Part shown: one piece after another, positions 1 through 64,000 of the stretch
Position numbering within the stretch: position 1 is the first letter of the stretch
Layout of the letters: every line of letters starts with the position of its first letter
Source: an uncultured Candidatus Peribacteria bacterium
GTDB lineage: Bacteria > Patescibacteriota > Gracilibacteria > UBA4473
Assembly (NCBI GenBank): GCA_964344775.1
Contig: CAYFOO010000001.1
Coordinates: 13,087-77,086, forward strand
Length of the DNA stretch: 64,000 nucleotides
Reading direction: 5' to 3'
Made by a program: the position numbers and the translations under genes
The notes under the pieces: model-generated
Seen by the model: only the letters and a program-made list of their open reading frames with translations
Database searches by the model: none
What the model was told of the DNA's origin: nothing

Positions 1-203
1 GTGTTTTTGGCCATCATGGGAGCACGAGCAAAGTCCATGGCAGACTCTTCCATTTCCATACGAGCGTAGTTCTTGGATTCCATGATCACCGGACCATCGT
101 CACAAAAAAAGATCCACCATCCAGCTCCCAGGACGATGATGATCAGGAGCAAGTTCTCACGAAACAAGGCATTGGCCGAATGCCAGAGATTTTTGATTTT
201 CAT
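1..203 (-). CDS. hypothetical membrane protein, N-terminal part (gene runs off the window)
   Basis: ATG at 203..201 opens a minus-strand frame that stays open to the window edge (MKIKNLWHSANALFRENLLLIIIVLGAGWWIFF...). It has one hydrophobic helix. It is truncated, so it is absent from the ORF track. Confidence 0.4.
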   Translation of the reverse strand, partial: MKIKNLWHSANALFRENLLLIIIVLGAGWWIFFCDDGPVIMESKNYARMEMEESAMDFARAPMMAKN

Positions 204-237
204 ATTTAGGGGGTTAAAAAATTAGAAGTCTCCCTTG

Positions 238-256
238 CTCCCCTTTATAAGGGGAG
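238..256. repeat. hairpin CTCCCCTT-TAT-AAGGGGAG
   Basis: Same type as TCTCCCCT-GTTA-AGGGGAGA at 28849..28868, which overlaps the tilS stop. Confidence 0.6.
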
Positions 257-428
257 GCACAGTTGATTTACTGGGATAGAGGGGTTTTGGGAGATTTAGA
301 GGGTTTCGAGCACAAACAAAGGTCGTGCAAGAAATCCCCCAACCCCCTTTAACAAAAGGGGGCACTTTCTGAAACCTACGCTTTCAGATGTTTTTTGTCA
401 AAAAAAACTCAAGCCCCCAAAATCGGAA

Positions 429-450
429 GGCGAGGTTTCCCAACCTCGTC
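429..450. repeat. GGCGAGGTTTCCCAACCTCGTC hairpin module
   Basis: Reverse-complement copy, with one mismatch, of 33233..33254. Confidence 0.7.
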
Positions 451-511
451 GAGAAGCAACTCAAAATTTATACCCGGCAAAGATATGGATCTTTGTCTTC
501 CTGGAATAACA

Positions 512-545
512 TAAAAAACAGGCCGAAGAATTATCTCCGACCTGT
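512..545 (-). terminator. intrinsic terminator of 571..864
   Basis: Minus-strand ACAGGUCG ... CGGCCUGU (8 bp including one G-U) followed by UUUUUU. Confidence 0.6.
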
Positions 546-570
546 TTGTGATTTTTTAACTTTTGAATAA

Positions 571-864
571 TTATGCAGCTTTTCCTAGTACATCTATCAT
601 ATCATGAACATCTTCGGAAACGAGTCCTGCTACAGCTAAAACGTCAGGGGCAACTTCAATCATAGTTAATCCTTCAAATCCACTCATTCCATCATCAATG
701 ATATCAGCTAGATCTTCTCCTGGAAAAATTTCTTCCAAAGAAACAAGGCTTCCATCATAGCGAGAAAGAGCAATTCCTTTACTTGAACAAACTTCAGTTT
801 CATCGTTGTGTGCTGTAGCTTTTCTACAACCGTTTTCTACAAAGGGTGCTTTATAAGTTTCCAT
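571..864 (-). CDS. hypothetical small acidic protein
   Basis: 97-aa ORF with no overlapping competitor, followed by a hairpin plus T-run terminator (512..545). No recognisable domain. Confidence 0.5.
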   Translation of the reverse strand: METYKAPFVENGCRKATAHNDETEVCSSKGIALSRYDGSLVSLEEIFPGEDLADIIDDGMSGFEGLTMIEVAPDVLAVAGLVSEDVHDMIDVLGKAA

Positions 865-958
865 TTTTAAAAGGGTTAAAAAATAAAAATGTGATGTATT
901 TATAACTATTTATTAATTTTTGTCAAGCATTTTTCTAAAAAAACAAAAACTGCTCCTA

Positions 959-993
959 TTTTGTTCTCTGTTAGTTGTTCGCTGTTCACTGCA
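959..993. repeat. heptamer array TTTTGTT CTCTGTT AGTTGTT CGCTGTT CACTGCA
   Basis: 5 in-phase 7-mers spanning the aroD stop codon. Confidence 0.75.
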
Positions 994-1648
994 AAACCGG
1001 CTGCCCCTCCGCTGTCCGACTATCTTCATCCAAGGCATAAAACCTCCCCCAGATTTCTTTGATCTGCTCAATTCGCTCTCTCCCCTCCGCTCCATACTTC
1101 CCCATCGTAGTAAAAATCCCCTTTTTGTCAGCCGGAAAGTTTTTGGCAAACCAGACAAATTCTCCTAACTCTTCTTCTGTCTTTGGAGTCACCGCAAATT
1201 TATAAATTTTTGGACTAAATTTTTGTTCACGAACAAAATAATTATTCAAATTTCCAGGCATTCCTTCAAAATCATGATAACTACAAATCAGCTTATCTGA
1301 TGGGATTTTTTGGATGTGTTCTTCAGAGTTCAAGGTTACATCCAGATCTACATAGTGTCCTCCCGCATCTAAAAACTTTTGTAGGATTTCTACTCTCTCC
1401 GTCTCCGTCCCATCAAAATTCCCCTTCTCTGCCGGACATTTACAAACACCGAGGAATTTTAGCTTTTTGGGAATTCTCGCTCGGTAAGACAGTTCATCAA
1501 AAAAATCTTTTAATTTTTCAAAAAAATCTGGTTCTTTGTGGGCTTCATCCAACCAAACCTCAATCACATCGGCTCGATAATTTACCTGCTCTACAAGCCT
1601 TTTTAACCGTTCAAATGTTTTTGTTTTGATCGGAGTAATTATTTTCAT
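986..1648 (-). CDS. aroD: 3-dehydroquinate dehydratase, type I
   Basis: 220 aa with type I dehydroquinase-like blocks: ADVIEVWLD, SYHDFEGMP and TMGKYGAEGR. The stop codon lies inside a heptamer array. Confidence 0.7.
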   Translation of the reverse strand: MKIITPIKTKTFERLKRLVEQVNYRADVIEVWLDEAHKEPDFFEKLKDFFDELSYRARIPKKLKFLGVCKCPAEKGNFDGTETERVEILQKFLDAGGHYVDLDVTLNSEEHIQKIPSDKLICSYHDFEGMPGNLNNYFVREQKFSPKIYKFAVTPKTEEELGEFVWFAKNFPADKKGIFTTMGKYGAEGRERIEQIKEIWGRFYALDEDSRTAEGQPVLQ

Positions 1649-1699
1649 TTCGTTTTTAAAAATTTAATTCTTGTAATTTCTGAGCTTTGAGCTACTCAA

Positions 1700-2119
1700 C
1701 TATCTATCCAAAGCCGTAAGTATATCTCTTTTGTGTTCCTCCTCTTGCATGAGAATATCTTCAAGCACTCTCCGAAGCCCATATTCTCCCAGCTCTTCTG
1801 CTTGTTTGATGAGGGCTTTGTACATAGTTATCGCCAAATCCTCTCCTGCCAGATCTTGTTCGAGCATCGTCACCGCATCTTCGGCAATATCTCGTTTTTC
1901 CACATCAATCGAAGGGGTCCCTCCGAGAAAAGCTATTTGTTCTGCCACTGCTACCGCATGCTGAAGCTCTTCTTGAGAGTGCACGACAAGTTCTTTTGCA
2001 ATTCCATCATACTGTGGTCCGGTCATCACGGCCGCATGCTGCACATATTGCACCGCTGCCGCATACTCCCATTCGAGAGCTTTATTGAGGCCGGCGATGA
2101 GTTGATCTTTGTTGGTCAT
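1700..2119 (-). CDS. ferritin/bacterioferritin-like four-helix di-iron protein
   Basis: 139 aa with paired E / ExxH-type ligand blocks: EWEYAAAVQY, SQEELQHAV, EDLAITMY and QEEEHKRD. Confidence 0.65.
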   Translation of the reverse strand: MTNKDQLIAGLNKALEWEYAAAVQYVQHAAVMTGPQYDGIAKELVVHSQEELQHAVAVAEQIAFLGGTPSIDVEKRDIAEDAVTMLEQDLAGEDLAITMYKALIKQAEELGEYGLRRVLEDILMQEEEHKRDILTALDR

Positions 2120-2195
2120 TTTTTGTGATTAAAAAGTACACACCTAGAATTACAAATTAACAATAAAGAATCAAGAAAAATCACTAAATATTTTT

Positions 2196-2804
2196 TCATT
2201 CTACATTCCGCATTCCGAGTTCCGCGTTTAAAAAATTTTCCATTTCCCTCGCTGCTTTCCCCCGATGCGACACCGCATTTTTTTCAAATTTCGTCATCGC
2301 CGAATAAACCTGATCTGATCCTTCTGGCACAAAAACCGCCGAAACCGGAATCCCTGGCTCCATCTCTGTAGCCAAATCCTCCAAAATCACTCCCGAAGTA
2401 GTTCCCAACACCACATTTTCAATATTTCGTACGGGATCAAAAAAAGCCATCGCAGAATAAAAGGTTGCTCGACGGTTTTCGACGCCATCCATGAGATTCA
2501 TAAATTTTTCCAGCCATTCTTCATCCGTACCAGAAGGAATCTCTCGCCGCGTCCGGAGTCCAAACTTCTCCGGAAAGGCCTCCAGAATAATACCAGAATC
2601 CTCCCCCAGCGTAGGCACCTGAAATTGGCGACCAAAATACTGAGCTTTCAAAAGTGCATTTGCTTCAAAAGTCATACCATCCTCCTCCACATCTGGAACA
2701 GAGGGAAAATCAGAAAGCAGTAAAAACTCAAAATCATCCCCAAAAAATTCCAGCATTTCTTGAGCCTTCCCTGTGTTTCCAGTAGCGAGAAGTATTTTTT
2801 TCAT
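2196..2804 (-). CDS. rdgB: non-canonical purine NTP pyrophosphatase (RdgB/Ham1 family)
   Basis: N-terminal LLATGNTGKAQEM motif and SHRGKA near the C-terminus. The last ~11 codons (NAELGMRNVE) are encoded by the heptamer array 2197..2231. Confidence 0.85.
   Translation of the reverse strand: MKKILLATGNTGKAQEMLEFFGDDFEFLLLSDFPSVPDVEEDGMTFEANALLKAQYFGRQFQVPTLGEDSGIILEAFPEKFGLRTRREIPSGTDEEWLEKFMNLMDGVENRRATFYSAMAFFDPVRNIENVVLGTTSGVILEDLATEMEPGIPVSAVFVPEGSDQVYSAMTKFEKNAVSHRGKAAREMENFLNAELGMRNVE
2197..2231. repeat. heptamer array CATTCTA CATTCCG CATTCCG AGTTCCG CGTTTAA
   Basis: Same family as 15360..15387, 15812..15839 and 42526..42560. This copy encodes the RdgB C-terminus. Confidence 0.75.
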
Positions 2805-3002
2805 AATTTTTTTGAAAAATTTTTAATTTTGTAATTTTTAATTTTATAAATAATTTTTTAAATCTTAATTTTTAAAGAAGAGTTTTAATTTAAATTTGTT
2901 TAGAATTTAAAAATTAGAGTTTATTTGACCATCGCCATTTGGCGAGGTTAGTCCGCCTCAAAGAGAGCGGTAGTAAAAATTTGTGCTTAAAAATTAAAAA
3001 TT
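2805..3002. repeat. AT-only composite heptamer repeat, copy A (contains a GC-module insertion)
   Basis: Shares an exact 38-mer (2816..2853 = 38095..38132) with copy B. Shares an exact 29-mer (2974..3002 = 36974..37002) with copy C. Confidence 0.8.
2927..2974. mobile_element. 48-nt GC-rich two-hairpin module inserted into AT-rich repeat copy A
   Basis: Copy C reads ...AAAAATTAGAAATTATTT|AAAAATTTGTGCTT... uninterrupted. Copy A has GACCATCGCCATTTGGCGAGGTTAGTCCGCCTCAAAGAGAGCGGTAGT at that junction. A sibling lies at 58617..58661. Confidence 0.6.
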
Positions 3003-3308
3003 CAACCCTTTTGATTTCTTGATACTTTGATCCTCTTTAAATATGAACTTCAGAGTTCGCCTCGATTCCACTTCTTTAGCCAACTCATGACTAATTTTAC
3101 CAGATACTCCATTGAGTTTATCAAGCCATCCTTTTTTTGCTCCGATGGAAGAAAGAAAAATATGTCCCCACTCTAGATCTCCAGAGATTTCCACTGCCGT
3201 TATCGTCAAAAATCCAATCTCGTCTGGAGATAAAAACTGCTGAATAATCGGACCAATCTTTTCCTGAACCACGCCGGCTAGTTTTTGACTGCGAGGAGAG
3301 ATTTTCAT
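2994..3308 (-). CDS. rbfA: ribosome-binding factor A
   Basis: 104 aa, RbfA-like (SQKLAGVVQEKIGPIIQ, LTITAVEISGDLEWGHIFLS). Its start forms an ATGA overlap with the stop of the upstream toxin gene. Confidence 0.8.
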   Translation of the reverse strand: MKISPRSQKLAGVVQEKIGPIIQQFLSPDEIGFLTITAVEISGDLEWGHIFLSSIGAKKGWLDKLNGVSGKISHELAKEVESRRTLKFIFKEDQSIKKSKGLNF

Positions 3309-3550
3309 CGCAATCCCTTATACGTTTTCTCACCTCTTTTGGCTACCTTTTTTACAAAAATCTTATTATTTTTAAGTGCAAAAATAACACGATAATCCCC
3401 TTTTCTTACTCGATACAAATCGTCCTTGCCTGTAATTTTTTTCACTTCCAGAGTTTTTAAATTCTCTGGTGTTATTTCCTTCAAAAAAGCCAAAATATTT
3501 TCTCGTTCTTTTTTGGATATTTTTCGCAATAACTTTTCCAAGTCATTCAT
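3305..3550 (-). CDS. RelE/ParE-family toxin (type II TA)
   Basis: 81 aa with the signature LYRVRKGDYRVIF. ATGA overlaps with the antitoxin gene upstream and with rbfA downstream. Confidence 0.65.
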   Translation of the reverse strand: MNDLEKLLRKISKKERENILAFLKEITPENLKTLEVKKITGKDDLYRVRKGDYRVIFALKNNKIFVKKVAKRGEKTYKGLR

Positions 3551-3774
3551 TTGAGTGAATTTTCCAAAGCCGCAACAAAATCATCAATTTTCACCCCTTT
3601 CCCGGCATTAAATTCATCTGCATCAAATATCACTTCTTCATTTTGCACAGGTTCTAAAACTATTTTTTCTCCTTCTTCATGGGCGAAATACATTTTTGCC
3701 TTCCTTTTTTCACGCCATTTTTTGGGGATTGTCACCTGCCCTGTCCCAAAAATTTTTAAAACTGTTGAACTCAT
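3547..3774 (-). CDS. AbrB/MazE/SpoVT-type antitoxin
   Basis: Start moved to ATG 3774. MSSTVLKIFGTGQVTIPKKWRE is the swapped-hairpin DNA-binding motif. The ORF-track start at 3855 adds only an AT-rich, non-protein-like leader. Confidence 0.6.
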   Translation of the reverse strand: MSSTVLKIFGTGQVTIPKKWREKRKAKMYFAHEEGEKIVLEPVQNEEVIFDADEFNAGKGVKIDDFVAALENSLK

Positions 3775-3884
3775 ATTTATATAATTTGTAAATTTATATA
3801 AATTATATAGTATAAAGTATTCTCCGTCAAGACATTTTTCCTCAAAAATTGACACTCATCCCACTTCCCGCCATAATTTAAACA

Positions 3885-4277
3885 ATGCTGAGATGGATCG
3901 TCTACATCCTCGCCCTGATTTCTGCCAATGCAGCGATTTTTTATTTTCTTGCCACCGAACTTTTTCCGGCTGAATTTGTAGTGCATGGCGGCATAAAAGG
4001 CTATCTCATTATCGCTGCCATCTTCAGTGCAATCAACACTTTTATCAAACCAATCCTCAAAATTATTACCCTCCCAATTCGTTTTTTTACGCTCGGAGCC
4101 TTTTCTTTGGTTTTGAACGGAGTAGTTCTCTGGATGATGGAAGCAAGTGTCAATTTCCTCGAACTAGAAGGCGTAGAAACACAAATCGAAGGCTGGATTA
4201 TCTACCTCGGTGCCGGATTGATTTTAGCTATTTTCAATACGGTACTTCATTGGTTCATCAGCCCTATCAGGGATTAA
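3885..4277 (+). CDS. small integral membrane protein, DUF360 / holin-family-4-like
   Basis: 130 aa with 4 hydrophobic helices. The block IKPILKIITLPIRFFTLGAFSLVLNGVVLWM is typical of the YvlD/DUF360 family. Confidence 0.55.
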   Translation: MLRWIVYILALISANAAIFYFLATELFPAEFVVHGGIKGYLIIAAIFSAINTFIKPILKIITLPIRFFTLGAFSLVLNGVVLWMMEASVNFLELEGVETQIEGWIIYLGAGLILAIFNTVLHWFISPIRD

Positions 4278-4299
4278 TCAAAAAACTAACAATGGTGTC

Positions 4300-5238
4300 A
4301 TGAGCACTTACAAAAAAGGAATAATCGCTTGCCTGATCTCTATGTTTTTTCTTTCCACTTATTCTATTTTTGGAAAGATTTTATTATCAAACTTCACTCC
4401 AAAAATTCTAATTGTTTTTTCTCAAGCAACCTCTACGATCATACTACTATTTTTCTTAGGATTTTTTCCAGAAGCAAAAAGAATATATCGTCTACCAAAA
4501 AAAGATCTTTTTATACTGATAATAGTGGCCATCCTCTCGGCTGTTATCTTTCCTTTGTTAGTTTTAAAAGGGTTAAAAATAACAAGTGCTACTAATTTTA
4601 TCATCATAGGACGGCTAGAGCCTGTTTTGGCAGGAGTTATCTCCTTCCTCTGGCTCAAAGAAAAAACTTCGCTTCATCAAATCCTCGGTGTTATTTTTAT
4701 GATGTTTGGTATATTTTTTATTGTCACAAAGGGAGACTTTTCTACACCCAACCTTGATGCTGGAAGTTTATTTATCATGGGTGGTGCCACAGCAGGAGCT
4801 TTTTCGACTAATATTTTTAAAAAATACCTCTCTCATATTTTACCAGAATTAGTGGTTTTACTAAGAAATTTGGTCGGAGCAATTGTGCTTTTTGCCGTAA
4901 TTTCCTTCTTATTTAGCACAAAGTATGACACTACGCTTTTGTTCGAAAAACAAGTGCTCATTCCTCTTCTTCTTTTTGCGGTGTTCACCATGATCTTCGC
5001 ACAGTTCTTTTGGTATAAGGCATTGGAACTAATCCCTGCTCATACAGCCGCTTCTTTGGCCCTGTCCCCCATCTTTTTTGGAGTAATTTTAGCCATTATT
5101 ATTCTGAAAGAAGAAATTTATAGTTATCACCTCCTGGGAGGAGCTTTTGTGATCGTAGGATTAATCTTCACTATCTTTCACCAAAAAGAACATCCAAAAC
5201 ATCATTTGTTGGAAAAAGTGAAACATTGGTTCCACTAA
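4300..5238 (+). CDS. EamA/DMT-family transporter
   Basis: 312 aa with about ten hydrophobic helices in two similar halves, the usual EamA architecture. Confidence 0.7.
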   Translation: MSTYKKGIIACLISMFFLSTYSIFGKILLSNFTPKILIVFSQATSTIILLFFLGFFPEAKRIYRLPKKDLFILIIVAILSAVIFPLLVLKGLKITSATNFIIIGRLEPVLAGVISFLWLKEKTSLHQILGVIFMMFGIFFIVTKGDFSTPNLDAGSLFIMGGATAGAFSTNIFKKYLSHILPELVVLLRNLVGAIVLFAVISFLFSTKYDTTLLFEKQVLIPLLLFAVFTMIFAQFFWYKALELIPAHTAASLALSPIFFGVILAIIILKEEIYSYHLLGGAFVIVGLIFTIFHQKEHPKHHLLEKVKHWFH

Positions 5239-5254
5239 AAAAGCCTTAAAAAGT

Positions 5255-5283
5255 TTGATTTAGAGGGGTTTTTTTGGTATAAT
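5255..5283 (+). promoter_or_regulatory. sigma70-like promoter TTGATT-17-TATAAT (TG-extended)
   Basis: Counted spacing is 17 nt. It lies 21 nt upstream of the ATG at 5304. Confidence 0.5.
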
Positions 5284-5303
5284 AAAGGGATAGTTATAAA
5301 AAA

Positions 5304-5954
5304 ATGGATAAAAATTCATTCAAAAAAATCTACCAAAAGGAAAAATTGCAGCTGCATGTGAGGAATTCTGATGCCAGAAGTTTCTACATCATCTCTGTTT
5401 CTAGCTTTGTAGGGTTGGCTATTGCCATCGCCTGGACGGACCTCGTTTCTCTGTTTTTTGATGTACTCAAAGAAGATTTTCCAGTCCTCTCTCTCTTCGG
5501 AGGATTGATTGCCTCTGTAATCGTCACAGCAGTAGCTCTTTTGATCGGACTGATCCTCGTAAATCGTCTCGAAACGGACCTCCAAAAAGCCGAGAAAATG
5601 GTGGATGGAGCAGAATTCTGGCGGGCCATTTACTTCGATGCAGACAATAACTTCTTTGGAAAAATCAGATATTTCACACTGGCAGATCTAGAAAAAAGAG
5701 TACTCAAAAGAGTGGTCATCAATAAACTCAAAAAAGACGGCCAGGATGTGGAACTCGATATCGATAGTGAAGACGGCATAGAAAAAGTACTCCTCTCTCC
5801 GGTGCCAAAATCAGAATATGAAAAAGAAATAGAAACTCCGATGCAAGAACAGGAAGAACTAAAAGAAGACATGCTCCCAAAAAACAAACTTTTTTTTCAG
5901 CCAAAATTAGCTACGGAACCTGCCGAAATTCCTAATGAAGAAGGCGAAAAATAA
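5304..5954 (+). CDS. hypothetical membrane protein with acidic tail
   Basis: 216 aa, two adjacent TM helices then a charged C-terminal half. Preceded by a TTGATT-17-TATAAT promoter. Confidence 0.55.
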   Translation: MDKNSFKKIYQKEKLQLHVRNSDARSFYIISVSSFVGLAIAIAWTDLVSLFFDVLKEDFPVLSLFGGLIASVIVTAVALLIGLILVNRLETDLQKAEKMVDGAEFWRAIYFDADNNFFGKIRYFTLADLEKRVLKRVVINKLKKDGQDVELDIDSEDGIEKVLLSPVPKSEYEKEIETPMQEQEELKEDMLPKNKLFFQPKLATEPAEIPNEEGEK

Positions 5955-5994
5955 AAATTCATTTTTAAATCCAAAACTTTAAGATTTGAGCTGT

Positions 5995-7419
5995 TTAGCT
6001 CGCATTCTCACGCTTCAACACCACCAAAACACTCTTTACAAAAATCACCGTATCGAGCCACAAACTCCAATTTTTGAGGTAAAAAAGTTCGTATTTCATT
6101 TCTTCGGTATAGCTCAGGCTGGATCGTCCTTTTATCTGAGAAAAACCGGTTATCCCTGGTTTTATGGAAAGAATTCGACGATCACTAGCTCTATATCTCC
6201 TCACTTCTTCGGGTAAATGTGGCCGAGGACCAATCAAACTCATTTCTCCACGAAGCACGTTGAAAAGCTGCGGCAACTCATCCAAGGACCATTTCCGTAA
6301 AAAATCTCCAAGCGGTGTGATCCGAGGATCCTTTTCTAGTTTGAAAAACACCCCACCTTTTCGTTCATTTTTTTGTATGAGTTCTTTTTTCATACTTTCA
6401 GCCTCCGGCACCATCGTACGAAATTTGAAACAATAAAAAAGCTTCCCATCCTTCCCTACCCGACGAGAGCGAAAAAGTACCGGGGCTTTGCGATTAGAAA
6501 TCCAAATCTCAAAAGCAATGGCCAAAAGAATGGGGGAAATACAAATCAAAGCCACACTTGCCAAAACATAATCAAAAACAGCTTTCAAAATAACTCGCCA
6601 CCCCTGCATCTGCGTATTGTGCAACATGAGCACCGGCCAGTTATTGAGGGTGGAAACTTCTACCGCTGCCAGATCTAATCCCAACTCATCCGGAATGAGA
6701 TGAAATTTCACATTGGCAATGTGGGCAATCTGAACTAGTTTTTCCGTAGTTTTTTCCGAAGGATTTTCTGTTACGAGTAATATTTCTTCTACGGAAAAAT
6801 CTTGAAGAATTTTTTCTAGGTCAGCGAAACTCCCCAAGATCTCTACCCCACGAAAGTTCTTTATTTTGGATTCTTCCTCGGTCAGAAGTCCTACTATCTG
6901 AAAATTCACAGAATTTTTGAGATGCTCCAAAACACCTTCTGAAATTTTCCCAGTTCCAAGTACGAGAACTTTCCGACGGCCAATCCCATAATTTCGAAGA
7001 CCCCAACGGATAATTCTCAGCCCCAAACGTCCAATAAAAACAAAAGAAATCGCCGCTACCCACGCTCCTCCGAAGATAAATCGGGAAAAGAAGGTAAATT
7101 TTTCGAAAAAGAAAAACACCAAAATCAATGCCATTCCCGCAGAAAGTGCCCACAAGAGGTGAAATAGCTCATCCATTATTTTTTCATCCGCACCGAGCTT
7201 GTACCGCCCATCAATTCCAAGGACGAAAACTAAAAACAAAGTAATCTTGAGGGCCCAAGCCAAAAAAAGCTGAAAAGAAAAAACGGACACCGGCATTTCT
7301 AAACCAAAAGCATCAAACCACACCATTCGGATCAAATAAACCAGGATGAGTGAAAAAAAGATCATCACCGCGTCACTCAAAATCCGACACAAGGAAAAAA
7401 GAATTTCCGATTTTTTCAT
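5995..7419 (-). CDS. polyprenyl-phosphate hexose-1-phosphate transferase (WbaP/CpsE-type bacterial sugar transferase)
   Basis: N-terminal TM helices plus a C-terminal sugar-transferase domain with FYCFKFRTM and DELPQLFNVLRGEMSLIGPRP. Confidence 0.85.
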   Translation of the reverse strand: MKKSEILFSLCRILSDAVMIFFSLILVYLIRMVWFDAFGLEMPVSVFSFQLFLAWALKITLFLVFVLGIDGRYKLGADEKIMDELFHLLWALSAGMALILVFFFFEKFTFFSRFIFGGAWVAAISFVFIGRLGLRIIRWGLRNYGIGRRKVLVLGTGKISEGVLEHLKNSVNFQIVGLLTEEESKIKNFRGVEILGSFADLEKILQDFSVEEILLVTENPSEKTTEKLVQIAHIANVKFHLIPDELGLDLAAVEVSTLNNWPVLMLHNTQMQGWRVILKAVFDYVLASVALICISPILLAIAFEIWISNRKAPVLFRSRRVGKDGKLFYCFKFRTMVPEAESMKKELIQKNERKGGVFFKLEKDPRITPLGDFLRKWSLDELPQLFNVLRGEMSLIGPRPHLPEEVRRYRASDRRILSIKPGITGFSQIKGRSSLSYTEEMKYELFYLKNWSLWLDTVIFVKSVLVVLKRENAS

Positions 7420-7523
7420 CTAGGGCATCCTAGCAGAATTTCAGAAAAATTGTAAAATCTATCTTTGGCGAATTGACTTTTTGGTATTATTTACTATTTT
7501 AAAATAACTAAAAATTGGGGAAA

Positions 7524-8435
7524 ATGGTTGAATCTGAAGTTTTTGACTGGGGGAATATTGATTTGGACAGAGTCGATCAAGTAACTTCATGGCCAGAAAA
7601 AGCTATTGGCTCTGAAAAACCGCTCGTAGAAGAATCGGAACTTCCCTATTCCAATACTTTTGAGGTCCCAAATTATAATTTAGAATTTGTAGAACAAAAA
7701 TTTCGGCAAGAAGTTATCGTACGAACAAATCTTTTATACACTCAACAAGAAGTTGACTGGATTCTTCAGATTCTCGAAATTGCAAAAGAAAGGCATATTA
7801 ATGGGGAAAGAAAAGAAACTGATAAGAATGGAGTTCCACTCCCTTACGTAATTCATCCTATTGAAACAGCCCTTGATGCTGTACTTGCAGGAGAAGATGC
7901 GGTTGAAGTTTGTATTTGTCTCCTGCACGATACCCGGGAAGACACAGACTTACAAGATTGGCAGTATTTAGTACTTCAAGATAGATTTAAAGGGGGACAT
8001 GATGATGAAGGCCACACAAGAAGAAACGGAATTAGAGTAGAAAAAGGAACCTACTGGCTCACAAATGTAACCCTCGGTGAACCAGATGGAAAAAATGGTG
8101 GTTTCCTCGATCGAGGAGAAAAATTAGATGATGAAAAATACATAGCAAAATCGGAAGAAGCTATAACAGAAGGAGAATTTGGAGTGGTACGTGCAAAAGG
8201 TCGTGATGTAAAAGCAAATCTACTTTCTTTTGGAAGGCTGGTAGAAAATCTGGATCAAGAAATGGCTGATCGAATTACAAGATATATGGTTGGAGCTCAA
8301 ACGAAAATTTTACCACTTTTGGAAAAACTAGAAAACGATTATAGAGCTAAACAATTAGTTATAGAGATAAAAGAAATTTTAAAAAAACTAGAAACACGTT
8401 TGAAAGTAGCTATCTTGTTGTCAGAAAATTTTTAA
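7524..8435 (+). CDS. HD-domain protein, RelA/SpoT-type (p)ppGpp-hydrolase-like
   Basis: Start set to the first ATG (7524); the track uses TTG at 7515. HD motif context: PYVIHPIETA ... CICLLHDTREDT. Confidence 0.6.
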   Translation: MVESEVFDWGNIDLDRVDQVTSWPEKAIGSEKPLVEESELPYSNTFEVPNYNLEFVEQKFRQEVIVRTNLLYTQQEVDWILQILEIAKERHINGERKETDKNGVPLPYVIHPIETALDAVLAGEDAVEVCICLLHDTREDTDLQDWQYLVLQDRFKGGHDDEGHTRRNGIRVEKGTYWLTNVTLGEPDGKNGGFLDRGEKLDDEKYIAKSEEAITEGEFGVVRAKGRDVKANLLSFGRLVENLDQEMADRITRYMVGAQTKILPLLEKLENDYRAKQLVIEIKEILKKLETRLKVAILLSENF

Positions 8436-8452
8436 ATCTTAAACTTTTAGCA

Positions 8453-9013
8453 ATGAAAAAAAGTCTTTTTACTCTTTTAGCTCTCTTTTTCTCTATCCTG
8501 CTCACCGCCTGCCACAGTGACATGGAACAAAAAAAATTACTAAAAAATGAGGATGTTGGATGCCCAGAAATCTACCAACCGGTTTGTGGAAAAATAGAAG
8601 TGCAATGCATCACCACTCCCTGTGATCCAGTAGAACAAACATTTGAAAATGATTGTTTTGCAAAAAAAGCTAAAGCTACAGACATCCAAAAAGGTGCCTG
8701 TAAAACACAAGAGCAAACCTCAACAGAAGATTTAAACACAACTCTAAAAAATGCTCTAAAGGAAAAAATGAAAAGTCTTTCAAAAATAACTGATTTTGAA
8801 GTGAAAGAAATCACCCATCAGACCGACACCCACATCCGAGGAATTGTAAAACTGACCGATGTCCCGGGACAAGGTCCTTTTTTAGCAGTTAAAAACGATG
8901 GACGATGGAAGGTAGTTTTTCAGGGAAATAAAAAAATTATTTGTAGCGAAATGCTCGCTTTTGAATTTCCGGCAGAAATGCTTTTTGATTGTGTGGAAGA
9001 GGTAGAAATCTAA
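8453..9013 (+). CDS. lipoprotein with Kazal-like cysteine module
   Basis: Signal peptide with lipobox LLTAC. The segment CPEIYQPVCGK..C..C..NDC..GAC resembles Kazal spacing. The domain call is tentative. Confidence 0.55.
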   Translation: MKKSLFTLLALFFSILLTACHSDMEQKKLLKNEDVGCPEIYQPVCGKIEVQCITTPCDPVEQTFENDCFAKKAKATDIQKGACKTQEQTSTEDLNTTLKNALKEKMKSLSKITDFEVKEITHQTDTHIRGIVKLTDVPGQGPFLAVKNDGRWKVVFQGNKKIICSEMLAFEFPAEMLFDCVEEVEI

Positions 9014-10017
9014 TTACTATTCTGATTCACCAGCTCTATCCAATCAATCTTCGTCGGACAGCCTCTGATACACCGTCCACACCCCGTACACATCAGCTCT
9101 CCAAACTGTGCTCGAAAGTACTCTAACTTGTGAAATATCCGATGCTTAAACCGATTCACCAGCGTGTTTCGGAAAACGTGTCCTCCCGCGACCAAAGTGA
9201 AGTCCTTGTACATACAAGAATCCCATTTCGCACATCGCGTCCCACAACTCCCCGATAAATCGGTCTCATCCTCAATGTCAAAACACAAGCACGTCGGACA
9301 GAGCGTCGTACAATCCGCACAACTGAGACAATCATCCGCTCCTTTTTGCCAGACTTCATCTTTTTTCCACAACTTCTCGATCTCATGTGTTTTCAACTTT
9401 CGCTCACAATCGGCTAACTCCGCCTCATAATTTTCCAATGTTCCAATCTTCAAATCATCCAAAATCTTCTCCCCCTTCTTTGACCCACTTTTCACATGCC
9501 ACCGATCTCCTCGATCAAAAAGCATCAAATCATACCGATGCGTTAAATTCATCGAATCACAAAAGCAGTATTCGTCCTGCTGCTGGTCGCACCAGAATCC
9601 AACCAAAGTGAGACTCTCACGAAAAGTTTTATAAAAATCCATCGCCGGATCTGACTTGAGAAAAAGATGATCATTCACCGCAAAAGCATTGAGATCACAA
9701 AATCTCAATCCAAAAAGTACTCGTTTTTTTGACTTTTCCTTCGTCACCTTGATCTTTTCTCCTTTGAAACTAAAAAGCTCCTGCGTCTCGGGAAAAACAT
9801 ACTTCTTGCTCGTAAACCAAGAAATCCCCTCAAAACAAATTTCTTCCACTCCCTCCACTGGCAGCATTCGCAAGAATTGATCATCCTCTTTTTTCGCCGG
9901 GGCAATGATCTCCTCGTTCTCCTTTTGCAAAAGTGCAAAGAGATCTTTTAGATTTTGTTTTGGAAAAGAAATGCCTTTTTTATTCATTTCATCCCCATTG
10001 TAAAAAAACTTTTGCAC
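9010..10017 (-). CDS. 4Fe-4S dicluster protein, HydB (group 3b hydrogenase beta) / AsrA-like
   Basis: 335 aa with C-terminal cluster motifs CADCTTLCPTCLCFD and CTGCGRCIRGCP. It lies directly downstream of a hydrogenase endopeptidase gene. Confidence 0.6.
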   Translation of the reverse strand: MQKFFYNGDEMNKKGISFPKQNLKDLFALLQKENEEIIAPAKKEDDQFLRMLPVEGVEEICFEGISWFTSKKYVFPETQELFSFKGEKIKVTKEKSKKRVLFGLRFCDLNAFAVNDHLFLKSDPAMDFYKTFRESLTLVGFWCDQQQDEYCFCDSMNLTHRYDLMLFDRGDRWHVKSGSKKGEKILDDLKIGTLENYEAELADCERKLKTHEIEKLWKKDEVWQKGADDCLSCADCTTLCPTCLCFDIEDETDLSGSCGTRCAKWDSCMYKDFTLVAGGHVFRNTLVNRFKHRIFHKLEYFRAQFGELMCTGCGRCIRGCPTKIDWIELVNQNSN

Positions 10018-10022
10018 AATGT

Positions 10023-10421
10023 CTAAATCTGTTTGTTGTTTGTTGCTTGTTGTTCGTTGATCAAAACTTCAACTTCTTTTTTCAGTTTCTTGAGGTTTTG
10101 CTCCCCAAAAGGAATTCCAATTATCCTCATCTCATCAATCTTTCCACTCTCCCGCATCAGTTTCAAAAAAAATCCCAAATCCAGATCGTGACACGTCGAC
10201 GATCGGGCCAACTCCAAATCCTCAATCCGATCCAAAATCTGAACCTTATCAATTCCCTGCACCACATCCATGATCCAAATTACCCCAGATTCTGAAAGAA
10301 TCTCATTCGGACTTTCTGCTTTCACAAACTCAAAATCCGGATGATTGATTTTGGCCGCTAAATTTTTAGCCACTTCATCACCGGCTACAAATTCGTTCCC
10401 AAAAACAAATATTTTTTGCAT
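10023..10421 (-). CDS. hydrogenase maturation endopeptidase (HycI/HyaD-like)
   Basis: Start moved to MQKIFVFGNEFVAGDE (the GNxxxxD motif). Further blocks are IWIMDVV and STCHDLDLG. The C-terminal NEQQATNNKQI is encoded by the heptamer array 10030..10064. Confidence 0.55.
   Translation of the reverse strand: MQKIFVFGNEFVAGDEVAKNLAAKINHPDFEFVKAESPNEILSESGVIWIMDVVQGIDKVQILDRIEDLELARSSTCHDLDLGFFLKLMRESGKIDEMRIIGIPFGEQNLKKLKKEVEVLINEQQATNNKQI
10030..10064. repeat. heptamer array TGTTTGT TGTTTGT TGCTTGT TGTTCGT TGATCAA
   Basis: In-phase units that encode the C-terminus of the endopeptidase. Confidence 0.7.
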
Positions 10422-10492
10422 TTTTATCTTTTCTATTGATAGATTATCCTTTAAGAACGCATCTTTCAATAATGAAATTTTTATTCTTCTTT

Positions 10493-10527
10493 ACTTTTGA
10501 CTTTTAACTTTTAACTTTCGACTTATT
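10493..10527. repeat. heptamer array ACTTTTG ACTTTTA ACTTTTA ACTTTCG ACTTATT
   Basis: Non-coding or 5'-coding copy of the ACTTTTG family, sitting exactly where a hypF start codon is expected. Confidence 0.75.
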
Positions 10528-12759
10528 CCCACGTACAAATTTACCATCACCGGAACAGTTCAGGGCGTCGGATTTCGACCATTTATTCTCCGTGAGGCAA
10601 AAAAAGCAGGGTTGGAAGGATATGTAAAAAATACAGGCATCGGCGTAGAAATCGTGGCCAACGATAAAAATAAAATTGCAAAAATCCTAGAGAATCTACC
10701 CCCTCTGGCCAAGATTGATCAAATTAAGATTCAAGAAATCAAAGATGAAAAATTTAAAGATTTTGTAATTCAAAATTCTTCCCGTACAGACGCCCAATTT
10801 GGGCGTCTCCATAATACAAAAACAAATTTTTCCATCCCCCCCGATATCACCACTTGTGATAAATGCCAAAAAGAATTATTTGATCGGGATGATCGAAGAT
10901 TTCAATATTTTTTCACGAGCTGCACCGACTGCGGTCCCAGATTTTCGATTACAGAGCAATTTCCCTTCGATCGGGAGAATACCACCTTGGAAAAATTCCC
11001 TATGTGCCCAGACTGCGAAAAAGAATACAAAAATCCGGAAGACCGAAGATTCCACGCACAAACTATCGCCTGTGAAAAATGTGGTCCTGTATTGTCCTTG
11101 TACTGTAAAGACACGCCACGGCGTGTCTCCACAGGAAAAAATGCCATAAAAAAAACAATTGATCTTCTCAAATCCGGAGAAATCATCGCCATCAAATCGA
11201 TCGGCGGATTTAGCTTGATCTGCCTGGCCGATGAAAAAACGGTCACAAAATTACGATCCCTCACCCACCGAAAAAACAAGCCTTTTGCCCTGATGGCCAA
11301 AGACATAAATATGATCAAAAATATTGTTCATATTTCTAAGAAAGAACAAGAAATTTTGGAGTCACGAGAGCGGCCAATCGTACTATTGCATCGTAAAGAC
11401 GCCCAAATTGGGCGTCTCAATCACATATCAGAAAACAGCTTCCTCGGATTTTGCCTCCCCTACACTCCCCTGCACCACCTAATTTTTGAGCATCTGGATG
11501 AACCCATCATCTTCACCTCATCCAATCTCCCCGGCATCCCAATTACCACAAAAAAAGAACAACAATTTGTCCCCCATGTCCTGGATTATGACCGGAAGAT
11601 CGCGAACTTTTCGGATGATTCGATCGTAAAAGTAATCGCTGATCATCCCCTCCTCATCCGCCGAAGTCGCGGATTTGTCCCCACAGAAATTCAGGTCCCT
11701 AAAAATTATCAAATATTTGAAGATGATATCCTCGCCGTCGGAGGAGAAATGAAAAACACCTTTTGTCTCAAAAAAGGAAACTCACTACTCCTTTCTCAAC
11801 ACCTAGGAAACACAGCCGGACTCGAGAACTTTGAAAATTTTCGCATCACGCTTGATAAATTTCTGAAATTTACTGGTGCCAAACCAAAGGTAATTCTGTG
11901 CGATAAAAATCCCTCCTTCAATACCCATCAATTTGCTCATGATTTTGCGAAGAAAAATAAGATTCAATGTGTGGAAATTCAACACCACGTGGCACACGTT
12001 TTTTCGACAGCACTCGAACACAATCTGACGAACTTCATCGGAATCGCTGCAGATGGCACCGGCTGGGGAGAGGGTAACAAAGTCTGGGGCGGAGAAGTTT
12101 TTCATAATGATCAGAGAATTGGAAAACTCGAAGATCAAACCCTCATGGGCGGGGACATCGCAAATAAAGAACCAGTCCGGATGCTCATCGGAATTTTATC
12201 CAAATTTTTAGATGAAAAAGAAATCATAAACCTGCTTCCAAATTTTAATGAAAAATTAATTAAAAATTGTATCAAACAAAAGAAAGAAAACTTCAACTGC
12301 ATTGAAAGCTCCAGTTGTGGACGGATCCTTGATTGCATATCTATCCTCCTCGGATTGGCGGATAAAAATGATTACGAAGGGCGATGTGCACAGATGTTAG
12401 AAATAAAAAATGACCTTCCAAAATTTAAAATTAAAAATTTAAAATTAAAAATTAAGGGAAAAGATAATTTAAATATTTTAGAAACTACTCCTCTTTTTCA
12501 ATTTCTCATTGAAAAGCTGGATAAAATCCCAAAAGAAGAGCTCGCACATCTAGCCCAACTCTACCTGGCTGAAGGGCTTCTGAAAATCACCCAAGATCAA
12601 AACCTCCCCATCGTCTGGAGCGGCGGCTGTGCTTACAACTCAATCATAACCAGCTTTTTGATTTCAAAAAATGTACTATTCAACAAAAACATTCCTTCTG
12701 GAGATGGGGGAATTTCTGCCGGACAAATTGCATACTTCCTTTGGAAAAAATTTAACTAA
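10525..12759 (+). CDS. hypF: [NiFe]-hydrogenase maturation carbamoyltransferase HypF
   Basis: Contains an acylphosphatase motif (GTVQGVGFRPF), two CxxC zinc-finger pairs, a YrdC-like block (IAIKSIGGFSL, KNKPFALM) and a Kae1-like C-terminus. The track start (TTG 10612) cuts the acylphosphatase motif. The frame is open from 10501 with no ATG/GTG/TTG, so ATT 10525 is a guess. Confidence 0.85.
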   Translation: MPTYKFTITGTVQGVGFRPFILREAKKAGLEGYVKNTGIGVEIVANDKNKIAKILENLPPLAKIDQIKIQEIKDEKFKDFVIQNSSRTDAQFGRLHNTKTNFSIPPDITTCDKCQKELFDRDDRRFQYFFTSCTDCGPRFSITEQFPFDRENTTLEKFPMCPDCEKEYKNPEDRRFHAQTIACEKCGPVLSLYCKDTPRRVSTGKNAIKKTIDLLKSGEIIAIKSIGGFSLICLADEKTVTKLRSLTHRKNKPFALMAKDINMIKNIVHISKKEQEILESRERPIVLLHRKDAQIGRLNHISENSFLGFCLPYTPLHHLIFEHLDEPIIFTSSNLPGIPITTKKEQQFVPHVLDYDRKIANFSDDSIVKVIADHPLLIRRSRGFVPTEIQVPKNYQIFEDDILAVGGEMKNTFCLKKGNSLLLSQHLGNTAGLENFENFRITLDKFLKFTGAKPKVILCDKNPSFNTHQFAHDFAKKNKIQCVEIQHHVAHVFSTALEHNLTNFIGIAADGTGWGEGNKVWGGEVFHNDQRIGKLEDQTLMGGDIANKEPVRMLIGILSKFLDEKEIINLLPNFNEKLIKNCIKQKKENFNCIESSSCGRILDCISILLGLADKNDYEGRCAQMLEIKNDLPKFKIKNLKLKIKGKDNLNILETTPLFQFLIEKLDKIPKEELAHLAQLYLAEGLLKITQDQNLPIVWSGGCAYNSIITSFLISKNVLFNKNIPSGDGGISAGQIAYFLWKKFN
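10788..10808. repeat. 21-nt palindrome AGACGCCCAATTTGGGCGTCT inside hypF
   Basis: 10+1+10 perfect. Translated as TDAQFGRL. Confidence 0.85.
11109..11128. repeat. 20-nt palindrome AGACACGCCACGGCGTGTCT inside hypF
   Basis: 9-bp arms. Translated as KDTPRRVS. Confidence 0.85.
11397..11417. repeat. 21-nt palindrome AGACGCCCAAATTGGGCGTCT inside hypF
   Basis: Same as 10788..10808 with the central base complemented, i.e. the opposite orientation. Translated as KDAQIGRL. Confidence 0.85.
12424..12458. repeat. heptamer array TTTAAAA TTAAAAA TTTAAAA TTAAAAA TTAAGGG inside hypF
   Basis: Translated as KFKIKNLKLKIKGK. Confidence 0.75.
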
Positions 12760-13183
12760 TTGTCCCACCAGCTTTTTCAACCGCTTTTTTTGCAGATTCG
12801 GAAATTGGCACCCCAGCGATCTCTACTTTTTTTGTAATTTTTCCGTTCCCCAAAATCTTAGCCATTTCTTTTTTACTTATTAGGTTTTTTGTCCGAAGAG
12901 AATCAATAGTCACCTTTTCTTTGTCTTTAAAATTTTCTTCCAAAACAGATAAATTAATGGCTCGGACCGCTACACGATTTGGATTTTTGAATCCTCGTAA
13001 TTTTGGCATTCGATCTAGAACTCCAGATTGTCCTCCTTCAAATCCAAGTCGTACACCACCTCCTGCTCGAGCGTTTTGCCCATTCATACCTCGACCAGAG
13101 AAAGTTCCTCTACCACTCCCATCACCTCGTCCAACTCTTTTTCGAGTTTTCCGTGCATTTGGCTTCAATTCATTTAGCTTCAT
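12752..13183 (-). CDS. rplO: 50S ribosomal protein L15
   Basis: RVGRGDGSGRGTFSGRGMNGQNARAGGG and the rest are typical L15. Last gene of the spc-like block. Confidence 0.95.
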   Translation of the reverse strand: MKLNELKPNARKTRKRVGRGDGSGRGTFSGRGMNGQNARAGGGVRLGFEGGQSGVLDRMPKLRGFKNPNRVAVRAINLSVLEENFKDKEKVTIDSLRTKNLISKKEMAKILGNGKITKKVEIAGVPISESAKKAVEKAGGTIS

Positions 13184-13212
13184 TGTTAATTAGTTGTTAG
13201 TTATTATTTTCA

Positions 13213-13240
13213 GGTTGTAGGTTATAGGTGGTAGGTGGGA
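13213..13240. repeat. heptamer array GGTTGTA GGTTATA GGTGGTA GGTGGGA
   Basis: Left arm of the S5|L15 spacer structure. Confidence 0.75.
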
Positions 13241-13275
13241 GGGATTTGTTTAAATTATGCCCTACCCTACTCCGC

Positions 13276-13295
13276 CGTCCCGAGGACTCGGGACG
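13276..13295. repeat. GC hairpin CGTCCCGAG-GA-CTCGGGACG
   Basis: Centre of the S5|L15 spacer. An inverted sibling with a shared flank lies at 54629..54656. Confidence 0.8.
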
Positions 13296-13304
13296 AAGGC
13301 CGGG

Positions 13305-13332
13305 CAACCTACAACTTCCCACTTACAACCTT
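13305..13332. repeat. heptamer array CAACCTA CAACTTC CCACTTA CAACCTT
   Basis: Reverse-complement family of 13213..13240 (right arm). Confidence 0.75.
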
Positions 13333-14265
13333 TTATTTTTTACTTTTAGCTTTCGACTTTTTGCCTGTTTCCTCTTTCTTCTTCGTTGTTTTCGCTTTTC
13401 CCTTGTCCTCCGTAGCTTTAGCGGAGGAGGATTCCTTCTTTACTGGTGCTTTCTTTTTTACTGCCTTTTTTTCCTCTTCTGTAGTTTTTTCACTTTTAAC
13501 TTTCGACTTTTGACTTTTGACTTCTTCACTTTCCACTTCTGCCTTTTTCTTGTTACTTGGTGGTGCTTCTGTTCGAAGTAAATTTAATGCTTCAAAAGTA
13601 GCATAAGCGGTATTCAACCTATTTCGTGAACCATGAGATTTAGAAAGCACATTTTTGATCCCTGCTAGGTCCAAAATAGTTCGTACTGATCCTCCTGCGA
13701 TCACCCCCGTACCTTCTGGTGCTGGAATTAAAATTACTTTGGTTGCTTTGAAGTAAGCTTCAATATCGTGAGGAATAGAATCTTCAAAAATTGGAACCGT
13801 CACTAATTTTTTCTTTGCCGCTGCTACAGCTTTTTGGATCCCTACCATCACTTCTGTTGCTTTTCCTACCCCAAGTCCGACTCGTCCTTTTTTGTCTCCA
13901 ATCGCTACCGTCACTTGAAATCGCATTCGTCGTCCTCCCTTCACCACACGAGTCACCCGAGAAATCCGGAGGATACTTTCTTCAAATTCCTTTTTTTCTC
14001 GTTCTCGTCCACCACCTCGACGACCACCACGACCACCTCTCTGACGTTTATCCTTGTGATCCCGGAGGTCTCTTTGATCTGGCTTCCCTTTTTCATCAGC
14101 CTTTTTTTCCTCTTTCTTCTCAGAAGCTTCCCTGTCGGTAGAAGCTGAAGCAGCGGAAGATTCTTCTGCCGATTTTTCAGTGGAAGCATCTTCAGGCTGT
14201 GTGGCCACCTCTGCTGGTGCAGCAGTTCCTTCTTTTTCCGGTGTTGTAGTAGCGTCTTCAGACAT
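13333..14265 (-). CDS. rpsE: 30S ribosomal protein S5 with long N- and C-terminal low-complexity extensions
   Basis: The core (ISRVTRVVKGGRRMRF...GTGVIAGGSVRTILDLAGIKNVLSKSHGS) is flanked by about 95 aa of acidic/RGG sequence and about 85 aa of Lys-rich tail. The tail is encoded by repeat modules. Confidence 0.9.
   Translation of the reverse strand: MSEDATTTPEKEGTAAPAEVATQPEDASTEKSAEESSAASASTDREASEKKEEKKADEKGKPDQRDLRDHKDKRQRGGRGGRRGGGREREKKEFEESILRISRVTRVVKGGRRMRFQVTVAIGDKKGRVGLGVGKATEVMVGIQKAVAAAKKKLVTVPIFEDSIPHDIEAYFKATKVILIPAPEGTGVIAGGSVRTILDLAGIKNVLSKSHGSRNRLNTAYATFEALNLLRTEAPPSNKKKAEVESEEVKSQKSKVKSEKTTEEEKKAVKKKAPVKKESSSAKATEDKGKAKTTKKKEETGKKSKAKSKK
13342..13362. repeat. heptamer array ACTTTTA GCTTTCG ACTTTTT (last codons of rpsE)
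   Basis: Encodes ...KSKAKSKK. Confidence 0.7.
13401..13431. repeat. CCTTGTCCTCCGTAGCTTTAGCGGAGGAGGA module inside the rpsE tail
   Basis: Family CCTGTCCGCCGTAGCCTTGGCGAAGGAGGA (42178..42210, 33288..33320). Translated as SSSAKATEDKG. Confidence 0.7.
13492..13526. repeat. heptamer array ACTTTTA ACTTTCG ACTTTTG ACTTTTG ACTTCTT inside the rpsE tail
   Basis: Encodes VKSQKSKVKS, the identical peptide to the carA insertion. Confidence 0.8.
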
Positions 14266-14341
14266 TATTATTTAGTTATAAATTTTTTCCTTAATTTTAA
14301 ACTTTGCATTTTAAATTTTTAATTTTGAAATTTTGATGAAA

Positions 14342-14680
14342 TCAAAACTTCAACCCTCCTTCGCGAGCTCCTTCTGCCAAGGCTTTTACTTGGCCATGGT
14401 ATTGATAACCATTTCGATCAAAGGCTACTTCTTCTACTTTTTTGGTCTTTGCCAATTTAGCAATTTCAGTCCCTACTTTTTTTGCTCCTTCGATTCCTGC
14501 TTTTCCTTTTAAGTTTGATGTTCCACAGAGTACTTTCCCAGTGCTGTCATCAACAATCTGAGCATAAATTGCTCGCAGAGAACGAAAAACAATCAGTCTA
14601 TTTCTTTCACTTGCACGAGCCTGTGCATGAGTTCTTCTCGCACGAGCTTGTCTTCTGTTAGCTTTTTCTTGGATATTCAT
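14342..14680 (-). CDS. rplR: 50S ribosomal protein L18
   Basis: 112 aa, typical L18 ([45 protein letters not shown]). Confidence 0.95.
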
Positions 14681-14742
14681 TTGTTCTTATTTACAAGATA
14701 TTTTCGTCACCCTGAGCGAAGTCGAAGGGTCTACCTTAATTT

Positions 14743-15300
14743 TTATGCTGCTTTAGCAGCGGATTTACCGGCTTTTCGAGCAACCTGCTCATCAATGTAC
14801 CGGATTCCTTTTCCTTTGTACGGCTCTGGTTTCCGATATTCACGAATATTAGCCGCTACCTGCCCTACCAATTGTTTATTGATTCCAGAAATCATAACAA
14901 TGTTATTATTTTTCTCATCTGGAAAACTGATTTCGATCCCTTCAGGAATGTTGAAATTGATTGGATGAGAAAATCCCAATTGCATTTCTAGAATTTTCCC
15001 CTTCAGGGCCACTCGATACCCTACTCCTTTGATCTCCAGAGTTTTGCTAAATCCATTTGATACCCCATCAACTAAATTTTGAGCAAGACTTTGATAAAGC
15101 CCATGTCGAGATTTAGCTTCCTTAGAATCATCTTTTCGACTTACCAAAAGTTGTCCATCTTCTATTTTTAGAGAAACATATTCTGGTTCAAATTTTTGGG
15201 TAAGTGTTCCCTTCGCTCCTTTTACAGACAATACATCATCCTGGATGGATATCTCCACTCCTGATGGTACAACTACTGGTTTATTTCCTATTCGAGACAT
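14743..15300 (-). CDS. rplF: 50S ribosomal protein L6
   Basis: 185 aa, begins MSRIGNKPVVVPSGVEI and contains LEIKGVGYRV. Confidence 0.95.
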   Translation of the reverse strand: MSRIGNKPVVVPSGVEISIQDDVLSVKGAKGTLTQKFEPEYVSLKIEDGQLLVSRKDDSKEAKSRHGLYQSLAQNLVDGVSNGFSKTLEIKGVGYRVALKGKILEMQLGFSHPINFNIPEGIEISFPDEKNNNIVMISGINKQLVGQVAANIREYRKPEPYKGKGIRYIDEQVARKAGKSAAKAA

Positions 15301-15303
15301 GAT

Positions 15304-15394
15304 TTAGTTATTAGTGGTTAGTTATTAGTGGTTAGTTTTTAGTTCTTAGTTTTTAATTCCGAAATCCGCATTTCGCATTCCGAAATTGAATTAG
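15304..15394. repeat. 13-unit in-phase heptamer array filling the whole rplF-rpsH spacer
   Basis: TTAGTTA TTAGTGG TTAGTTA TTAGTGG TTAGTTT TTAGTTC TTAGTTT TTAATTC CGAAATC CGCATTT CGCATTC CGAAATT GAATTAG. Confidence 0.85.
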
Positions 15395-15765
15395 CTTATT
15401 TCACATAATATTTCCCCCCCGATCTTCAATGCCCTGGCTTCATATCCCGTCATTACTCCTTTTGAAGTAGAAACGACCAATATTCCAAATCCGTTTGCTA
15501 CTTTCCGAATATCCTCTGCCCCAATGTAAATTCTCTGTCCTGGCTTCGAAACTCTTTTAAGGTTCATTGATTTTTCTGGTAATTCCAACTTGAGCACATC
15601 AAACTTATCAGCCTTTTCTTTTTTCACAGACTTCAAAAAATCATTTTTTTGCATTACTTTTGCAATTCGTTCTTTTGCTTGAGAATAAGGAATTTCTACC
15701 ATCCCCTGCTCAGCCATCTGAGCATTTCTGATTCGAGTGAGAAAATCTGCAATTGGATCGGTCAT
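15391..15765 (-). CDS. rpsH: 30S ribosomal protein S8
   Basis: 124 aa, begins MTDPIADFLTRIRNA and contains STSKGVMT. Confidence 0.95.
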   Translation of the reverse strand: MTDPIADFLTRIRNAQMAEQGMVEIPYSQAKERIAKVMQKNDFLKSVKKEKADKFDVLKLELPEKSMNLKRVSKPGQRIYIGAEDIRKVANGFGILVVSTSKGVMTGYEARALKIGGEILCEIS

Positions 15766-15769
15766 ATTA

Positions 15770-15846
15770 TTAGTTGTTAGAACTTAGAGCTTAGTTATTA
15801 GTTTTTTAATTCCGAAATCCGCATTCCGCGTTCCAAAATCGGATTA
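15770..15846. repeat. 11-unit in-phase heptamer array filling the whole rpsH-rpsN spacer
   Basis: TTAGTTG TTAGAAC TTAGAGC TTAGTTA TTAGTTT TTTAATT CCGAAAT CCGCATT CCGCGTT CCAAAAT CGGATTA. Confidence 0.85.
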
Positions 15847-16068
15847 CCACGATGATTTACGAACTCCTGGGATTTGCCCTTTTTCGGCGAGTTCTCGGAA
15901 GCAGCATCGGCAAATCCCAAAGTCTCGCATAAATCCATGAGGTCTTCCACAGAGTTTACAACGATTGTACGCTCGAGTAGAAAATTTTATCTTCCGCCCT
16001 TCCTTCTTCGCCTGAAGATGTCTGGCTAGAAATTTCTGAGATTTGTGAACGATTGCTTTTCGTGCCAT
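15844..16068 (-). CDS. rpsN: 30S ribosomal protein S14, zinc-binding (type Z)
   Basis: [10 protein letters not shown]...[22 protein letters not shown]. At 74 aa it is slightly longer than the usual type Z form. Confidence 0.9.
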
Positions 16069-16080
16069 TTTTTAAAAAAA

Positions 16081-16635
16081 TTATTCTTTCTTGAAAGGAA
16101 AATTAAAAGATTCAAGAAGTTTCAACGCGTGCTCTGAATTCTCAGAGGTGGTTACAATAGTTACTTGAAATCCAAAAGGTTGATTAAGCTCGTCACTCAG
16201 CTCCACTTCTGGGAAAACAGTATGCTCGGTAAACCCAATAGAACAGTTTCCTTTTTTATCAAAGATCCTTCTAGAAACCCCTCGGAAGTCTCGTACCCGT
16301 GGAAAAACCACATTGATCATCTTGTCGAGAAAATCATACGCTCGATCTTTTCGGAGAGTTACGGCTAATCCTACTGGCATTCCTTCTCGAAGCTTGAAGT
16401 TGGAAACAGAAAGCCGTGCTTTTCTGACAGATGGTTTTTGTCCTGTAATCTGTGTGATCGCGTTAGCCAAAAGTTCTTCGTGTTTTTTTCCAGTTCTGTG
16501 TAAATAAGAGCCCATCCCCACATTGATACAAATTTTCTCAATTCTTGGAACCTCCATTACATTTTTAAGTCCCAAATCCTTTTGCAATTTGGCAATTCCT
16601 GTTTTTCGAAAATCGGTAAGTAGATTTGATTTCAT
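16081..16635 (-). CDS. rplE: 50S ribosomal protein L5
   Basis: 184 aa, typical L5 blocks (NVMEVPRIEKICINVGMG, RDFRGVS). Confidence 0.95.
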   Translation of the reverse strand: MKSNLLTDFRKTGIAKLQKDLGLKNVMEVPRIEKICINVGMGSYLHRTGKKHEELLANAITQITGQKPSVRKARLSVSNFKLREGMPVGLAVTLRKDRAYDFLDKMINVVFPRVRDFRGVSRRIFDKKGNCSIGFTEHTVFPEVELSDELNQPFGFQVTIVTTSENSEHALKLLESFNFPFKKE

Positions 16636-16637
16636 GA

Positions 16638-16979
16638 TTATGCTTTCACAGCAGTTTTAGTTTTTTTAGCGAGAGGTAGGACTTTACCAGAAGATTTTGA
16701 AATACGTGTTTTTTTGCCGCTGTCACTAAGTTTGTATCCAATCCGTGAAGGTTTCTTTGTTTCTGGATCGATGATCGCAATGTTGGAAATATGGATTGGA
16801 GCAAAAAACTCTACTCGTTCTCCCGGCTCTCCACCTCGTGGTTTTACGTGTTTTACTTTCTTATTTATACCTTCAACTTGCACAAGACCTCGATTTTCAA
16901 AAATTTTGAAAATTGCACCTTGTTTTCCTTTGTCTTTACCGGTTTGTACGACTACGTTGTCTCCAATTCGAAATTTCAT
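16638..16979 (-). CDS. rplX: 50S ribosomal protein L24
   Basis: KOW motif (IGDNVVVQTGKDKGKQG). It is the first gene of the block, and no L14 lies upstream. Confidence 0.9.
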   Translation of the reverse strand: MKFRIGDNVVVQTGKDKGKQGAIFKIFENRGLVQVEGINKKVKHVKPRGGEPGERVEFFAPIHISNIAIIDPETKKPSRIGYKLSDSGKKTRISKSSGKVLPLAKKTKTAVKA

Positions 16980-17126
16980 GACGTGTAAAAATTGGCTTAA
17001 ATAAGATAAAAGCCGGCAGATTCTATGAAGAAATAGGTCTTTGTCAAGGAAATTTAGGGAGTAATTGCCGATTTTGGGTTCTCCACAAAAAAATAGTTAA
17101 AAATAAAACCACTTTCCCCTCTTTAT

Positions 17127-18119
17127 TTATCTATTCATTGCCACCCTCGTCCCCGTGAAATTCTTCATCGTCTCATCAATCAACCGGGCCAACTCATTAA
17201 TAAATGGTAAAAAGCTCTCTGATTTTTGTGAGGCTTTTTCTACTTGGCGAGCGGCCAAATAAAGATTTTCGAGTCCTGCTAGATTCCGCCCATGCCGGAA
17301 ATATCGCAAACTCTCTGCCAGATATGTCATCGTCCTGGAAATATATCGTGCCGCCACCGCATCAGCATTATTTTTTGTTCGAGTGAGTTTGTGATTGAGG
17401 CGAACAATTTTTTGGAGGTGGAATTCGGCTTTGTCCGGTTTTCCGGATTGGAGCAACTGAATGAATTGTTTGATTTCTCCCTGGAGCTCAACAAAGGTCT
17501 TGGTCATCTCATCCCCGTGAAAAAGATGAAGCTGTCGATAGGTCATCATGGCCACCTCTCTCCGAGAAAGTGGTTTGTACGGGCGATAAAATTCATCTGC
17601 TGGCAGAGAAGCAATTTGGTACTGCTTCGCGTAGGCAAAATGCGGTGCAAACCAAGCGTCAATCGGAACATCGAGGGCCACACCGGATCGTCGAGAAAAA
17701 TAGGTATCAAAATTCACCTTTGTCGCTCGAAAAAGAAAGGCCAAAAACTCTGCCTTGCTCACGGCATCATGAGGCCGAAAAGAATCACTTTTGTTGATGA
17801 TAATACGTTTTTCTGCAGCCGTTGCCACGACTGGAGCATACCATTCGTTTGGATCTACATCGGTGAAATAGGTTTCTCCCTCAAATCCTGATAAATCAGT
17901 AATCCCTCCCGACCGCATGGCGATCGTGAGTGCTTCGGCCCGAGTGACTATTTTTTCTGGATGGAAGTTCCCATCTCCGTATCCCCTCATAACACCCACT
18001 TCTCCCAGATGAGTAAAGGTGTGAAACTCTGGATCTTCTGGAGAAATATCATAAAAAGCAAATACAGGAGTGACCGTAAAACAAAGTAAAAAGATAAAAG
18101 ATCTCCAGTCACACCTCAT
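17127..18119 (-). CDS. secreted SLH-domain protein
   Basis: Signal peptide followed by two SLH-like repeats (FYDISPEDPEFHTFTHLGEVGVMRGYGDGNFHPEKIVTRAEAL; FTDVDPNEWYAPVV...SFRPHDAVSKAEFLAFL). Confidence 0.6.
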   Translation of the reverse strand: MRCDWRSFIFLLCFTVTPVFAFYDISPEDPEFHTFTHLGEVGVMRGYGDGNFHPEKIVTRAEALTIAMRSGGITDLSGFEGETYFTDVDPNEWYAPVVATAAEKRIIINKSDSFRPHDAVSKAEFLAFLFRATKVNFDTYFSRRSGVALDVPIDAWFAPHFAYAKQYQIASLPADEFYRPYKPLSRREVAMMTYRQLHLFHGDEMTKTFVELQGEIKQFIQLLQSGKPDKAEFHLQKIVRLNHKLTRTKNNADAVAARYISRTMTYLAESLRYFRHGRNLAGLENLYLAARQVEKASQKSESFLPFINELARLIDETMKNFTGTRVAMNR

Positions 18120-18208
18120 TACTTTTGAGTATAATTTTTGTTCTCATTTGGTCAACTTTTTTGTACAAAAAAAGAGTTGCACGTTTTAAAATATATTTCA
18201 AAGAAGTT

Positions 18209-18550
18209 TTAAGCAGCTTGCCTTACTATTTCTTCTTCATCTGCTATCAATGCCTCAACTTCTCCCAAAGTATAATAAGATACTCCATCAATTTCATTAT
18301 TAACTTTGTAGTGAATAACAAGCATAGAAGTTTCTTCTGCAGATCCACCATCCTTCTGTTCTCCTTTATGACGAAACAGAAGTTCAACTTTTTCTCCATC
18401 AGGCCCAATAACACCAATCACCTTGCTCATAACCAATCTTTCCTGGTCGTGTAAAGCTTCTGCTGGTTCCATTTTTTGAAATATATATCCTTTCCTCGCA
18501 AGGTGAGCTCCCAAAGGATCAAAAAGCCTGTTCAATTCAGCTTGTTCCAT
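18209..18550 (-). CDS. hypothetical protein
   Basis: 113-aa ORF with protein-like composition. No recognisable domain. Confidence 0.5.
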   Translation of the reverse strand: MEQAELNRLFDPLGAHLARKGYIFQKMEPAEALHDQERLVMSKVIGVIGPDGEKVELLFRHKGEQKDGGSAEETSMLVIHYKVNNEIDGVSYYTLGEVEALIADEEEIVRQAA

Positions 18551-18653
18551 ATTTTTAATTAGTTAAATAATAAAAGTAAAGCAAATATAATAAAAAAATA
18601 CCTTTTGTCAAGTCTTTTTTAAAACAAATCATATTTTACGCAACACAAAACCC

Positions 18654-18682
18654 TTGTAAAAAAGGTGTTTTTCCGCTATAAT
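18654..18682 (+). promoter_or_regulatory. sigma70-like promoter TTGTAA-17-TATAAT
   Basis: Counted spacing is 17 nt. It lies 18 nt upstream of the ATG at 18700. Confidence 0.5.
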
Positions 18683-18699
18683 TTCCCGATTTTTAGAAA

Positions 18700-19860
18700 A
18701 TGATAAAAAAATTACTACTTATCGGGATTGGACTCTGGATGTGTGTCCTTGGGCAGACGTATGCACAAACTGGTGAAATAAAAGGCAAAAAGCATACCTT
18801 TACTATCACCGGATACTATTCCCCTCTCCCAAACCAAAGCTACTACGTCACCGGCAGCTACACCGGAGATATTCGACTAAATGGACGTGGGATCCGTGGT
18901 GCAGATGGGACGAATGTGTATCCCGGAATGATTGCCGCCCCCACTTCCTATCCCTTTGGGACAAAAATTTGTATTCCAAACTTCGGATGTGGAACCGTCC
19001 ATGATCGAGGAGGTGCGATTGTCGAAAAAGGAAAAAGACAACTAGCCAAACACGATCGGCTCGATCTCTGGATGGGATATGGAGATGAAGGACTCCGTCG
19101 AGCTCTTGCCTGGGGAGTGCCACACCTCGAATGTGAAATGTTTGGATCGGATGCACCAGTCGAGGATTCAGTAAACTTTCAGGTACCACCACAGCTATAC
19201 CAGGTTCTGGATGTCCCAAGCAAACAAAGATTTACAAAAAATCTAAAGCGGGGATACAAAGGCGACCTAGTAAAATCCCTTCAAAAAGCACTGAGAAAAC
19301 TGGAATTTTATAGAGGCCCTGTGGACGGACTTTTTGATTACAATGTAAAAAACAGTGTACTCGCCTTCCAGAAGAAATACTTCGTGGTGTACAGTGAAGA
19401 TGATGCCGGAGCTGGAGTTTTTGGACCGAAAACACGACAAACATTGGAAGAGGAACTCCACCGATTTGAAATTCAAGAAAAAATTCGAAACCTCTGGGAA
19501 GATTTTCATTTCGAAGAAAAGATGAAATTCGGAATGCGAAACCAATCGGTGCTCAAACTTCAAGAAGTCTTGGTCCAAGGAGAATTCCTCGATCACGTAC
19601 CTACCGGATACTTCGGTGAGAAAACGAAGGCCGCACTGATTGAATTCCAATTGGCTCACAACCTCATCAAAAACAAAAATCAAAAAGTAGCTGGCAGGGT
19701 GGGACCGAAAACAACAGAACTCTTGAACAATATTTTAGCTCAAAAAAAGGAAGCTATTGTGGCAGAAAAACCGAAAATCTTGGCGTACAAAAAAACACGG
19801 CTAAAGTTGCAATTCTTTGCGGATAAGTTAGAACCTGAAAATTTGTACGCACAAAAATAA
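18700..19860 (+). CDS. secreted 3D-domain (MltA/RlpA-like) muralytic protein with peptidoglycan-binding repeats
   Basis: Signal peptide and a 3D-type block (YPGMIAAPTSYPFGTKICIP...GTVHDRGGAIV...DRLDLWMG). PG_binding_1-like repeats follow (LQKALRKLEFYRGPVDGLF..., LQEVLVQGEFL...GYFGEKT). Confidence 0.7.
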   Translation: MIKKLLLIGIGLWMCVLGQTYAQTGEIKGKKHTFTITGYYSPLPNQSYYVTGSYTGDIRLNGRGIRGADGTNVYPGMIAAPTSYPFGTKICIPNFGCGTVHDRGGAIVEKGKRQLAKHDRLDLWMGYGDEGLRRALAWGVPHLECEMFGSDAPVEDSVNFQVPPQLYQVLDVPSKQRFTKNLKRGYKGDLVKSLQKALRKLEFYRGPVDGLFDYNVKNSVLAFQKKYFVVYSEDDAGAGVFGPKTRQTLEEELHRFEIQEKIRNLWEDFHFEEKMKFGMRNQSVLKLQEVLVQGEFLDHVPTGYFGEKTKAALIEFQLAHNLIKNKNQKVAGRVGPKTTELLNNILAQKKEAIVAEKPKILAYKKTRLKLQFFADKLEPENLYAQK

Positions 19861-19871
19861 AAAGAATCCTA

Positions 19872-19920
19872 ATTTTCAAATTCGTAATTCGTAATTTGGC
19901 ATTTGTAATTAATTGCTACT
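19872..19920. repeat. heptamer array ATTTTCA AATTCGT AATTCGT AATTTGG CATTTGT AATTAAT TGCTACT
   Basis: Lies between the convergent stops of 18700..19860 and dnaJ. Confidence 0.75.
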
Positions 19921-20981
19921 CACTGCTTTTTCGCACTTTCCAAAAGCTCTTTCAACTTCCCCGAAACCTTTTTTGGCATTTCATACTCCACCTTCACCAG
20001 ATGATCCCCCTTGTGTCCAGAGCGATGCACTCCTTTTCCTTTTATCTGAAGAAATTGCCCATCACGAGTATTTTCTGGAACTTTGAGATCCACCTTCCCC
20101 CAAAAAGTCTCTATTTCAAACGTTCCTCCCAAAATCGCATCAAAGACAGAAATTTTTAGAGTAGAAAGCAGGTCATTCCCTCGACGGTGAAACTTCGAAG
20201 AAGGTTGTACCTGAATGTGTGCATAGAGATCCCCGTGTGATCCTCCATGTCGTCCAGCTTCTCCCTGCCCAGGAATTTTCAAGGTTTCCCCATCATCCAC
20301 ACCGGCAGGGATTTTTATTTTTATATCTTTTTTTTGCTGCACTCTTCCCTCCCCCTGACATTTGGAACACGTCCGTTCGAAGGATTTCCCTCTTCCCTTA
20401 CAGCTCGGACAAGGTGCCTGCTGTGCCACCTGCCCAAAAGGCGTCTGAAATTGCTGGGAAACCATACCACTTCCAGCACATTGTGAACAATTTTTTTGAT
20501 CAAAACCTCCAGCCCCCTTACATTCTTCACAGGTTTCTAGATTTCTGGATGTAAAAGTTTTTGTCACCCCTTTCATTGCTTCGTCAAAATCTAGCTCGAC
20601 GGCCACCTCCAGATCCGCTCCCCGTGTATACTGTGGTCTGGATCGAGCCCCTCCCATGCCACCCCCCCCACCAAAGAAGCTGGAAAAAATATCCTCAAAA
20701 CCTCCAAAATCCTGCGAAGAAAATCCTCCAGAAAAACCTCCTCCTGCAGCACCTCCTCCCCCACCTCCAAATCCAGGGCCTGCTGATCCAAACTGATCGT
20801 ACTGGGCTTTTTTTTGATCATCAGAGAGCACTTCGTAGGCCTGGCTGATCTCTTTGAATTTCTTCTCATCTCCCCCTTTATCCGGATGATGTTCTTTACT
20901 CAGCTTACGAAAAGCTTTTTTTATTTCGTCCTTGGAAGCATTTTTTGAGACCCCCAGGATGTCATAATAACTCTTTGTCAT
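19920..20981 (-). CDS. dnaJ: chaperone DnaJ
   Basis: J domain with HPD (KEHHPDKGG), a G/F-rich linker and four CxxCxGxG repeats. Confidence 0.95.
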   Translation of the reverse strand: MTKSYYDILGVSKNASKDEIKKAFRKLSKEHHPDKGGDEKKFKEISQAYEVLSDDQKKAQYDQFGSAGPGFGGGGGGAAGGGFSGGFSSQDFGGFEDIFSSFFGGGGGMGGARSRPQYTRGADLEVAVELDFDEAMKGVTKTFTSRNLETCEECKGAGGFDQKNCSQCAGSGMVSQQFQTPFGQVAQQAPCPSCKGRGKSFERTCSKCQGEGRVQQKKDIKIKIPAGVDDGETLKIPGQGEAGRHGGSHGDLYAHIQVQPSSKFHRRGNDLLSTLKISVFDAILGGTFEIETFWGKVDLKVPENTRDGQFLQIKGKGVHRSGHKGDHLVKVEYEMPKKVSGKLKELLESAKKQ

Positions 20982-21092
20982 TAGCCGAACTGTATGAATT
21001 TTGGCAATAAAATCAAGAGAGTGCTAAAAATAAATTTGACATTTACACAAAAACAGAGCAAAATAATTTTGTATTTTTAATGTTTTGAAAAA

Positions 21093-21557
21093 ATGACCAT
21101 TGAACAATCACAACCATTTGATCTGGAAGTATTTAAAGCAGAGTTTGCTCAATTAATGAGAGAATATGCTGAATTGTTTTTTAAAAGATCTCACTCGAAA
21201 ATAATACATGAAGATGAATTTGAAAGAGTCGAACGAAAAATTGAAAATTTTTTTGTCGGTCAAGAAGTCCCTTTGAAACAGGAAGGGAGTTTTTTATTGG
21301 CAGCATTCGAAAAAATTGATCAGGATTTTATGAAATTTTGTTTGGAAGAAATCCCTAGAGGGATGAATCTGTGGGATCATTTAGTTGCTCAAAGAATAAA
21401 AAGAAAAATTGAAGAAGCTACTGCACCTTTAAATGAAGGATTAAAAAAAATTGGAAAGAAATTTGAAAAGACGACCGATATGTTATCAAAAAGAAGGGAA
21501 AATATTAAGGTAATGTTAAATGAAATGGATGATGAAAATCCTACAACTCCCGGATAA
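21093..21557 (+). CDS. hypothetical protein
   Basis: 154-aa helical charged ORF. Its 3' end overlaps the carA 3' end convergently. Confidence 0.5.
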   Translation: MTIEQSQPFDLEVFKAEFAQLMREYAELFFKRSHSKIIHEDEFERVERKIENFFVGQEVPLKQEGSFLLAAFEKIDQDFMKFCLEEIPRGMNLWDHLVAQRIKRKIEEATAPLNEGLKKIGKKFEKTTDMLSKRRENIKVMLNEMDDENPTTPG

Positions 21558-22632
21558 ATTCATCAAAAAGATATGCCGCATCCTCCGGCCCCGCACACGC
21601 CTCCGGATGAAACTGTACGGAAAAGATTGGTTTTCCTTTGTGTCGGATACCTTCAACAGACCCATCATTGAGATTTTTGAACCAAACCTCAAAATCAGGC
21701 GGCAAAGAATCCCCATCCACCTCGTATCCGTGATTTTGCGAAGTAATTAAACACCTTTTTGTACCACTTTTGACTTTTGACTTTTGACTTTTGACTTGAA
21801 TTACCGGCTGATTCACCCCCCGATGTCCGTATTTCATCTTTTTTGTTTTTCCTCCCGCAGCAAGTGAAAGAATCTGATTTCCCAAGCAAATCCCAAAAAT
21901 CGGTAATTCCCTTGTCATCGACTGCCGAGCAATTTCGATGGTCTCCACTACTTTTTCTGGATCTCCTGGCCCATTGGAAATGAAAATGCCATCAATCTTC
22001 TCTCCCAGATCAAAAGGTGGATGATTGTACGGCATTCGTAAAATTCGGATTCCTCGCTGAAGAAAATTTCGTAGAATTCCATTCTTCGCTCCACAATCCA
22101 TAAAAGCAATCGTTTTTCCGGTCGGATTTTCCGGTTCCAGAATTTCCATTCCTTCCGGAGAAACAGAGGGGACAAATCTTCCCCCCAGTTCATCTTCAAA
22201 TTTCACTGGTTTTTTGTCGCCCAATTTACCCAAGATTGTTCCCTTTTCTCGTAGAATTTGTGTTAACTCCCGTGTATCAATCCCAGAAATCGCTGGAATA
22301 CCTTGCTCTTTGAGCCAATCCATAAAACTTTTCACTGCTTCGCAATGAGAGAACTTCAACGATTCTTCGGTTAAAATGACTCCTCGAACCCAGATTTTTT
22401 TACTTTCAAATGTTTGATCTACGTTGTCCTGAAAAGACTTTACTTCCGGCACACCATAGTTCCCAATCAGCGGAAAAGTGAACGTCACGATTTGTCCAAA
22501 ATAGCTCGGATCCGTGAGAGTTTCGAGATATCCGGTCATTCCGGTAGTGAAAACAACCTCCCCTTCGGCTTCGCTCTCTGCTCCGAAAGAGGTACCTTCA
22601 AATGTTTTTCCGTTCGCGAGAAAGAGTTTCAT
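21541..22632 (-). CDS. carA: carbamoyl-phosphate synthase small (glutaminase) subunit, with in-frame repeat insertion
   Basis: Typical CarA blocks (GICLGNQIL, GHRGVNQPV, ITSQNHGYEV, FSVQFHPEA). VKSQKSKVKS is encoded by four exact ACTTTTG units at 21766..21793. No carB is adjacent. Confidence 0.9.
   Translation of the reverse strand: MKLFLANGKTFEGTSFGAESEAEGEVVFTTGMTGYLETLTDPSYFGQIVTFTFPLIGNYGVPEVKSFQDNVDQTFESKKIWVRGVILTEESLKFSHCEAVKSFMDWLKEQGIPAISGIDTRELTQILREKGTILGKLGDKKPVKFEDELGGRFVPSVSPEGMEILEPENPTGKTIAFMDCGAKNGILRNFLQRGIRILRMPYNHPPFDLGEKIDGIFISNGPGDPEKVVETIEIARQSMTRELPIFGICLGNQILSLAAGGKTKKMKYGHRGVNQPVIQVKSQKSKVKSGTKRCLITSQNHGYEVDGDSLPPDFEVWFKNLNDGSVEGIRHKGKPIFSVQFHPEACAGPEDAAYLFDEFIREL
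21766..21798. repeat. (ACTTTTG)x4 exact + ACTTG inside carA
   Basis: Exact tandem units counted directly. Confidence 0.9.
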
Positions 22633-22638
22633 AGGATT

Positions 22639-22673
22639 TGGTATCTGGTATTTAGTATATGGTATGTGGGGAA
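22639..22673. repeat. heptamer array TGGTATC TGGTATT TAGTATA TGGTATG TGGGGAA
   Basis: In the carA-gatA spacer. Confidence 0.75.
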
Positions 22674-22689
22674 ATTTTGAAACAAAAAT

Positions 22690-22724
22690 TACTGTTCACT
22701 GTTAGTTGCTAGTTGCTCGTTGTA
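22690..22724. repeat. heptamer array TACTGTT CACTGTT AGTTGCT AGTTGCT CGTTGTA
   Basis: Spans the gatA stop codon and its last codons. Confidence 0.75.
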
Positions 22725-24138
22725 TCTGATGCCCAACCTGCAAAATCCGCTCCTCTGTAAATGCCGCTCCAAGCAACTGTGCCCCGATTGGCAATCCTTC
22801 CTTGGAAATTCCAACAGGAATTGATATTCCGCAAATTCCTGCCAAAGATGCCGGAATCGTGAGAATGTCTTCCAAATACATCTTCAAAGGATCATCGGTA
22901 TTCTGGCCAATTTTGAAAGCTGAAGTTGGTGCTACTGGAGCCAACATCACGTCCACTTTTTTGAATGCGTCATCGAAATCTTTTTTGATCAACGTTCGAA
23001 CTTTTTGTGCTTTTCGGTAGAAAGCATCGTAGTACCCGGCACTCAGTGCATAGGTTCCGATCAAAATTCGTCGTTTCACTTCGTCTCCCAGTCCGGCCTC
23101 TCGGGTCTCGGTATAAATTTCTTGTAAATCTTTTCCTTTTATCCCACTCCCGTACCTAATCCCATCAAATCGGGCCATGTTGGCAGAGATTTCTGATGGA
23201 GCAATGATATAATAAGTCGGCACCGCGTACTTCGTGTGTGGCAAAGAAATATCTATCAACTCTGCTCCCAAAGATTTGAGAACTTCTTTCGTTTTTTCCA
23301 TTTCGGCTAAAACTTCTCCATCAATCGCGTCAGAATAATATTCTTTTGGGATTCCCACTTTGAGCCCTTTGATATCTTTTTCGATGGCGGAAATGTAATT
23401 CGGTACTTCTTTTTCTGGAGTAGTGGCATCTTTCACATCTTTTCCCGCAATGGTTTGTAAAATCAAAGCACAATCTTCAGCCGTGTGTCCCAGAGGCCCA
23501 ACGCTGTCCAAACTGGAGGCCATCGGGATAGTCCCCCAGCGGGAAACTCTTCCGTAAGACACTTTCAAACCTGCCACACCACAGAAGTGTCCCGGCTGAC
23601 GAATAGATCCACCGGTGTCCGTCCCAATTGATCCCGCACAAAATCCCGCCGCAATCGCCGCCGCACTTCCTCCGGAACTCCCTCCGGCCACTCGATCCAG
23701 ATTGTGTGGATTTTTTGTTACGCCGAAGGCCGACGTCTCGGTAGACCCTCCCATCGTAAATTCATCGGTATTTACTTTTCCGAGCAAAACTACGCCAGCT
23801 TCTTTGAGCTTTCGCCAGACGGTCGCGTCGTAGGGTGGGGTGAAATCTTTGAGAATATTGGATGATGCTGTAGTTTTTACTCCCTTAGTACAAACTACAT
23901 CCTTGAGTGCCATCGGCATCCCATCGATCGGAGAAAGCAAATCATCATTGGCTCTCCTCGCATCAGCGGCATCAGCCATCTCTCGAGCCAGATCGAAGGT
24001 GGTTGTGACGAACGCATTGATATCTCCATCTTTTTTCTCAATTTCTGCGATATACGCCTCCGTCATCTCCCGAGAAGACACTTTTCCCTCACAGAAAAGG
24101 GTTGAAAGTTCTGCTAATGTTTTTGTCGTCAGATCCAT
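22702..24138 (-). CDS. gatA: Asp/Glu-tRNA amidotransferase subunit A
   Basis: Amidase signature (GGSSGGSAAAIAAG, GTDTGGSIRQP). The last codons lie in the heptamer array 22690..22724. Confidence 0.95.
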   Translation of the reverse strand: MDLTTKTLAELSTLFCEGKVSSREMTEAYIAEIEKKDGDINAFVTTTFDLAREMADAADARRANDDLLSPIDGMPMALKDVVCTKGVKTTASSNILKDFTPPYDATVWRKLKEAGVVLLGKVNTDEFTMGGSTETSAFGVTKNPHNLDRVAGGSSGGSAAAIAAGFCAGSIGTDTGGSIRQPGHFCGVAGLKVSYGRVSRWGTIPMASSLDSVGPLGHTAEDCALILQTIAGKDVKDATTPEKEVPNYISAIEKDIKGLKVGIPKEYYSDAIDGEVLAEMEKTKEVLKSLGAELIDISLPHTKYAVPTYYIIAPSEISANMARFDGIRYGSGIKGKDLQEIYTETREAGLGDEVKRRILIGTYALSAGYYDAFYRKAQKVRTLIKKDFDDAFKKVDVMLAPVAPTSAFKIGQNTDDPLKMYLEDILTIPASLAGICGISIPVGISKEGLPIGAQLLGAAFTEERILQVGHQIQRATSN

Positions 24139-24208
24139 TTTGTTAGAAGCTTGAATTTTAAAAATTAAAAATTATTTGGAATTTGGAAATTGGTACTTGG
24201 AATTTTTA

Positions 24209-24493
24209 TCACATTATTTTGGGAATCTTAACGGAGTGATCCTCCACCTCATGCGGGACTTCGTCCAAATAATCATCAATATTTTCAGTAATCTCAATTT
24301 CGTCCGGTCGTGTTACATTTTCGAGCCCCGTCACCTGTGAAGTTTCTTCCACATTCTCTGTATTCGCTTCCTGCAATTGTGCAAAAAAATCCAAGATATT
24401 CCCCAGTTGTCCGGTAAATTTTTTTACTTCTGCATCAGTGAGCTTTATTTTCGCCAATTTGGCAATGTGGCGGACTTCATCAGCAGTAATCAT
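24209..24493 (-). CDS. gatC: Asp/Glu-tRNA amidotransferase subunit C
   Basis: 94 aa (VRHIAKLAKIKLTDAEVKKFTGQLGNILDF), directly upstream of gatA. Confidence 0.85.
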   Translation of the reverse strand: MITADEVRHIAKLAKIKLTDAEVKKFTGQLGNILDFFAQLQEANTENVEETSQVTGLENVTRPDEIEITENIDDYLDEVPHEVEDHSVKIPKIM

Positions 24494-24551
24494 GATATTC
24501 TGAAAAAGGTGTGGGCGAGTATAGAAATTTTTGGAAAAGGATCAAATTTTA

Positions 24552-27500
24552 TTAATTCGCCAAAAACGCCCCCCGAAACTTCTGATACTCGGTATTCAGC
24601 TCCGCACAGTGATCCCCCGCCATCTCGATGTAGTCAAAACACTGCCTCGTCGGGACATTATGATTTCTCATAAATTGATCTCTCAAAAGCTCTACCGATC
24701 GCTGACTTTCCTCTCCACACCAAGCCCCTACCTCCTCGATGTAACTTTTTCGAAAATCAGCTCTCACCTCTGGACAATGTGCTTCTACAATCTCTTTTCC
24801 CATGAGAAATTTATCAAAAGAAATCCCCATTCCCATAGCCACGGCCAATTTTTTACGATCTTCATCAGACAAATACCGTTGGTTTTTTCGACCAAAATAC
24901 TCGTACTCCTCCAACTCAGAAAAAAGATCTTCCGCTTTTTGAAAATCAGCATTGGGAGAAACTTCCGACCAATTGTCCCACAACACTTTTAATTTAGTCT
25001 TCAAATCTGCCAAAAATAGTTTTAGATTTCGATCACTGCTACACTGTAATATCTGGCCACATTTATTTTCCAGGTTTTCTACCTCCTGAAGCAAAAGCCA
25101 GATCTTTTTTCGGATAGAGAGTTCTCCTCCACCTCTCCGTTCCTCTATTTCCATCCGATCATCGGCCGTGGCGAGAATGCGAAAAAAATATTTCGAAAGT
25201 TCTGTATCCGCCAGCTTGGCTTCCTGGATGATTTCGTATGCACGGATAAAAATTGTATTGACCGATTTGATCTGATCTTCCTGATACTGCACTTTTTCAG
25301 CCGTAGAAAGTGGAGCCACTTCTTTTTCTGGAATTTCTCGTGCTCGACCAAAAACTTGTACGACATAAAACTCCTTCTTTTTATTTTGGGCCAACCCAAT
25401 TCCCACCCGATTCCACTTCGCACTGAGGAGATTTTGTCGATGGGATGCAGAATTTTCTAGTCCGTTCAGAGCGAGCTCCAGAGTGGTCCCGTAGCCCAGA
25501 TTCTCCCCAAATTCGCCAAACATTTCTGCCATTTTGATCCGATCTTTGAAGCTCAACCCCTCCGGAGTGGTATGGGAAATAAATCCTTCATTAGCCATCC
25601 GCTGAGCATAGTGCTGAGCAAATTTGTCCAACTTTGAATCCTTCGCCAGGGGCGATTTCCGATATTTTTTTCGGAGCTGATTGATCCAGTTTCGGATTCC
25701 CGCCGTGGACTCTGAACGAATAAAAGTTTGTTCCCATTTTGCCACCGGTAACACAATATTTTTGTGAAAATACATCCCTCGGTTGAAAAGAATTTCGCCC
25801 TGGTCAGAAACAATCTCAAGTACATACGTGCCATACTTGTGTGGCTTGAGCGAGAAGAAAAATTTATCGCCGTTTTTTTTGATTGGGATCTGTTCTACCG
25901 TGCCTTCGGTAGAAATCAAAAATACATGATCCGGCAGGTTTATCCCACCCTCCAGGACTTTCCCATTCAGATGAACCATGTCCAAATCCTTGAGAAATCG
26001 AGGAAACTGGTGCACAGAAATCGTATCTTCTTCTTTGTCCGGAAACCCCGGAGTGAGAATGAAATTTTTGTACGATACCTGCTGCCAATTGGTGATTTGG
26101 GATTCTAGATTTCCATCCGATGAATCTGCTTGAAAAACATCAATCGCCAGTTTGCGATCCGGACGAAACTGATCAAAAAATTTATACGGAACAGAAATAT
26201 GATTGAGCCCGTATTCAAAAAGTAAAGCGGATTTATGATTTTGAGAAAAAACAATTTTTGTCAGTCGATCTTCTCCTGCTGCCCAGGAGAAAACTACTCG
26301 CGATTCCTCAGGAATCACGTTCACATCCAGATGGGAAACATAATGTGTTTCAGCCGAACGAAATTTTCTATCTCGAGTGAGTGCAGAAACTTTTATTTTC
26401 CCGACACGAGATCGTCGATCATCGTCAAAAACGATGCCCAGATGAAAATTTCCCGGTTCAAAAAAGATAATCGGCACAGAAAAATTTGCTCCAGAAACCG
26501 CACCTTTAAACTGCTCTTGTGCCTTTGTTTCCAAATTTTGAAGAAAAACGATTACTTTTTTTGCCCCAGGATTTTTTACTGTTCCCTCCACTTCAATTAC
26601 CCGTCCCACGATCACTTCACTCGGAACTCCCCGCCTCAGGGTCAGATTGGGAAAAAAATTCTCGGAGATGTAAGCGATAGTTCCTCTGGTAGGCCGGTTG
26701 GGAATAAGCTCTTTTTTTTTACGAGGAATGGGTTTTTTAGCTCGTTTTTTTACGAGTGCTTTTTTGATATCTTCTGTTGGTTCACCAGAACGAGTTCGTT
26801 TGCTGAGAAATTTATCCGCCAAAACATCCGGTACACTTTTTTCTTTGGCTTCTTCTGTCAGACTTGGACGGATCTGTTCTGGGATAGTTGGCTGTTCGTC
26901 CAGATTATCAGAATACACTTCGAAAACGACATCGATCACCCCTCGAGAAGAAGGGGCTAATCTTTCAAAGGCTTTTCGCGAAAGGTCCAAAATTCGATCC
27001 GAATGATACGGTCCACGATCATTTACTCGTACAATCACATAATCTTTGTCGTCATTACTCCACGCAGGATTCCAATTCCACACCTTCAGCTTGGTCCCAA
27101 AAGGAAGAATCCGGTGGGCCGCGGTCATGTCCATCGGATCATAAATCTCTCCATTGGCTGTAGGTCGCCCAGCAAATCCCTGATCGTAGAAACTCGCCGA
27201 TCCCATCCCCGAGTAGGTGTATTTGGACTCGAATCGATTGGTTGATAAAATATGAGCTCGATAAATGTACTCCGCGATGTCTCCTCGAGAGAGGGATTCG
27301 TACGGAGAGAGCTCCGGTTCATCCAGGATTCGAAATTCTTCTGCCGTATCGAAAAATGGAACAAACCAATCCTCAGATTCCGAATCTTCTGTGAAAGGTA
27401 CATCAAAACTCATCACCAGCATCTTGAGAAACTCCGCTCGAGAAACTTGTTTGCCGGGATGGAAGTTGCCATCCGTGAAGCCTTTTACAATTTTATGAGC

Positions 27501-27800
27501 AGCGGCCGTGTGCACATAGTCGGCGAACCAGTCGTTTTTTCGAATGTCGGGGAAAGATACATCAGATCTGGGGTTCACCGGAATATCTGCCGCCAGTAGC
27601 AACATTTTTAGTGCTTCTGCTCGATTTACTTTTTGCCGCGGACGGAAGTACATCTCTCCTTCTTCCTCATATCCGCTCACCACTTCTTTTTCGCTCAAGA
27701 AATCAATCGGATGAAAGTGTGGATGTGTGGTATCCACATCGACAAAACTTGCGAATGAAAAAGCTGGAAAAAAGAGGAATGTAAAAAATAGTCTTTTCAT
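24552..27800 (-). CDS. large secreted multidomain protein: SLH repeats + RlpA-like DPBB + CAP/SCP (YkwD-like) + Cys-containing C-terminal region
   Basis: Signal peptide and SLH repeats (GFTDGNFHPGKQVSRAEFLKML). DPBB block: SFYDQGFAGRPTANGEIYD...VIVRVNDRGPY...ILDLSRKAFERLA. CAP block: HTTPEGLSF...GENLGYG...SHRQNLLSAKWNRVGIG. Confidence 0.7.
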   Translation of the reverse strand: MKRLFFTFLFFPAFSFASFVDVDTTHPHFHPIDFLSEKEVVSGYEEEGEMYFRPRQKVNRAEALKMLLLAADIPVNPRSDVSFPDIRKNDWFADYVHTAAAHKIVKGFTDGNFHPGKQVSRAEFLKMLVMSFDVPFTEDSESEDWFVPFFDTAEEFRILDEPELSPYESLSRGDIAEYIYRAHILSTNRFESKYTYSGMGSASFYDQGFAGRPTANGEIYDPMDMTAAHRILPFGTKLKVWNWNPAWSNDDKDYVIVRVNDRGPYHSDRILDLSRKAFERLAPSSRGVIDVVFEVYSDNLDEQPTIPEQIRPSLTEEAKEKSVPDVLADKFLSKRTRSGEPTEDIKKALVKKRAKKPIPRKKKELIPNRPTRGTIAYISENFFPNLTLRRGVPSEVIVGRVIEVEGTVKNPGAKKVIVFLQNLETKAQEQFKGAVSGANFSVPIIFFEPGNFHLGIVFDDDRRSRVGKIKVSALTRDRKFRSAETHYVSHLDVNVIPEESRVVFSWAAGEDRLTKIVFSQNHKSALLFEYGLNHISVPYKFFDQFRPDRKLAIDVFQADSSDGNLESQITNWQQVSYKNFILTPGFPDKEEDTISVHQFPRFLKDLDMVHLNGKVLEGGINLPDHVFLISTEGTVEQIPIKKNGDKFFFSLKPHKYGTYVLEIVSDQGEILFNRGMYFHKNIVLPVAKWEQTFIRSESTAGIRNWINQLRKKYRKSPLAKDSKLDKFAQHYAQRMANEGFISHTTPEGLSFKDRIKMAEMFGEFGENLGYGTTLELALNGLENSASHRQNLLSAKWNRVGIGLAQNKKKEFYVVQVFGRAREIPEKEVAPLSTAEKVQYQEDQIKSVNTIFIRAYEIIQEAKLADTELSKYFFRILATADDRMEIEERRGGGELSIRKKIWLLLQEVENLENKCGQILQCSSDRNLKLFLADLKTKLKVLWDNWSEVSPNADFQKAEDLFSELEEYEYFGRKNQRYLSDEDRKKLAVAMGMGISFDKFLMGKEIVEAHCPEVRADFRKSYIEEVGAWCGEESQRSVELLRDQFMRNHNVPTRQCFDYIEMAGDHCAELNTEYQKFRGAFLAN

Positions 27801-27880
27801 GAACTTTCTCAGCTTAAATAAGTAAAAAAATTAAACAATGCTATTTTTGTCATTCCCCCCTCCCCGTTTCCTCTCTCCCC

Positions 27881-27910
27881 GTTAACCCACCAAATATTTG
27901 GTGGGTTAAC
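27881..27910. repeat. 30-nt perfect palindrome GTTAACCCACCAAATATTTGGTGGGTTAAC
   Basis: 15+15 perfect, in the divergent region between 24552..27800 and tilS. Confidence 0.9.
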
Positions 27911-27928
27911 CAGCCGTAGACTGGTAAG

Positions 27929-27956
27929 TTGTGCAAAAAGGTATATCTTGTAATCT
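27929..27956 (+). promoter_or_regulatory. candidate promoter TTGTGC-16-TAATCT for tilS
   Basis: Hexamers were counted directly. It lies just downstream of the 30-nt palindrome 27881..27910. Confidence 0.35.
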
Positions 27957-27964
27957 GTTAAATA

Positions 27965-28861
27965 ATGGAACTCGAAAAAATCGTCACTGATTTTCTAAAA
28001 AAAGAACACCTTACCGATAAAAAACTGCTCTGCATGGTTTCCGGTGGTGTGGACTCCGTCGTGCTGTTAAATATTTTGAATAAAATTTTTGATCAAAAAT
28101 CACTTGCCGTCTTTCATCTAGATCATTCCTCACGAAACAATTCTGACAAAGACTTTCAATTTGTACAAAATTTGTGCTCAAAATTTGGTACTAAATTTTA
28201 TGGGGAAAAATTGGATAAAATCCCTCAAAAAGACAAAGAAAATTTTTGGAGAACAGAACGAAAAAGATTGGCTAAAAAGGCCAAAAAAGACTTCGGAGCA
28301 GAAAGAATCCTCACGGCTCACCATGCCACCGATCTCGTAGAAACGATGCTTTTCAGGCTAACAAAAGGGTGCGGCATCGATGGCCTTTCCCCTTTTGAAA
28401 CCAGCACAAAACCTCTGTGGCAAGTCCCAAAATCAGAAATTGAAAAATATGCACGAGAAAACAAACTCAAATGGATCGAGGATCCCTCAAATGAAAATAC
28501 GGACTTCCAACGAAACCTCATCCGGAAAGAAGTACTCCCCCATCTGCGAAAAATCACCCCCAATCTCGAACAGGTTTTTGTCCGAGAAGCAGAAATTTTT
28601 GGAGAAATGGCGGATTTTTTGGATAAATCTGTTGAAACGGTAGGGACAAGTCGCGACTTGTCCCTACCAGATTTTTTAAATCTCCCAAAAATCCTCCAAA
28701 AAGAGTGGCTCCAAAAAATCGCCAAATCTACTCCTAGTGCTTCAGAGATCGAAGACTGTCTCCGTTGGCTCCACGGCAATCCTCCAGGCAAAAGCAAAAA
28801 AGAAATTGGAGGCACAAAACTTCAGATTGTGAATAATAAAATTCAAATTCTCCCCTGTTAA
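27965..28861 (+). CDS. tilS: tRNA(Ile)-lysidine synthase
   Basis: PP-loop CMVSGGVDS and TAHHATDLVET. Carries a 30-nt perfect palindrome in frame (28639..28668). Confidence 0.85.
   Translation: MELEKIVTDFLKKEHLTDKKLLCMVSGGVDSVVLLNILNKIFDQKSLAVFHLDHSSRNNSDKDFQFVQNLCSKFGTKFYGEKLDKIPQKDKENFWRTERKRLAKKAKKDFGAERILTAHHATDLVETMLFRLTKGCGIDGLSPFETSTKPLWQVPKSEIEKYARENKLKWIEDPSNENTDFQRNLIRKEVLPHLRKITPNLEQVFVREAEIFGEMADFLDKSVETVGTSRDLSLPDFLNLPKILQKEWLQKIAKSTPSASEIEDCLRWLHGNPPGKSKKEIGGTKLQIVNNKIQILPC
28639..28668. repeat. 30-nt perfect palindrome GGTAGGGACAAGTCGCGACTTGTCCCTACC inside tilS
   Basis: Translated as VGTSRDLSLP. A sibling lies at 58206..58233. Confidence 0.9.
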
Positions 28862-29026
28862 GGGGAGACTAAGAGGGGTTTTTCCGAAGGAAAATAATCT
28901 TTTGACACTTCAGACAACTTTATTAACTTACCCACACAGCTTTTTCGGCAGCGTTACTGCTCGACCGATGAACGCTACTGATCTTTATTGTTTTCGTTGT
29001 AACCCAAAAAGGGAGGGCTTAGCCCA

Positions 29027-30202
29027 ATGAACGCGATTGTTCCCGAAAAACCAAAGAAAGGTCCGGCATGTCCGGATTTTTCCTCCGGCCCCTGTGCGAA
29101 ACGTCCCGGATGGACTGTGAAGGTCCTCGAGAACGCACTTACCGGTCGATCCCACCGCTCCAAACCGGGCAAGGCCAAGCTGGCCGAAGCCATCGACCTG
29201 ACCCGGGAAGTCCTCGGCATTCCCGACGATTACCGTATCGGAATCGTCCCAGCATCGGATACCGGTGCGGTCGAAATGGCCCTGTGGTCTCTGCTCGGTG
29301 CCCGCGGCATCGACATGCTGGCCTGGGAGAGTTTCGGCAAGGGCTGGGTGACCGACGTGGCCAAACAGCTCAAGCTCGGCGTCAACATTCTAGACGCCGA
29401 TTACGGTAAGTTACCCGACCTCAAAATGGTGAACTTCGCCAACGACGTGGTGTTCACCTGGAACGGTACTACCTCGGGTGTCCGAGTTCCCAACGGCAAC
29501 TGGATCCCCGCCGACCGCCAGGGTCTCACCATCTGCGACGCCACTTCAGCCGCATTTGCTATGGACCTTCCTTGGAACCTACTAGACGTCACTACCTGGT
29601 CCTGGCAGAAGTGTCTGGGCGGCGAAGGAGCTCACGGCATGATTGTCTTGAGTCCTCGTGCGGTTAAGAGGCTCGAAACATTTACGCCTTCTAACCGTCC
29701 TCTGCCCAAGATCTTCCGTCTGACCAAGGGCGGTAATCTGATCGATGGCATCTTCCGGGGCGAAACTATCAACACGCCTTCCATGATCGCCGTGGAGGAC
29801 GCTCTGGATGGCCTGAAATGGGCACAGTCCATTGGCCTGCAAGGGCTTATCAACCGCTCCGAAGACAACCTTACCGTTGTCGACGAGTGGGTGGAAGTCA
29901 GCGATTGGGCGGCTTTCCTGGCGGAAGTTCCTGAAACCATCTCGAATACCTCGGTCTGTCTGCAGATCAAGGACGAGTGGTTCCTGGGGCTGAACGGCGA
30001 CCAACAGGCCGTCTTCGCCAAACGGATGGTGGCTCTGCTCGACGCAGAAGGTGTCGCCTTCGATATCGGTGCCTACCGGGACGCCCCGGCCGGACTCCGT
30101 ATCTGGTGCGGTCCCACCGTCGAAATCGACGATGTGATCGTGCTGATGCCCTGGCTCGATTGGGCCTTCGCCACCGCCAAGGCGGAATTCGAAACCGCCT
30201 GA
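29027..30202 (+). CDS. serC: phosphoserine aminotransferase (long, proteobacterial-type SerC)
   Basis: [51 protein letters not shown] and [15 protein letters not shown]-rich codon usage unlike all neighbours. AGGGAGGG lies before the ATG, and a stem-loop terminator follows the gene. Confidence 0.85.
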
Positions 30203-30269
30203 CGTCCCAACGAAATCAAGAAAATTCCGTGCTCCCGGAGACAATCTTCCTCCGGCAGCCAACTCTCAA

Positions 30270-30296
30270 GCGGTCCCTCCGGGACCGTTTTCCTTT
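30270..30296 (+). terminator. intrinsic terminator of serC
   Basis: CGGTCCC-TCC-GGGACCG followed by TTTTCCTTT. Like the gene, it is GC-rich. Confidence 0.7.
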
Positions 30297-30316
30297 ATTC
30301 CAAAAAACCCTTGTAT

Positions 30317-30383
30317 GTCATCCTGGCCTGCCCAGGATCCTGACAGTTGTGCACAAGCGACCAGATTCCGGGCAAGCCGGAAT
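30317..30383. repeat. pair of GC hairpins (ATCCTGG-CCTGC-CCAGGAT; ATTCCGG-GCAAG-CCGGAAT) of the GTCAYCC...GAATGAC type
   Basis: Stems were counted directly. They lie at the right edge of the serC island. Confidence 0.7.
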
Positions 30384-30400
30384 GACAAATTTTTCTACTA

Positions 30401-30435
30401 TTTGTTGTTCTTTGTTATTTGTTATTTGTTCTCTG
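30401..30435. repeat. heptamer array TTTGTTG TTCTTTG TTATTTG TTATTTG TTCTCTG
   Basis: Just downstream of the PBP2 stop. Confidence 0.75.
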
Positions 30436-30439
30436 ACAA

Positions 30440-32626
30440 TTACCGATCCGGCGGAATCCCAAAATGTGAAAACAAAAACTTCGCCACTCGACGAAAAGTA
30501 ATCGCCGCGGTCTCAGATCCCCACTGAGAATATCGCGGATGGTCGTATTTCACCAGCACGACAAATTTGGGCTCTTTGATCGGACCAAAACCAGCAAAAC
30601 TGGTGATTGTCGTCCCCTCACCAACCAGTGCCTTCCCTTTTTTATACGTCTGAGAGGTTCCTGTTTTTCCCATTACCGAATACCCCCACACCCGTGCTCC
30701 ACGAGCCACGCCGTTGTCCACGGAGTTCAAGAGCATGGATTTGATTGTCTGATACGTCTTATCAGAAATCACCCGACGCACTCGCTCAGGCTTGAATGTT
30801 TCGGCTTCGCCTCCTGGATAACGAATCTCTTCGACAATCATGGGTTTCATCAGGTATCCACCATTGGCCAGCGAGGTAAAAGCCATCGCCATCTGAAGTG
30901 GCGTAGCCGTAATCCCCTGCCCAAACCCGTAGGTGATCAACTCTGATTCAGCCCATTCACGCCAGGGTTTAATTTTTCCATCTTCTTCTCCGTCGAGCTC
31001 AATATCCGTGTACTGTGCAAAACCAAAGTTTTTGAAATAGTCATATAGCACCTGCCTTCCAATCTTTCGGGTAATGAATGCGATTCCAGTATTCAAAGAT
31101 CGGTTGATCACCTCGATCATAGTCGTCAGTCCAGCGTAAATTTGATCCGCGTTTCGGATTTTGAATTCATCTACCTCCACCGGTCCTGCGTCGTCAAATG
31201 TTGTCTGGGGCATCACCTCATCAGAATTCAAAGCGGCCGACATCGTAAAGGCCTTCATCACGGATCCTGGTTCGTAGGTATCGGAAACAATTTTGTTTCG
31301 AAATACAGCGGGTCCCCAGGAGTTGAAATATCGGTAGTATCGACCATTTTCTATGATGGTGGGGATTCGCTGATTGAAAAGCTCATCCTCCCGGTCAGCC
31401 TCTGCCTGCTCTGGCGATATTTCGTAGCGGAGGAAAGCTTTTCCAAATTCATTGGGATCAAAGGACGGGGCATGGGTCATGGCGAGCACTTTCCCGGTCT
31501 CTGGTTCAATCACGACGATCTGACCGAAGTCCGCACTGTAATTCATCAGATCCTCTTCGAGGATTTTTTCTACAGCATCTTGGATCACCCGATCGATGGT
31601 GAGGACGATATCGGCTCCATCCTGTGCATGAGCAATCCCCAGGCTTTTGCTCAGGATTCGTTGCCCTCGCGTATTGGTCGCTCCGAAAATATATCCCTCT
31701 TTTCCCTTGAGCAGATGATCAAAGTATCCCTCAATCCCATACTGCCCTCCTCCAGACGAATCCACAAACCCGAGAAGCTGGGCGGCCAGTGTTTTTTCTG
31801 GATAGTATCGCCAATATTCATCCGTCAGCTGGACCCCTCGAAGCATTTCTTTGTAGTTTGGATCTCGCTTCATTTCCATAATTTTTTCTGAAACTTCTGG
31901 CACAATCTTATGCGTAATTTCAAGGTATCGCCGTGGTTTCCGATCGATCCATTTGGAAATTTTTCTTTCTTCGATATTGAGGAGTGGAGCTAATTTCTCA
32001 GCTGTTTCTTCGAGAGCAATGATGCGAGTGGGATCTGCCAAAACAGCATTCTCTTCAACCCAGATACCCGGCAAATGCATCTCAGTTATTTTTTCGGCTC
32101 TTTCCTGGGAAATATCGGTCAGCAGTAAAACTCTTTTTCGCTCAATGGAAGAAATCTTTTTTCGCAGCTCCGCCGCATAAGCCATGATCGCCGCTCTCTC
32201 GGTAGTGGTCCAAGTGGATGGTTCGGTTTTTATGTCACATCCCTCAATCTTCTCACAATGAGCATTGATCAGAATCGGTGCCAAAATCTCCGCTACCACC
32301 CCCGGATCTGATTTTTCTTGCTGATTGAGTGGTAATTTGTGATTGTACTTCGGATAACTCAAAATCAAAGGATCCACAAAAAGCATCTTCAGGGTGTTGT
32401 TGGTGGCCACTGGAGTCACTTCCTCCGTCAGTCGATTTTTTCGGACCAGGATCTTTCCACGACGGGCCGGCAAAACGGATTTCTTCTCGTGCTGAGCCTT
32501 CGCTTCTGCATAAAACTCCTGATGCCGAATCACCTGCAGCTCAAAAAGCCGCAATCCAAATATCACAAAAAGGGCCAAAAAACACCATTTGAGGATTCGG
32601 ATGCGGGATTCAAAAGTTACGAGCAT
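30440..32626 (-). CDS. penicillin-binding protein 2 / FtsI-type peptidoglycan D,D-transpeptidase
   Basis: Start moved to MLVTFESRIRILKWCF (TM anchor). Transpeptidase motifs: GSVMKAF (SxxK), RSLNTG (SxN) and MGKTGTSQ (KTG). Confidence 0.85.
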   Translation of the reverse strand: MLVTFESRIRILKWCFLALFVIFGLRLFELQVIRHQEFYAEAKAQHEKKSVLPARRGKILVRKNRLTEEVTPVATNNTLKMLFVDPLILSYPKYNHKLPLNQQEKSDPGVVAEILAPILINAHCEKIEGCDIKTEPSTWTTTERAAIMAYAAELRKKISSIERKRVLLLTDISQERAEKITEMHLPGIWVEENAVLADPTRIIALEETAEKLAPLLNIEERKISKWIDRKPRRYLEITHKIVPEVSEKIMEMKRDPNYKEMLRGVQLTDEYWRYYPEKTLAAQLLGFVDSSGGGQYGIEGYFDHLLKGKEGYIFGATNTRGQRILSKSLGIAHAQDGADIVLTIDRVIQDAVEKILEEDLMNYSADFGQIVVIEPETGKVLAMTHAPSFDPNEFGKAFLRYEISPEQAEADREDELFNQRIPTIIENGRYYRYFNSWGPAVFRNKIVSDTYEPGSVMKAFTMSAALNSDEVMPQTTFDDAGPVEVDEFKIRNADQIYAGLTTMIEVINRSLNTGIAFITRKIGRQVLYDYFKNFGFAQYTDIELDGEEDGKIKPWREWAESELITYGFGQGITATPLQMAMAFTSLANGGYLMKPMIVEEIRYPGGEAETFKPERVRRVISDKTYQTIKSMLLNSVDNGVARGARVWGYSVMGKTGTSQTYKKGKALVGEGTTITSFAGFGPIKEPKFVVLVKYDHPRYSQWGSETAAITFRRVAKFLFSHFGIPPDR

Positions 32627-32785
32627 GTGAGAAAAATGAGCATAGCTGAAACAATAAATTTTTAAATATTGACTTTTTCGTGTTTTTTTATATTGTAAAT
32701 ACAAGTTCTTTCACGTTGGATTAGGAGTTCCAGAAAAGATTAGCTTCCAGAATGGAAGTTCCTAACCGCAGAAAATGGAGAAATT

Positions 32786-33130
32786 TTGATGAGACGAAGT
32801 ATCACAGCTCTACTTTTTTTTCTGGCTCTATGTGCCATCATCACAATTAAGCCAGCTCTCGCCGACATGTTCACCATGGAAGGTACAAGAAAAGAACAAA
32901 GCATCCCCGTAACAGCTGTCATCATTACAGTCCTCACTGAACCCGGCGAAAGAATTTTTGAAGTTGGGGGCGAAATGGCTTTCGGCAAAGAAAGCAATCC
33001 CGTCACTATCATGCCAGGCTTCGCCCTTTGTTTGGTTGGGCTAGCCGAAATGTGGGTCGGCTCTGTAGTCGCTGTTGTTGTCGGAGTCCCCATCGACGGA
33101 ATCACCTACCCTTTCCGCGATACTGACTAA
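32786..33130 (+). CDS. hypothetical secreted/membrane protein
   Basis: GGAGA lies 8 nt before the ATG. Signal peptide ...IKPALA, a C-terminal hydrophobic helix, and a strong terminator at 33140..33174. The antisense ORF 32740..33105 is rejected. Confidence 0.6.
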   Translation: MMRRSITALLFFLALCAIITIKPALADMFTMEGTRKEQSIPVTAVIITVLTEPGERIFEVGGEMAFGKESNPVTIMPGFALCLVGLAEMWVGSVVAVVVGVPIDGITYPFRDTD

Positions 33131-33139
33131 TTTCTCCTC

Positions 33140-33174
33140 CCCCCGGCCTTCGGCCGGGGGACACTTTTTCTTTT
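33140..33174 (+). terminator. intrinsic terminator of 32786..33130
   Basis: CCCCCGGCC-TTC-GGCCGGGGG followed by ACACTTTTTCTTTT. Confidence 0.7.
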
Positions 33175-33232
33175 ACAAAAAAAGACGCACCTCTCAGTAC
33201 GCCTTCTTTCTAATTTTTATCGTTCCCCCCCC

Positions 33233-33264
33233 GGCGAGGTTGGGAAACCTCGCCTACGTTTTTT
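33233..33264 (+). terminator. hairpin GGCGAGGTT-GGGA-AACCTCGCC plus T6 (second terminator-like element; member of a repeat pair)
   Basis: 9-bp stem, then TACGTTTTTT. The same 22-mer occurs inverted at 429..450. Confidence 0.5.
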
Positions 33265-33287
33265 AATAATCTAAGTTCTAAGCTCTA

Positions 33288-33320
33288 CCTGTCCGCCGAA
33301 GCTCGTAGAGCGAAGGGGGG
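33288..33320. repeat. CCTGTCCGCCGAAGCTCGTAGAGCGAAGGGGGG module
   Basis: Non-coding copy, downstream of dnaK, of the family that is translated in rpsE and in the NDP-sugar transferase. Confidence 0.65.
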
Positions 33321-33331
33321 AGTTCTACCAA

Positions 33332-35281
<1,950 letters not shown>

Positions 35282-35327
35282 TTAAAATTAGCACTCGGAT
35301 TATAGGAGTGCTAAAAAAGAAGTCAAA

Positions 35328-36863
35328 TTATTTTTTAACCACAGAATTGATCACCTCCAAATATGCTAAAATCGCCGCCCTCACAATATCACAATCCCCC
35401 ACTCGTGCGGTCAAAATTCGACCGTCATCAGTCTCCATCCGTACCTTTACGATCGCCTGTGCATCAAGCCCCGAAGTCACACTATCCATCTCGAAGTCGG
35501 TGAGTTTTCCGTGTTTGCCACAGAGTTCCTCAATTGCTTGATAGGCCGCATCGACCATCCCAGTTCCAGATTTTTCGGAAGTGACCGTTTTACCACTTTC
35601 GGTATTCTTCAAACTAACTTTTGCCTGCGGTGTCTGATCTTGACCAGAACTGACAGAAAAATCCACCAACTCCCAGAATCCACTTGGCTTTTTTTCACCC
35701 ATCAAAAATACGTCCAAATCTGCGTCCGTAATTTCCTTTTTCATATCCGCTAATTTTTTAAATTTCTCAAAAACCTCATTCAACTTTTCATCGGAAACTT
35801 GATAGCCAAGCTCATTCAAACGACTTTTGAGAGCTGCACGACCAGAATGTTTACCGAGCACGATTTCGGTTTTTTCGACTCCCACGGATTCAGGAGTAAG
35901 AATCTCATACGTTTCTTTGTGAGCCAACATTCCATGCTGATGGATTCCCGATTCATGGGCAAAGGCATTTCGTCCGACAATCGCTTTATTTGACTGCACT
36001 CTTTGTCCCGTGATTTGCTCAAGCAACTTGGAGGTTTTGTAGATCTCCGTAGTTTTGATCCCTGTCTCCAAATCATAAAAGTCCTTCCGAGTTCTCAAAG
36101 TCATCACCACTTCCTCCAGTGCCGCATTCCCAGCTCGCTCCCCTGCTCCATTGATCGTACACTCAATCTGTCGGGCTCCATTTTTGACTCCCGCGAGAGA
36201 GTTCGCTCCCGCAAGGCCCAAATCATTGTGACAATGAGTAGCAAAGATCACCTGGTCTGCATTTCGAACATTTAAAACTAAAAACCCTATCAATTCTCCA
36301 AACTCCTCCGGCGTGAGATATCCCACCGTATCCGGAATGTTGATGGTATCTGCTCCTGCTTCAATCGCCACTTCGATAATTTTTACGAGGAAATCACGAT
36401 CAGATCGTCCCGCATCTTCCGGAGAAAAATCCACTCGATCGCAAAGACTTTTCGCTAATTTCACGCCCTCCACTGCCATTTGCAAAACTTCTTCAGAAGA
36501 CTTCTTCAATTTGTATTCCATGTGGATCGGACTCGTCGCGATGAAGGTGTGAATCCGCGGTTTTTTGGCCAACTTCACTGCATCCCAGGCCGCTCGAATA
36601 TCCTTTTCTATTGTTCGTGCTAACCCACAAACTTCGGTAGTTTCCAAAGTCTTGGCAATCATCTCCACGGCTGCAAAATCATCCGGACTCGCTATCGGAA
36701 ATCCAGCCTCGATCACATCCACGCCCAGATTCTCCAGCTGCACAGCGAGACGAATCTTCTCTTCCAAATTCATAGAGAATCCCGGTGCCTGCTCCCCATC
36801 ACGCAGGGTGGTATCGAAGATTTTTACGTAATTATCGTTGTTCATAGTAGTTAAATTAGGCAA
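35328..36863 (-). CDS. leuA: 2-isopropylmalate synthase
   Basis: IFDTTLRDGEQAPG and HCHNDLGLA, plus a C-terminal LeuA regulatory domain. Confidence 0.92.
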   Translation of the reverse strand: MPNLTTMNNDNYVKIFDTTLRDGEQAPGFSMNLEEKIRLAVQLENLGVDVIEAGFPIASPDDFAAVEMIAKTLETTEVCGLARTIEKDIRAAWDAVKLAKKPRIHTFIATSPIHMEYKLKKSSEEVLQMAVEGVKLAKSLCDRVDFSPEDAGRSDRDFLVKIIEVAIEAGADTINIPDTVGYLTPEEFGELIGFLVLNVRNADQVIFATHCHNDLGLAGANSLAGVKNGARQIECTINGAGERAGNAALEEVVMTLRTRKDFYDLETGIKTTEIYKTSKLLEQITGQRVQSNKAIVGRNAFAHESGIHQHGMLAHKETYEILTPESVGVEKTEIVLGKHSGRAALKSRLNELGYQVSDEKLNEVFEKFKKLADMKKEITDADLDVFLMGEKKPSGFWELVDFSVSSGQDQTPQAKVSLKNTESGKTVTSEKSGTGMVDAAYQAIEELCGKHGKLTDFEMDSVTSGLDAQAIVKVRMETDDGRILTARVGDCDIVRAAILAYLEVINSVVKK

Positions 36864-37003
36864 TTTTTAATTTCCAATTTTTAATTTTTAAATAAATTTT
36901 AAATCTTAATTTTTAAGGTTTTATATTTTAGTGAAGTAATTTTAGTTTAAGATTTTAAAAATTAGAAATTATTTAAAAATTTGTGCTTAAAAATTAAAAA
37001 TTT
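36864..37003. repeat. AT-only composite heptamer repeat, copy C (empty site)
   Basis: CAATTTT TAATTTC CAATTTT TAATTTT TAAATAA ATTTTAA ATCTTAA TTTTTAA ..., ending in the 29-mer shared with copy A. Confidence 0.8.
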
Positions 37004-37007
37004 TCCC

Positions 37008-37069
37008 AAAAAATCGGCCTTTTTTGGCCGAGGTTCATCTTTTATTAATTTAGAAAAATCTACCTCGGC
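37008..37069 (-). promoter_or_regulatory. putative leu attenuator (antiterminator/terminator switch)
   Basis: GCCGAGG (37069..37063) is complementary to CCUCGGC (37033..37027). That segment overlaps the terminator stem UCGGCC-A6-GGCCGA (37031..37014), which is followed by U6 (37013..37008). Confidence 0.55.
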
Positions 37070-37116
37070 TCACGTACAAGTAACAACAGCAAGAAACCAA
37101 GTGTTAGATTTTTCAT
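37060..37116 (-). CDS. putative leucine leader peptide MKNLTLGFLLLLLVREPR
   Basis: 18 codons, 7 of them Leu and 5 consecutive. GGAG lies 4 nt upstream. The last codons form the 5' arm of an antiterminator that competes with a terminator hairpin just upstream of leuA. Confidence 0.55.
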   Translation of the reverse strand: MKNLTLGFLLLLLVREPR

Positions 37117-37124
37117 CTGTCTCC

Positions 37125-37152
37125 AGACTAGTGATTTAGCGTGTTTTGTCAA
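37125..37152 (-). promoter_or_regulatory. candidate promoter TTGACA-16-TAGTCT in front of the leu leader
   Basis: The -35 is at 37152..37147 and the -10 at 37130..37125. It would place the TSS at or within a few nt of the leader AUG. Confidence 0.35.
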
Positions 37153-37158
37153 ACAGGG

Positions 37159-37332
37159 TCACAATCCTAGGCGTAAAACATCATCTACTCCTCCAACAAT
37201 TATAACTCTTTCTGTTTCTGTTGCAGTCTTTTTTCTTGGGCTTTTTCCACTTACACACCCAAGTGCACACACATCTCTTACTACTTCTTTATAAAAACAG
37301 TCATCGCCACCTTTTTCTGCTTCTTCTGCCAT
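37159..37332 (-). CDS. possible unannotated 57-aa protein
   Basis: My own translation: MAEEAEKGGDDCFYKEVVRDVCALGCVSGKSPRKKTATETERVIIVGGVDDVLRLGL. It falls below the ORF-track size cutoff. Its composition is more protein-like than the competing plus-strand ORF 37221..37616. No domain recognised. Confidence 0.3.
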   Translation of the reverse strand: MAEEAEKGGDDCFYKEVVRDVCALGCVSGKSPRKKTATETERVIIVGGVDDVLRLGL

Positions 37333-37393
37333 TTTCAATTGTTTTAAAAAACTCTTGTTTTCCTAATTATATCAAACTTTTCTTCAACTTTTC

Positions 37394-37428
37394 CATCCCT
37401 ACAACTTACAACCTACAACTTTTACATT
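37394..37428. repeat. heptamer array CATCCCT ACAACTT ACAACCT ACAACTT TTACATT
   Basis: ACAACYT family. Confidence 0.75.
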
Positions 37429-37569
37429 CCACAATAAAACCACTCCCTCCGCCACCGATTTTTGTGTTTATAAAACACAAGGGGTATTTTTCCGAAAAAA
37501 GATTTGCACTCTTCATTTTTTCTTCTACAGTCGAAGTTAGTTCTTTTTTATTTCTTAATTTTATCAAAG

Positions 37570-38013
37570 ATGAACTCGTTGAACAAAGCTCAGATCATCG
37601 GAAACCTCACACGTGACCCTGATCTCAGGAAAACTCAGAACGACCAATCCGTATGTACGGTTGGGGTAGCCACTAACCGAAATTGGACGGACTCCAATGG
37701 CTCCAAGCATGAAGAAGCCGAATTCCACAATGTGGTTTGTTGGGGAAGATTGGCAGAAATCGTAGCCGAACGATTGAAAAAAGGCTCAAAAGTATTTTTT
37801 GAAGGACGCCTCAGAACTCGAAACTGGGAAGACGATGCCGGCATCAAACACTACCGAACAGAAATCGTGGCTGATGACATGATTATTCTTTCTCCCAGGA
37901 GTGGAGGAAGTGCTACTGGAGATGACAGTACAACAGAAAGCACGGAAGATAAACCAGTCAAAACAGAAGAACCACCCTCTGACGACATGCCGACGGACGA
38001 GGTGCCATTCTAA
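37570..38013 (+). CDS. ssb: single-stranded DNA-binding protein
   Basis: Start moved to MNSLNKAQIIGNLTRDP. OB-fold blocks and an acidic tail ending DEVPF. Confidence 0.9.
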   Translation: MNSLNKAQIIGNLTRDPDLRKTQNDQSVCTVGVATNRNWTDSNGSKHEEAEFHNVVCWGRLAEIVAERLKKGSKVFFEGRLRTRNWEDDAGIKHYRTEIVADDMIILSPRSGGSATGDDSTTESTEDKPVKTEEPPSDDMPTDEVPF

Positions 38014-38087
38014 TTTTGGTTTTCACCAGAAAAAACAAAGACTGCAGAGAGGGAGGCTCTGTGGTTTTTTGATGGTAAATTCTTGAG

Positions 38088-38215
38088 AAATTAGAAAATT
38101 TTTAATTTTGTAATTTTTAATTTTATAAATAAATCCTAATTTTTAATTTTTAAAAATAGCAAAAAACAGTCTCTAAGAATTTGACTTTAAAAATTTGAGC
38201 ATTAAAAATTCCTTA
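38088..38215. repeat. AT-only composite heptamer repeat, copy B
   Basis: Contains the exact 38-mer AAAATTTTTAATTTTGTAATTTTTAATTTTATAAATAA shared with copy A. Boundaries are approximate. Confidence 0.75.
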
Positions 38216-38263
38216 CAACTTACCACCTCCCACCTACAACTTTTTAAAAAACTAACAACTAAT
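38215..38263. repeat. heptamer array ACAACTT ACCACCT CCCACCT ACAACTT TTTAAAA AACTAAC AACTAAT
   Basis: ACAACYT family, immediately upstream of ndk. Confidence 0.75.
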
Positions 38264-38267
38264 TTCC

Positions 38268-38729
38268 ATGGAACAATCCCTCGTACTCGTAAAACCAGAT
38301 GCCGTCCAACGTGGTCTCATCGGAGAAGCACTTCACCGATTTGAACGGAAAGGGCTAAAAATTGTAGGACTCAAAATGATTCGCCTCAAAAAAGCCATTC
38401 TGCTCGAACACTACGCTCATGTAAAGGATGAACCTTTTTTTGCAGAACTATCACACTTCATGAGTTCCAGTCCTCTAGTAGCCATCTGCGTAGAAGGCAT
38501 TAACGCTGTTGAAGTAGTGAGAAAAATCTGCGGTGTAAAAAATACAGAATTCGGATCCATCCGCGGAGACTTTTCCGTTTCGAGCCAACGAAATCTGGTC
38601 CACAGCTCTGATTCGGTCGAAACCGCCAAACGTGAAGTGCCACGATTTTTTAGTACAGAAGAACTCTTCATATATGACAAAGATGAGTGGAAACAGGTGT
38701 ACAGTGAGGGGGAAAGAGAAAAAAATTAG
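38268..38729 (+). CDS. ndk: nucleoside-diphosphate kinase
   Basis: SLVLVKPDAVQRGLIGE and the active-site His context NLVHSSDS. Confidence 0.9.
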   Translation: MEQSLVLVKPDAVQRGLIGEALHRFERKGLKIVGLKMIRLKKAILLEHYAHVKDEPFFAELSHFMSSSPLVAICVEGINAVEVVRKICGVKNTEFGSIRGDFSVSSQRNLVHSSDSVETAKREVPRFFSTEELFIYDKDEWKQVYSEGEREKN

Positions 38730-38785
38730 TTTTTAGTTTTCTTGATTTATCTCTGTATTAGAAATTAAAAAATCGCTTATTTTAC

Positions 38786-38814
38786 TTGTTGTTAAAGCTT
38801 TTTTGTGATACAAT
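38786..38814 (+). promoter_or_regulatory. candidate promoter TTGTTG-17-TACAAT
   Basis: Upstream of the VirD4-like gene. It would leave a 5' UTR of about 120 nt. Confidence 0.35.
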
Positions 38815-38936
38815 GAATAGATTTATGTCTAAAGTTTTGTGGACAAACAATCTGCAATCATTGATCATACTTGTCGGCTGAAGTTTGTAACTATAGTTAA
38901 AACTAACGAAGGCTGAAATCTACAATTAAAAAATAA

Positions 38937-41762
38937 ATGGAAACAGTGAAAAATCTTCGGGACGCATTTGTAGGAGTCTACGGCACTATGCCGTGGTGGA
39001 TGTGGATTATTGTGATTGTTGGAGGTATCTTGATATTTCTTTTGGGAAGGTTCCTGCTCAGATACTGGCACCGTAGACATGAACGAAATCAACTTGTCCA
39101 CCTACGTGTCACACTCCCCCGAAGTGATTCTAAACTGGATCAAGAAAAAAGAACCGAAAAAGACTTCCGGGAACAAATTGGAAAGGCCGAGCAGTTTTTT
39201 CGAGCACTCCATGAGACACGAGAACTCAACCTCTACAATATCTGGATCAAACGAACTATCTGGAAAAAGCCCCAGCTTTCCTTTGAATTACAGTTTGAAA
39301 AACGAGAATTAAGCTTCGTGATTGTTTGTGACCCGTACTATCAAAAGATTATTGATAAACAGATTACTTCTTTTTATCCGGATGCAGAGATTGAACTACT
39401 AAAACCAGAGGAACAAATAAATCTAAAAACAGAAGGCAGCTACCTAAATGGTTATTATATGTACACGGAGAACCCGTATTGGTTTCCGATCCAGACGTAC
39501 AAAAAAATTGAAGACGATGCCATTAACGATCTGGCCAACTCTTTTTCCAAGCTCACAAAAGAAGAAAAAGCCGTGGTACAGTTTGTAATCCATCCGAAAT
39601 CAAAAAAATGGCAAAAAAAAGCCGAGAAAGTGGCGACAGCCCTCTTCAAAGAAAAAGACACTCCAAGTGGGATTTTTGCCATTCCAGTACTGGGATTTGT
39701 ACTTCGACTCATCTGGTTGCCGTTTAAAATACTAGTTCGAGGATATGATCCACAAACAGACACACTCTCCGGAGAAGAAAAAGATTCTGGCGGCATCGTT
39801 CGAATGCTTGCGAGCAAGGAAGAAACATACAAAGCCATGGGAGAAAAAGCCGCTCAGTCCGGATACGATGCTACGATCCGGGTACTCGCTTCATCTCCAG
39901 ACAAAGCTCGAGTTCAAGAAATTTTGAACGGAATTTTTGTGTCGTTTAACGTATTTAAATCAAAAGGATCGAATCTGTTTGAGAACCGAAGGATTATACC
40001 TCTCAACCTGATTAACGCCCCACTTATTCATCATAATTTTCGTCTTCGACTTTTCTCTTTTTTGGAGAAAAAAAATCTGCTTTGTTCGGAAGAATTAGCC
40101 ACCATGTTTCACTTCCCGGATTCACGGTACAACCGAATCCCTACGATTAAATGGCTCACGTACAAAGTGCTCCCTCCACCAATCGATCTGCCGAAAGAAG
40201 GAGTTGTACTCGGGAATTCGGTTTATCGAGGTATTACCAAACCTGTTCGATTTCTCCGAGACGATCGAACCAGACATCACTACTGTATCGGAAAATCTGG
40301 GTCTGGTAAATCCGTCCTCCTCTGGAATATGGCCGTTCAGGATATTAAAAATGGTGATGGCGTAGGACTGATCGACCCGCATGGAGATCTGGTAGATGAC
40401 GTACTCACCTGCGTACCAAAAGAACGAGCCAAAGATGTCATCGTTTTTGATCCAGGAGATATCCAACGCCCGATGGGCCTCAATATTCTCGAAGCCAAAA
40501 CAGAAGAAGAAAAAGACCGTGCCTCGCTCGATGCGATGGAGATCTTCATTAAACTTTTTGGAAATGAAATCTTCGGACCGCGTATCCAGCACTATTTCCG
40601 AAACGGATGTCTGACACTCATGGACGACGAAGAAGAAGGAGCAAGTTTGATCGATATCCCACGACTTTTTATCGATGATGATTATCAGCAGTATAAAGTA
40701 TCCAAAGTAAAAAATGTAATGGTACGAGCTTTTTGGGAAAACGAAATGGCACAGACCGGAGATCGAGAAAAACAAGAGATGATCCCCTACTTCACTTCAA
40801 AATTTGGACCGTTCGTCACCAACACAACAATGCGTAACATCATTGGACAAACAAAGTCATCTTTCAATATCCGAGAAGCCATGGATAATCGAAAGGTTGT
40901 TCTGATGAACCTATCCAAAGGTAAGATTGGGGATATCAATGCTCAGCTCCTCGGACTGATCCTGGTGGCAAGAATAAACATGGCTGCTATGGGACGATAT
41001 GATATTCCAAAGGAAGAACGTAAAGATTTTTTCTTCTACGTGGATGAGTTCCAAAATTTTGCCACGGATACCTTTGCCGCGATTCTTTCCGAGGCTCGTA
41101 AATACCGACTCTGTCTGATTATGGCTCACCAGTACATCGCCCAGCTCACCGAAGGAGAAGGTGGTGGTGGAGACACAAAAATTAGGGATGCCGTTTTTGG
41201 TAACGTAGGGACAATGATGAGTTTTAAGGTCGGTGCTGATGATGCGGAATATCTCGAAAAAGAATACTCTCCAACACTTTCTGCTCAGGATATTCTCAGT
41301 ATCGCAAACTACAAGGCCTACGTGAAACTGAATATCAAAAACACCACTTCTAGGCCGTTTTCGATGGAGACACTCTACGACCCAAGCATGAAAAATGAAA
41401 AAGTAGCCGAGGTGATCAAAAAATACTCTCGAATGAAATTTGGACGAAAGAAAGAATTCGTGGATGCAGAGATCGAAGCCCGAATGGGAGTAGGTGGTGG
41501 AAATAACGGTGGAAAAAACGTCATGAAACAGCTCGAAGGTGCCCCACCTATTGAAGCACAAATTCCTGCCAAAGAACCCCCTCCTACCGAAACTGAAGTT
41601 CCTCTCACTCTTGCAAACACCGTTTCACCACAAGAAGAACAAATCGTCGCTGAGGAAACTACGGAAAACGAATCAGAAACACCAAATACAGAACTAACCG
41701 AGACGGCAACAGAAACTCCTATCGCAAAAACAGAGGAAAAGAAAACAGAATCTGTGGGGTAA
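38937..41762 (+). CDS. membrane-anchored P-loop ATPase, VirD4/TraD/TraG (type IV coupling protein)-like
   Basis: N-terminal TM helix, Walker A CIGKSGSGKSVLL, Walker B FFFYVDEFQNF, then AHQYIAQL. The T/E/P-rich C-terminal tail has low complexity. Confidence 0.65.
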   Translation: METVKNLRDAFVGVYGTMPWWMWIIVIVGGILIFLLGRFLLRYWHRRHERNQLVHLRVTLPRSDSKLDQEKRTEKDFREQIGKAEQFFRALHETRELNLYNIWIKRTIWKKPQLSFELQFEKRELSFVIVCDPYYQKIIDKQITSFYPDAEIELLKPEEQINLKTEGSYLNGYYMYTENPYWFPIQTYKKIEDDAINDLANSFSKLTKEEKAVVQFVIHPKSKKWQKKAEKVATALFKEKDTPSGIFAIPVLGFVLRLIWLPFKILVRGYDPQTDTLSGEEKDSGGIVRMLASKEETYKAMGEKAAQSGYDATIRVLASSPDKARVQEILNGIFVSFNVFKSKGSNLFENRRIIPLNLINAPLIHHNFRLRLFSFLEKKNLLCSEELATMFHFPDSRYNRIPTIKWLTYKVLPPPIDLPKEGVVLGNSVYRGITKPVRFLRDDRTRHHYCIGKSGSGKSVLLWNMAVQDIKNGDGVGLIDPHGDLVDDVLTCVPKERAKDVIVFDPGDIQRPMGLNILEAKTEEEKDRASLDAMEIFIKLFGNEIFGPRIQHYFRNGCLTLMDDEEEGASLIDIPRLFIDDDYQQYKVSKVKNVMVRAFWENEMAQTGDREKQEMIPYFTSKFGPFVTNTTMRNIIGQTKSSFNIREAMDNRKVVLMNLSKGKIGDINAQLLGLILVARINMAAMGRYDIPKEERKDFFFYVDEFQNFATDTFAAILSEARKYRLCLIMAHQYIAQLTEGEGGGGDTKIRDAVFGNVGTMMSFKVGADDAEYLEKEYSPTLSAQDILSIANYKAYVKLNIKNTTSRPFSMETLYDPSMKNEKVAEVIKKYSRMKFGRKKEFVDAEIEARMGVGGGNNGGKNVMKQLEGAPPIEAQIPAKEPPPTETEVPLTLANTVSPQEEQIVAEETTENESETPNTELTETATETPIAKTEEKKTESVG

Positions 41763-41791
41763 TTTTTCACCCTCTTTACTACTTTATGTCA

Positions 41792-41812
41792 TCCCCAACT
41801 CGATTGGGGATC
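41792..41812. repeat. GC hairpin ATCCCCAA-CTCGA-TTGGGGAT
   Basis: Part of a ~110-nt GC-module cluster (41788..41905) that begins GTCATCC and ends CATGAC. Confidence 0.65.
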
Positions 41813-41917
41813 TATTTGTACGACTGTTCCAATAGATACCTGCTTTCCCCCTACGTAGTTTTGGGCAAAAAATCCCCAAACGGCGGACAGGTCTCAGGCA
41901 TGACAACAGTGATTTTC

Positions 41918-41973
41918 AATTCGTAATTCGTAATTTGTAATTGAAGATTGGTAATTGAATCACTGCTCACTCT
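41918..41973. repeat. heptamer array AATTCGT AATTCGT AATTTGT AATTGAA GATTGGT AATTGAA TCACTGC TCACTCT
   Basis: Runs across the stop and last codons of the NDP-sugar transferase. Confidence 0.8.
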
Positions 41974-43000
41974 CATGCAACCTCGTCCCTCGCCGCACGA
42001 GCTTCCGGTTGAGATCAAGTCCCTCGAAGTCACAACCCTCATCAATCACCGATTGCGAAATAATGCAGTTTTTTAATTTAACATTCGGATAAATGATCGA
42101 ATCCTGAATCCGACAATTTTGGATTTCTGAATCTTCCCCAATAAAAACCTTTCCAGAAAATTTATTCCCTTGATTTTGCCTGTCCGCCGTAGCCTTGGCG
42201 AAGGAGGAAGTTTTAAGTTTTGAGCTTTGAGCTAGTTTTAAATCCTCTTTTTGAAGTTTTCTATGTGCCTCCAGATACGTCTCAAAACTCCCCACATCAA
42301 ACCACTCTCCTCCTACTTTCACGGCTGATAATTTTTTTCCATGAGCTAAAAACTCGGTAAAAACTCCACCGAGAGAATCAGCCTCTTTCTGGGCAAAACT
42401 GTGCAAAATCGGCAATAAATCTTTCCCAATCCCAAAGAATCCAGTCGAAACTAAGTTCGATTTCGGATTCTCCGGCTTCTCCTCAAACCTCTTAATTAAA
42501 AAATCTTTTCTATTTTGATTTTTTAATTCCGCATTTCGCATTCCGAAATCCGAAATCTCCACCACTCCAAACTTCCGTGCTTCATATAAATCCTCCACCT
42601 CTCGCACCGCCACCTTTCCCTCTTTTTCTGAACAAAAAAGTTGATCAATATGTAATTCTGGAAGGAGGTTGTCTCCGGCAATCACCACCAGATTCTCATC
42701 AATAGAAAAATATTTGATCGCCATCGAAAGAGCTCCCACCGCCCCCAGTTTCTCCTGGTCTGAGTGGGCATCCTCACAAAAAATTTCTACATTCTTTCGT
42801 CCTAATTTTTCTAGCTCTTTTTGGAAATCGGCTTCAAATCTTTTGTTTGTAAGCAAAATCACCTCCAGGTCAGCTGGAACCTTCTCGAGAATATGTGTCA
42901 AAATCGTCTGTCCATCGAGAAGCAGGAGCGGCTTCGCTCGGTGCTCAGTCAGCGGCCACAACCGTGTCGCAAATCCGCCAGCTAAAATTAGGACTTTCAT
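41960..43000 (-). CDS. sugar-1-phosphate nucleotidyltransferase with C-terminal left-handed beta-helix, carrying repeat-derived insertions
   Basis: MKVLILAGGFATRLWPLT and an LbH-like C-terminus (IGEDSEIQNCRIQDSIIYPNVKLKNCII). The internal DFGMRNAELKN and KLKTSSFAKATADRQ segments are encoded by repeat modules. Confidence 0.8.
   Translation of the reverse strand: MKVLILAGGFATRLWPLTEHRAKPLLLLDGQTILTHILEKVPADLEVILLTNKRFEADFQKELEKLGRKNVEIFCEDAHSDQEKLGAVGALSMAIKYFSIDENLVVIAGDNLLPELHIDQLFCSEKEGKVAVREVEDLYEARKFGVVEISDFGMRNAELKNQNRKDFLIKRFEEKPENPKSNLVSTGFFGIGKDLLPILHSFAQKEADSLGGVFTEFLAHGKKLSAVKVGGEWFDVGSFETYLEAHRKLQKEDLKLAQSSKLKTSSFAKATADRQNQGNKFSGKVFIGEDSEIQNCRIQDSIIYPNVKLKNCIISQSVIDEGCDFEGLDLNRKLVRRGTRLHESEQ
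42178..42235. repeat. GC module GCCTGTCCGCCGTAGCCTTGGCGAAGGAGGAAG plus heptamers AAGTTTT GAGCTTT GAGCTAG, inside a CDS
   Basis: Translated as KLAQSSKLKTSSFAKATADRQ in the interdomain linker. Confidence 0.75.
42526..42560. repeat. heptamer array ATTCCGC ATTTCGC ATTCCGA AATCCGA AATCTCC inside a CDS
   Basis: Translated as EISDFGMRNAE, in the same frame as the RdgB C-terminus. Confidence 0.8.
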
Positions 43001-43045
43001 CTTCTCAACTTTATAACAAAAACAAAAAAATACAAATCCTTAGAA

Positions 43046-43071
43046 AGAGACGCACCAATGGCGGCGTCTCT
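43046..43071. repeat. hairpin AGAGACGC-(10 nt)-GCGTCTCT
   Basis: An intergenic member of the AGACGC-type palindromes. Confidence 0.6.
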
Positions 43072-43091
43072 ACAAAATTTGTATTTTTTTT

Positions 43092-43140
43092 CTAAAAACT
43101 AAGAACTAAAAACTAACAACTAAACTACTTCCACTTAATC
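43092..43140. repeat. heptamer array CTAAAAA CTAAGAA CTAAAAA CTAACAA CTAAACT ACTTCCA CTTAATC
   Basis: Reverse-complement family of TTAGTTN. It spans the redoxin stop codon. Confidence 0.75.
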
Positions 43141-43664
43141 GAACAGCCCATACTCCCCTCCTGTTCCTCCTCCGGAACAGATCCTCCGGACAAAATAGTT
43201 TCCAAAGCTTCCGCCAAATCTCGCTTCGTCACCGCAGACGCATCATCCCAACTGTCATCAATCCTCCCGTGATAGACGAGTTTCCGATCCGGATCGTAGA
43301 CAAAAATATCCGGTGTGCACACTGCTTGATATTCTTTTGCTACCACTTGAGATTCATCTCGCAGGTATGGAAACTTGATCGGCAGATTTTTCATGTTTTC
43401 AAAAGAATCATCCGGATAATTCACCGCATCATTGGGATTGATACCGATGAACTGTACCCCCCGATCTTTGAACGCTGCTGATAAATCATTAAGCCGATCG
43501 AGCACCGCTAACACATATGGACAGTGATTGCACATAAAAACCAAAACCAAAATCTTCGCCTCAGAAAAAGACTCCAGAGAATGATCCTGACCATCTATCC
43601 CGGGAAGATTGAAATCATGAGCAGAAGTACCGAGCAAACCCTCTTTTGAATGTAATAAAACCAT
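43125..43664 (-). CDS. thioredoxin-fold thiol-disulfide oxidoreductase (AhpC/TSA-redoxin family)
   Basis: 179 aa with LVFMCNHCPYV as the CxxC centre. Confidence 0.7.
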   Translation of the reverse strand: MVLLHSKEGLLGTSAHDFNLPGIDGQDHSLESFSEAKILVLVFMCNHCPYVLAVLDRLNDLSAAFKDRGVQFIGINPNDAVNYPDDSFENMKNLPIKFPYLRDESQVVAKEYQAVCTPDIFVYDPDRKLVYHGRIDDSWDDASAVTKRDLAEALETILSGGSVPEEEQEGSMGCSIKWK

Positions 43665-43673
43665 CTTTTTTTA

Positions 43674-43708
43674 AATTACGAATTACGAATGACAAATTAC
43701 AAATTCTT
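43674..43708. repeat. heptamer array AATTACG AATTACG AATGACA AATTACA AATTCTT
   Basis: At the 3' flank and stop of the four-helix-bundle gene. Confidence 0.8.
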
Positions 43709-44047
43709 TTTAGAAGAAATCTGAATCTTGCTAATTATTTTACAAATTTCATTTACATCCTGCAAATGTTCATCGACTAATTTTTCCTCTAAAATTTTAG
43801 AGTCTTTGAGCAACCTTAACCAAAATCTTGTTTCTCTCGCTTCTCGATAGGAAATAGAAATTTTTGCGATAAAATCTTTTTTGGATTGAGCTCCTTGAGC
43901 TTCTTCAATATTTGCTCCAATACTGGTTCCAGATTTCAAAAGCTGTTTAGACATTACATACTCCTTTTTTTCATTTACAAGATACTGATATAATTTGATT
44001 ATTTTTAGAGCAAAAGCATAGCTTTTAGTTTGAATAATATTTTCCAT
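43697..44047 (-). CDS. four-helix-bundle protein (23S rRNA IVS protein / Avd-like family)
   Basis: SYAFALKIIKLY, SGTSIGANIEEAQGAQSKKDF and REARETRFWLRLL are characteristic of the family. Confidence 0.8.
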   Translation of the reverse strand: MENIIQTKSYAFALKIIKLYQYLVNEKKEYVMSKQLLKSGTSIGANIEEAQGAQSKKDFIAKISISYREARETRFWLRLLKDSKILEEKLVDEHLQDVNEICKIISKIQISSKKNL

Positions 44048-44109
44048 AATTTGTAATTATTAATAATCCAAAACTTGTAATTCGTAATTTGTCACTTGTA
44101 ATTGGCTAG
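44047..44109. repeat. 9-unit heptamer array ... CCAAAAC TTGTAAT TCGTAAT TTGTCAC TTGTAAT TGGCTAG
   Basis: Fills the entire spacer between pyk and the four-helix-bundle gene. It is the reverse-complement family of 43674..43708. Confidence 0.8.
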
Positions 44110-45509
44110 AATTCCCGAATCTGCAACGTCGGCACAAACTTCCCATCCACCATCGAATCTGCGGCCAACACAAATTTCTTCCCTTTCCAATCTGGATTTT
44201 TTTCGAGAAACTCCTCTTTTGCCCGAGCGATGGTTTTTTCTGGATCAGAAGAAAACTGAATCCGATAACTCATCACTCCCCAGAGGAGTTGCATCCGACG
44301 CCTAGTGGAAGGCACATTAGTAAAAGCAAAAATCGGGACTTTCGGACGAAAACTAGAAACCAGGTTTGCCATGTATCCGCTCCGTGTAACAACCACAATT
44401 GCCAATACATCATTCAACGCCGCTGCCAATCGAGTAGAAATTTTGGCAAAAGCACCCCGATCAGAATCCACTGGTAGATCTCGAATCGGACGATCATTAA
44501 TATATTCTTTTTCTGTTTCCTTGATAATTTCTGCCATAGTTTTGACGGCCTTGAGCGGATAAGCTCCTCCCGCTGTCTCACCGGACAACATCACTGCATC
44601 AGTCCGTTGAAAAACCGCTGTGGAAACATCCGTCACCTCTGCTCGTGTCGGAATAGGGTTATAAATCATGGACTCCAACATGTGCGTAGCCACAATCACT
44701 GGTTTTTGGAAATGTTTGGTAGTATCAATAATCTCCCTCTGAAGGCGAGGCACCTGAGAAAAAGGAATTTCTGCTCCCAAATCCCCCCTTGCTACCATGA
44801 TAGCATCTGCTGCCTCGCAAATAGTTCCCAAATGATTTGTAGCCTCAAAACTTTCGATCTTTGCTACTACATCCACGTGTGCTTTTTCTTTTTCGAGAAA
44901 ATCTTTCAGTTCTTTTATTTCATCTGCTCTCCGCACAAAAGAAAGAGCGATGAAATCCACTCCCATCTCCACACCAAACTTAATATCTTTCCAATCTTTT
45001 TTGGTGATGGATGCCAGCGAAACATCTTTCATGGGGAGATTTAAATGCCGCCGAGAAGTTAGTTCTCCCCCGTCCAAAACTTCACAAACGATGTCTGTTT
45101 TTGTTTTTTTCTTCACTTTCAAATTCATAACCCCGTTATCGACCAAAATCTTTTCACCTTTTTCTACATCATTGATAAACCCATCATAATTCACGGCCAC
45201 TTTTTTGGTTTCTTTGGGATCAAACGGTGCCACCGTCAAAATTAATTCTTCTCCTTTTTTGAGTTGAAGTGGAACTTCTATGTCTCCGGTACGAATCTCC
45301 GGCCCCTTTGTGTCCATCATTATCGCCACATTGTGAACTAATTTCTTGTTCAATCTTTTGATCCGTTTTATTACTTCTCCATGCCATTCGTGTGTCCCGT
45401 GAGAGAAATTCAAACGAAAAACATTGACCCCGGCCAGAGCCATCCTCTCGAGTGTTTCAAAATCTTCAGAAACCGGGCCGATCGTGGCTACAATTTTTGT
45501 GTGTTTCAT
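44106..45509 (-). CDS. pyk: pyruvate kinase
   Basis: TKIVATIGP, RLNFSHG, MVARGDLG and the rest are typical. Confidence 0.95.
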   Translation of the reverse strand: MKHTKIVATIGPVSEDFETLERMALAGVNVFRLNFSHGTHEWHGEVIKRIKRLNKKLVHNVAIMMDTKGPEIRTGDIEVPLQLKKGEELILTVAPFDPKETKKVAVNYDGFINDVEKGEKILVDNGVMNLKVKKKTKTDIVCEVLDGGELTSRRHLNLPMKDVSLASITKKDWKDIKFGVEMGVDFIALSFVRRADEIKELKDFLEKEKAHVDVVAKIESFEATNHLGTICEAADAIMVARGDLGAEIPFSQVPRLQREIIDTTKHFQKPVIVATHMLESMIYNPIPTRAEVTDVSTAVFQRTDAVMLSGETAGGAYPLKAVKTMAEIIKETEKEYINDRPIRDLPVDSDRGAFAKISTRLAAALNDVLAIVVVTRSGYMANLVSSFRPKVPIFAFTNVPSTRRRMQLLWGVMSYRIQFSSDPEKTIARAKEEFLEKNPDWKGKKFVLAADSMVDGKFVPTLQIREF

Positions 45510-45558
45510 CCAGCTGATTATCCGGATTGGTGAAAATTTATCAAATTATTTGTTGTTT

Positions 45559-47268
45559 TTAAGCAGCTCTTTTTTCTTTCATTTCAGTGTCAATGCTTTT
45601 TACAGCATTTAATACTTCCATGATAGATTCCGTGGTATCTCTTCTTTGAGTTTCCACATCAATTCCTTCGGTGGCTGCAGCAAGCTCTTCATGTCGGTAC
45701 TGGGAGGGAATAGTTTCAATTCCCGCAGCTGCATTTGCTTTCGGAAACTTATGCGGATTTGCCGTCACAAGAGAAAGGATAGTCACATCGCGTGGGATTT
45801 TTCCATTAGCTAGCCCTGTTCTTATAGCTTTTATTCCAGCCGCTCCATGAGAGTCTGGCATTTTTGTTCCATTTGTTTTTTCATACACCTCTCTCATTGT
45901 ATCAGCTGTTTCTTCATCATTTACTACTCCATCTGCATGGATAATAATACTTCGTAAGAATTCAAGCATTTTGTCGGTTACACCAAATTCTTTGATATCC
46001 ACCCCCTCTTTCATTTTCTTTTTATCCTTAAAAGCATTTTTTATGCCCACATGATCAATTTTTTTCTCTGGATCAGCTTTTCTGCGGGCATAGTCGAGCA
46101 ACCGTTCCATATTACTAGCGTAGGAAATATCCATAGATGGAGAAAGACTTGGGTCTACACCATCATATTGGAGTACCCCCTTGTTTATCAGGCCAGCCAT
46201 AATGTCATTTTGATTGGTAGCCAAAACAAACCCTTGTATCGAAGCTCCCATTTCCATGGCCGTAATTCCCGCCATGATGTGTCCGACATTTCCGGTGGGG
46301 ACAGTGTAGACAACCTTTTCTCCGGGTTGGATGATCTTATTTCTCATGGCCTTTCCGTAGGTATAGAAAAATTGGGTCATTTGCGGACCATAACGAAAAA
46401 AATTGATTGAATTGGCACTCCCTAAATTTAAATCTCTCAATATTTCTTCCATTTCATGAAGCTGATCTCCTGTTAAATTCTCCTTAATCTTTCCCTCTGA
46501 AATATCTTTTAGTACTTCGGCCTCCCCCAATCTTCCGATTACGCCATCTCGAATCTCTTGAAGCATTTTTGAGATAGCCTGACATCGATCAAAATCCCCC
46601 TTTACCGCCAAACACTGTACATTTTCATTTTGTTGATCGGCCTGGATCATTTGTTTTTCTTGTACTTCACTCACTCCTCCCTCTGGATAAAGTACCGTCA
46701 CAGACACCCATTCTGCTCCTTCAAATGCTCGAGCAATCGCCACTCCTGTATCTCCAGAAGTAGCCACAATAATATTAATCGGGCGACCATGTTTTTCGCA
46801 CCACCAATTGAGGAGTTTTCCCATGGCTCGTGCGGCAATATCTTTGAAGCTCGCGGTAGGCCCTCGATCCAACCAAGCCAAAAACACTTTCCCCGGATCA
46901 TCGGCATCCAAAATATCTTCAAAAACCTGTGTAATATCCTCCAACGGAATATCAAAATTGTGTGCCTGCCGCATCATTTCCAGAAGGTCATCATCTGAAA
47001 TATCTGCCCGTGGAATAAATCGACGAAGAAGTAGGGTCGAAACCTGATGCATCTTAAGTTCTGGAAGTGTTTCTGCAAAAAATTCTTCTTCAAAAGGTGG
47101 AGGAAATCCGTCTGGAACAAAAAGTCCTCCATCTGGAGCAAGTCCTGCAGAAAGCGGTTGTTGCCAATCTGTTTTGTTTTCTTCCGCTTCGTCACGAGTA
47201 CTTACAAATTCTACTCCTATCCCATCAGGGGATTCTGCTAAAGTCGTATCAATAAAACTCATAATCAA
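45559..47268 (-). CDS. thrC: threonine synthase (long form)
   Basis: GLAPDGGLFVP, PLP-Lys block PTASFKD, and VATSGDTG. 569 aa. Confidence 0.85.
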   Translation of the reverse strand: MIMSFIDTTLAESPDGIGVEFVSTRDEAEENKTDWQQPLSAGLAPDGGLFVPDGFPPPFEEEFFAETLPELKMHQVSTLLLRRFIPRADISDDDLLEMMRQAHNFDIPLEDITQVFEDILDADDPGKVFLAWLDRGPTASFKDIAARAMGKLLNWWCEKHGRPINIIVATSGDTGVAIARAFEGAEWVSVTVLYPEGGVSEVQEKQMIQADQQNENVQCLAVKGDFDRCQAISKMLQEIRDGVIGRLGEAEVLKDISEGKIKENLTGDQLHEMEEILRDLNLGSANSINFFRYGPQMTQFFYTYGKAMRNKIIQPGEKVVYTVPTGNVGHIMAGITAMEMGASIQGFVLATNQNDIMAGLINKGVLQYDGVDPSLSPSMDISYASNMERLLDYARRKADPEKKIDHVGIKNAFKDKKKMKEGVDIKEFGVTDKMLEFLRSIIIHADGVVNDEETADTMREVYEKTNGTKMPDSHGAAGIKAIRTGLANGKIPRDVTILSLVTANPHKFPKANAAAGIETIPSQYRHEELAAATEGIDVETQRRDTTESIMEVLNAVKSIDTEMKEKRAA

Positions 47269-47395
47269 AAAAGTTAAAAAATAATTTTACTCTTTTTAAT
47301 AAAATGCAAATCAATGTCAAATATTTTTTCTTGTGTTTTATACTTCTTTTCGATATCTAAGGAGACATCTTTCATATTTTTTAACCCCAAAACCA

Positions 47396-48193
47396 ATGAA
47401 AAAATTATTAGCTCTGCTCCTCCTGGGAGCAATCAGCTTCTCTCCCCTCGCTGTCGCAGAAGATGACATGGATAACGACATCATGATGGAAGAAATAGAA
47501 GATGCTGATGAAGAACTCGAAGATGAAGAAGAATCTATCGAAGCTGAAGAAGCAGATATCGAACAAATGGAAAAAGATCTCGAAGAACGAAAAGCTCGAC
47601 TTGCTGAACGTCGAAAAAAAATGAAAGCCATGCGAGAAGAATGGGAATCTCTTTCCGCTGAAGAAAAACAAGAAAAGATTATGGAGTTTCGAAAAGATCA
47701 TCCGCGATTTTTACCGAAGAAAAGACGTCAAAAACGTGAACATTTCGAAGAAAAGCGTGAACAATTCCAAGAAAGATTTGAAGAACAAAAAGATGATATG
47801 CAAGAACGCATGGAAGAAAAAAAAGGAAGATTTCAAAATCGAATGAATGATCGTAGATCAAGATTTCAAAATCGATTTAGCAAAAAAAGAGATCGTTTCC
47901 AAAAAAAGATGGAAAAAACAAAGAGCAAACTCCAAGATCGAAGAGAACGAATGTCAAAAAGAACAAACCTATTCCAAAGAAAACAACCTAGCCGAAGCGA
48001 AAGACGAGCTGATCGAGCCAGAAGAGGTACCTACCGACCTTCTGAACAGGGCGACATCAGACAAGCACCAAGAAAATTCAGTCGAGCTCCTTACAATCGG
48101 TTTTCAAAAAAATCAAGAATGAAAAACGCTGGACGGGTAAATCGATATGGAATACGAAAAAGCACGGCCGTTCCTAGTTCTGAGGAAGAATAA
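47396..48193 (+). CDS. secreted highly charged low-complexity protein
   Basis: Start moved to MKKLLALLLLGAISFSPLAVA (signal peptide). The rest is an E/K/R-rich repetitive region with RFQNR-type repeats. A terminator follows at 48214..48240. Confidence 0.6.
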   Translation: MKKLLALLLLGAISFSPLAVAEDDMDNDIMMEEIEDADEELEDEEESIEAEEADIEQMEKDLEERKARLAERRKKMKAMREEWESLSAEEKQEKIMEFRKDHPRFLPKKRRQKREHFEEKREQFQERFEEQKDDMQERMEEKKGRFQNRMNDRRSRFQNRFSKKRDRFQKKMEKTKSKLQDRRERMSKRTNLFQRKQPSRSERRADRARRGTYRPSEQGDIRQAPRKFSRAPYNRFSKKSRMKNAGRVNRYGIRKSTAVPSSEEE

Positions 48194-48213
48194 ATTTTTG
48201 AAAAACTAAAAAG

Positions 48214-48240
48214 AAAAAGTGCCCACATGGGCACTTTTTT
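48214..48240 (+). terminator. intrinsic terminator of 47396..48193
   Basis: AAAAAGTGCCC-ACAT-GGGCACTTTTT, a perfect stem with flanking A and T runs. Confidence 0.8.
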
Positions 48241-48284
48241 AAAATTTGATTTTTGCACTTTTTGAAATAGGATTCGCCCTGCTC

Positions 48285-49682
48285 ATGCCAAAAAACATCA
48301 TCGACAAAATCTGGTCTTCGCATGTGGTGCATGCAGAAAAAGATGCTCCGGATATTCTTTTTATCGATCTACAACTTCTACACGAAGTGACCACTCCTCA
48401 AGCTTTTGATGTGTTGCGAAAACGAGGACTAAAATTCTTTGATCCAAAACGAAACTTTGCCACCATCGATCACTCCATCCCTACGGATGAAAATCGAAAA
48501 AACTATCCCGATGAAAAAGCTCGAGCACAGGTAGAACAACTGCGAAAAAATTGTGAAGAGTTTGGGATTCAGATTTTTGACACGGATTCTGGTCATCAGG
48601 GTATCGTACATGTGATCGGACCAGAGCTAGGACTCACACAGCCCGGAAGGACCATTGTCTGTGGAGATTCTCATACTTCAACCCATGGAGCCTTCGGAGC
48701 TCTGGCATTTGGGATTGGGACCACGCAGATCTCCCATGTGATGGCAACACAATCACTCCTGCTGGAGAAACCAAAAACGATGAAAGTGACCTTCATCGGA
48801 AATCCATCTGAACATTTCACGGCCAAAGATGCAATCCTTGCTTTGATCAACAAAATCGGCATCCAAGGTGGTACCGAGCACGCGATTGAATTCTGTGGGG
48901 AGTATATTCGGAGTCTCTCGATGGAAGGCCGAATGACGATTTGTAATATGGCGATTGAATGCGGGGCGAAATCTGGACTCATCTCTCCAGATGAAACCAC
49001 GTTTGACTATTTGAGAGAGCGAAAATTTGCCCCAAAAAACTTCGATGCGGCTGTTGAAAACTGGAAAAAACTCGCTTCTGATAAAAATGCTACGTACGAC
49101 ACGGAAGTAGAAATCAACCTGGAAGGAATGAGGCCCATCGTCACTTGGGGAACGAATCCAGAACAATCCGTACAAATCAATGAAAATCTCCCCATTCCAG
49201 CAGAAATGGAAGATTCGGCTAAAAAACTCGCGGCCGAAAAATCCTACGAATATGTACAGCTCAATCCGGGGGATAAAATTGCAGGAACCCCAATCGACTA
49301 TGTCTTCATCGGAAGCTGTACGAATGGAAGAATCGAAGATATGCGAGAAGCCGCAGAAATCCTAAAAAATCACAAAGTACATCAAAATGTAAAATGCTTC
49401 ATCGTGCCGGGATCAGAAGCAGTTCGAGCACAATGTGAAAAAGAAGGATTGAATAATATTTTTGACGAGTCAGGGGCAGACTTCCGGATGCCCGGGTGCT
49501 CGATGTGCCTCGCGATGAATGGCGACTTCGTCCCGACAGGAAAAAGATGTGCTTCTACCTCAAACCGAAACTTCGTCGGACGACAAGGAACCGGCAGCTT
49601 TACCCACCTCATGTCCCCAAAAATGGCCGCCATCTGTGCGGTGACGGGAAAGATTACCGACCCGGAAGAATTTTTAAATTAG
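48285..49682 (+). CDS. leuC: 3-isopropylmalate dehydratase large subunit
   Basis: Start moved to MPKNIIDKIW. Aconitase-family blocks: GDSHTSTHGAFG, CTNGRIED, PGCSMCLAMN and STSNRNFVGRQG. No leuD is adjacent. Confidence 0.92.
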   Translation: MPKNIIDKIWSSHVVHAEKDAPDILFIDLQLLHEVTTPQAFDVLRKRGLKFFDPKRNFATIDHSIPTDENRKNYPDEKARAQVEQLRKNCEEFGIQIFDTDSGHQGIVHVIGPELGLTQPGRTIVCGDSHTSTHGAFGALAFGIGTTQISHVMATQSLLLEKPKTMKVTFIGNPSEHFTAKDAILALINKIGIQGGTEHAIEFCGEYIRSLSMEGRMTICNMAIECGAKSGLISPDETTFDYLRERKFAPKNFDAAVENWKKLASDKNATYDTEVEINLEGMRPIVTWGTNPEQSVQINENLPIPAEMEDSAKKLAAEKSYEYVQLNPGDKIAGTPIDYVFIGSCTNGRIEDMREAAEILKNHKVHQNVKCFIVPGSEAVRAQCEKEGLNNIFDESGADFRMPGCSMCLAMNGDFVPTGKRCASTSNRNFVGRQGTGSFTHLMSPKMAAICAVTGKITDPEEFLN

Positions 49683-50119
49683 GTACTTCGGAAAATTCCC
49701 AATCCCAAAATTCCATCAGTTGTACTTTTTTTAGCCTGTTCCGCTTCTTTACTCACACCAAGCTGTTTTTTAGCACGTTCTTGTTCATTTGCTCCTAATT
49801 CTGCTTCGGCTCTCTCAATTGCCTCTGCTACTTCCGCATCTCCTTCTTTTGTAAGTTCGACAAATTCGTTTACATCTCTAATTGCTGCTTCTTGAGTTTC
49901 TTTTCGGTCCCGGGCATAAGCAACTAATGAGGGAGTTGCTCTATCAAAAGTATTCCCTTCCTTTCCTTTTTTAGAATCAACCTTTTTCACCATTTCGCCA
50001 TGGCTTTTTTGGGGCCTCATCATTGCCTCCAATTCTGCCCTTCCAATCCCAGCTTCCGCCCTTTTTTTATCTTTGTCTTTATTGGGAAATGCATCTGGTG
50101 AATCTTTACGAGCTACCAT
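49679..50119 (-). CDS. hypothetical protein
   Basis: 146-aa charged ORF. Its 3' end overlaps leuC by 4 nt (convergent). No domain recognised. Confidence 0.45.
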   Translation of the reverse strand: MVARKDSPDAFPNKDKDKKRAEAGIGRAELEAMMRPQKSHGEMVKKVDSKKGKEGNTFDRATPSLVAYARDRKETQEAAIRDVNEFVELTKEGDAEVAEAIERAEAELGANEQERAKKQLGVSKEAEQAKKSTTDGILGLGIFRST

Positions 50120-50125
50120 TTTAAA

Positions 50126-50446
50126 TTATTTATTAGTAGAAAAAACTGACTCAAATTCATTATCTATTTGTCGAAGTACATTTTTTTCGTTTATCCTTTG
50201 GATTTCTTCGTTATATTTATTTATAATTTTGGTTCTTTTATAGAGATGTTCATTATTTATATTAATCCTTTTAGTATTTAATTCATAAATTTTAACCTGC
50301 TCTTCCGCTAGAATATTATATAATTTTCGTTTTTTCGCTTCCGGCATTTCTCCTAAATGATTAATCAAATACTCCTTTTGCTCGGCATTTAAAGCCTGAG
50401 AAGCCTCGATCAAGTCCGGAAGGAAATTCACATCGTAGTTAGTCAT
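50126..50446 (-). CDS. hypothetical protein
   Basis: 106-aa helical ORF immediately upstream of 49679..50119. Confidence 0.45.
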   Translation of the reverse strand: MTNYDVNFLPDLIEASQALNAEQKEYLINHLGEMPEAKKRKLYNILAEEQVKIYELNTKRININNEHLYKRTKIINKYNEEIQRINEKNVLRQIDNEFESVFSTNK

Positions 50447-50526
50447 CTTTTTTTGAAAATTTATAATTCTTGTAATTATACCTGAAAAAAGCTAAAAAAA
50501 CAAGGTATTTAGCCTCAAAAACTAAG

Positions 50527-51747
50527 ATGCATCCTCTCCTTTCAAAATTACAAAATTATAATTGGCAAAAATTAGTGGGAAAATATAGTTCCCCACTAGT
50601 ACTCGTAGATGCGGAAATTATTCGAAAAAGAATACAAATCCTGAAGTCTAATTTCCCAAATTGTCATTTTTACTACGCATTAAAAGCAAACTTCAATCCG
50701 CATATTGTTAAAATCATCGTAAATGAAGGATTTGGTATCGATGCGGTTTCACCAAATGAAGTGGAGTTGGGATTAAAATTGGGAATTCCAGCTGAAAAAA
50801 TCGTGTACAACGAGAACAATATGACCGATGACGATATGAATTATTCCGTATCAAAAAAGATAAATCTTACGGTTGGCTCACTTTCTCGTCTGGAAAAATA
50901 TAGTCAGAAATACCCAAATACTGAAATCGGTATCCGAATAAATGGAGACATTGGTGCTGCCCTACACCAAAAAACCTACACCGCCGGCCCAAAATCAAAG
51001 TTTGGAATCCACTACAAACATCTCGAAAAAGCCCTCGAAATTGCAAAAAAAAATAACGTAAAAATCACAACGGCTCATCAACATATTGGATCTGGATGGT
51101 TGAATTCAGAACCTTTTTTTGAAGCAGTAGATATCCTCCTTGCACAAGCAAAAAAAATGCCGGACGTGCGGAAAATAGACTTTGGAGGTGGGTTTGGGAT
51201 TCCATACAAACCGAATCAATCGCATATCGACTATAAAATACTGGGACAAAAGTTTCAGGAAAAAATTGTGAATTTTACAAAAAAAACAGGACGTAATTTT
51301 AAAATTGCTTTTGAACCAGGACGATTTATCGTAGCTGAATCCTCTGTTCTTTTAGCCACTGTAAATACAAGGAAGAAAAATCCAGACGGAAAAATTTTCC
51401 TTGGAACAGATACGGGATTTAATCATCTCGTTCGTCCAGCGATGTACGATAGTTATCACCAGATTTTAAATCTTTCTCGGCTAAAAAATCCCAAAGAAAA
51501 AGTAAATATTTGCGGAAATCTGTGTGAATCGTCTGATTTTTTCGCCAAAGATCGAGAAATTGAAAAAGCTGAAGAGGGAGATATTTTAGCTATTTTTGAC
51601 GTGGGAGCCTACGGATTGGCTCAAGGCTCTCATTACAATCTTCGTGGATATCCAGCAGAAGTTCTGATCGATGGAAATACAGAAAAAATAATTCGAAAAC
51701 GAGAAAATTTTGAAGATTTGATGAAAACATTTGATTATCCGTTCTAA
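50527..51747 (+). CDS. lysA: diaminopimelate decarboxylase (fold-III PLP decarboxylase)
   Basis: FYYALKAN (PLP Lys), DFGGGFGIPY and CGNLCESSD. DAP specificity is inferred from family resemblance and the lysK neighbour. Confidence 0.75.
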   Translation: MHPLLSKLQNYNWQKLVGKYSSPLVLVDAEIIRKRIQILKSNFPNCHFYYALKANFNPHIVKIIVNEGFGIDAVSPNEVELGLKLGIPAEKIVYNENNMTDDDMNYSVSKKINLTVGSLSRLEKYSQKYPNTEIGIRINGDIGAALHQKTYTAGPKSKFGIHYKHLEKALEIAKKNNVKITTAHQHIGSGWLNSEPFFEAVDILLAQAKKMPDVRKIDFGGGFGIPYKPNQSHIDYKILGQKFQEKIVNFTKKTGRNFKIAFEPGRFIVAESSVLLATVNTRKKNPDGKIFLGTDTGFNHLVRPAMYDSYHQILNLSRLKNPKEKVNICGNLCESSDFFAKDREIEKAEEGDILAIFDVGAYGLAQGSHYNLRGYPAEVLIDGNTEKIIRKRENFEDLMKTFDYPF

Positions 51748-51786
51748 TTTGCATTTTATCAGCTTTTTTGCATACTTTCCTCCACA

Positions 51787-54114
51787 ATGTTTTGGGCTGA
51801 CCGCATCGCTGACGAAATTCTTGCCGCACATCCTGACCAGGAAGAATTTATCGTGCGTGACGAAAAAACACTCTCTGGACGAGTACATGTAGGATCCCTG
51901 CGAGGAGTTGTAATCCACGGCCTGATTGCTCAAGTACTGAATGAAAAAGGGAAAAAAGCTAAATTTATTTTTGAGTTTAACGACTTTGATCCCATGGACG
52001 GACTCCCAATCTACCTGGATGAAACAAAGTTCGCCCCAGAAATGGGAAAACCACTCAAAAATGTCCCCTCCCCTGATGCCAACCACAAAAACTACGCCGA
52101 ATACTTTGGAGATGAATTTTTGGGAGTAATTCAAGAGCTTGGCTTTGATCCAGAAATCCCTCGAGCATCTGGACTCTATGAAAGCGGACAAGTGAATAAT
52201 TGGATCCAACTAGCCCTGGAGAAAAAAGATGATATCCGAGAAATCTACCGAGAAGTATCTGGCTCTCAAAAAAGTCCACACTGGTCCCCCGTACAAGTAA
52301 TCTGTGAAAACTGTGGGCGTGTGGGAACTACGGATGTGAAAGATTTTGATGGGAAAGAGGTAACCTACACCTGCGAAAAACATAAAGTAAAATGGGCCGA
52401 AGGTTGTGGCCATGAAGGAAAAGTTTCTCCCTTCGATGGAAATGCCAAACTTCTCTGGAAAGTAGAATGGCCGGCTAAATGGGCAGCTTACAAAGTAGAT
52501 GTAGAAGGGTCTGGAAAAGACCACAATGCTTCCGGAGGAAGTCATGAGATCGGAGAACACATCTGTGAAAAAGTTTTTAACACTACTGTGCCCTTCAACA
52601 TCCCCTATGAATTCTTTTTAATTGGTGGAAAAAAAATGTCCTCTTCAAAAGGATCCGGAGCTACGGCTCGAGAGGTAGCGGATACCCTCCCGCCAGAATT
52701 GTTGAGATTTTTGATGATCCGGACAGAACCGAGAAAACCGATTGAATTTAATCCAGAAGGAGAAACCATTCCCCGACTTTTTGATGAGCACGATCGAGCC
52801 GCAAATGAATATTTTTTGGGTGAAAAAAGTACTTTTCCGGATCTGGGAAGATGTTTCTTTCTTTCTCAAATAGATCTGAATAAAAAGCCGGTAGAAAAAT
52901 ATCTGCCGAGATTTTCAAAGCTCGTTTTTGCGATCCAAATCCCTCGTCTGGATATCCAGAAAGAAGTTGCCGAATGGAAAGGATCACCACTTACAAAAGA
53001 TGACCTCGAAGAATTAGAACTAAGAATAAAATATGCCAAACGTTGGATCGAAGACTTCGCTCCAGAAAACTACCTCTTCAAAATCTCTGACGAAATACCT
53101 GAGAGAGCCGACGAATTAACCGATGCACAAAAAGACGTACTCAAAAAAATGGCCGAACAATTGGCTCGAGTCGAATGGGAAGGCGAAAATATCCATGGTG
53201 CACTACACGGAATAAAAGAAGAATCTGGACTCTCACCACGGGAGTTTTTTGCTACCATTTATTTACCAATTTTGGGACGAGATTCTGGTCCACAAGCTGG
53301 ATGGTTGATCTCTGCTCTAGAAAAAGAGTGGGTACTCAAAAGATTTGAAGAAGTGAGTAAAAAGAGTAAAAAATCAATACTTTCGTCCCTTGAAGAGTTA
53401 GCAGGAAAAACAAAAGATGAAAAAATATTCCATATTGCCCCCGCATTTTTTGAGAAATTCCCAGAAGCTAAATTGGCAATTATTACGGTCAAAAAAACAG
53501 ACAATTCTACAAAAAATCCCGATATAGAAAAATTCCTCCGTGAAACTGAAAAAGCCTTTTCTTTAGAGGGAGAAATTCCTACCCATCCACGAATAGAATG
53601 CTGGAGAGAGGCTTATAGATCTTTTGGGATGAAACCAAGTGAGTTTCGCTCTTCTATCGAAGGTCTAGTAAGAAGAGTAAAAGCAAACAAACCACTCCCA
53701 CTGATTAATCCTCTAGTTGATATTTATAATGCTATTTCAATTAAGCATCTCCTCCCAGCAGGAGGGGAAGATTTGGATAAAATTGAAGGAGCTCTACAAC
53801 TTAATTTTGCTGAGGGGACGGAAGAATTTTTTAGTATTGGAAGTGAAAAAAATGAGCCTCCTAAAAAAGGAGAACTGGTCTATCAAGATGATAAAAATAT
53901 AGTTTGCCGTTCGTGGAATTGGAGGGAAGCAGATAGGACAAAATTAACACCAAAAACAACAGAAGCAGTCTTAATTTTGGAAGCTTTGCCACCAACAAAA
54001 ACATCCGAGCTAGAATCTGCGGCAAAAGAGCTAGAAGAAAAAATAAATAAATTTTTAGGTGGAGAAATCAAAATAGAAATACTTTCTAATCAAAAAAATC
54101 ATTGCTACCTTTAA
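51787..54114 (+). CDS. lysK: class I lysyl-tRNA synthetase fused to a C-terminal B3/4-like domain
   Basis: The HIGH-like GRVHVGSLRG and the KMSKS-like KMSSSKG lie in the first ~520 aa. The last ~230 aa contain SSIEGLVRRV...LPLINPLVDIYNAISIKHLLPAGGEDLDKIEG, which resembles the PheRS-beta B3/4 family. Confidence 0.8.
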   Translation: MFWADRIADEILAAHPDQEEFIVRDEKTLSGRVHVGSLRGVVIHGLIAQVLNEKGKKAKFIFEFNDFDPMDGLPIYLDETKFAPEMGKPLKNVPSPDANHKNYAEYFGDEFLGVIQELGFDPEIPRASGLYESGQVNNWIQLALEKKDDIREIYREVSGSQKSPHWSPVQVICENCGRVGTTDVKDFDGKEVTYTCEKHKVKWAEGCGHEGKVSPFDGNAKLLWKVEWPAKWAAYKVDVEGSGKDHNASGGSHEIGEHICEKVFNTTVPFNIPYEFFLIGGKKMSSSKGSGATAREVADTLPPELLRFLMIRTEPRKPIEFNPEGETIPRLFDEHDRAANEYFLGEKSTFPDLGRCFFLSQIDLNKKPVEKYLPRFSKLVFAIQIPRLDIQKEVAEWKGSPLTKDDLEELELRIKYAKRWIEDFAPENYLFKISDEIPERADELTDAQKDVLKKMAEQLARVEWEGENIHGALHGIKEESGLSPREFFATIYLPILGRDSGPQAGWLISALEKEWVLKRFEEVSKKSKKSILSSLEELAGKTKDEKIFHIAPAFFEKFPEAKLAIITVKKTDNSTKNPDIEKFLRETEKAFSLEGEIPTHPRIECWREAYRSFGMKPSEFRSSIEGLVRRVKANKPLPLINPLVDIYNAISIKHLLPAGGEDLDKIEGALQLNFAEGTEEFFSIGSEKNEPPKKGELVYQDDKNIVCRSWNWREADRTKLTPKTTEAVLILEALPPTKTSELESAAKELEEKINKFLGGEIKIEILSNQKNHCYL

Positions 54115-54175
54115 AGAGAACAAAAAGAACCTCAAACTGTTTGTTCAAGGCTCTCTTTTGATGTGCAAAAATAAA

Positions 54176-54373
54176 TTACGCACCAGCTTCTTCCATCATT
54201 TCCCCTTCTAATTCCATTTCTACTTCGATCGCTTCTGCGTCTTCAGCAGGTGCAGCAGCTTCTTCTGCAGCAGGAACTTCAACAGCTGGAGCTTCAGGAG
54301 CAGGTTCTGTTGGTTTTTGTGGCATACATCCGACCAGGGCAAATGCAAGCACGAGAGCCATAATCTTTTTCAT
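54176..54373 (-). CDS. small acidic lipoprotein
   Basis: 65 aa. Signal peptide with lipobox LVGC, then a P/A/E-rich tail. Confidence 0.55.
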   Translation of the reverse strand: MKKIMALVLAFALVGCMPQKPTEPAPEAPAVEVPAAEEAAAPAEDAEAIEVEMELEGEMMEEAGA

Positions 54374-54638
54374 GATTTAGAGGGTTAGATAATACATTTT
54401 TTCTTATTTTCTCAAGATGGTTAGTTCTTTATCTCACCCCCTGAAAAATTAAGAAATACAAAGATTAGCCAAATTTTACTGATACAACTGGCTTCCGTCA
54501 AATTTTAAAAAATTGGCGAATCATACCAATTTCAACTAGGAAGTATTATATTTCCGTCTACGTAATTTTTAAAAACTAATTATACAAACTTCCCACTACG
54601 CTCTTCTTTCCTTTGTTTACCAGCTTCGCCCGACCTTC

Positions 54639-54656
54639 GTCCCGAGGACTCGGGAC
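54639..54656. repeat. GC hairpin GTCCCGAG-GA-CTCGGGAC
   Basis: Sibling of 13276..13295, with shared flank CCCGRCCTTC in the opposite orientation. Confidence 0.8.
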
Positions 54657-54712
54657 TTCGGTGGGGGGACCAGGACAGGTCGTCGGACAGATGGCGAGAT
54701 CGATTTTTTGAA

Positions 54713-55948
54713 TTATTCTTTGCACGAAACCAGGTTTGCTTGCCGAGCACAGACGATGTCTTTGTAGAGAAGCGTTTCTTCGAGTTGGGCATTGATCTCT
54801 AGGATAGTTTGAAAGGTGTATTCCAATTTTTTCGCAAAGCCGTCGGTTCTGATCCCAGAGATGTGTTTCGCTCGATCGATGAGGTAGTTTCGATCGTTTC
54901 TCCATTTTTGGTGCCGTGTTTCAAAGTGTCGTTCATGAGGCCGAGCTTGAGTCCATTCTTCGATAGTTCTGGTTTCTCCTGCGGTTTCCTTGACCTTGAT
55001 CCCGGCCATCAGCCATTTGATGGGATCGGACAAAAATTTTGTAGCTTTAAATTTTTCCCAAAATCGTTCTCGTTGGAGATAAAATTTTGGCAAAGGGAGG
55101 AGATCTTCGATCAAATAGTAAAAAGGATAAAAATCATCCGTGTTAATGGTTTTGTGCGATCGGGCGAAGGCTTTTTTGAATTCTTGCGATATTTTGAGCG
55201 GGAGAGGAAGAGGTTCGTCTGCGTGACCGTATTGGACGGAATAGTTTTCTGATCGAACATCTGCCGTGTCCTGTTTCTCCAGTAATTCCCGCGAATTTTT
55301 GAGGAGCGGAGGAATAATTTTATCTTTTCTTTGAATTTCTTCATCTTTGCAGATTCTTTGATTTTGTAGATTTAGCTCCAGGTAGAGTTTTTCGGCTAGT
55401 TCTTTGGCACTGGCCGAATTAAACACCACTGATTTTGAGGTCCGGAGTGGCTGGATAGCTGCTGGGAGAATGTTTATCAACATATCTTCATGAAAAGCAA
55501 AAACAGCCTCGGTTTTTTGCTCGAATTCATCAGAAAAGCAGGCTTCGTGGTCTTGCATGCTTGTTTTTCTTCGAAATTCATCAATCCGTGGAAGGACGTC
55601 CAGATATTTATTTAATGCTGCAGGAAATTCATCTGGAAACGCGGCAAAATATTTATCAATCGTTCGGAGTTTTTGAGAGAGGAGGTAGAATCTTTTGAAT
55701 CGAGGAGAGTATTCGATATCACTGATATCTTTTGTAAGTTCTGTGAAAATTGGAACGGGGACACTGGGACATCTGGCTATTTCTTTGGGCAGTTCCACTT
55801 CCTTCAGGTGTTGCAGCTGGAATTCTGCCTGTGGAGTCAGATCTTCCAGAGTTTTTGGTGGTATGCATTTGGGATTACCCACATTTTCCTCTTCTGCGAA
55901 GGTCAATGCTGGAGTAAAAAGAATGATAAAAATAATCAGTTTTTTCAT
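54713..55948 (-). CDS. secreted hypothetical protein (third gene of a three-gene operon)
   Basis: Signal peptide MKKLIIFIILFTPALTFA. 6 Cys. ATGA overlap with the upstream gene. Confidence 0.6.
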   Translation of the reverse strand: MKKLIIFIILFTPALTFAEEENVGNPKCIPPKTLEDLTPQAEFQLQHLKEVELPKEIARCPSVPVPIFTELTKDISDIEYSPRFKRFYLLSQKLRTIDKYFAAFPDEFPAALNKYLDVLPRIDEFRRKTSMQDHEACFSDEFEQKTEAVFAFHEDMLINILPAAIQPLRTSKSVVFNSASAKELAEKLYLELNLQNQRICKDEEIQRKDKIIPPLLKNSRELLEKQDTADVRSENYSVQYGHADEPLPLPLKISQEFKKAFARSHKTINTDDFYPFYYLIEDLLPLPKFYLQRERFWEKFKATKFLSDPIKWLMAGIKVKETAGETRTIEEWTQARPHERHFETRHQKWRNDRNYLIDRAKHISGIRTDGFAKKLEYTFQTILEINAQLEETLLYKDIVCARQANLVSCKE

Positions 55949-57237
55949 AATTTTTTTGGCTTGTGGGCTAGATCTTTAAAAATTTTCTTCAGCTTCACGA
56001 CCTGATCGTACCAGGCAAAGAAATCATCGTTCCAATAATCAATCACTCGGAGAATGCGGACAAAATACTGCTGTTCCGGTTCCATGGTGGCAGCTTTTTT
56101 GATCGCATCCAGGTGTTGTTCCCAATCTTCTGTTCGCATAATTGTACATTCTTCCATTAGTTCGTCACTGTATTTTTTTGTGAGGTTGTATTTTCCTTTT
56201 CTCGCTTCTTCCAGTCGATTGAGGCAGGAAGTTTCCAGGCGAATTCGATCTTCTAGTCCAGCGAACCTTTTTCCGATTAATTCCCGGTTATTTATTTCTA
56301 CTTCTAGATCAGCTTTTTGGATGGGAGCTTTCAGAATTTTCTGACTGTAGAGATCTCCAATATCCGGGAGGTAGTACCAGCCGGACTGCTGAAAAAGGCG
56401 GGTGTTGTTACATTCTGCCACTTGCGAGAGATCAGCGAGTTTATATTCAAGAACATTTTTCATATTGGCAAAATTTCCTGCAATGAATCCATCCTCTTCA
56501 GAATAATCATTTGGATTGGTGGTGAGCTGACTTTCTGTATTACAGTTGCCTTTGTAGCAGGGGAATTTTTCTTTGAATCCATCCATCCAGGTGGGCCAAT
56601 CTCCGGTTTCTATATCTTCCTCTTCATCCCTTTCTTCATCTTTATTTTCGGTATCCTCTTCTCCCTCATCCTCACCTATTCGAGAACGATATTTCTTCGA
56701 TTTTTCATACACAAATTCTGGTTTCGGTTGATCTTTTTTGTAGGCTTTTTCTCCGAAAATGAGTTCATCAATTTCATCTAGATCGTCGATCAGATCGTAG
56801 GGATATTGATCATCAGCTTTTCCCATTTTTCTGTCCGAGTGGATACTCATGTGATTCAATCGTTCTTTGAGATAATCTTCAAACCACAGCAGCTCCCGTT
56901 CAAATTTCATCACATCTTTTGCCCGAGCAGCCCATTCTTGTTGAGATTGTATGCTCCAATGAATTTGTTCAATTTCTTCTAATTTTTTTTCACCTTCATG
57001 ACTTTGTTCCCATCGTTCTAGTGTTTGGAGTTTTGGGCAGGAGATATTCTTAAAAGTATCTTCTTCTAGGGTGTCAGGGTTATCCCAATTGGCTTTTCGA
57101 TTTTGCACTCGCTTACAGACACTTTCTTCGTGTTCCTGAGTCATGGAATTTGTTTTTTCATAGATTCTTTTGTAGAGATCTTGAAAATCCTTGAGAGCGT
57201 TTGTTTCTACGGGAAAAATAAAAATTCCAATTATCAT
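55945..57237 (-). CDS. secreted hypothetical protein (second gene of operon)
   Basis: Start moved to MIIGIFIFPVETNA. The ORF-track N-terminus is translated from the (GAATTTT)4 array. It contains an acidic stretch and 7 Cys. Confidence 0.55.
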   Translation of the reverse strand: MIIGIFIFPVETNALKDFQDLYKRIYEKTNSMTQEHEESVCKRVQNRKANWDNPDTLEEDTFKNISCPKLQTLERWEQSHEGEKKLEEIEQIHWSIQSQQEWAARAKDVMKFERELLWFEDYLKERLNHMSIHSDRKMGKADDQYPYDLIDDLDEIDELIFGEKAYKKDQPKPEFVYEKSKKYRSRIGEDEGEEDTENKDEERDEEEDIETGDWPTWMDGFKEKFPCYKGNCNTESQLTTNPNDYSEEDGFIAGNFANMKNVLEYKLADLSQVAECNNTRLFQQSGWYYLPDIGDLYSQKILKAPIQKADLEVEINNRELIGKRFAGLEDRIRLETSCLNRLEEARKGKYNLTKKYSDELMEECTIMRTEDWEQHLDAIKKAATMEPEQQYFVRILRVIDYWNDDFFAWYDQVVKLKKIFKDLAHKPKKL

Positions 57238-57265
57238 AATTTCTCGGAAAACTTTCCAAATTTTT

Positions 57266-57293
57266 GAATTTTGAATTTTGAATTTTGAATTTT
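57266..57293. repeat. (GAATTTT)x4 exact
   Basis: Lies between the first and second genes of the secreted-protein operon. Confidence 0.9.
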
Positions 57294-58132
57294 TAATCAT
57301 TGGTGGTGATGAGTTCTTCATAATCCTCTCCGGCATGTTGGTCGCAGAGTTCTGAGGCGGCGTAGTTAAATTTGTCCGGGAATTTGTAGATGGCTTTTCG
57401 GAGGATGGTGCTCATGGCATGTGTTTTTTTGAGAGCCTCCCAGATGGTGGTGAGCCACATGTGAAATCGGTAATTTTGTTCCCATTTTTGATAACGATAG
57501 AGAGTTTCGAAGAGGGCTTTTTTTGATTTTTCTAGTTCAGCTCTGTGCTTTCCTTTATTGCCTCGGTCTGCTTCAAAAAAGCCCACGTTAGTTTTTTCTT
57601 CGAATTGTTTTTCTGCATGGGATTCATCCAGGATCTTCCATTCGATGTATTCTTGGTAGGCACAAAACTCGTTCATCACGGTTTCTGTGACATGACAGGC
57701 AGAATAAAATTTATCAATCGTGGGATTATAGTCTTCTGTGGGGCACATGCTCTCGTATCCGTTGTTGATCTGAGATTTTATCGTCTCCTGCATGTTTTCA
57801 GAGGGTGTGCATTCATCGTTTCTTTCGATGTCTTCGAAGTTGGCCGTGCTGGGAATTTCTTTCCAGATACGGGTAAAGTCCGCATTCATATGATTGATCG
57901 ATTGGGCCATGGCGTCATTGAAGAGGCAGTTGATCTTTTTTTGATATTTTTCCTGTGCTTGAACAAGTGGCTCATCTAGTGAATAACTCAAAGAAGAGTG
58001 GCACAGCTGCTTCTGCGTCATTTCTGCGAAGTTGTCTCGGAGCCCACTGTCTAAAGAAAAAGCTGCAGGAACTTGAAAGATGAATGTTCCGAGCAAAAAT
58101 ATGGAAATGACCCTTTTTTTGTTTTTGTTCAC
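57293..58132 (-). CDS. secreted hypothetical protein (first gene of operon)
   Basis: Signal peptide ...FIFQVPAAFS. 7 Cys. No recognisable domain. Confidence 0.6.
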   Translation of the reverse strand: MNKNKKRVISIFLLGTFIFQVPAAFSLDSGLRDNFAEMTQKQLCHSSLSYSLDEPLVQAQEKYQKKINCLFNDAMAQSINHMNADFTRIWKEIPSTANFEDIERNDECTPSENMQETIKSQINNGYESMCPTEDYNPTIDKFYSACHVTETVMNEFCAYQEYIEWKILDESHAEKQFEEKTNVGFFEADRGNKGKHRAELEKSKKALFETLYRYQKWEQNYRFHMWLTTIWEALKKTHAMSTILRKAIYKFPDKFNYAASELCDQHAGEDYEELITTND

Positions 58133-58205
58133 GAGGATATTTTAGAGGATCAATTTGGGTTTTTCAATGAACAATTAAATAATCGAAAACAAAAAATTAA
58201 AAATC

Positions 58206-58233
58206 GTAGGGACGTGTCGCGACACGTCCCTAC
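58206..58233. repeat. 28-nt perfect palindrome GTAGGGACGTGTCGCGACACGTCCCTAC
   Basis: Intergenic sibling of the tilS palindrome. It differs by GT/AC versus AA/TT, changed on both arms. Confidence 0.9.
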
Positions 58234-58256
58234 TGGGGGATTGTTTTTTAATTTTT

Positions 58257-58284
58257 TTGACAACTTGTGAGAAATCCTTACATT
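58257..58284 (+). promoter_or_regulatory. candidate promoter TTGACA-16-TACATT for rpmA
   Basis: Hexamers were counted directly, 30 nt before the ATG at 58314. Confidence 0.45.
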
Positions 58285-58313
58285 GCATTGGCATTTTTAA
58301 CCTAAACTAAAAA

Positions 58314-58592
58314 ATGGCTCACAAAAAAGCAGGTGGTTCCAGTAAAAACGGTCGAGACTCCAACGCCAAAAGACGTGGAGTGAAGAGATTTGGTGGACAC
58401 AAGGTTGAAGCCGGAGAAATCCTCGTACGTCAAAAAGGAACCAAGCTTCGTCCTGGAGAAAATGTAGGAATGGGGAAAGATTTTACGCTTTTTGCAGAAA
58501 TTGCTGGGAAAGTAACCTTTTCAGAAAAAGCAATTCGCCGGTTTGATGGACGGAGATACCCGAAACGGTTTGTGAGTGTGATGCCAGCATAG
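58314..58592 (+). CDS. rpmA: 50S ribosomal protein L27
   Basis: [24 protein letters not shown]... No L21 gene upstream. Confidence 0.95.
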
Positions 58593-58616
58593 GTAGAACT
58601 TAGTTTTTAGAGCTTA

Positions 58617-58661
58617 GCCATCGCCATTCGGCGAGGCTACTACGCTGGAGAGCGTACGTAG
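58617..58661. repeat. GC two-hairpin module GCCATCGCCATTCGGCGAGGCTACTACGCTGGAGAGCGTACGTAG
   Basis: Sibling of the 2927..2974 insertion. It is embedded between two GTAGAACTTAG words (58593..58603 and 58658..58668). Confidence 0.7.
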
Positions 58662-58790
58662 AACTTAGAGAAATTCGAAGTTCTTTTTTTTACAGATTTG
58701 AATAAATAAAATAAATATTTACAATCTTAAAAACTTAATTTTAATATTTAAAACTAAGTTCTAACAACTAATCTCTAAGTTCTAGTAACT

Positions 58791-59387
58791 ATGGTAGAAA
58801 CTTCAGAAAATCTTGATGGTTTGCTCATGGGAGATGTCTCAGAGGAAGTGACTGAGACTGATGAGCAGTTTGCTGCCCGGCTGGCGGCTACTCAGCAAAA
58901 AATCGCACAAGCCAAAAAAGACGAGAAGAAATCAAAAGATTTTGACCAAAAACTTTCCAAAATCATTGCCCAGTTGGCTCACGAACATTTGGATTTTGTT
59001 ATTTTTCTCATCGACAATGAAGTTCCTTCGCTCACGGTACTAGCCTTGATTTCTATCGTAAACGAGGAGGCTGGAAAGATTTGCTTTGTTGAATTTGATA
59101 AATTTATTGAAGAAAAAGCCGATTTTTCCCTGGCAAAATTTAATGACCCAAAGATTGAGGAAAAAATTTCTTATTGGTGGACTTTTATTTTTGCAGCAGA
59201 GCATTGTTCGAAAACTACAAAGCTGAAATCTTTCCGGGGTAAAGAAGATTTTGTAAAAACACTTTCCAAAAACATGGCAGATTTATTGGTGTTTTTCCTT
59301 CAAAAAAACCAAGTAAGAGAATTCGAGAAAGAAAAGCTCGAGCAAGTGCTAGAGAAGTACGAAAAGATGATTTTTACAGAAGATTAA
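58791..59387 (+). CDS. hypothetical protein
   Basis: 198-aa ORF with an acidic N-terminus. No domain recognised. Confidence 0.5.
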   Translation: MVETSENLDGLLMGDVSEEVTETDEQFAARLAATQQKIAQAKKDEKKSKDFDQKLSKIIAQLAHEHLDFVIFLIDNEVPSLTVLALISIVNEEAGKICFVEFDKFIEEKADFSLAKFNDPKIEEKISYWWTFIFAAEHCSKTTKLKSFRGKEDFVKTLSKNMADLLVFFLQKNQVREFEKEKLEQVLEKYEKMIFTED

Positions 59388-60709
59388 TTTTCTGCAGGAA
59401 TAACGGTAAGTTCAACCGCTTCTATTTTTTCGTTTTCTGCTTTTTTTACCAGAAAAATAAACCGAGTGCCATCGTGAGCTTTTATTTCGATCTTTTCCCC
59501 GGTGGTTGGAAAATACTCTAATTTCTCGAGAATCAGATATCCCAAACTTTTATTTTCTGCTTCCAGGTCCCAGGGAAACCTTTCTGGAGCTTCATTATCT
59601 AATTCTTCCTTTAGAAATTCTTCAATTTGTTCCAATTCCACATCGGCTGCACAAAAGAATTTCCTTTTTCCGATTCTGCGAATAGGTGCTTCTGATTCAT
59701 CTTGTTCATCCTGGATTTCTCCAAAGATTTCTTCCAATACGTCTTCCATCGTGATTAGTCCGACGGTTCCACCGTGTTCATCCAAAACCAGAGCCAGGTG
59801 GGATTTCTGTGTTTGGAATTCGTGGAGTAGCGTGTCGATCTTCATTGTCACGGGAATCTTCATTGGTTTCAGTAGACGCAGGTTTGCCACTTTTTTTGAT
59901 TTCACTTCTTTTTCAGCCAATCCATCGGCAATCGCATGAATGGTTAAAATTCCAATTACTTGATCCAGCTCTTCATGATAAATAGGGATCCGTGAAAATT
60001 TATTTTCCGAATTTTTTTTGAGTGCCTCCAGTACCGGGGTATCATCCTCTAGAGCAAAAATTTTTGATCGAGGGGTCATAATACTATCGACTGAGTGTTC
60101 ATTGAATTCCAGTACTTTTTCCACCATTTCTTTTTCTGCAGTTTCAATCTCGCCCTCTCGTTCAGAAAGCTCGATTGCGGCTTTTAGTTCGTCTTCTGAT
60201 AACCCATGTTTTAGTTCTGTGTGTCCAGAAAATTTTGCCACCAGTTTCGAGAGTGGAGAGACAATTGGAAAAAGGAGAAATTGCAAAAAAGAAAGAACTG
60301 GGGTGACAAGCAGAGAAAATCTCACGGCGTGTTTGTGTGCTAGAGCTTTTGGTGTGATTTCTCCGAAAAGGAGTAGCAAAAAGGTCATCACTCCCGTCAC
60401 CACTCCGATAATGAGGGCTGTTTCTTCTCCATATCCTCGATGGTAGGCAATATTAGTACCCATGAGGGTAGCGAGAGCTGAGGCGGCTACGTTTACCACA
60501 TTATTTCCGATCAAGATGGTCACCAGCAGTTTTGACGGATCAGATTTGAGTCTCTCTAGTCGTTCGATTTGGCGTAGTTTCTTCTTCGAATTCGTGTTTT
60601 GCTTGAGGGCATGGATTTTTTCTGATCCCAACGAAAAAAGTGCGATTTCCGCACCAGAAAAGAATCCGGAGAGAACCAATAAAAGTATCAGCAGGGGGAC
60701 TTCGTCCAT
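59384..60709 (-). CDS. CNNM/TlyC-family membrane protein (DUF21 + CBS pair + CorC_HlyC)
   Basis: N-terminal 4-TM DUF21 (FFSGAEIALFSL), a CBS pair, and a C-terminal transporter-associated domain. Confidence 0.85.
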   Translation of the reverse strand: MDEVPLLILLLVLSGFFSGAEIALFSLGSEKIHALKQNTNSKKKLRQIERLERLKSDPSKLLVTILIGNNVVNVAASALATLMGTNIAYHRGYGEETALIIGVVTGVMTFLLLLFGEITPKALAHKHAVRFSLLVTPVLSFLQFLLFPIVSPLSKLVAKFSGHTELKHGLSEDELKAAIELSEREGEIETAEKEMVEKVLEFNEHSVDSIMTPRSKIFALEDDTPVLEALKKNSENKFSRIPIYHEELDQVIGILTIHAIADGLAEKEVKSKKVANLRLLKPMKIPVTMKIDTLLHEFQTQKSHLALVLDEHGGTVGLITMEDVLEEIFGEIQDEQDESEAPIRRIGKRKFFCAADVELEQIEEFLKEELDNEAPERFPWDLEAENKSLGYLILEKLEYFPTTGEKIEIKAHDGTRFIFLVKKAENEKIEAVELTVIPAEN

Positions 60710-60931
60710 AGAAAAAAGTTTTTAGTTTTTCGTTATTTAGTTTTTAGTTATCAACAATTTGAAGTAAACCTAAATTTAGAGACTGCGGCTATTGTGTAGT
60801 AAATCAGCGGAAATTGCAAGGGGATTTTTTTGGACGATTATTAATGACGGAAGAATAGGGGGGCCATCCTACTGCAAACTTTACAAATGAATATGAGCTT
60901 TGGAGGATACGTTAAAAATTACGAGAATTAT

Positions 60932-60959
60932 TTGACAACTCCTTTCATAAACATAGAAT
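60932..60959 (+). promoter_or_regulatory. candidate promoter TTGACA-16-TAGAAT for rpsS-rplV-rpsC
   Basis: Hexamers were counted directly, 26 nt before the ATG at 60985. Confidence 0.45.
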
Positions 60960-60984
60960 CACGCGGCTTTAATCCCTAAATTCG

Positions 60985-61254
60985 ATGACAAGATCCTCAA
61001 AGAAAGGGCCATACGTAGATCCTCGCCTCATGAAAAAGGTGAATGCTATGGAGGCAGCTGGCCAAAAAAAGGTAATCAAAACCTGGTCACGGGCTTGTGT
61101 GATTGCTCCAGAGTTTGTGGGGCACACGTTTGGGGTGCATAATGGGAAGGAGCATATTCCGGTTTTTTGCTCAGAATCTATGGTGGGGCACAGACTGGGA
61201 GAGTTCTCTCCAACTCGTAGATTTAGGAGTCATGGAGGGAAATTAGCGAAGTAA
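60985..61254 (+). CDS. rpsS: 30S ribosomal protein S19
   Basis: SSKKGPYVD...HNGKEHIPV. Has its own TTGACA-16-TAGAAT promoter, and no L2 lies upstream. Confidence 0.95.
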
Positions 61255-61258
61255 AAAA

Positions 61259-61293
61259 GTGGGAAGTTGTAGGTTGTAAGTTGTAAGGCATAA
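61259..61293. repeat. heptamer array GTGGGAA GTTGTAG GTTGTAA GTTGTAA GGCATAA
   Basis: Left arm of the S19|L22 spacer. Confidence 0.8.
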
Positions 61294-61310
61294 TTCAATT
61301 TTTAAAATCC

Positions 61311-61345
61311 CTACAACCTATTACCTACCACTTACAACCTGAAAA
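61311..61345. repeat. heptamer array CTACAAC CTATTAC CTACCAC TTACAAC CTGAAAA
   Basis: Right arm of the S19|L22 spacer, the reverse-complement family of the left arm. Confidence 0.8.
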
Positions 61346-61371
61346 ATTTATAACTCAATTTAAAATTATTA

Positions 61372-61704
61372 ATGAAAGCACATCTGAGAGGAATTCGAAT
61401 TTCACCGAAAAAAGCCAATGTAGTGGCTGGATTGGTTCGTGAGAAGAAAGCTTTGGAAGCTTTGGAAATTTTGAAATTCACTCCCAAAAAAGCAGCAAAA
61501 GTGTTGTACAAAGTACTTCATTCAGCAGTAGCCAATGCGGAAGGAAACGACAAAAAGAAAAAAGAAGACCTGCAAATAAAAGATATCACCGTAAACAAAG
61601 GGCCGGTTTACAAAAGGTATCTTCCTTCTACCCGAGGAAGGGCATTGCCAATTCAAAAACCTACTTCACATATTTCTATTGAGTTGGAAGTACCAAATTC
61701 ATAA
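61372..61704 (+). CDS. rplV: 50S ribosomal protein L22
   Basis: 110 aa (RISPKKANVVAGLVREKKALEAL...). Confidence 0.9.
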   Translation: MKAHLRGIRISPKKANVVAGLVREKKALEALEILKFTPKKAAKVLYKVLHSAVANAEGNDKKKKEDLQIKDITVNKGPVYKRYLPSTRGRALPIQKPTSHISIELEVPNS

Positions 61705-61719
61705 TTTCATCAAAAAAAC

Positions 61720-62364
61720 ATGGGAAAAAAAGTTAGTCCGATATCTCTCCGAATAGGAATCACCCGAACTTGGGATTCTCTCTGGTACGATCGAAAGAAT
61801 TTTGCTCAAAAGTTTCTCCAGGACATCGCTATTCGGAAGTTTCTCAAAGAAAAAGGCAAGGAAGCGGGTATCGCAAAAATAGAAATTCACAGACATCCAG
61901 GAAAAACAGCGATCATCGTCCACTGCGGAAAACCGGGAATTATCATTGGTCGAAGCGGTGAAAATGTAGAATTACTTACCAAAGAATTGCGATCAAAGTT
62001 CGGAGAAGCGTTTGAACTTTCTATTCAAGAAATCCGAAAACCGGATGGGAATGCAGAGCTTGTAGCGGCTTCTGTGGCAGATCAAATCTCTCGAAGGTTC
62101 CCATACCGTCGGGTAGCAAAAATGGCAATAGATCGAGCAAAGGAATCTGGAGCAAAAGGAATTAAAATCACCGTGAGTGGGCGTCTCAATGGAGTGGATA
62201 TTGCCCGAAGAGAAAGTTATGCCTTTGGAACCGTACCGCTTCATACTTTACGGGCAAACATTGATTATGCCACCGCTCGAGCAGAAACTACTTATGGAAC
62301 TATTGGGGTGAAGGTATGGATTTATCAGGGATTGGTTTTTAAAAACGAAAAATTGAACGGTTAA
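61720..62364 (+). CDS. rpsC: 30S ribosomal protein S3
   Basis: MGKKVSPISLRIGI..., a KH domain, and GRLNGVDIARRE. No L16 follows. Confidence 0.95.
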   Translation: MGKKVSPISLRIGITRTWDSLWYDRKNFAQKFLQDIAIRKFLKEKGKEAGIAKIEIHRHPGKTAIIVHCGKPGIIIGRSGENVELLTKELRSKFGEAFELSIQEIRKPDGNAELVAASVADQISRRFPYRRVAKMAIDRAKESGAKGIKITVSGRLNGVDIARRESYAFGTVPLHTLRANIDYATARAETTYGTIGVKVWIYQGLVFKNEKLNG

Positions 62365-62448
62365 TCTTTTTTGAAACGAAGAAATAGTGGGTATGCCAAA
62401 AATGCTCCAGCCTTTTTTGTTTTTTTGCTAAAAAACGCAAGGGGATAG

Positions 62449-62477
62449 TTGCTTTTTTGTTCTATTTATGGTATAAT
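62449..62477 (+). promoter_or_regulatory. sigma70-like promoter TTGCTT-17-TATAAT
   Basis: Counted spacing is 17 nt, 25 nt before the ATG at 62502. Confidence 0.5.
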
Positions 62478-62501
62478 GATTAGATAGGTAGTATCTAAAA
62501 A

Positions 62502-63965
62502 ATGCCCACTCCCTTCACTGGTGACGAAAATGAAGAAACTCAAAAAGGTTCTCAAAACCTCAATGAAGTTCTAAAAAATGATACCCATTTGCAATTGGAG
62601 GCTTTTGAAAGTGGGATGAAAGACTCGGAAAGAAAAACAGCACACCAAGAAAATCGAGAAAAGCGGGAAAGTTTGGCTAGGCTTGTTGAAGGGCATAACA
62701 CTTCTTCTGATTGGGAAAAAATTGATGGTGGTGCAGGAGATAATGAATTAGTTGGAGGAGCAGAAAATGATCGAGCTGAAACTGGAGATTTTGAGAATAT
62801 AAATAAAATAATCAGAGGGGACAGTCCTCAAGAAGGAGGTTGGGAAACAATTGTAGATACTCCACCCCGTGGAGTACGAATTGAATTTGATGAAAATAAC
62901 CCACAAGCTGAAAATATTCTTACTTACACTCAAAAAAGAGTAGAAGAAATTAATCACACCTGGCAATACGGTACATTTGATGAAAAATATCAAATTATAT
63001 TGACCGAAGGTCAAAGATTAGAAAATAAAAAAATTGAAATTGAAACAAGGAAAATAGACCAAAAAAGTAAGCGAAGGAAGGAAACATTAGATAGAAGGAT
63101 ACAAGAGATAAAAAATGATGAAAACAGATGGGATGCAACAAAATGGATTTTAACTACTTGGGAAACACAAGCATTTAACTGGAAAGAAAGCGATCTTATC
63201 GGAGCAGAAAACGCAGAAAAAGCACAATTAATCGCTAGTATAAGAAATGACAGCCATAGACAAAGGGCATGGGAAGCCGAGATACTTCGCAACAGACCTC
63301 CAGAAGAAGCTCATCGACTCATCCTGGCACGGAACCAATGGGTAATCAACGAAGTGGAAAGACATCACCAAGCTTACGTCCAGATTCAAATCAGAATAGC
63401 CAGAAGGGAAGAAGAAAAAAAAGAAACTACCGCACAAACCGCCGCAGATACTACAACTACAATTTCTCCAGATGAAAAAGCTGAAGAAAACACAAAGGAA
63501 AAAGAAGTACTCCCAGAAGAAATTGCAGAATTGCATCAAAAACAAAGAAATAGGGAGGGCACAGACGTACTTCTCGAGTCAAAACACCTCTGTCCTGGCA
63601 CACAAAGTATTAGACCTATCGGCGGGCAGCATTTTTATCGATCAAAAAATCTCTTTGAGTACCCAAATAACCCAAGTCAAACCTGTGCCGTAATATACAC
63701 TAGCACCACCACAGAAACCATCCCTATCGTCTGCTATCGAAAAAATGGCAGATGGATTCCCTCAAAAGGATTTAAAAATGCGGAAAAATACAATTGCTTC
63801 GAAAAAAATGAAAAAGGATTCCAATTGAAAATTGAAATTGCTGATCTACTAGAAAAAGACTACCTCCTCGGAGGAAGTGGAAACATCGTTTCTTCTGAAA
63901 TAGCACAACAAGAGCTGCAAGGTCTGACAACCCGACACAAACTGTACAAACAGTTTTACGCTTAA
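62502..63965 (+). CDS. hypothetical protein
   Basis: 487-aa ORF behind a TTGCTT-17-TATAAT promoter. It has a charged helical middle and a Cys-containing C-terminus. No signal peptide. Confidence 0.55.
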   Translation: MPTPFTGDENEETQKGSQNLNEVLKNDTHLQLEAFESGMKDSERKTAHQENREKRESLARLVEGHNTSSDWEKIDGGAGDNELVGGAENDRAETGDFENINKIIRGDSPQEGGWETIVDTPPRGVRIEFDENNPQAENILTYTQKRVEEINHTWQYGTFDEKYQIILTEGQRLENKKIEIETRKIDQKSKRRKETLDRRIQEIKNDENRWDATKWILTTWETQAFNWKESDLIGAENAEKAQLIASIRNDSHRQRAWEAEILRNRPPEEAHRLILARNQWVINEVERHHQAYVQIQIRIARREEEKKETTAQTAADTTTTISPDEKAEENTKEKEVLPEEIAELHQKQRNREGTDVLLESKHLCPGTQSIRPIGGQHFYRSKNLFEYPNNPSQTCAVIYTSTTTETIPIVCYRKNGRWIPSKGFKNAEKYNCFEKNEKGFQLKIEIADLLEKDYLLGGSGNIVSSEIAQQELQGLTTRHKLYKQFYA

Positions 63966-64000
63966 GTCTTGTAATTTGACTTTCCACAAAAAAAACATGG

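Follow-up and report, generated by a model that had tools for sequence, protein, structure and literature searches.

A GC-rich serC gene of alphaproteobacterial type, probably acquired by horizontal transfer, between tilS and PBP2 in a Candidatus Gracilibacteria genome

Phosphoserine aminotransferase (SerC) carries out the second step of the phosphorylated serine pathway, in which 3-phosphohydroxypyruvate and glutamate give phosphoserine and 2-oxoglutarate. CPR bacteria (Patescibacteria) are presumed to live in dependence on other cells, and their genomes are tiny; lateral transfer of metabolic genes into these genomes has already been reported. Here, we analyzed a 64-kb stretch of DNA (the window) that carries an intact serC in such a genome, and compared it with described systems. 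With the alphaproteobacterial serC-serA operon (RF00517) it shares the enzyme subtype (TIGR01365/NF002841), a similar length, 69–73% identity and a purine-rich Shine-Dalgarno (SD) sequence of the AAGGGAGG kind before the ATG. Unlike that operon, the window has neither the serC leader (E≤10) nor a downstream serA, and its serC ends in hairpins and converges on a PBP2 gene in a CPR genome of 41% GC. Like the reported CPR metabolic-gene transfers, it is one metabolic gene of foreign affinity in a small genome with no adjacent mobile-element genes. It differs from them in being compositionally untouched (+9.6 sd) and in having kept an SD of donor style although the genome around it is SD-less, so that the presumed transfer is visible from the raw sequence alone. 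Classical genomic islands are similar in their atypical GC and codon usage and their location in a variable slot, and may be so in their absence from the relatives’ corresponding site, but here the insert is one 1.2-kb gene, and integrases, transposases, tRNAs and significant direct repeats are all missing. The nearest solved structure, SerC of Mycobacterium tuberculosis (PDB 2fyf/3vom), belongs to the same fold family and has an alignable QK motif, but is of the serC_3 subtype and distant (E=1e-15, 60.6 bits over the whole sequence).

The gene very probably reached this CPR genome as a single-gene horizontal transfer from a higher-GC, alphaproteobacterial-type donor. The features of the locus are as follows.

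27965–28861, plus strand: tilS, tRNA lysidine synthetase, 298 aa, host left flank (TIGR02432, 145 bits; PF01171)
28862–29026, plus strand: upstream spacer of serC, host-like at 28862–28934 (GC 0.384) and intermediate at 28935–29026 (GC 0.478)
29010–29017, plus strand: SD sequence AGGGAGGG, 9 nt before the serC ATG (anti-SD duplex dG −11.8 kcal/mol)
29027–30202, plus strand: serC, phosphoserine aminotransferase of the serC_2 (alphaproteobacterial-type) class, 391 aa, intact
30231–30259, plus strand: first 3′ hairpin (CCGGAG...CTCCGG), GC-rich, from sequence reading and folding
30268–30296, plus strand: intrinsic-terminator-like stem-loop, then TCCTTTATT (stem of 10 pairs including 6 G-C, 3-nt loop)
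30316–30387, no strand assigned: imperfect palindrome of 72 nt (36-nt arms, 72% complementary)
30440–32626, minus strand: PBP2-type transpeptidase, host right flank, convergent with serC (PF00905 and PF03717)

The SerC protein matched the NF002841 profile with 651.8 bits (cut-off 477), residues 7–388 falling on profile positions 5–387 of 389, and TIGR01365 with 619.8 bits (cut-off 448.2). This profile match and the taxonomy of its homologues bear out the initial annotation, which had called it a long-type SerC of alphaproteobacterial affinity on the basis of N-terminal peptide strings that do occur in the translation. It kept 103 of the 105 columns that are invariant in 90 homologues, and 178 of the 182 that are at least 90% conserved. 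The lysine of its SWQK motif, which from general knowledge of the fold we take to be the PLP-binding, Schiff-base-forming residue, aligned with the QK of the M. tuberculosis enzyme (PDB 2fyf). The two exceptions among the invariant columns are a K-to-L change ten residues before this lysine and a one-residue deletion in a loop. A recent transfer would leave SerC intact in any case, so intactness is no proof of selection. The gene would be expressed and would supply serine or phosphoserine in the host. Searches of the 64-kb window and of the ~13 kb by which the 77-kb contig extends beyond it turned up neither serA nor serB; genes for other amino-acid pathways are encoded (threonine synthase, LysA, LeuA/LeuC and AroD).

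We then considered the recipient. The flanking PBP2 (728 aa in the gene calls of public assemblies) and ribosomal protein S3 match only Gracilibacteria-labelled (CPR) genomes; the recipient belongs to the CPR group listed by NCBI as ‘Candidatus Gracilibacteria’. Its genetic code is the standard one, and its own genes, including tilS (GC 0.398), lack SD sequences. Its genome had been described as AT-rich, which holds only moderately, the window having a GC of 41%.

Against this background, serC is the GC peak of the whole 64 kb. Its GC is 0.589 (29027–30202) compared with 0.408±0.030 across the other 1176-nt segments (z=6.0), none of which exceeds 0.494. Codon usage is equally anomalous, with a GC3 of 0.702 versus 0.377±0.074 in the 46 other genes (maximum 0.496) and a host-referenced CAI of 0.569 versus 0.734±0.027 (z=−6.1). 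A two-change-point fit placed the GC-rich block at 29060–30379, with support intervals of 28995–29090 for the start and 30209–30389 for the end. By this measure, an island first drawn by eye at 28935–30300 was about right, its left edge being slightly early. Four overlapping ORFs listed for the same stretch (29068–29409, 29582–30262, 29632–30021 and 29977–30501) are all present, but the assertion that long overlapping ORFs occur only here failed, as spurious ORFs of 165–249 aa also overlap tilS, a 1082-aa gene and PBP2.

The composition of the gene also departs from that of its family. Across 79 homologues, serC GC tracks the GC of the flanks (r=0.986, residual sd 0.014), with GC3 falling to ~0.3 in low-GC genomes, and the window’s serC lies +9.6 sd off this line. 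The offset points to a donor of about 56% GC, and total GC, GC1 and GC3 alike imply a value of 0.56–0.57. There was no depression of GC3 relative to GC1 and GC2 in the window’s serC (z=+1.0), and its composition shows no sign of amelioration. Measured against the pace of synonymous substitution, the transfer is therefore recent. GC3, CAI and the +9.6 sd offset agree on the horizontal acquisition from a higher-GC donor that the initial annotation had proposed. Its further wording, “very recent,” fits the absent amelioration but sits less well with a nearest homologue only 73% identical in protein and DNA and with no donor that can be named.

The best 120 protein matches to SerC had 69–73% identity, and all the named ones were alphaproteobacterial. 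Among GTDB species representatives, the best 80 SerC loci came from Alphaproteobacteria plus a few Nostocales, Verrucomicrobia and one Acidobacterium. No CPR genome appeared among these 80 loci or among the named best-120 protein matches, and the taxonomic affinities of the gene and its flanks are incongruent. The likeness to the nearest known homologue (73% in protein and in DNA) is confined to the ORF, and DNA similarity to donor-type loci is likewise restricted to 29061–30203. The terminal branch of the window’s SerC is long (0.147 versus a median of 0.063), which could reflect acceleration after the transfer as opposed to a donor that has not been sampled. Phylogeny did not name a donor, as neighbor-joining bootstraps gave no stable sister (best 32%). 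The donor lineage is absent from public data.

These results also bear on whether the transfer was real but its donor lay outside the Alphaproteobacteria (in Verrucomicrobia, Cyanobacteria, Acidobacteria or another group), or passed the gene on through a mobile-element intermediate. The same SerC type occurs at 64–68% identity in Coraliomargarita, Opitutaceae, Nostocales and one Bryobacteraceae MAG, and chromids and megaplasmids of Azospirillum and Sinorhizobium/Rhizobium carry copies of up to 70% identity. Such an origin would also be consistent with the lack of a stable sister in the SerC tree (bootstrap ≤32%) and of the alphaproteobacterial leader upstream of the window’s serC. However, Alphaproteobacteria make up all the named matches among the best 120 and the top of the genome list, several alphaproteobacterial loci similarly lack the leader (including the best match, L008), and a phage collection contained no serC of the matching type. 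On balance, this origin is unlikely. Neither a phage nor a plasmid could be put forward as the vector: the single match in the phage collection was 24% identical, and plasmid and chromid copies reached 70% identity or less.

Next, we turned to the 5′ side of the gene. The SD sequence that serC had been said to bring with it, AGGGAGGG at 29010–29017, is the only strong one among the window’s 47 genes. Its predicted duplex with the anti-SD (−11.8 kcal/mol) has no counterpart in the host, where none of the 46 genes reaches −6 (mean −0.27). Similar strings, AAGGGAGGG and AAGGAAGGGAG, precede serC in loci L033 and L096. The relatives of the host are also SD-poor, and 7 of the 13 genes at L096, an alphaproteobacterial-type locus, have an SD. 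As the only strong SD in the window, that of serC was probably imported together with the gene. The RF00517 leader, which precedes serC in nine of ten homologous loci tested, was not found in 28800–29100 at E≤10 or, at the gathering threshold, anywhere in the window. In the donor-type loci L096 and L097, serA directly follows serC. No convincing sigma-70 promoter was found in the upstream spacer (28862–29026).

We also compared the locus with those of related genomes. PBP2 homology led to six related loci, four of them in other assemblies, and in none does serC lie beside PBP2. In two relatives (L005 and L095), tilS and PBP2 are convergent neighbors with unrelated cargo between them, and these cargo genes could not be assigned significantly to any family and resemble neither one another nor anything in the window. 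In the closest relative (PBP2 81% identical) the neighborhood differs from that of the window, so there is no true empty site for comparison. A TilS query of JGI metagenome contigs, aimed at such a site, returned only distant matches of 24–44% identity. The expectation that relatives would show tilS next to PBP2 without serC is borne out only loosely, with other genes in the slot or a different neighborhood.

The relatives are informative about a further alternative, namely that serC is an old resident, inherited vertically or through an ancient transfer, whose high GC reflects selection or a property of the family. A resident gene of long standing would suit the 73% identity of the nearest homologue and the long terminal branch. 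It would also suit a related CPR class (Ca. Peribacter), whose GC is 58.5% and which reportedly has the capacity for serine synthesis (PMC4736985). Yet the family has no intrinsic GC requirement, since 79 genomes follow the line from which the window’s serC deviates by +9.6 sd. CPR are missing from the best 80 loci and the named protein matches, all six PBP2-fetched loci, four of them from other assemblies, lack serC beside PBP2, and the SD is foreign to the host’s way of starting genes. We consider long residence highly improbable.

A sharp compositional switch in a metagenome assembly could also arise if an alphaproteobacterial fragment from the same community had been spliced into a CPR contig, and the initial annotation had left such a chimeric join as its alternative to transfer. 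Three contigs were 100% identical to the window over 13.5–21 kb and spanned both junctions (one from MEGAHIT on ERR2281802, and Logan contigs from ERR2281802 and ERR2281803), and five contigs in all carry the SerC protein. The junctions therefore recur base for base from two assemblers and two runs. Both joins lie in spacers, and what they enclose is exactly one gene, intact and equipped with its own SD and terminator. Between these spacers and the remainder of the window, no shared repeat exceeds 16 nt. The flanks belong together, tilS and PBP2 being convergent neighbors in L005 and L095, and a chimera would have demanded that the assembler make two exact false joins within 1.4 kb of each other. 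Given the identical contigs and the convergent tilS and PBP2 in relatives, a chimera is very unlikely indeed.

Returning to single-gene transfer as the preferred explanation, we examined the borders for traces of how the DNA came in. They contain no integrase, transposase or tRNA gene, and the neighboring genes are housekeeping genes. Direct repeats flanking the insert were at chance level (shuffle fraction 0.65). An inverted repeat at 28984–28999 and 30208–30223 (13/16) was marginal (p about 0.013, uncorrected), and no flanking repeat was strong enough to be taken as an integration scar. A partial copy of the serC start lies 59 nt upstream (15/19, p about 0.04) and is too weak to build on. 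Homology did not define the ends of the island either, as the longest matches of both spacers to the relatives’ loci, to 80 donor-type loci and to the rest of the window were 12–16 nt, at chance level.

The events that best fit these observations would be as follows. A fragment of ~1.2–1.4 kb with one complete gene, serC, would have been acquired from a bacterium of roughly 56% GC with an alphaproteobacterial-type (serC_2) enzyme. It would have landed in the spacer between convergent tilS and PBP2, where it interrupts no operon and where relatives hold unrelated cargo. The import would have comprised the ORF, the final ~17 nt or more of the 5′ leader (with the SD) and probably the 3′ hairpin terminator; we infer its exact ends. 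The transfer would have left behind two elements of the donor-type arrangement, the serC leader RNA and the downstream serA. Because the borders show no mobility genes or significant direct repeat, we can only infer how the fragment entered, and uptake of free DNA with illegitimate recombination is a plausible route. The transfer itself is ordinary horizontal gene transfer, with no new mechanism and no new kind of element.

Clearly dated gains of biosynthetic genes show how CPR genomes get patched, and from whom. The serC case is unusually clean, as a single gene whose donor-type composition and SD are intact and whose donor regulation (leader and serA) has been stripped. It offers a concrete test case for the expression of an SD-led, GC-rich foreign gene in an SD-less, lower-GC host, and a possible clue to the ecological partner of the CPR bacterium. 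A bolder reading, and a rather doubtful one, is that serC marks a physical partner, an unsampled alphaproteobacterium of ~56% GC, and that the tilS/PBP2 spacer repeatedly takes in foreign genes that bear an SD. If so, genes in this slot could pair uncultured CPR lineages with their hosts, and the slot could be used to probe SD-independent translation of imported SD-led mRNAs.

Finally, we looked at the 3′ side, where two GC-rich structures had been reported. The stem-loop terminator placed at 30270–30296 was located, with its T-tract, at 30268–30296 and is presumed to be the terminator of serC. The hairpin module given as 30317–30383 is present as the palindrome at 30316–30387. It occurs as a single copy in the window, which speaks against a repeated element, and with TTTTTT after its minus-strand end it may serve as the terminator of PBP2. 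The entire 3′ spacer folds with z=−6.5.

A single block stands out in sliding-window composition across the whole 64-kb window. The serC open reading frame (ORF) has a GC content of 0.589, compared with 0.408 ± 0.030 (maximum 0.494) for the other 1176-nt windows (z = 6.0). By codon position its GC1, GC2 and GC3 are 0.610, 0.457 and 0.702; GC3 of the 46 other likely window genes is 0.377 ± 0.074 (maximum 0.496). Its codon adaptation index, with these 46 host genes as reference, is 0.569 versus 0.734 ± 0.027 (z = −6.1). A likelihood fit placed one GC-rich segment at 29060–30379, with a support interval of 28995–29090 for its start and 30209–30389 for its end. The downstream spacer keeps a GC of 0.52–0.54 until about 30390, beyond which it is 0.245.

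Features of the serC locus, in window coordinates
28862–28934: upstream spacer, first part, GC 0.384, host-like
28935–29026: upstream spacer, second part, GC 0.478, intermediate
29010–29017: Shine–Dalgarno sequence (SD) of serC, AGGGAGGG
29027–30202 (+): serC ORF
30231–30259: GC hairpin 3′ of serC
30268–30296: terminator-like stem-loop
30316–30387: 72-nt imperfect palindrome, followed by the stop codon of the convergent PBP2

The sharp GC-rich island of the initial annotation is thus borne out, whereas its "AT-rich genome" was an overstatement, the window being 41% GC and moderately AT-rich. The four overlapping ORFs and, in translation, the peptide strings it quoted were recovered, as were the SD, the terminator (stem-loop plus T-tract, 30268–30296) and the GC hairpin module (30316–30387). 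Long overlapping ORFs proved not to be exclusive to the island, however, as neighbouring genes are also overlapped by long spurious ones.

Such a block could be a real insertion or, as also proposed initially, an assembly chimera. Five public contigs carry the exact SerC protein. Three of the five (MEGAHIT ERR2281802, 77 kb; Logan ERR2281803, 16.3 kb; Logan ERR2281802, 13.5 kb) are 100% identical to the window over 13.5–21 kb and span both junctions. Moreover, tilS and PBP2 are convergent neighbours in two related CPR genomes, L005 and L095 (PBP2 71–72% identical), with four small unknown genes between them in one and a 349-aa orphan in the other:

L005, 10310–13203: tilS/PBP2 slot, unannotatable cargo
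L095, 9285–10334: tilS/PBP2 slot, unannotatable cargo

Neither cargo is related to the other or to any part of the window. This convergent arrangement with differing cargo indicates that both sides of the island belong to one genome and that the spacer is a variable slot. The closest relative (PBP2 81%) has a different neighbourhood, DnaK–PBP2–aldolase, and therefore provides no strict empty site; a TilS scan of JGI metagenomes for close relatives returned distant matches only. The L095 orphan has a very strong SD (ΔG −13.6) and a GC of 0.50 versus 0.435 for its host. Taken with the unrelated cargoes, this is a hint that foreign genes have entered the slot more than once.

SerC aligns over its full length with the NCBIfam equivalogs for variant phosphoserine transaminase (NF002841, 651.8 bits, cut-off 477; TIGR01365 (serC_2), 619.8 bits), and the common serC_1 model gives it only 30.6 bits. 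Aligned with 90 homologues, it retains 103 of 105 invariant columns and 178 of the 182 columns conserved at ≥90%. The nearest solved structure, M. tuberculosis SerC (2fyf), is distant, with the QK of the SWQK motif aligned. Judged by sequence, the window gene is a bona fide serC_2 family member, and the end-to-end matches and retained columns indicate that it is intact. Because the transfer is apparently recent, intactness by itself does not prove that the gene is under selection where it now resides.

The best 120 of 8000 protein matches to SerC are 69–73% identical, and those named among them are all Alphaproteobacteria, including Azospirillum, Parvibaculum, Kordiimonas, Roseibium, Rhodobacterales and Rhodospirillales. 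At the genome level, with each GTDB species represented once, the best 80 serC loci are alphaproteobacterial apart from a few Nostocales and Verrucomicrobia and one Acidobacterium at 64–68%, with no CPR genome among them. DNA similarity to these loci is at most 73% and limited to 29061–30203, that is, the ORF. In a neighbour-joining tree the terminal branch of serC is long (0.147 versus a median of 0.063) and no stable sister was found, the best bootstrap being 32%, with an Azospirillum MAG. From these similarities the donor class is probably alphaproteobacterial. The related class Peribacteria is reported to have 58.5% GC and possible serine synthesis (PMC4736985); it was considered as an alternative source, but CPR genomes are absent from the best 80 loci and from the named proteins among the best 120. 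Alphaproteobacterial-type SerC at 64–68% also occurs in Nostocales cyanobacteria, Coraliomargarita/Opitutaceae and a Bryobacteraceae MAG, where serC has fully taken on the GC content of the respective genome and its locus lacks the leader core motif, which suggests older transfers into other phyla.

Among 79 full-length homologues, serC GC follows the GC of its own flanks (slope 0.89, r = 0.986, residual sd 0.014), and GC3 falls to 0.27–0.37 in low-GC genomes (Richelia, Calothrix, Rickettsiales MAGs). The window serC lies 9.6 sd above this line; its GC exceeds that of its flanks by 0.181, whereas elsewhere the excess is 0.030 ± 0.017 and at most 0.073. A donor GC of 0.56–0.57 follows separately from total GC, from GC1 and from GC3. 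GC3 shows no shortfall against the value predicted from GC1/GC2 (z = +1.0), so amelioration of serC is not detectable. Third positions so far from host equilibrium cannot be reconciled with saturation of synonymous sites, which 73% protein identity implies. The known homologues thus diverged from the true donor well ahead of the transfer, and we infer that the donor lineage is an unsampled one.

The anti-SD duplex energy is −11.8 kcal/mol at serC and averages −0.27 over the 46 host genes, none of which reaches −6; by this measure an SD is absent from 46 of 46 host gene starts. Even random 20-mers from the window bind more strongly (mean −2.16) than the host leaders, which are rich in A (fraction 0.44 over the final 15 nt). 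The related CPR loci L004, L005, L094 and L095 are SD-poor, with an SD at 2–3 genes each, and the alphaproteobacterial-type comparison locus L096 has one at 7 of 13 genes. An SD only at serC in an SD-less host indicates that the import included no less than the final ~17 nt of the 5′ leader. Whether it is useful or ignored depends on the host 16S 3′ end, which is not within the window.

In alphaproteobacterial loci the Rfam serC leader (RF00517) stops 1–5 nt short of the ATG; 9 of the 10 loci tested have it, and a core-motif search detected it in at least 48 of 80. The window serC shows no trace of it even at E ≤ 10. As some alphaproteobacterial loci, including the best match L008, also lack it, the missing leader does not fix the breakpoint. 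Two donor-type loci have serA directly 3′ of serC; neither serA nor serB was found on the 77-kb contig. Lacking both leader RNA and downstream serA, two defining features, the window gene is no instance of the alphaproteobacterial leader–serC–serA unit. The fold of its 246-nt 3′ spacer is much more stable than those of shuffled sequences (z = −6.5). The 72-nt palindrome is single in the window, precedes a T6 run on the minus strand and may be the PBP2 terminator.

No integrase, transposase, tRNA gene or flanking repeats beyond chance were found at the island borders, and without such mobility features the window serC is not a classical genomic island. The phage collection held no serC of this type, and plasmid or chromid copies are at most 70% identical. 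The most economical reading is that a DNA fragment was taken up and would then have entered the spacer by illegitimate recombination; insertion between the convergent tilS and PBP2 would be harmless. Expression of serC would depend on tilS read-through or an unrecognised promoter. The tilS stop codon lies inside a hairpin where the plus strand has no T-tract, and no sigma-70-like promoter was found for serC.

A weak inverted repeat (28984–28999/30208–30223; 13/16 complementary, 78% over 23 nt) brackets the serC ORF, with an uncorrected shuffle p of ~0.013. The first bases of serC (CCAATGAACGCGATTGTTC, 29024–29042) are partly repeated 59 nt upstream (CCGATGAACGCTACTGATC, 28965–28983; 15/19, shuffle p ~0.04), opening an 11-codon uORF, MNATDLYCFRC; this repeat could be a recombination scar or chance. 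Beyond PBP2, 37504–41762 (+) encodes SSB and NDK, then a 941-aa VirD4/TraG-type coupling protein (DUF8128, T4SS-DNA_transf and TrwB/TraG domains; host-like GC, 0.43) that could act in a DNA-transfer or DNA-uptake apparatus 9 kb from the island.

Relatives of the host reach at most 81% identity for the right-flank PBP2 and 79% for ribosomal protein S3 (61720–62364), and the lineage-specific names among these matches are all 'Candidatus Gracilibacteria bacterium'. The standard code leaves long ORFs unbroken and TGA is the stop of 6 of 47 genes, so the lineage is not UGA-recoded; the host probably belongs with the Peregrinibacteria-like, standard-code part of the Gracilibacteria-labelled group. 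The window also encodes threonine synthase, LysA, LeuA, a LeuC-like aconitase-family protein, AroD, CarA, GatCA and pyruvate kinase, so the host has a larger biosynthetic repertoire than many other members of the CPR.

Acquisition of metabolic genes by CPR bacteria through lateral transfer is an established idea, to which the serC import adds a very clean case without being a new phenomenon. What makes it interesting is chiefly how pristine the import is, the contrast in SD use, and that the CPR bacterium's physical partner may have been the donor.

Among the other window genes, a full-length HypF-type carbamoyltransferase (hydrogenase maturation; 10612–12759, +) adjoins a 4Fe-4S dicluster protein; hydrogenase subunits are absent from the window. 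Ribosomal protein S5 (13333–14265, −; 310 aa) has its S5 domains at residues 94–232, with long N- and C-terminal extensions. A 1082-aa secreted protein (24552–27800, −) combines SLH repeats, an RlpA-type DPBB lytic transglycosylase and a CAP/YkwD domain. Finally, a 775-aa protein (51787–54114, +) is an unusual fusion: its class I lysyl-tRNA synthetase core (PF01921) and anticodon-binding domain are joined at the C-terminus to a B3/4 domain (PF03483), a domain found in the PheRS beta subunit.

Follow-up and report, generated by a model that had tools for sequence, protein, structure and literature searches.

The region upstream of leuA in an uncultured Candidatus Peribacteria bacterium raises the question of whether a short leucine-rich open reading frame (ORF) and the hairpin that follows it act together as a leader-peptide attenuator, as the initial annotation of this DNA had proposed. 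The window analyzed here is the whole stretch of 64,000 nucleotides (64 kb), and all positions refer to it. The proposed leader ORF, with its 18 codons, seven leucines and run of five, was found exactly where it had been placed, starting at an ATG (37116..37114, minus strand) and ending at a TAG (37062..37060), and encodes the peptide MKNLTLGFLLLLLVREPR; seven or more leucines in 17 residues would arise by chance with p ~4e-4, given a background of 8.9% Leu in the genes of the window. Five of the six kinds of leucine codon are used, with no preference for rare ones. The ORF lies on the same strand as leuA, 214 nt 5' of the leuA ATG (36845), with no gene between the two. The position of the leader relative to leuA stands as first described, while the TTG start of leuA assigned earlier (36863) does not: the ATG at 36845 is more likely, as homologues begin with M-x-x-x-NYVKIFDTT. 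Outside annotated genes, the leader was the only ATG mini-ORF in the 64-kb window with an amino-acid run followed by a hairpin and U-run, and no further candidate leaders were found in the window. The statement that leuC has no comparable leader also holds, the only element upstream of leuC being the terminator of the preceding gene. The features of the leader region are listed in Table 1.

Table 1 Features of the leuA leader region in the window, ordered 5' to 3' along the minus strand.
Feature	Position	Strand	Basis
-35 box TTGACA of the putative leader promoter	37147..37152	minus	read in the sequence; TTGACx recurs in homologous loci
-10-like hexamer TAGTCT, 16 nt 3' of the -35 box, with 8 nt left to the AUG	37125..37130	minus	sequence and comparison
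Leader ORF, 18 codons and UAG, encoding MKNLTLGFLLLLLVREPR	37060..37116	minus	read in the sequence; homologous ORFs 5' of leuA in relatives
Segment 1, 5' strand of the anti-antiterminator hairpin (ORF start)	37093..37114	minus	minimum-free-energy structures
Five-Leu run, codons 9-13 (TTG CTG TTG TTA CTT), proposed stalling site	37078..37092	minus	sequence
Segment 2 (ORF end, stop codon, AUUUUUC), partner of segment 1 or 3	37053..37073	minus	folding
Segment 3, antiterminator 3' strand AAAAGA..ACCUCGGC, overlapping the terminator 5' arm	37027..37042	minus	folding
Intrinsic terminator UCGGCC-AAAAAA-GGCCGA, then UUUUUU	37008..37031	minus	sequence, terminator scan, folding
AT-rich palindromic spacer from terminator to leuA, 162 nt	36846..37007	minus	inverted-repeat arms of 48 nt
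leuA (2-isopropylmalate synthase), proposed regulated gene	35328..36845	minus	Pfam HMGL-like, HCS_D2, LeuA_dimer; homologues

The leader region folds better than 200 out of 200 shuffled sequences (z = -3.5). Both pairings described in the initial annotation were recovered: the complementarity of GCCGAGG (37069..37063) at the end of the ORF to CCUCGGC (37033..37027), and the hairpin UCGGCC-A6-GGCCGA (37031..37014) with its U6 tract (37013..37008), which was also returned by a terminator scan. Moreover, the two ends of the ORF form a strong hairpin absent from that annotation and corresponding to an anti-antiterminator, 37114..37093 pairing with 37073..37053 in both the minimum-free-energy and the centroid structure. 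In the fold with a stalled ribosome, GCCGAGGU (37069..37062) pairs with 37034..37027 and AUUUUU (37059..37054) with 37042..37037. The window hence holds a complete four-segment design of 1:2, 2:3 and 3:4 helices.

That the helices are mutually exclusive, as had been postulated, was borne out by constrained folding in which the ribosome was modelled as an assumed 30-nt footprint. The pairing probability of the terminator was 0.98 in the free RNA, fell to 0.00, 0.03, 0.05 and 0.28 with the ribosome on Leu codons 9, 10, 11 and 12, respectively, and recovered to 0.88 once the ribosome was placed at the stop codon. When segment 2 and the spacer were shuffled 200 times, no shuffle lowered the terminator probability as far. 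With 6 bp and about -11 kcal/mol the terminator stem is short, and in stability the 7-bp core helix of the antiterminator (-11.4 kcal/mol) does not exceed the terminator (-11.2 kcal/mol), so that the outcome would depend on kinetics.

A sequence resembling a sigma-70-type promoter, TTGACA-16-TAGTCT, had been noted earlier as an alternative that would make the leader mRNA nearly leaderless. It is present as described, and it is the better supported of the two proposed starts: in seven of eight homologous loci, a TTGACx -35 box lies 35-39 nt from the leader AUG, followed after a 16-17-nt spacer by a -10 box 7-11 nt before the AUG. As a -10 hexamer TAGTCT itself is weak (3/6 matches). Because the -10 box is placed 8 nt before the AUG, the 5'UTR would measure ~0-3 nt, leaving an mRNA with no leader or almost none. 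The concern that a GGAG lies too close to the AUG loses its relevance, since Shine-Dalgarno sequences are almost never used in this genome (3/40 genes, compared with 13% of random positions). The leader peptide is thus probably translated from a leaderless mRNA, with a start deduced from promoter spacing. A small ORF (37332..37159) is located 5' of the leader on the same strand. It has no Pfam match, and its positional counterpart in locus L001 resembles it weakly (E = 0.45). Since no terminator separates this ORF from the leader, read-through transcripts from upstream would not be leaderless.

Conservation of the Leu-run mini-ORF and terminator in related genomes, raised in the initial annotation as a possible check, was examined in a small sample of 14 Peribacteria leuA loci, the window included. 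A homologous Leu-run ORF of 15-19 codons followed by a terminator precedes leuA in eight of these, the window among them, and the same switch is predicted in seven of the eight. The eight loci fall into two separate LeuA clades, with LeuA identities from 84% down to 68%. The leader is arranged before leuA as in the window in all seven relatives, with a PF05635 gene in between in L001. In all eight loci the hairpin and U-run begin 26-38 nt 3' of the stop codon. Constrained folding gave the same three-state behaviour in seven of them, the antiterminator effect lying within the lowest 0-4% of shuffles, and the copy in the window is the cleanest predicted switch of the eight. In L081, the ORF and terminator are kept, but an antiterminator was found neither by hand nor by folding, and the terminator probability remained at 0.81 under stall.

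The helices differ in sequence between loci and yet stay complementary, as seen in the GCCGAGG:CCUCGGC pairing of the window and in the antiterminator helices of L091 (CAAGUGGC:GCCGCUUG) and L090 (UCGAGCGGUU:AACUGCUUGA), while in L001 the 1:2 helix is maintained despite changed bases. Within a clade of five sequences, on which this count rests, pairing holds in 95% of antiterminator cells and three pairs have changed on both sides, compared with 17-46% paired when the partner strand was slid by 1-3 columns as a control. A covariance model built from this clade alone located the window element at exactly 37116..37008 (27 bits, rough E ~8e-4) and also detected the L001 element.

The element is missing in six of the 14 Peribacteria loci, including the close relatives L082, L083 and L085 (75-78% LeuA identity). 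L085 has a possible remnant (TTG TTA CTT TTG) with neither an ATG nor a terminator, and was scored negative. Likewise scored negative was L092, in which a TTG-start Leu-rich ORF 290 nt 5' of leuA overlaps the apparent terminator of the preceding gene.

Downstream of the terminator the window departs from most relatives. Here the regulated unit would be leuA alone, because dnaK, the next gene, has its own promoter, while in L084 and L086 the downstream unit includes leuC, and in L086 also leuD. The distance from the terminator to leuA is 162 nt here and 546 nt in L001, where the whole PF05635 gene is inserted in addition to a palindromic spacer, as opposed to 12-34 nt in the other relatives. 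The AT-rich spacer is conserved only with L001; its RNA forms a strong hairpin (-24.7 kcal/mol, z = -4.3), and in this genome it belongs to the 5'UTR, outside the conserved attenuator. These features are where an alternative finds its footing, namely that the leader is real in the family and has been bypassed, has decayed or works differently in this genome. A promoter within the 162-nt palindrome, processing of the AU hairpin that uncouples leuA, and translational or Rho control are the variants to consider. The unusual distance, the strength of the spacer hairpin and the chance of a second, unrecognized promoter in the spacer that could circumvent the attenuator would fit this view, as would the persistence of ORF and terminator in L081 with no recognizable antiterminator, and the frequent losses among close relatives imply that the element is dispensable. 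Against this view, a promoter scan returned no minus-strand sigma-70-like site with at least 9/12 matches from 37007 to 36846, and the predicted switch is at its cleanest precisely in this genome (0.98, ≤0.05 and 0.88, equalled by 0/200 shuffles). In addition, neither the ORF and its Leu run nor any of the four segments shows damage. We regard this alternative as improbable, although it is the strongest of those considered.

The peptides themselves allow a second alternative to be weighed, in which the product of the mini-ORF is itself functional, for instance as a small hydrophobic membrane peptide or toxin, and the hairpin does no more than terminate that gene. The seven homologues of MKNLTLGFLLLLLVREPR are MKNLSLNLLLLSLASRSR (L001), MKSHTLGTLLLTSLI (L081), MKNTLLTLLLLRLEYRAV (L084), MKNFSLLLLLTLEIRAV (L086), MNSLLTSSLLLSRFARAV (L089), MKQNFLFLLLLLLKSFRAV (L090) and MFSKIIPLLLILLEEIQVA (L091). 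Leu runs of three to six occur in all eight peptides, Leu identity being preserved in the alignment through synonymous codon changes. In favour of this alternative, the ORF is conserved as an ORF, with an MKN start and a hydrophobic core, and a promoter and a terminator accompany every copy. However, Leu accounts for 49 of the 142 residues in the eight peptides, Ile, Val, Phe and Ala combined for 26, whereas a membrane segment would accept any hydrophobic residue. With ~10 residues, the hydrophobic core is not long enough to cross a membrane, the sequence drifts freely outside the Leu positions, and conservation of the C-terminal codons is at the level of the RNA, owing to their pairing with the terminator arm. 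A self-sufficient peptide would leave the complementarity between the ORF end and the terminator 5' arm (7/8 loci) unexplained. The element, moreover, always lies directly 5' of leuA in the same orientation, and at no other site in 317 kb. This makes an independently functioning peptide very unlikely.

The specificity of the association was assessed on both strands of these 317 kb of Peribacteria DNA, in which Leu-run mini-ORFs with a terminator are these eight only. Leu-run mini-ORFs do arise at random (36 in 317 kb, ~0.03 per 300 nt) and hairpin-plus-T-run sites are common in an AT-rich genome, but a chance ORF beside an ordinary terminator, for example that of the upstream ORF 37332..37159, is effectively refuted by the conservation data, as the other 28 ORFs all lack a terminator, eight hits among 14 orthologous positions at 0.03 per 300-nt region have a binomial probability of ~1e-8, the ORFs are homologous across clades, and in three loci (L081, L089 and L091) the gene upstream is divergent, so that no other transcript is left for the terminator to end. 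As a negative control, 79 loci from other phyla among the LeuA matches listed, of which L001 was the sole Peribacteria match, contained no Leu-run ORF with terminator before leuA. Furthermore, no Rfam family matched the window at the gathering threshold, no leader family, Leu_leader included, matched at E up to 10 over 36700..37600, and none matched at E up to 1 in the seven relatives. The T-box model gave no match at either gathering or permissive E-value thresholds.

The arrangement of sequence elements, the structures that compete in silico, and the conservation and covariation across Peribacteria all point to a ribosome-mediated, leader-peptide transcription attenuator that very likely ties leuA expression to how much charged tRNA-Leu is available. 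From this arrangement we infer where transcription starts, that the ORF is translated, that ribosomes stall on it and how leuA is regulated, as follows. Transcription would start at the sigma-70-type promoter (TTGACA, 16-nt spacer, TAGTCT) ~0-3 nt before the AUG. When leucine is scarce, the ribosome would stall on Leu codons 9-12 and occupy segment 1, leaving segments 2 and 3 to form the antiterminator that blocks the terminator stem, and RNA polymerase would continue across the AT-rich spacer into leuA. When leucine is plentiful, the ribosome would reach the UAG and mask segment 2, upon which the 3:4 hairpin and the U6 tract would end transcription at ~37008. If the leader is not translated, 1:2 pairing would allow the terminator to form too. 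Extending this to a lineage-wide Peribacteria family of ribosome-mediated attenuators, with leaderless leader mRNAs in genomes essentially devoid of Shine-Dalgarno sequences, is a step we favour slightly.

Bacteria of the CPR/Patescibacteria are usually portrayed as metabolically minimal and symbiont-like, and to our knowledge almost nothing is known about their gene regulation. The attenuation mechanism is already known and its understanding is unaltered by the present analysis; its occurrence in CPR bacteria appears to be new, which agrees with searches of the open-access literature and with what the initial annotation had supposed. If correct, CPR bacteria would gain their first described cis-regulatory sensor of an amino acid, and leucine biosynthesis would be actively regulated and not merely retained, with at least Peribacteria tuning it to supply. 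It would also be direct evidence that transcription and translation are coupled tightly enough for attenuation in ultra-small cells, the ribosome following closely behind RNA polymerase. The compact element of ~110 nt offers an experimental handle, testable in cell-free systems, for unculturable organisms, and the seed alignment provided here describes a new RNA family missed by Rfam annotation.

Several known systems resemble the Peribacteria leader. In the enterobacterial leu, trp, his and thr attenuators, consecutive cognate codons and the position of the ribosome select between 1:2, 2:3 and 3:4 structures, and the window leader follows the same four-segment logic. Enterobacterial leu leaders have a Shine-Dalgarno site in their 5'UTR and regulate a leuABCD operon, whereas the start in Peribacteria is probably leaderless, the unit in the window is leuA alone, and Rfam Leu_leader does not match. 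The T-box leucine riboswitch, the usual form of leu/ilv control in Firmicutes, binds uncharged tRNA directly and does not involve translation. It likewise senses tRNA-Leu charging through a terminator and an antiterminator 5' of leucine biosynthesis genes, but the Peribacteria element is too small for a T-box and possesses neither a specifier loop nor a T-box sequence. The ilvB-II and ilvB-OMG motifs and the flavobacterial leader peptides are conserved uORFs rich in branched-chain codons and are proposed attenuators in various phyla (PMC10272879, PMC9723704); they precede a different gene (ilvB) and represent RNA families distinct from the Peribacteria leader, and no case is reported from CPR/Patescibacteria.

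The closest analogues come from Actinobacteria, whose leaderless leuA leader peptides have been proposed to control leuA by ribosome-mediated attenuation (Corynebacterium glutamicum cg0303/leuA; Streptomyces lividans LeuL1, MRFGLLLLSCRGEGL; PMC8079986, PMC3890552). They share no sequence homology with the Peribacteria leaders and belong to an unrelated phylum. Their transcription start is supported by RNA-seq, whereas the one considered here is placed solely by promoter spacing. The leuA leaders of S. lividans and other Actinobacteria reportedly lack a typical Rho-independent terminator (PMC8079986), in contrast to the clear hairpin and U-run of all eight Peribacteria leaders. In both groups a short Leu-run ORF lies directly 5' of a stand-alone leuA, the actinobacterial ones having neither a 5'UTR nor a ribosome-binding site, and the peptides are similar in the placement of the Leu run and comparable in length (12-15 aa in Actinobacteria, 15-19 aa here). 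If the Peribacteria leaders function as proposed, they would represent a second and phylogenetically remote case, after Actinobacteria, of attenuation from leaderless, Shine-Dalgarno-free leader ORFs.

The initial annotation had proposed a leucine leader peptide with a terminator/antiterminator switch ahead of leuA, and its ORF, Leu codons, GCCGAGG:CCUCGGC pairing, hairpin with U6 and TTGACA-16-TAGTCT site are each present on minus-strand reading. The CCUCGGC segment shares bases with the 5′ arm of the terminator, whose stem is indeed short, as had been cautioned, and a consensus scan independently flagged this hairpin as terminator-like. Outside annotated genes, this is the only mini-ORF in the window that combines an amino-acid run with a terminator.

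Features of the leuA leader and of other genes in the window
Feature	Position	Strand	Basis
Leader ORF, 18 codons, MKNLTLGFLLLLLVREPR	ATG at 37116, UAG 37062..37060	minus	sequence read
Leu run, codons 9-13 (TTG CTG TTG TTA CTT)		minus	sequence read
GCCGAGG, complementary to CCUCGGC	37069..37063; 37033..37027	minus	sequence read
Terminator hairpin UCGGCC-AAAAAA-GGCCGA, then U6	37031..37014; 37013..37008	minus	sequence read
TTGACA, 16-nt spacer, TAGTCT, upstream of leader		minus	sequence read, consensus scan
Hairpin of ORF start with ORF end	37114..37093; 37073..37053	minus	minimum-free-energy fold
AT-rich imperfect palindrome, 162 nt	36846..37007	minus	
Palindrome arms, 48 nt	36862-36909; 36955-37002		
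dnaK promoter (TTGACT, 16-nt spacer, TATAAT)	35326..35299	minus	
57-aa ORF	37159..37332	minus	
TG-extended TATAAT promoter-like site	37395..37366		
941-aa ORF	38937..41762	plus	
Terminator GTGCCCACATGGGCAC, then T6	48220..48241	plus	
775-aa ORF	51787..54114	plus	

The minimum-free-energy fold contains a hairpin overlooked by the initial annotation, in which the ORF start pairs with a segment made up of the ORF end, the stop codon and AUUUUUC, the Leu run sitting in the loop. With the terminator added, the four segments of a classical attenuator are present (1:2 anti-antiterminator, 2:3 antiterminator, 3:4 terminator). None of 200 dinucleotide shuffles reached the stability of the leader region (z = -3.5). 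At -11.4 kcal/mol for the antiterminator core and -11.2 kcal/mol for the terminator, the two helices are of near-equal stability, and they have bases 37031..37027 in common. When the ribosome was mimicked by a 30-nt unpairable stretch and base-pair probabilities were computed, the terminator probability, 0.98 in naked RNA, dropped to 0.00, 0.03 and 0.05 with the A site on Leu codons 9, 10 and 11, was 0.28 on Leu codon 12 and reached 0.88 on the stop codon, in line with the proposed logic of competing helices. In the stalled-state fold, GCCGAGGU and AUUUUU are paired with AAAAGA and ACCUCGGC. No shuffle of the 43 nt between footprint and terminator gave a value as low as that observed (0/200; median 0.94). 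These thermodynamic models, the basis of every functional statement here, suggest that the leader would function as a switch.

The best genome match among those listed was L001, an uncultured Candidatus Peribacteria MAG with a LeuA 84% identical; LeuA homologues showed graded identity from 82% to 55% under the source names Peregrinibacteria, Gracilibacteria and Patescibacteria, and the class Peribacteria is placed in Candidatus Peregrinibacteriota. Among 13 fetched Peribacteria leuA loci (L001 and L081-L092) and the window, a homologous mini-ORF lies immediately upstream of leuA in 8 of 14 loci, window included, with the peptides MKNLSLNLLLLSLASRSR (L001), MKSHTLGTLLLTSLI (L081), MKNTLLTLLLLRLEYRAV (L084), MKNFSLLLLLTLEIRAV (L086), MNSLLTSSLLLSRFARAV (L089), MKQNFLFLLLLLLKSFRAV (L090) and MFSKIIPLLLILLEEIQVA (L091). 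On the LeuA tree these loci fall in two clades that are well separated. In the alignment, Leu positions are preserved through synonymous codons (TTG CTG TTG in the window versus CTC CTG CTC in L001), and each ORF is followed by a hairpin and U-run starting 26-38 nt past the stop codon. Conservation in related genomes, the check that the initial annotation had named, extends to the predicted switch in seven of the eight loci: the terminator probability is 0.62-1.00 in free RNA, at most 0.05 with a ribosome stalled on the Leu run (about 0.2 in L001) and at least 0.83 with a ribosome at the stop codon, and the antiterminator effect falls in the lowest 0-4% of shuffles.

The helices vary in sequence yet stay complementary, as in L091 (CAAGUGGC:GCCGCUUG) and L090 (UCGAGCGGUU:AACUGCUUGA), while in L084 GAGCGG occurs at the ORF end and again in the terminator 3′ arm. 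Within a five-sequence clade the antiterminator was 95% paired, compared with 17-46% in controls where the partner strand was shifted by 1-3 columns, and both sides had changed in 3 of 12 pairs, a small sample. A covariance model trained solely on this clade recovered the window element at full length (37116..37008; 27.3 bits, rough E 8e-4) and that of L001 (24.2 bits), its top non-training matches in 202 kb.

The window plus the 13 loci (317 kb) were scanned on both strands for ATG-initiated ORFs that are 10-30 codons long and contain at least five Leu, at least three of them consecutive. Of the 36 ORFs returned, a rate of about 0.03 per 300 nt, only the eight leuA leaders were followed by a hairpin and U-run. 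The same detector found no matches upstream of leuA in 79 listed loci of other phyla. Because the upstream gene is divergent in L081, L089 and L091, the terminator there can belong to the mini-ORF only. As the initial annotation had remarked, leuC in the window has no comparable leader: a leader peptide is absent, as is a same-strand leuD after leuC, and only the terminator of the preceding gene was found upstream. This clean terminator, which lies 45 nt before leuC, closes a 286-aa gene whose function is unknown.

The leader is patchy, six of the 14 loci being without it. L082, L083 and L085 are close relatives that lack it, and L082 and L083 have an additional gene inserted between ssb and leuA; in L087 and L088, likewise without the leader, leuA is fused into an upstream operon, and L092 has no leader upstream of leuA. 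L081 retains the Leu ORF and terminator (2875..2987), and folding revealed no recognisable antiterminator there. In this locus a GGGGAGAA...UUCUCCCC hairpin abuts the terminator, and a second possible mini-ORF, AUGAUACAUGUUCUUCAAAGAUUUCUCCCCUGA, extends into the terminator arm.

In seven of the eight loci a TTGACx-type -35 box and a -10-like hexamer are separated by 16-17 nt, and the hexamer lies only 7-11 nt from the AUG which, given the usual distance from -10 to transcription start, implies a 5′UTR of about 0-5 nt. The nearly leaderless mRNA that had been raised as an alternative is now the best reading, the leader ORF appearing leaderless or nearly so with a transcription start that we infer from this spacing. 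Shine-Dalgarno motifs (GGAG, GAGG or AGGA at -20 to -4) precede 3 of 40 window genes, below the 13% at random positions, so translation start here would not depend on Shine-Dalgarno pairing, and the worry over GGAG spacing does not apply. Regions upstream of window start codons are A/T-rich instead.

The gene downstream is leuA (Pfam HMGL-like, HCS_D2, LeuA_dimer). Its start is likelier ATG 36845 than the TTG 36863 originally assigned, since homologues open M-x-x-x-NYVKIFDTT. Downstream lies dnaK, whose own near-consensus promoter (11/12 matches) sits within the 64-nt gap after leuA, and ssb lies upstream and divergent; the controlled unit would therefore be leuA alone in this genome, where the gene is probably monocistronic. 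In L084 and L086 leuC follows leuA, as does leuD in L086.

The AT-rich palindrome separates the terminator from leuA, and its RNA hairpin is strong (z = -4.3). Its parts in L001 (2458..2525 and 2870..3000) likewise separate terminator and leuA, a distance of 12-34 nt in the other leader loci. About 70 nt are nearly identical between window and L001, exceeding the conservation of the leader, and a 119-aa gene of PF05635 (23S_rRNA_IVP, 23S rRNA intervening-sequence protein family) lies exactly between the arms in L001. The arrangement resembles a mobile or IVS-like cassette, its stem 'empty' in the window, and no further copy exists in the window or other loci. A promoter scan detected no strong promoter inside this spacer, but leuA might still be transcribed from within it, bypassing the proposed attenuator. 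In the window, L001, L084, L086 and L090, a same-strand upstream ORF could also feed read-through transcripts into the leader.

Between ssb and the leader, the 57-aa ORF is preceded by the TG-extended site and has no Pfam match. A 54-aa ORF at the matching position in L001 (2171..2335) shares the motif D-x-x-F-[YW]-[KR]-E-V-[VI]-x-D with it, but overall similarity of the two is not significant (E = 0.45); the 57-aa ORF may represent a conserved small gene. The 941-aa ORF, adjoining ndk and ssb, weakly matches families of type IV secretion coupling proteins, namely T4SS-DNA_transf, TrwB_AAD_bind and TraG-D_C. The 775-aa ORF joins a class I lysyl-tRNA synthetase domain (PF01921) to a C-terminal B3/4 domain (PF03483), an unusual pairing, PF03483 being otherwise assigned by Pfam to the PheRS beta subunit.

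Conservation of mini-ORF and hairpin in relatives supports the interpretation of this sequence as a putative attenuator. The mechanism itself is textbook: leader-peptide attenuation controls the leu, trp, his and thr operons of enterobacteria, and the Peribacteria leader follows the same logic. Rfam families, curated leader families and T-box included, gave no match in the window or relatives, and open-access full texts contained nothing relevant on leader peptides or attenuation in the Candidate Phyla Radiation, Patescibacteria or Peregrinibacteria, in agreement with the earlier statement that such a case is undescribed in CPR-like bacteria. The leader fits best as a new family-level member of a familiar class of regulators, with no case described before in this phylum; in CPR bacteria it points to leucine synthesis that is regulated and to transcription coupled with translation, in a small element open to testing. 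Proposals of attenuation by leader peptides or uORFs also exist for flavobacteria (PMC9723704) and, in the case of ilvB, for various phyla (PMC10272879). Closest to the Peribacteria leader are the leuA leader peptides of Actinobacteria, S. lividans LeuL1 (MRFGLLLLSCRGEGL; PMC8079986) and, as a second case, C. glutamicum cg0303/leuA (PMC3890552). These are transcribed leaderless, without a ribosome-binding site, and the Peribacteria leader probably starts in the same style; the actinobacterial leaders reportedly lack a typical intrinsic terminator, whereas all Peribacteria leaders have one.

Follow-up and report, generated by a model that had tools for sequence, protein, structure and literature searches.

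The window analysed here, a 64-kb stretch (64,000 nucleotides) of DNA from an uncultured Candidatus Peribacteria bacterium, contains at 41960-43000 on the minus strand the gene for a sugar-1-phosphate nucleotidylyltransferase ('NDP-sugar synthase'), an intact open reading frame of 346 aa whose translation includes the stretches KFGVVEISDFGMRNAELKNQNRKDFLIKRFEEKP and LKLAQSSKLKTSSFAKATADRQNQGNKFSGKV. The Pfam NTP_transferase profile (PF00483) occupies residues 2-251 (E 2.8e-32), while the beta-helix matches are weak. The protein combines a nucleotidyltransferase fold at its N-terminus with a left-handed beta-helix at its C-terminus, and the fold agrees with the structures of GMPP, RmlA and UGPase; its relatives in the PDB are UGPase 8x7s, GMPPB 7d72 and ST0452 2ggo. 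The protein has the N-terminal G-G-x-(G/A)-T-R-L and (F/V)-E-K-P motifs, the nucleotidyltransferase fold and the C-terminal hexapeptide repeats. Orthologues of 312-335 aa were found in Peribacteria and Gracilibacteria MAGs, and LAGGFATRLWPLT and FEEKP are invariant across their alignment. All invariant columns are retained in the window protein, and we read the gene as that of a normal, intact NDP-sugar pyrophosphorylase of Peribacteria. The intergenic DNA just downstream (41871-41957) holds a fragment of the tail of the hairpin module described below (ACGGCGGACAGG, 41880-41891, plus strand), a weak match at 9.3 bits to the covariance model of that module, and an array of AATTCGT heptamers at 41918-41957.

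Two segments of this enzyme had been read in the earlier note as in-frame insertions derived from repeats, and our analysis confirmed this and showed them to be specific to a lineage, as we found orthologues that do not have them and the DNA of both belongs to families with non-coding copies. The first segment (site 1) is a loop encoded at 42488-42556 on the minus strand, residues 149-171 (ISDFGMRNAELKNQNRKDFLIKR), and measures 23 aa, compared with a ground state of 8 aa in 17 of 42 orthologues (+15 aa). The second (site 2) measures 43 aa, compared with 29 aa in 25 of 31 orthologues (+14 aa). In the AlphaFold2 model, site 1 is flanked by strands E145-149 and E166-174, with a mean pLDDT of 55 over residues 151-160 and values below 50 at 159-163, whereas the domain cores reach 90 or more. 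Site 2 links the nucleotidyltransferase domain to the beta-helix, and here pLDDT falls below 50 at residues 256-278 and the chain is predicted to be disordered. Both segments are surface regions of low model confidence whose length varies among orthologues. The same note placed both in or near the linker before the beta-helix, which holds for site 2 but not for site 1, the latter lying in the model at the tip of a beta-hairpin inside the nucleotidyltransferase domain. Repeat-made insertions have also arisen independently at sites 1 and 2 in other lineages (L007, L012, L016, L019, L011 and L045).

The entire site-1 tract has a period of seven, with a match of 0.58 at offset 7 against 0.19-0.39 at other offsets. 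Within this tract of about 45-69 nt, a 28-nt core array at 42526-42553 on the minus strand (TCGGATT TCGGAAT GCGAAAT GCGGAAT) encodes SDFGMRNAE, and three other arrays in the window match this core. One of them, at 2198-2225 on the minus strand, forms the end of the RdgB/Ham1 gene, where it encodes the last nine codons and the stop (AELGMRNVE*). This heptamer family does supply the RdgB C-terminus, as had been claimed, and the Pfam Ham1 profile stops at residue 190 of the 202 residues of RdgB. The other two are purely intergenic, as had also been claimed, and belong to the ribosomal-protein operon: one lies at 15356-15383 on the minus strand between rpsH (S8) and rplF (L6) and runs in phase into AACTAAN heptamers that reach the ATG, and the other, with the same two-part layout, lies at 15809-15836 on the minus strand between rpsN (S14) and rpsH. 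The family pattern matches the window 21 times against 8.4 expected, a number reached in none of 100 shuffles, and these matches group into four in-register clusters.

Tandem heptamers in general are abundant in the window. Tandem Repeats Finder (TRF) found 25 arrays of period 7 and eight of period 14, compared with 1.8 and 0.5 in order-2 Markov simulations; periods 8 and 10 were at expectation, period 11 was about twofold above it, and periods 9 and 12, which are multiples of three, were also raised. Exact tandem runs gave the same picture, with five each at periods 7 and 14 versus 0.02 in shuffles, and none at most other periods. The non-coding 11% of the window holds 16 of the 35 arrays, and arrays extend to the ATG of both rpsH and rplF. 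In-frame heptamer tracts also occur in CarA, HypF, S5, RdgB and a GatA-like amidase. Three of the four copies of the site-1 family in the window are predicted to fold into hairpins on the sense strand, which depend on G.U pairs; the intergenic copy at 15356-15383 reaches -12.6 kcal/mol. Hairpin formation is not universal among these arrays, since neither the RdgB copy nor the copy in the orthologue L040 folds. We also rejected a terminator role for the intergenic arrays, because the sense-strand hairpin is followed by an A-rich rather than a U-rich run and the T-run on the opposite strand precedes the hairpin.

The appearance of GMRN in both the host enzyme and RdgB had been attributed to selection against reading frames that contain stops. 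As seven leaves a remainder of one when divided by three, a heptamer array read on one strand yields a single heptad peptide whichever of the three frames is used, with only a one-unit shift between frames, and the core of the array is free of stop codons in all six frames. The common GMRN therefore follows from the sequence and the strand alone, and frame selection is ruled out for the heptamer family. The proposal fares better for the second repeat, a 30-nt module, for which the frame bias is real. The module is stop-free in five of six frames and its 30 nt correspond to ten whole codons, and 18 of 30 copies embedded in open reading frames, from contigs below 45% GC, use the frame that reads S-x-F-A-K-A-T-x-D-K, as do all three coding copies from Peribacteria.

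This module is found at site 2. Here a heptamer tract at 42209-42233 on the minus strand (GCTCAAA GCTCAAA ACTTAAA ACT) encodes AQSSKLKT, with 2.1 perfect copies detected by TRF at 42219-42233, and the module sits in the tract at 42179-42208 on the same strand. It consists of TCCTCC, TTCGCCAAGGCTAC, GGCGGA and CAGG, encodes SSFAKATADR, and scores 53 bits (E 1e-12, match span 42177-42210) with the covariance model of the family; in the closest orthologue, L003, a gap of exactly 30 nt coincides with it. A second full copy lies in frame in the gene for ribosomal protein S5 (13402-13431, minus strand; 48.5 bits, match span 13400-13433), where it encodes SSSAKATEDK within a C-terminal extension of about 75 aa, the S5 domains having stopped at residue 232 of 310. 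A diverged copy with a 17-nt loop (33286-33322, minus strand; 17 bits, E 0.011) is intergenic; a stop codon lies about 10 nt upstream of it, and TAGARCT heptamers come after it. The covariance model identified eight further copies in 1.26 Mb of Peribacteria loci.

The consensus of the family, TCCNCC-TTCGCYAARGCTWC-GGNGGR-CARG, is 30 nt long and its conservation ends exactly at these borders. The stem of six base pairs is paired in 94% of cases, and its arms vary around a conserved loop and core, with 85 double-sided changes compared with 33 in shuffles, none of 500 shuffles having reached 85. In an excision test, only the removal of exactly 30 nt restored in-phase tandem arrays, as seen at L110, L159 and L218. 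Module copies are also nested in one another, and the inner, inserted copies likewise measure 30 nt when counted manually on the sequences. We saw no target-site duplication at the site that differs between the window and L003, nor at L110 and L159. Heptamer arrays adjoin the module in 7 of 243 flanks, compared with 0 of 886 controls. Nearly unchanged copies of the module come from numerous independent projects: at least 120 metagenome contigs contain it, spanning at least three phyla (Patescibacteria, Acidobacteriota and Planctomycetota), and 55 viral contigs carry it.

BLAST searches with the module as query gave only partial, chance-level matches among 72,556 plasmids from cultured bacteria, none of full length, and no match among 50,697 phage records, so that no named cultured host emerged. 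No Rfam family covers either repeat, as searched with the window and 20 module loci at the gathering threshold and with one locus at permissive E-values. An all-against-all BLAST of 2,923 open reading frames from 175 module loci for a cis-linked gene found no family in more than six loci, and the recurrent families were mostly viral genes. Within the sources covered, literature searches for the module sequence and its peptides found no description of it, and those for repeats of Peribacteria or Peregrinibacteria and for heptamer repeats of CPR bacteria found no earlier report for such a host, nor does the Peribacteria genome paper mention them.

The earlier note compared these elements with Rickettsia palindromic elements (RPEs), a likeness that goes only part of the way. 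RPEs are about 150 bp long, and where they lie in coding DNA they are in frame and extend otherwise unrelated housekeeping proteins by a peptide, at places that the fold can accommodate (PMC10969869). Like them, the elements described here are small dispersed repeats that have both coding copies (in the host gene, RdgB and S5) and non-coding ones (15356-15383, 15809-15836 and 33286-33322), and the module has a preferred frame. The palindromic character of RPEs recurs in the module, with its covarying stem, and in the heptamer arrays only to the extent of the G.U-dependent folds predicted for three copies. However, RPEs are known from Rickettsia and encode a longer conserved peptide of tens of residues, whereas the module adds only 10 aa and is spread over at least three phyla and viral contigs, the host being a Peribacteria (CPR) bacterium. 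The elements of the window, 30 nt and roughly 30-60 nt in size, one of them a tandem array and not a palindromic unit, are not RPEs by size and layout but heptanucleotide tandem arrays and an ultra-small hairpin element.

The arrays resemble two groups of heptanucleotide repeats. Among the long simple-sequence repeats of repeat-rich bacterial genomes, heptanucleotides are the most frequent, with slippage of the polymerase as the suggested cause (Mrazek 2007, in the summary given by PMC4679880). The TAACTGA repeats are known from Beggiatoaceae, cyanobacteria and Bacteroidetes (MacGregor 2015, PMC4679880). Those arrays have a period of seven and about 2-6 copies, are mostly intergenic, often a few bases from a start codon, and are found in ribosomal-protein operons, with some at the ends of open reading frames or peripherally inside them, giving a 7-aa repeat. 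The window likewise has head-to-tail 7-nt units above chance, concentrated in intergenic DNA and upstream of start codons. It differs in having many unrelated units instead of one dominant heptamer, and in tracts that also occupy internal loops of conserved enzymes, such as the host enzyme and CarA.

A parallel for the module is found in the small dispersed repeats SDR4-6 of Nostoc punctiforme, which are reportedly hairpins of 21-27 nt with a conserved core and no known transposase. These SDRs are said to be mobile, to nest in one another and to sit in tandem heptamer repeats, and were described in heterocystous cyanobacteria. The module resembles them in its conserved core, covarying arms, nesting, association with heptamer arrays and precise presence or absence, but it occurs in Patescibacteria, Acidobacteriota and Planctomycetota. 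The mobile GC clusters of yeast mitochondria, GC-rich palindromes of about 30-40 nt in AT-rich DNA that also occur in frame in var1, are likewise small, palindromic, GC-rich units found in frame, but they are organellar and have a different sequence and different target rules. The module is also, like the REP/REPIN elements mobilised by RAYT transposases (IS200-like Y1 enzymes), a short dispersed imperfect palindrome; REPs measure 20-40 nt and lie mostly between co-directional genes (PMC3116915). In contrast to REPs, it has a conserved loop and a varying stem, its family crosses phyla whereas REPs are species-specific, and its copies sit freely in open reading frames. Next to the module, the most widespread protein family was present in six of 175 loci.

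Taken as a whole, the host enzyme probably acquired two in-frame passenger insertions of its genome's own small repeats, at two positions where the fold tolerates changes in length. Site 1 would have gained its 15 aa as a period-7 tract with a core from the dispersed heptamer-array family, and the closest known relative would have diverged only after this insertion. Site 2 would have been built in two steps: a heptamer tract arose first, of which the relative has a shorter form, and the discrete 30-nt hairpin element then entered that tract without a target-site duplication. The host reading frame may have survived because the module has few stops and a length that is a multiple of three, and because the stop-free heptamer units are open in all frames. 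The heptamer tracts probably grow by 7-nt replication slippage, the module probably spreads by way of a trans-acting factor, and the peptides at both sites are probably neutral and contribute no function to the enzyme.

The most serious alternative, which we nevertheless consider rather unlikely, is that nothing was imported and that slippage in steps of 7 nt created the site-1 tract and the heptamers of site 2 in place, from a local seed, the codons of a beta-turn Gly-Lys or Gly-Glu (GGAAA); the likeness to intergenic DNA would then reflect a genome-wide bias in unit sequence or later gene conversion. The distant orthologue L045 (37% protein identity) has a perfect (TCGGAAA)x4 array in the site-1 loop, which favours local slippage over the import of a ready-made array, and L040 has (TTCGGAT)x3 elsewhere in the gene. 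Moreover, most arrays of the window have unrelated units, as expected of local amplification, slippage has been proposed for the long heptanucleotide repeats of repeat-rich bacterial genomes, and at site 2 L003 and L004 have different units (TCAAAAT and CAAAAAT). Against this, 22 bases of the site-1 array are identical to 15365-15386 in the ribosomal-protein operon, including the order of the variant units, and the 3' junction GGAATTAAAAA is common to the site-1 array and both intergenic copies. Only nine arrays of this unit family occur in the 2.48 Mb of fetched DNA and four of them lie in the single 64-kb window, and the ground-state loops of the other orthologues have no common TCGGAA seed.

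A second alternative, which we regard as improbable, is that the two segments are selected functional additions, forming an interaction or regulatory surface in the protein or, at site 1, an mRNA hairpin that acts as a regulatory or stabilising element. As sense-strand RNA, the site-1 core is predicted to form a G.U-dependent hairpin of -14.6 kcal/mol (z -4.4 to -5.3), far more stable than its antisense (-5.4), and all seven window copies from the two families are oriented like the genes around them. The site-1 array is also present at the same codons in L003, a MAG that represents another species genome (L001/L003). There it is 89% identical in nucleotides, compared with a gene average of 75%, and identical in 11 of 12 amino acids, which hints at constraint rather than pure neutrality. 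However, the excess at third positions (10 of 12 identical in the array versus 54%) is weak, with a p of about 0.04 uncorrected for multiple windows, and we did not accept this conservation as evidence of function. Furthermore, most orthologues have neither segment and what occupies these sites is unrelated in sequence from one lineage to another, the model confidence is low with site 2 predicted to be disordered, and the same DNA families recur in non-coding DNA and as tails of unrelated proteins.

It is very improbable that the heptamer tracts in the gene are contingency loci through which a one-unit frameshift confers phase variation on a surface-glycan pathway. Slippage by one 7-nt unit would shift the frame, seven not being divisible by three; genes for activated sugars are often under phase variation, and the same window has a perfect tract of 4.6 copies in CarA. 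Nevertheless, the tracts of the host gene are short and imperfect, with four differing units at site 1 and 2.1 perfect copies at site 2, rather than long, perfect and variable; the number of units at site 1 is equal in the window and L003 despite a nucleotide divergence of 25%, and no frameshifted orthologue was seen among 80 loci. Misjoining of repeat DNA into the gene during assembly or binning is scarcely credible, for although metagenome data underlie the sequence and assemblers struggle with short repeats, the site-1 array recurs in the MAG of another species, no invariant residue is lost and the frame stays open, and independent projects recovered the module with covarying stems.

Within the reading of two passenger insertions, the nature of the module can be addressed more tentatively. 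It is possible, though less likely than not, that the 30-nt unit is an ultra-small mobile element with no coding capacity for its own transfer, and that it spreads within and between distant phyla and viral genomes without target-site duplication. Such a unit would frequently enter tandem heptamer arrays or hairpins already present, the latter at their tips. Being a multiple of three in length and nearly free of stops, it would have one preferred coding frame and add S-x-F-A-K-A-T-x-D-K to its host protein. Together with heptamer slippage, it might then serve as a general generator of linkers and tails in the proteins of small-genome bacteria, including S5.

If the proposed explanation is true, repeats well below transposon size would keep remodelling even the very compact genomes of CPR bacteria, and conserved enzymes and ribosomal proteins would gain loops, linkers and tails directly from them. 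Such segments inflate and skew the alignments of CPR proteins, along with their domain boundaries and predicted structures, and it is possible to recognise these segments at the DNA level and mask them. The module itself is a sharp, searchable marker whose presence or absence could date insertions and trace its spread between phyla and viruses, and it raises the mechanistic question of what transfers a hairpin of 30 nt when no target site is duplicated. The arrays, with their strict 7-nt period, offer a test in a new clade of the long-standing proposal of a 7-nt register in polymerase slippage.

We demonstrated that the sugar-1-phosphate nucleotidylyltransferase gene of the window carries two insertions, that these belong to repeat families and include a discrete 30-nt unit, and that they occupy tolerant structural positions, confirming the observation of the earlier note. 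The host ORF (41960..43000, minus strand) is intact and encodes 346 aa, with a Pfam NTP_transferase match spanning residues 2-251 (E 2.8e-32) and weak left-handed beta-helix matches at the C-terminus. The nearest proteins, named 'NDP-sugar synthase' and 'glucose-1-phosphate thymidylyltransferase', come from Candidatus Peribacteria, Gracilibacteria and Peregrinibacteria MAGs and are mostly 312-335 aa long; relatives with solved structures are UGPase (8x7s), GMPPB (7d72), ST0452 (2ggo) and RmlA-type enzymes. Since the top identity within the species-representative genome set was only 75%, the window comes from a Peribacteria relative not yet sampled. Translation of the ORF recovered both peptide segments quoted previously, and the gene strand reads TCGGATT TCGGAAT GCGAAAT GCGGAAT at 42526-42553 (the core of site 1) and, at 42209-42233 (site 2), GCTCAAA GCTCAAA ACTTAAA ACT, with a GC-rich block after it.

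We aligned 29 orthologues and extracted both sites from 80 orthologous loci. Site 1 (42488-42556), between FGVVE and FEEKP, is 8 aa long in its ground state (17/42), whereas it measures 23 aa in the window and 21 aa in L003, the locus of the closest relative (75% identical), which carries the same ISDFGTRNAEL. Site 2, between WFDVGSF and GKVF, is usually 29 aa long (25/31), compared with 43 aa in the window and 33 aa in L003. These lengths bear out insertion into the host gene, and the outcome that would have refuted it, homologous segments at the same positions in orthologues of other genomes, was not found in the 80 loci. Both sites were conspicuous in the AlphaFold2 model of the host protein (mean pLDDT 78.6). 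Site 1 forms the hairpin tip joining strands 145-149 and 166-174, with a mean pLDDT of 55 over the 10-residue block 151-160 and values below 50 at residues 159-163, and site 2 falls between the final helix of the nucleotidyltransferase domain (239-249) and strand 279-282, the first of the beta-helix, with pLDDT below 50 at residues 256-278. According to these positions only site 2 is an interdomain linker; the proposed placement in or near the linker therefore holds for site 2 and fails for site 1, which is inside the N-terminal domain.

Tandem arrays of period 7 (and 14), with many different and unrelated units, show a roughly 14-fold enrichment in the window (1-64000). TRF detected 25 period-7 and 8 period-14 arrays where order-2 Markov simulations gave 1.8 and 0.5; periods 8 and 10 were at expectation and 11 at about twice expectation; periods 9 and 12 were also elevated, which fits codon periodicity. 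Exact runs numbered 5 and 5 at periods 7 and 14, against 0.02 in shuffles and 0 for most other periods. Non-coding DNA makes up 11% of the window yet houses 16 of 35 arrays. Some Peribacteria loci share the enrichment and others do not; those with it include L001, L002, L005, L036, L039, L050 and L056. At site 1 the offset-7 match was 0.58 (other offsets, 0.19-0.39), and its core family recurs at 2198-2225 in the RdgB tail and, between genes, at 15356-15383 (S8 and L6) and 15809-15836 (S14 and S8); these copies bear out the repeat origin of the inserted DNA. The family comprises 9 arrays in 2.48 Mb of fetched DNA, 4 of them in the window. Site 1 and 15365-15386 have 22 identical bases in common, and the junction GGAATTAAAAA is common to site 1 and both intergenic copies.

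The spacers 15301-15390 and 15766-15843 of the S14-S8-L6 operon share one two-part arrangement on the gene strand: an array of [T/G]CGGAAT type lies a few bases past the stop codon and runs in phase into AACTAAN heptamers ending 2-5 nt before the next ATG, with no Shine-Dalgarno sequence evident in either spacer. The spacer downstream of the host gene (41763-41959) holds a CCCCAA...TTGGGG hairpin, an AATTCGT heptamer array, whose family also occurs at 19879-19896 and 43673-43705, and the module-tail fragment ACGGCGGACAGG on the plus strand.

Sites 1 and 2 are hot spots in other lineages too. Site 1 of L007 contains about ten ATCAAAN-like units (offset-7 match 0.66). Two distant orthologues, 37-38% identical, have arrays of the host site-1 unit family: L045 a perfect (TCGGAAA)x4 at site 1 (502-529) and L040 a perfect (TTCGGAT)x3 at a different position (10338-10358; GDNYFGFRISDF). 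L012 carries at site 1 a long insertion of GC-rich hairpins (e.g. CCCCCCTTTGTAAGGGGGG and TGCCCGAAGGGCA, translated ...PLCKGGCPKGRGG...), and the long additional segments at this site in the orthologous proteins P0004 and P0006 include peptides, PFTKGDDP and PFHKGGDPKGRG, that appear consistent with a similar element. CCCCC...GGGGG hairpins like those of L012 are also seen in window spacers, e.g. 33150-33250. A duplicated GAGTTCGAACTC palindrome occupies site 1 of L016 and L019, and site 2 of L011 (~10700-10900) holds a 43-aa insertion made from AAGTYCGRACTT palindromes and other repeats; the in-frame palindromes AAGTCCGGACTT, AAGTTCGAACTT, GAGTTCGAACTC and AAAATCCCGCGAAATTTC at these sites each have at least 2 copies.

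The site-1 tract may have been imported from a pre-existing array, for which the 22-nt identity and the common junction argue, or it may have arisen locally, as the convergence seen in L045 and the diversity of units suggest. When the window is compared with L003, identity is 89% over the array part and 75% over the gene. On the sense strand, the L003 copy and three window copies out of four can fold at -10 to -14.6 kcal/mol, with far weaker antisense values and a clearly low z-score limited to the site-1 and 15350-15392 copies. Array identity and sense folds together weakly hint at constraint on site 1.

Heptamer and 14-mer tracts also lie in frame or at ORF ends in other genes. The tails of S5, RdgB and the amidase are made of repeats. 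Ribosomal protein S5 (13333-14265, minus strand) has a C-terminal extension of ~75 aa past its Pfam domains, consisting of an AAGTCAA-type array at 13487-13547 (VKSQKSKVKS) and a complete 30-nt module at 13402-13431 (SSSAKATEDK). In CarA (21541-22632, minus strand), a perfect (AAGTCAA)x4.6 tract at 21766-21797 encodes QVKSQKSKVKS and makes CarA 9 aa longer at this point than human CPS1. The insertion is in the glutamine amidotransferase domain, directly before the conserved ITSQNHGY; a slip by one unit here would cause a frameshift. HypF has a small in-frame tract (PKFKIKNLKLKI, 12420-12453), and tracts at 10030-10059 and 22703-22722 supply C-terminal tails (INEQQATNNKQI and, in the amidase, QRATSN). 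ORF 55945-57336 opens with (ATTCAAA)x5 (57262-57297), which shares its unit family with the heptamers at site 2 of the L003 orthologue.

Repeated use of one reading frame had been attributed to selection against stop-containing frames. Because 7 = 1 mod 3, a one-base shift in a 7-nt repeat equals a shift by one unit, and all three frames of one strand therefore yield the same heptad peptide; six-frame translations displayed this heptad and no stop codon on either strand of the array core. The shared GMRN of RdgB and the host enzyme thus requires no selection, only the strand being shared, and the claim fell for the heptamer family. For the 30-nt module a frame preference was upheld: in contigs below 45% GC, 30 of 39 copies fell within open frames of 100 codons or more, and 18 of these 30 used the S-x-F-A-K-A-T-x-D-K frame, as do both window coding copies and the L003 copy. 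All four arrays and three module copies are on the sense strand of local genes.

Site 2 combines a weak heptamer tract with this module (42179-42208). At site 2 of L003 the flanks align well and exactly the 30 nt of the module are missing; when lengths of 24-36 nt were removed, 30 nt alone restored an in-phase tandem array over the junction in the module-bearing loci L110, L159 and L218, and the inserted inner copies of L158 and L193 count 30 nt each. No target-site duplication was visible at the insertion sites compared (window versus L003, L110 and L159 among them). The consensus is TCCNCC, TTCGCYAARGCTWC, GGNGGR and CARG, and position-wise composition placed the conservation borders exactly 30 nt apart. 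For the 5' arm, which was outside the search pattern, pairing with the 3' arm holds in 94% of cells, and 85 double-sided stem changes were observed against 33 in shuffles (0/500), with slid controls collapsing. Loop positions 5 and 8 are almost perfectly linked in every GC class (C..G 124, T..A 52, other 5; n=181); they are too closely spaced for pairing and, in the preferred FAKAT frame, both fall on the synonymous third base of a codon. The module is often found at the tip of a longer inverted repeat (L142, L173) or with one copy nested in another (L158, L193). In L193 (~930-1030) complementarity joins the outer 5' arm (CCGCC) with the inner 3' arm (GGCGG), and likewise CCTCC of the inner 5' arm with GGAGG of the outer 3' arm; the arms are interleaved, not simply nested.

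An approximate search of 1.35 Mb of Peribacteria DNA found 10 module copies (0.4 expected), and a degenerate 24-nt pattern matched at least 120 metagenome contigs (GC 31%-71% among the matches listed) and 55 IMG/VR viral contigs. Exact protein look-ups assigned three module-bearing contigs to Candidatus Acidiferrales, Vicinamibacterales (Acidobacteriota) and Planctomycetes bacterium DG_58. A covariance model built on 120 copies found three in the window: site 2 (53 bits), the in-frame S5 extension (48.5 bits) and a diverged copy between genes (33286-33322) with TAGARCT heptamers after it. Period-7 arrays were present in 7/243 module flanks, compared with 0/886 control segments. No Rfam family covers the module, no full-length match occurred in plasmids (72,556) or phages (50,697 records) of cultured organisms, and no gene family recurred beside it, the most widespread being present in 6 of 175 loci.

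The module's closest likeness is to the small dispersed repeats reported from Nostoc (Elhai et al., 2008), but the module extends beyond cyanobacteria. In the literature searched we found no description of these repeats in Peribacteria or of the module, which is absence of evidence only. The suggested analogy to Rickettsia palindromic elements is loosely right: the outcome is similar to theirs (PMC10969869), but the window elements match them in neither size nor type of sequence. The window arrays fit the heptanucleotide repeats of Beggiatoaceae, cyanobacteria and Bacteroidetes, also in where they lie: ahead of start codons, within ribosomal-protein operons and at the ends of ORFs (PMC4679880). 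Slippage was proposed as the cause of heptanucleotide repeats (Mrazek 2007, as summarised in PMC4679880). Heptamer tracts would lengthen by slippage in 7-nt register, with only changes in multiples of three surviving within genes, the module would be moved by a trans-acting factor, and the added peptides would be passengers. The wider value lies in two points: heptamers as a genome-wide phenomenon of a CPR lineage, and a 30-nt module that crosses phyla.
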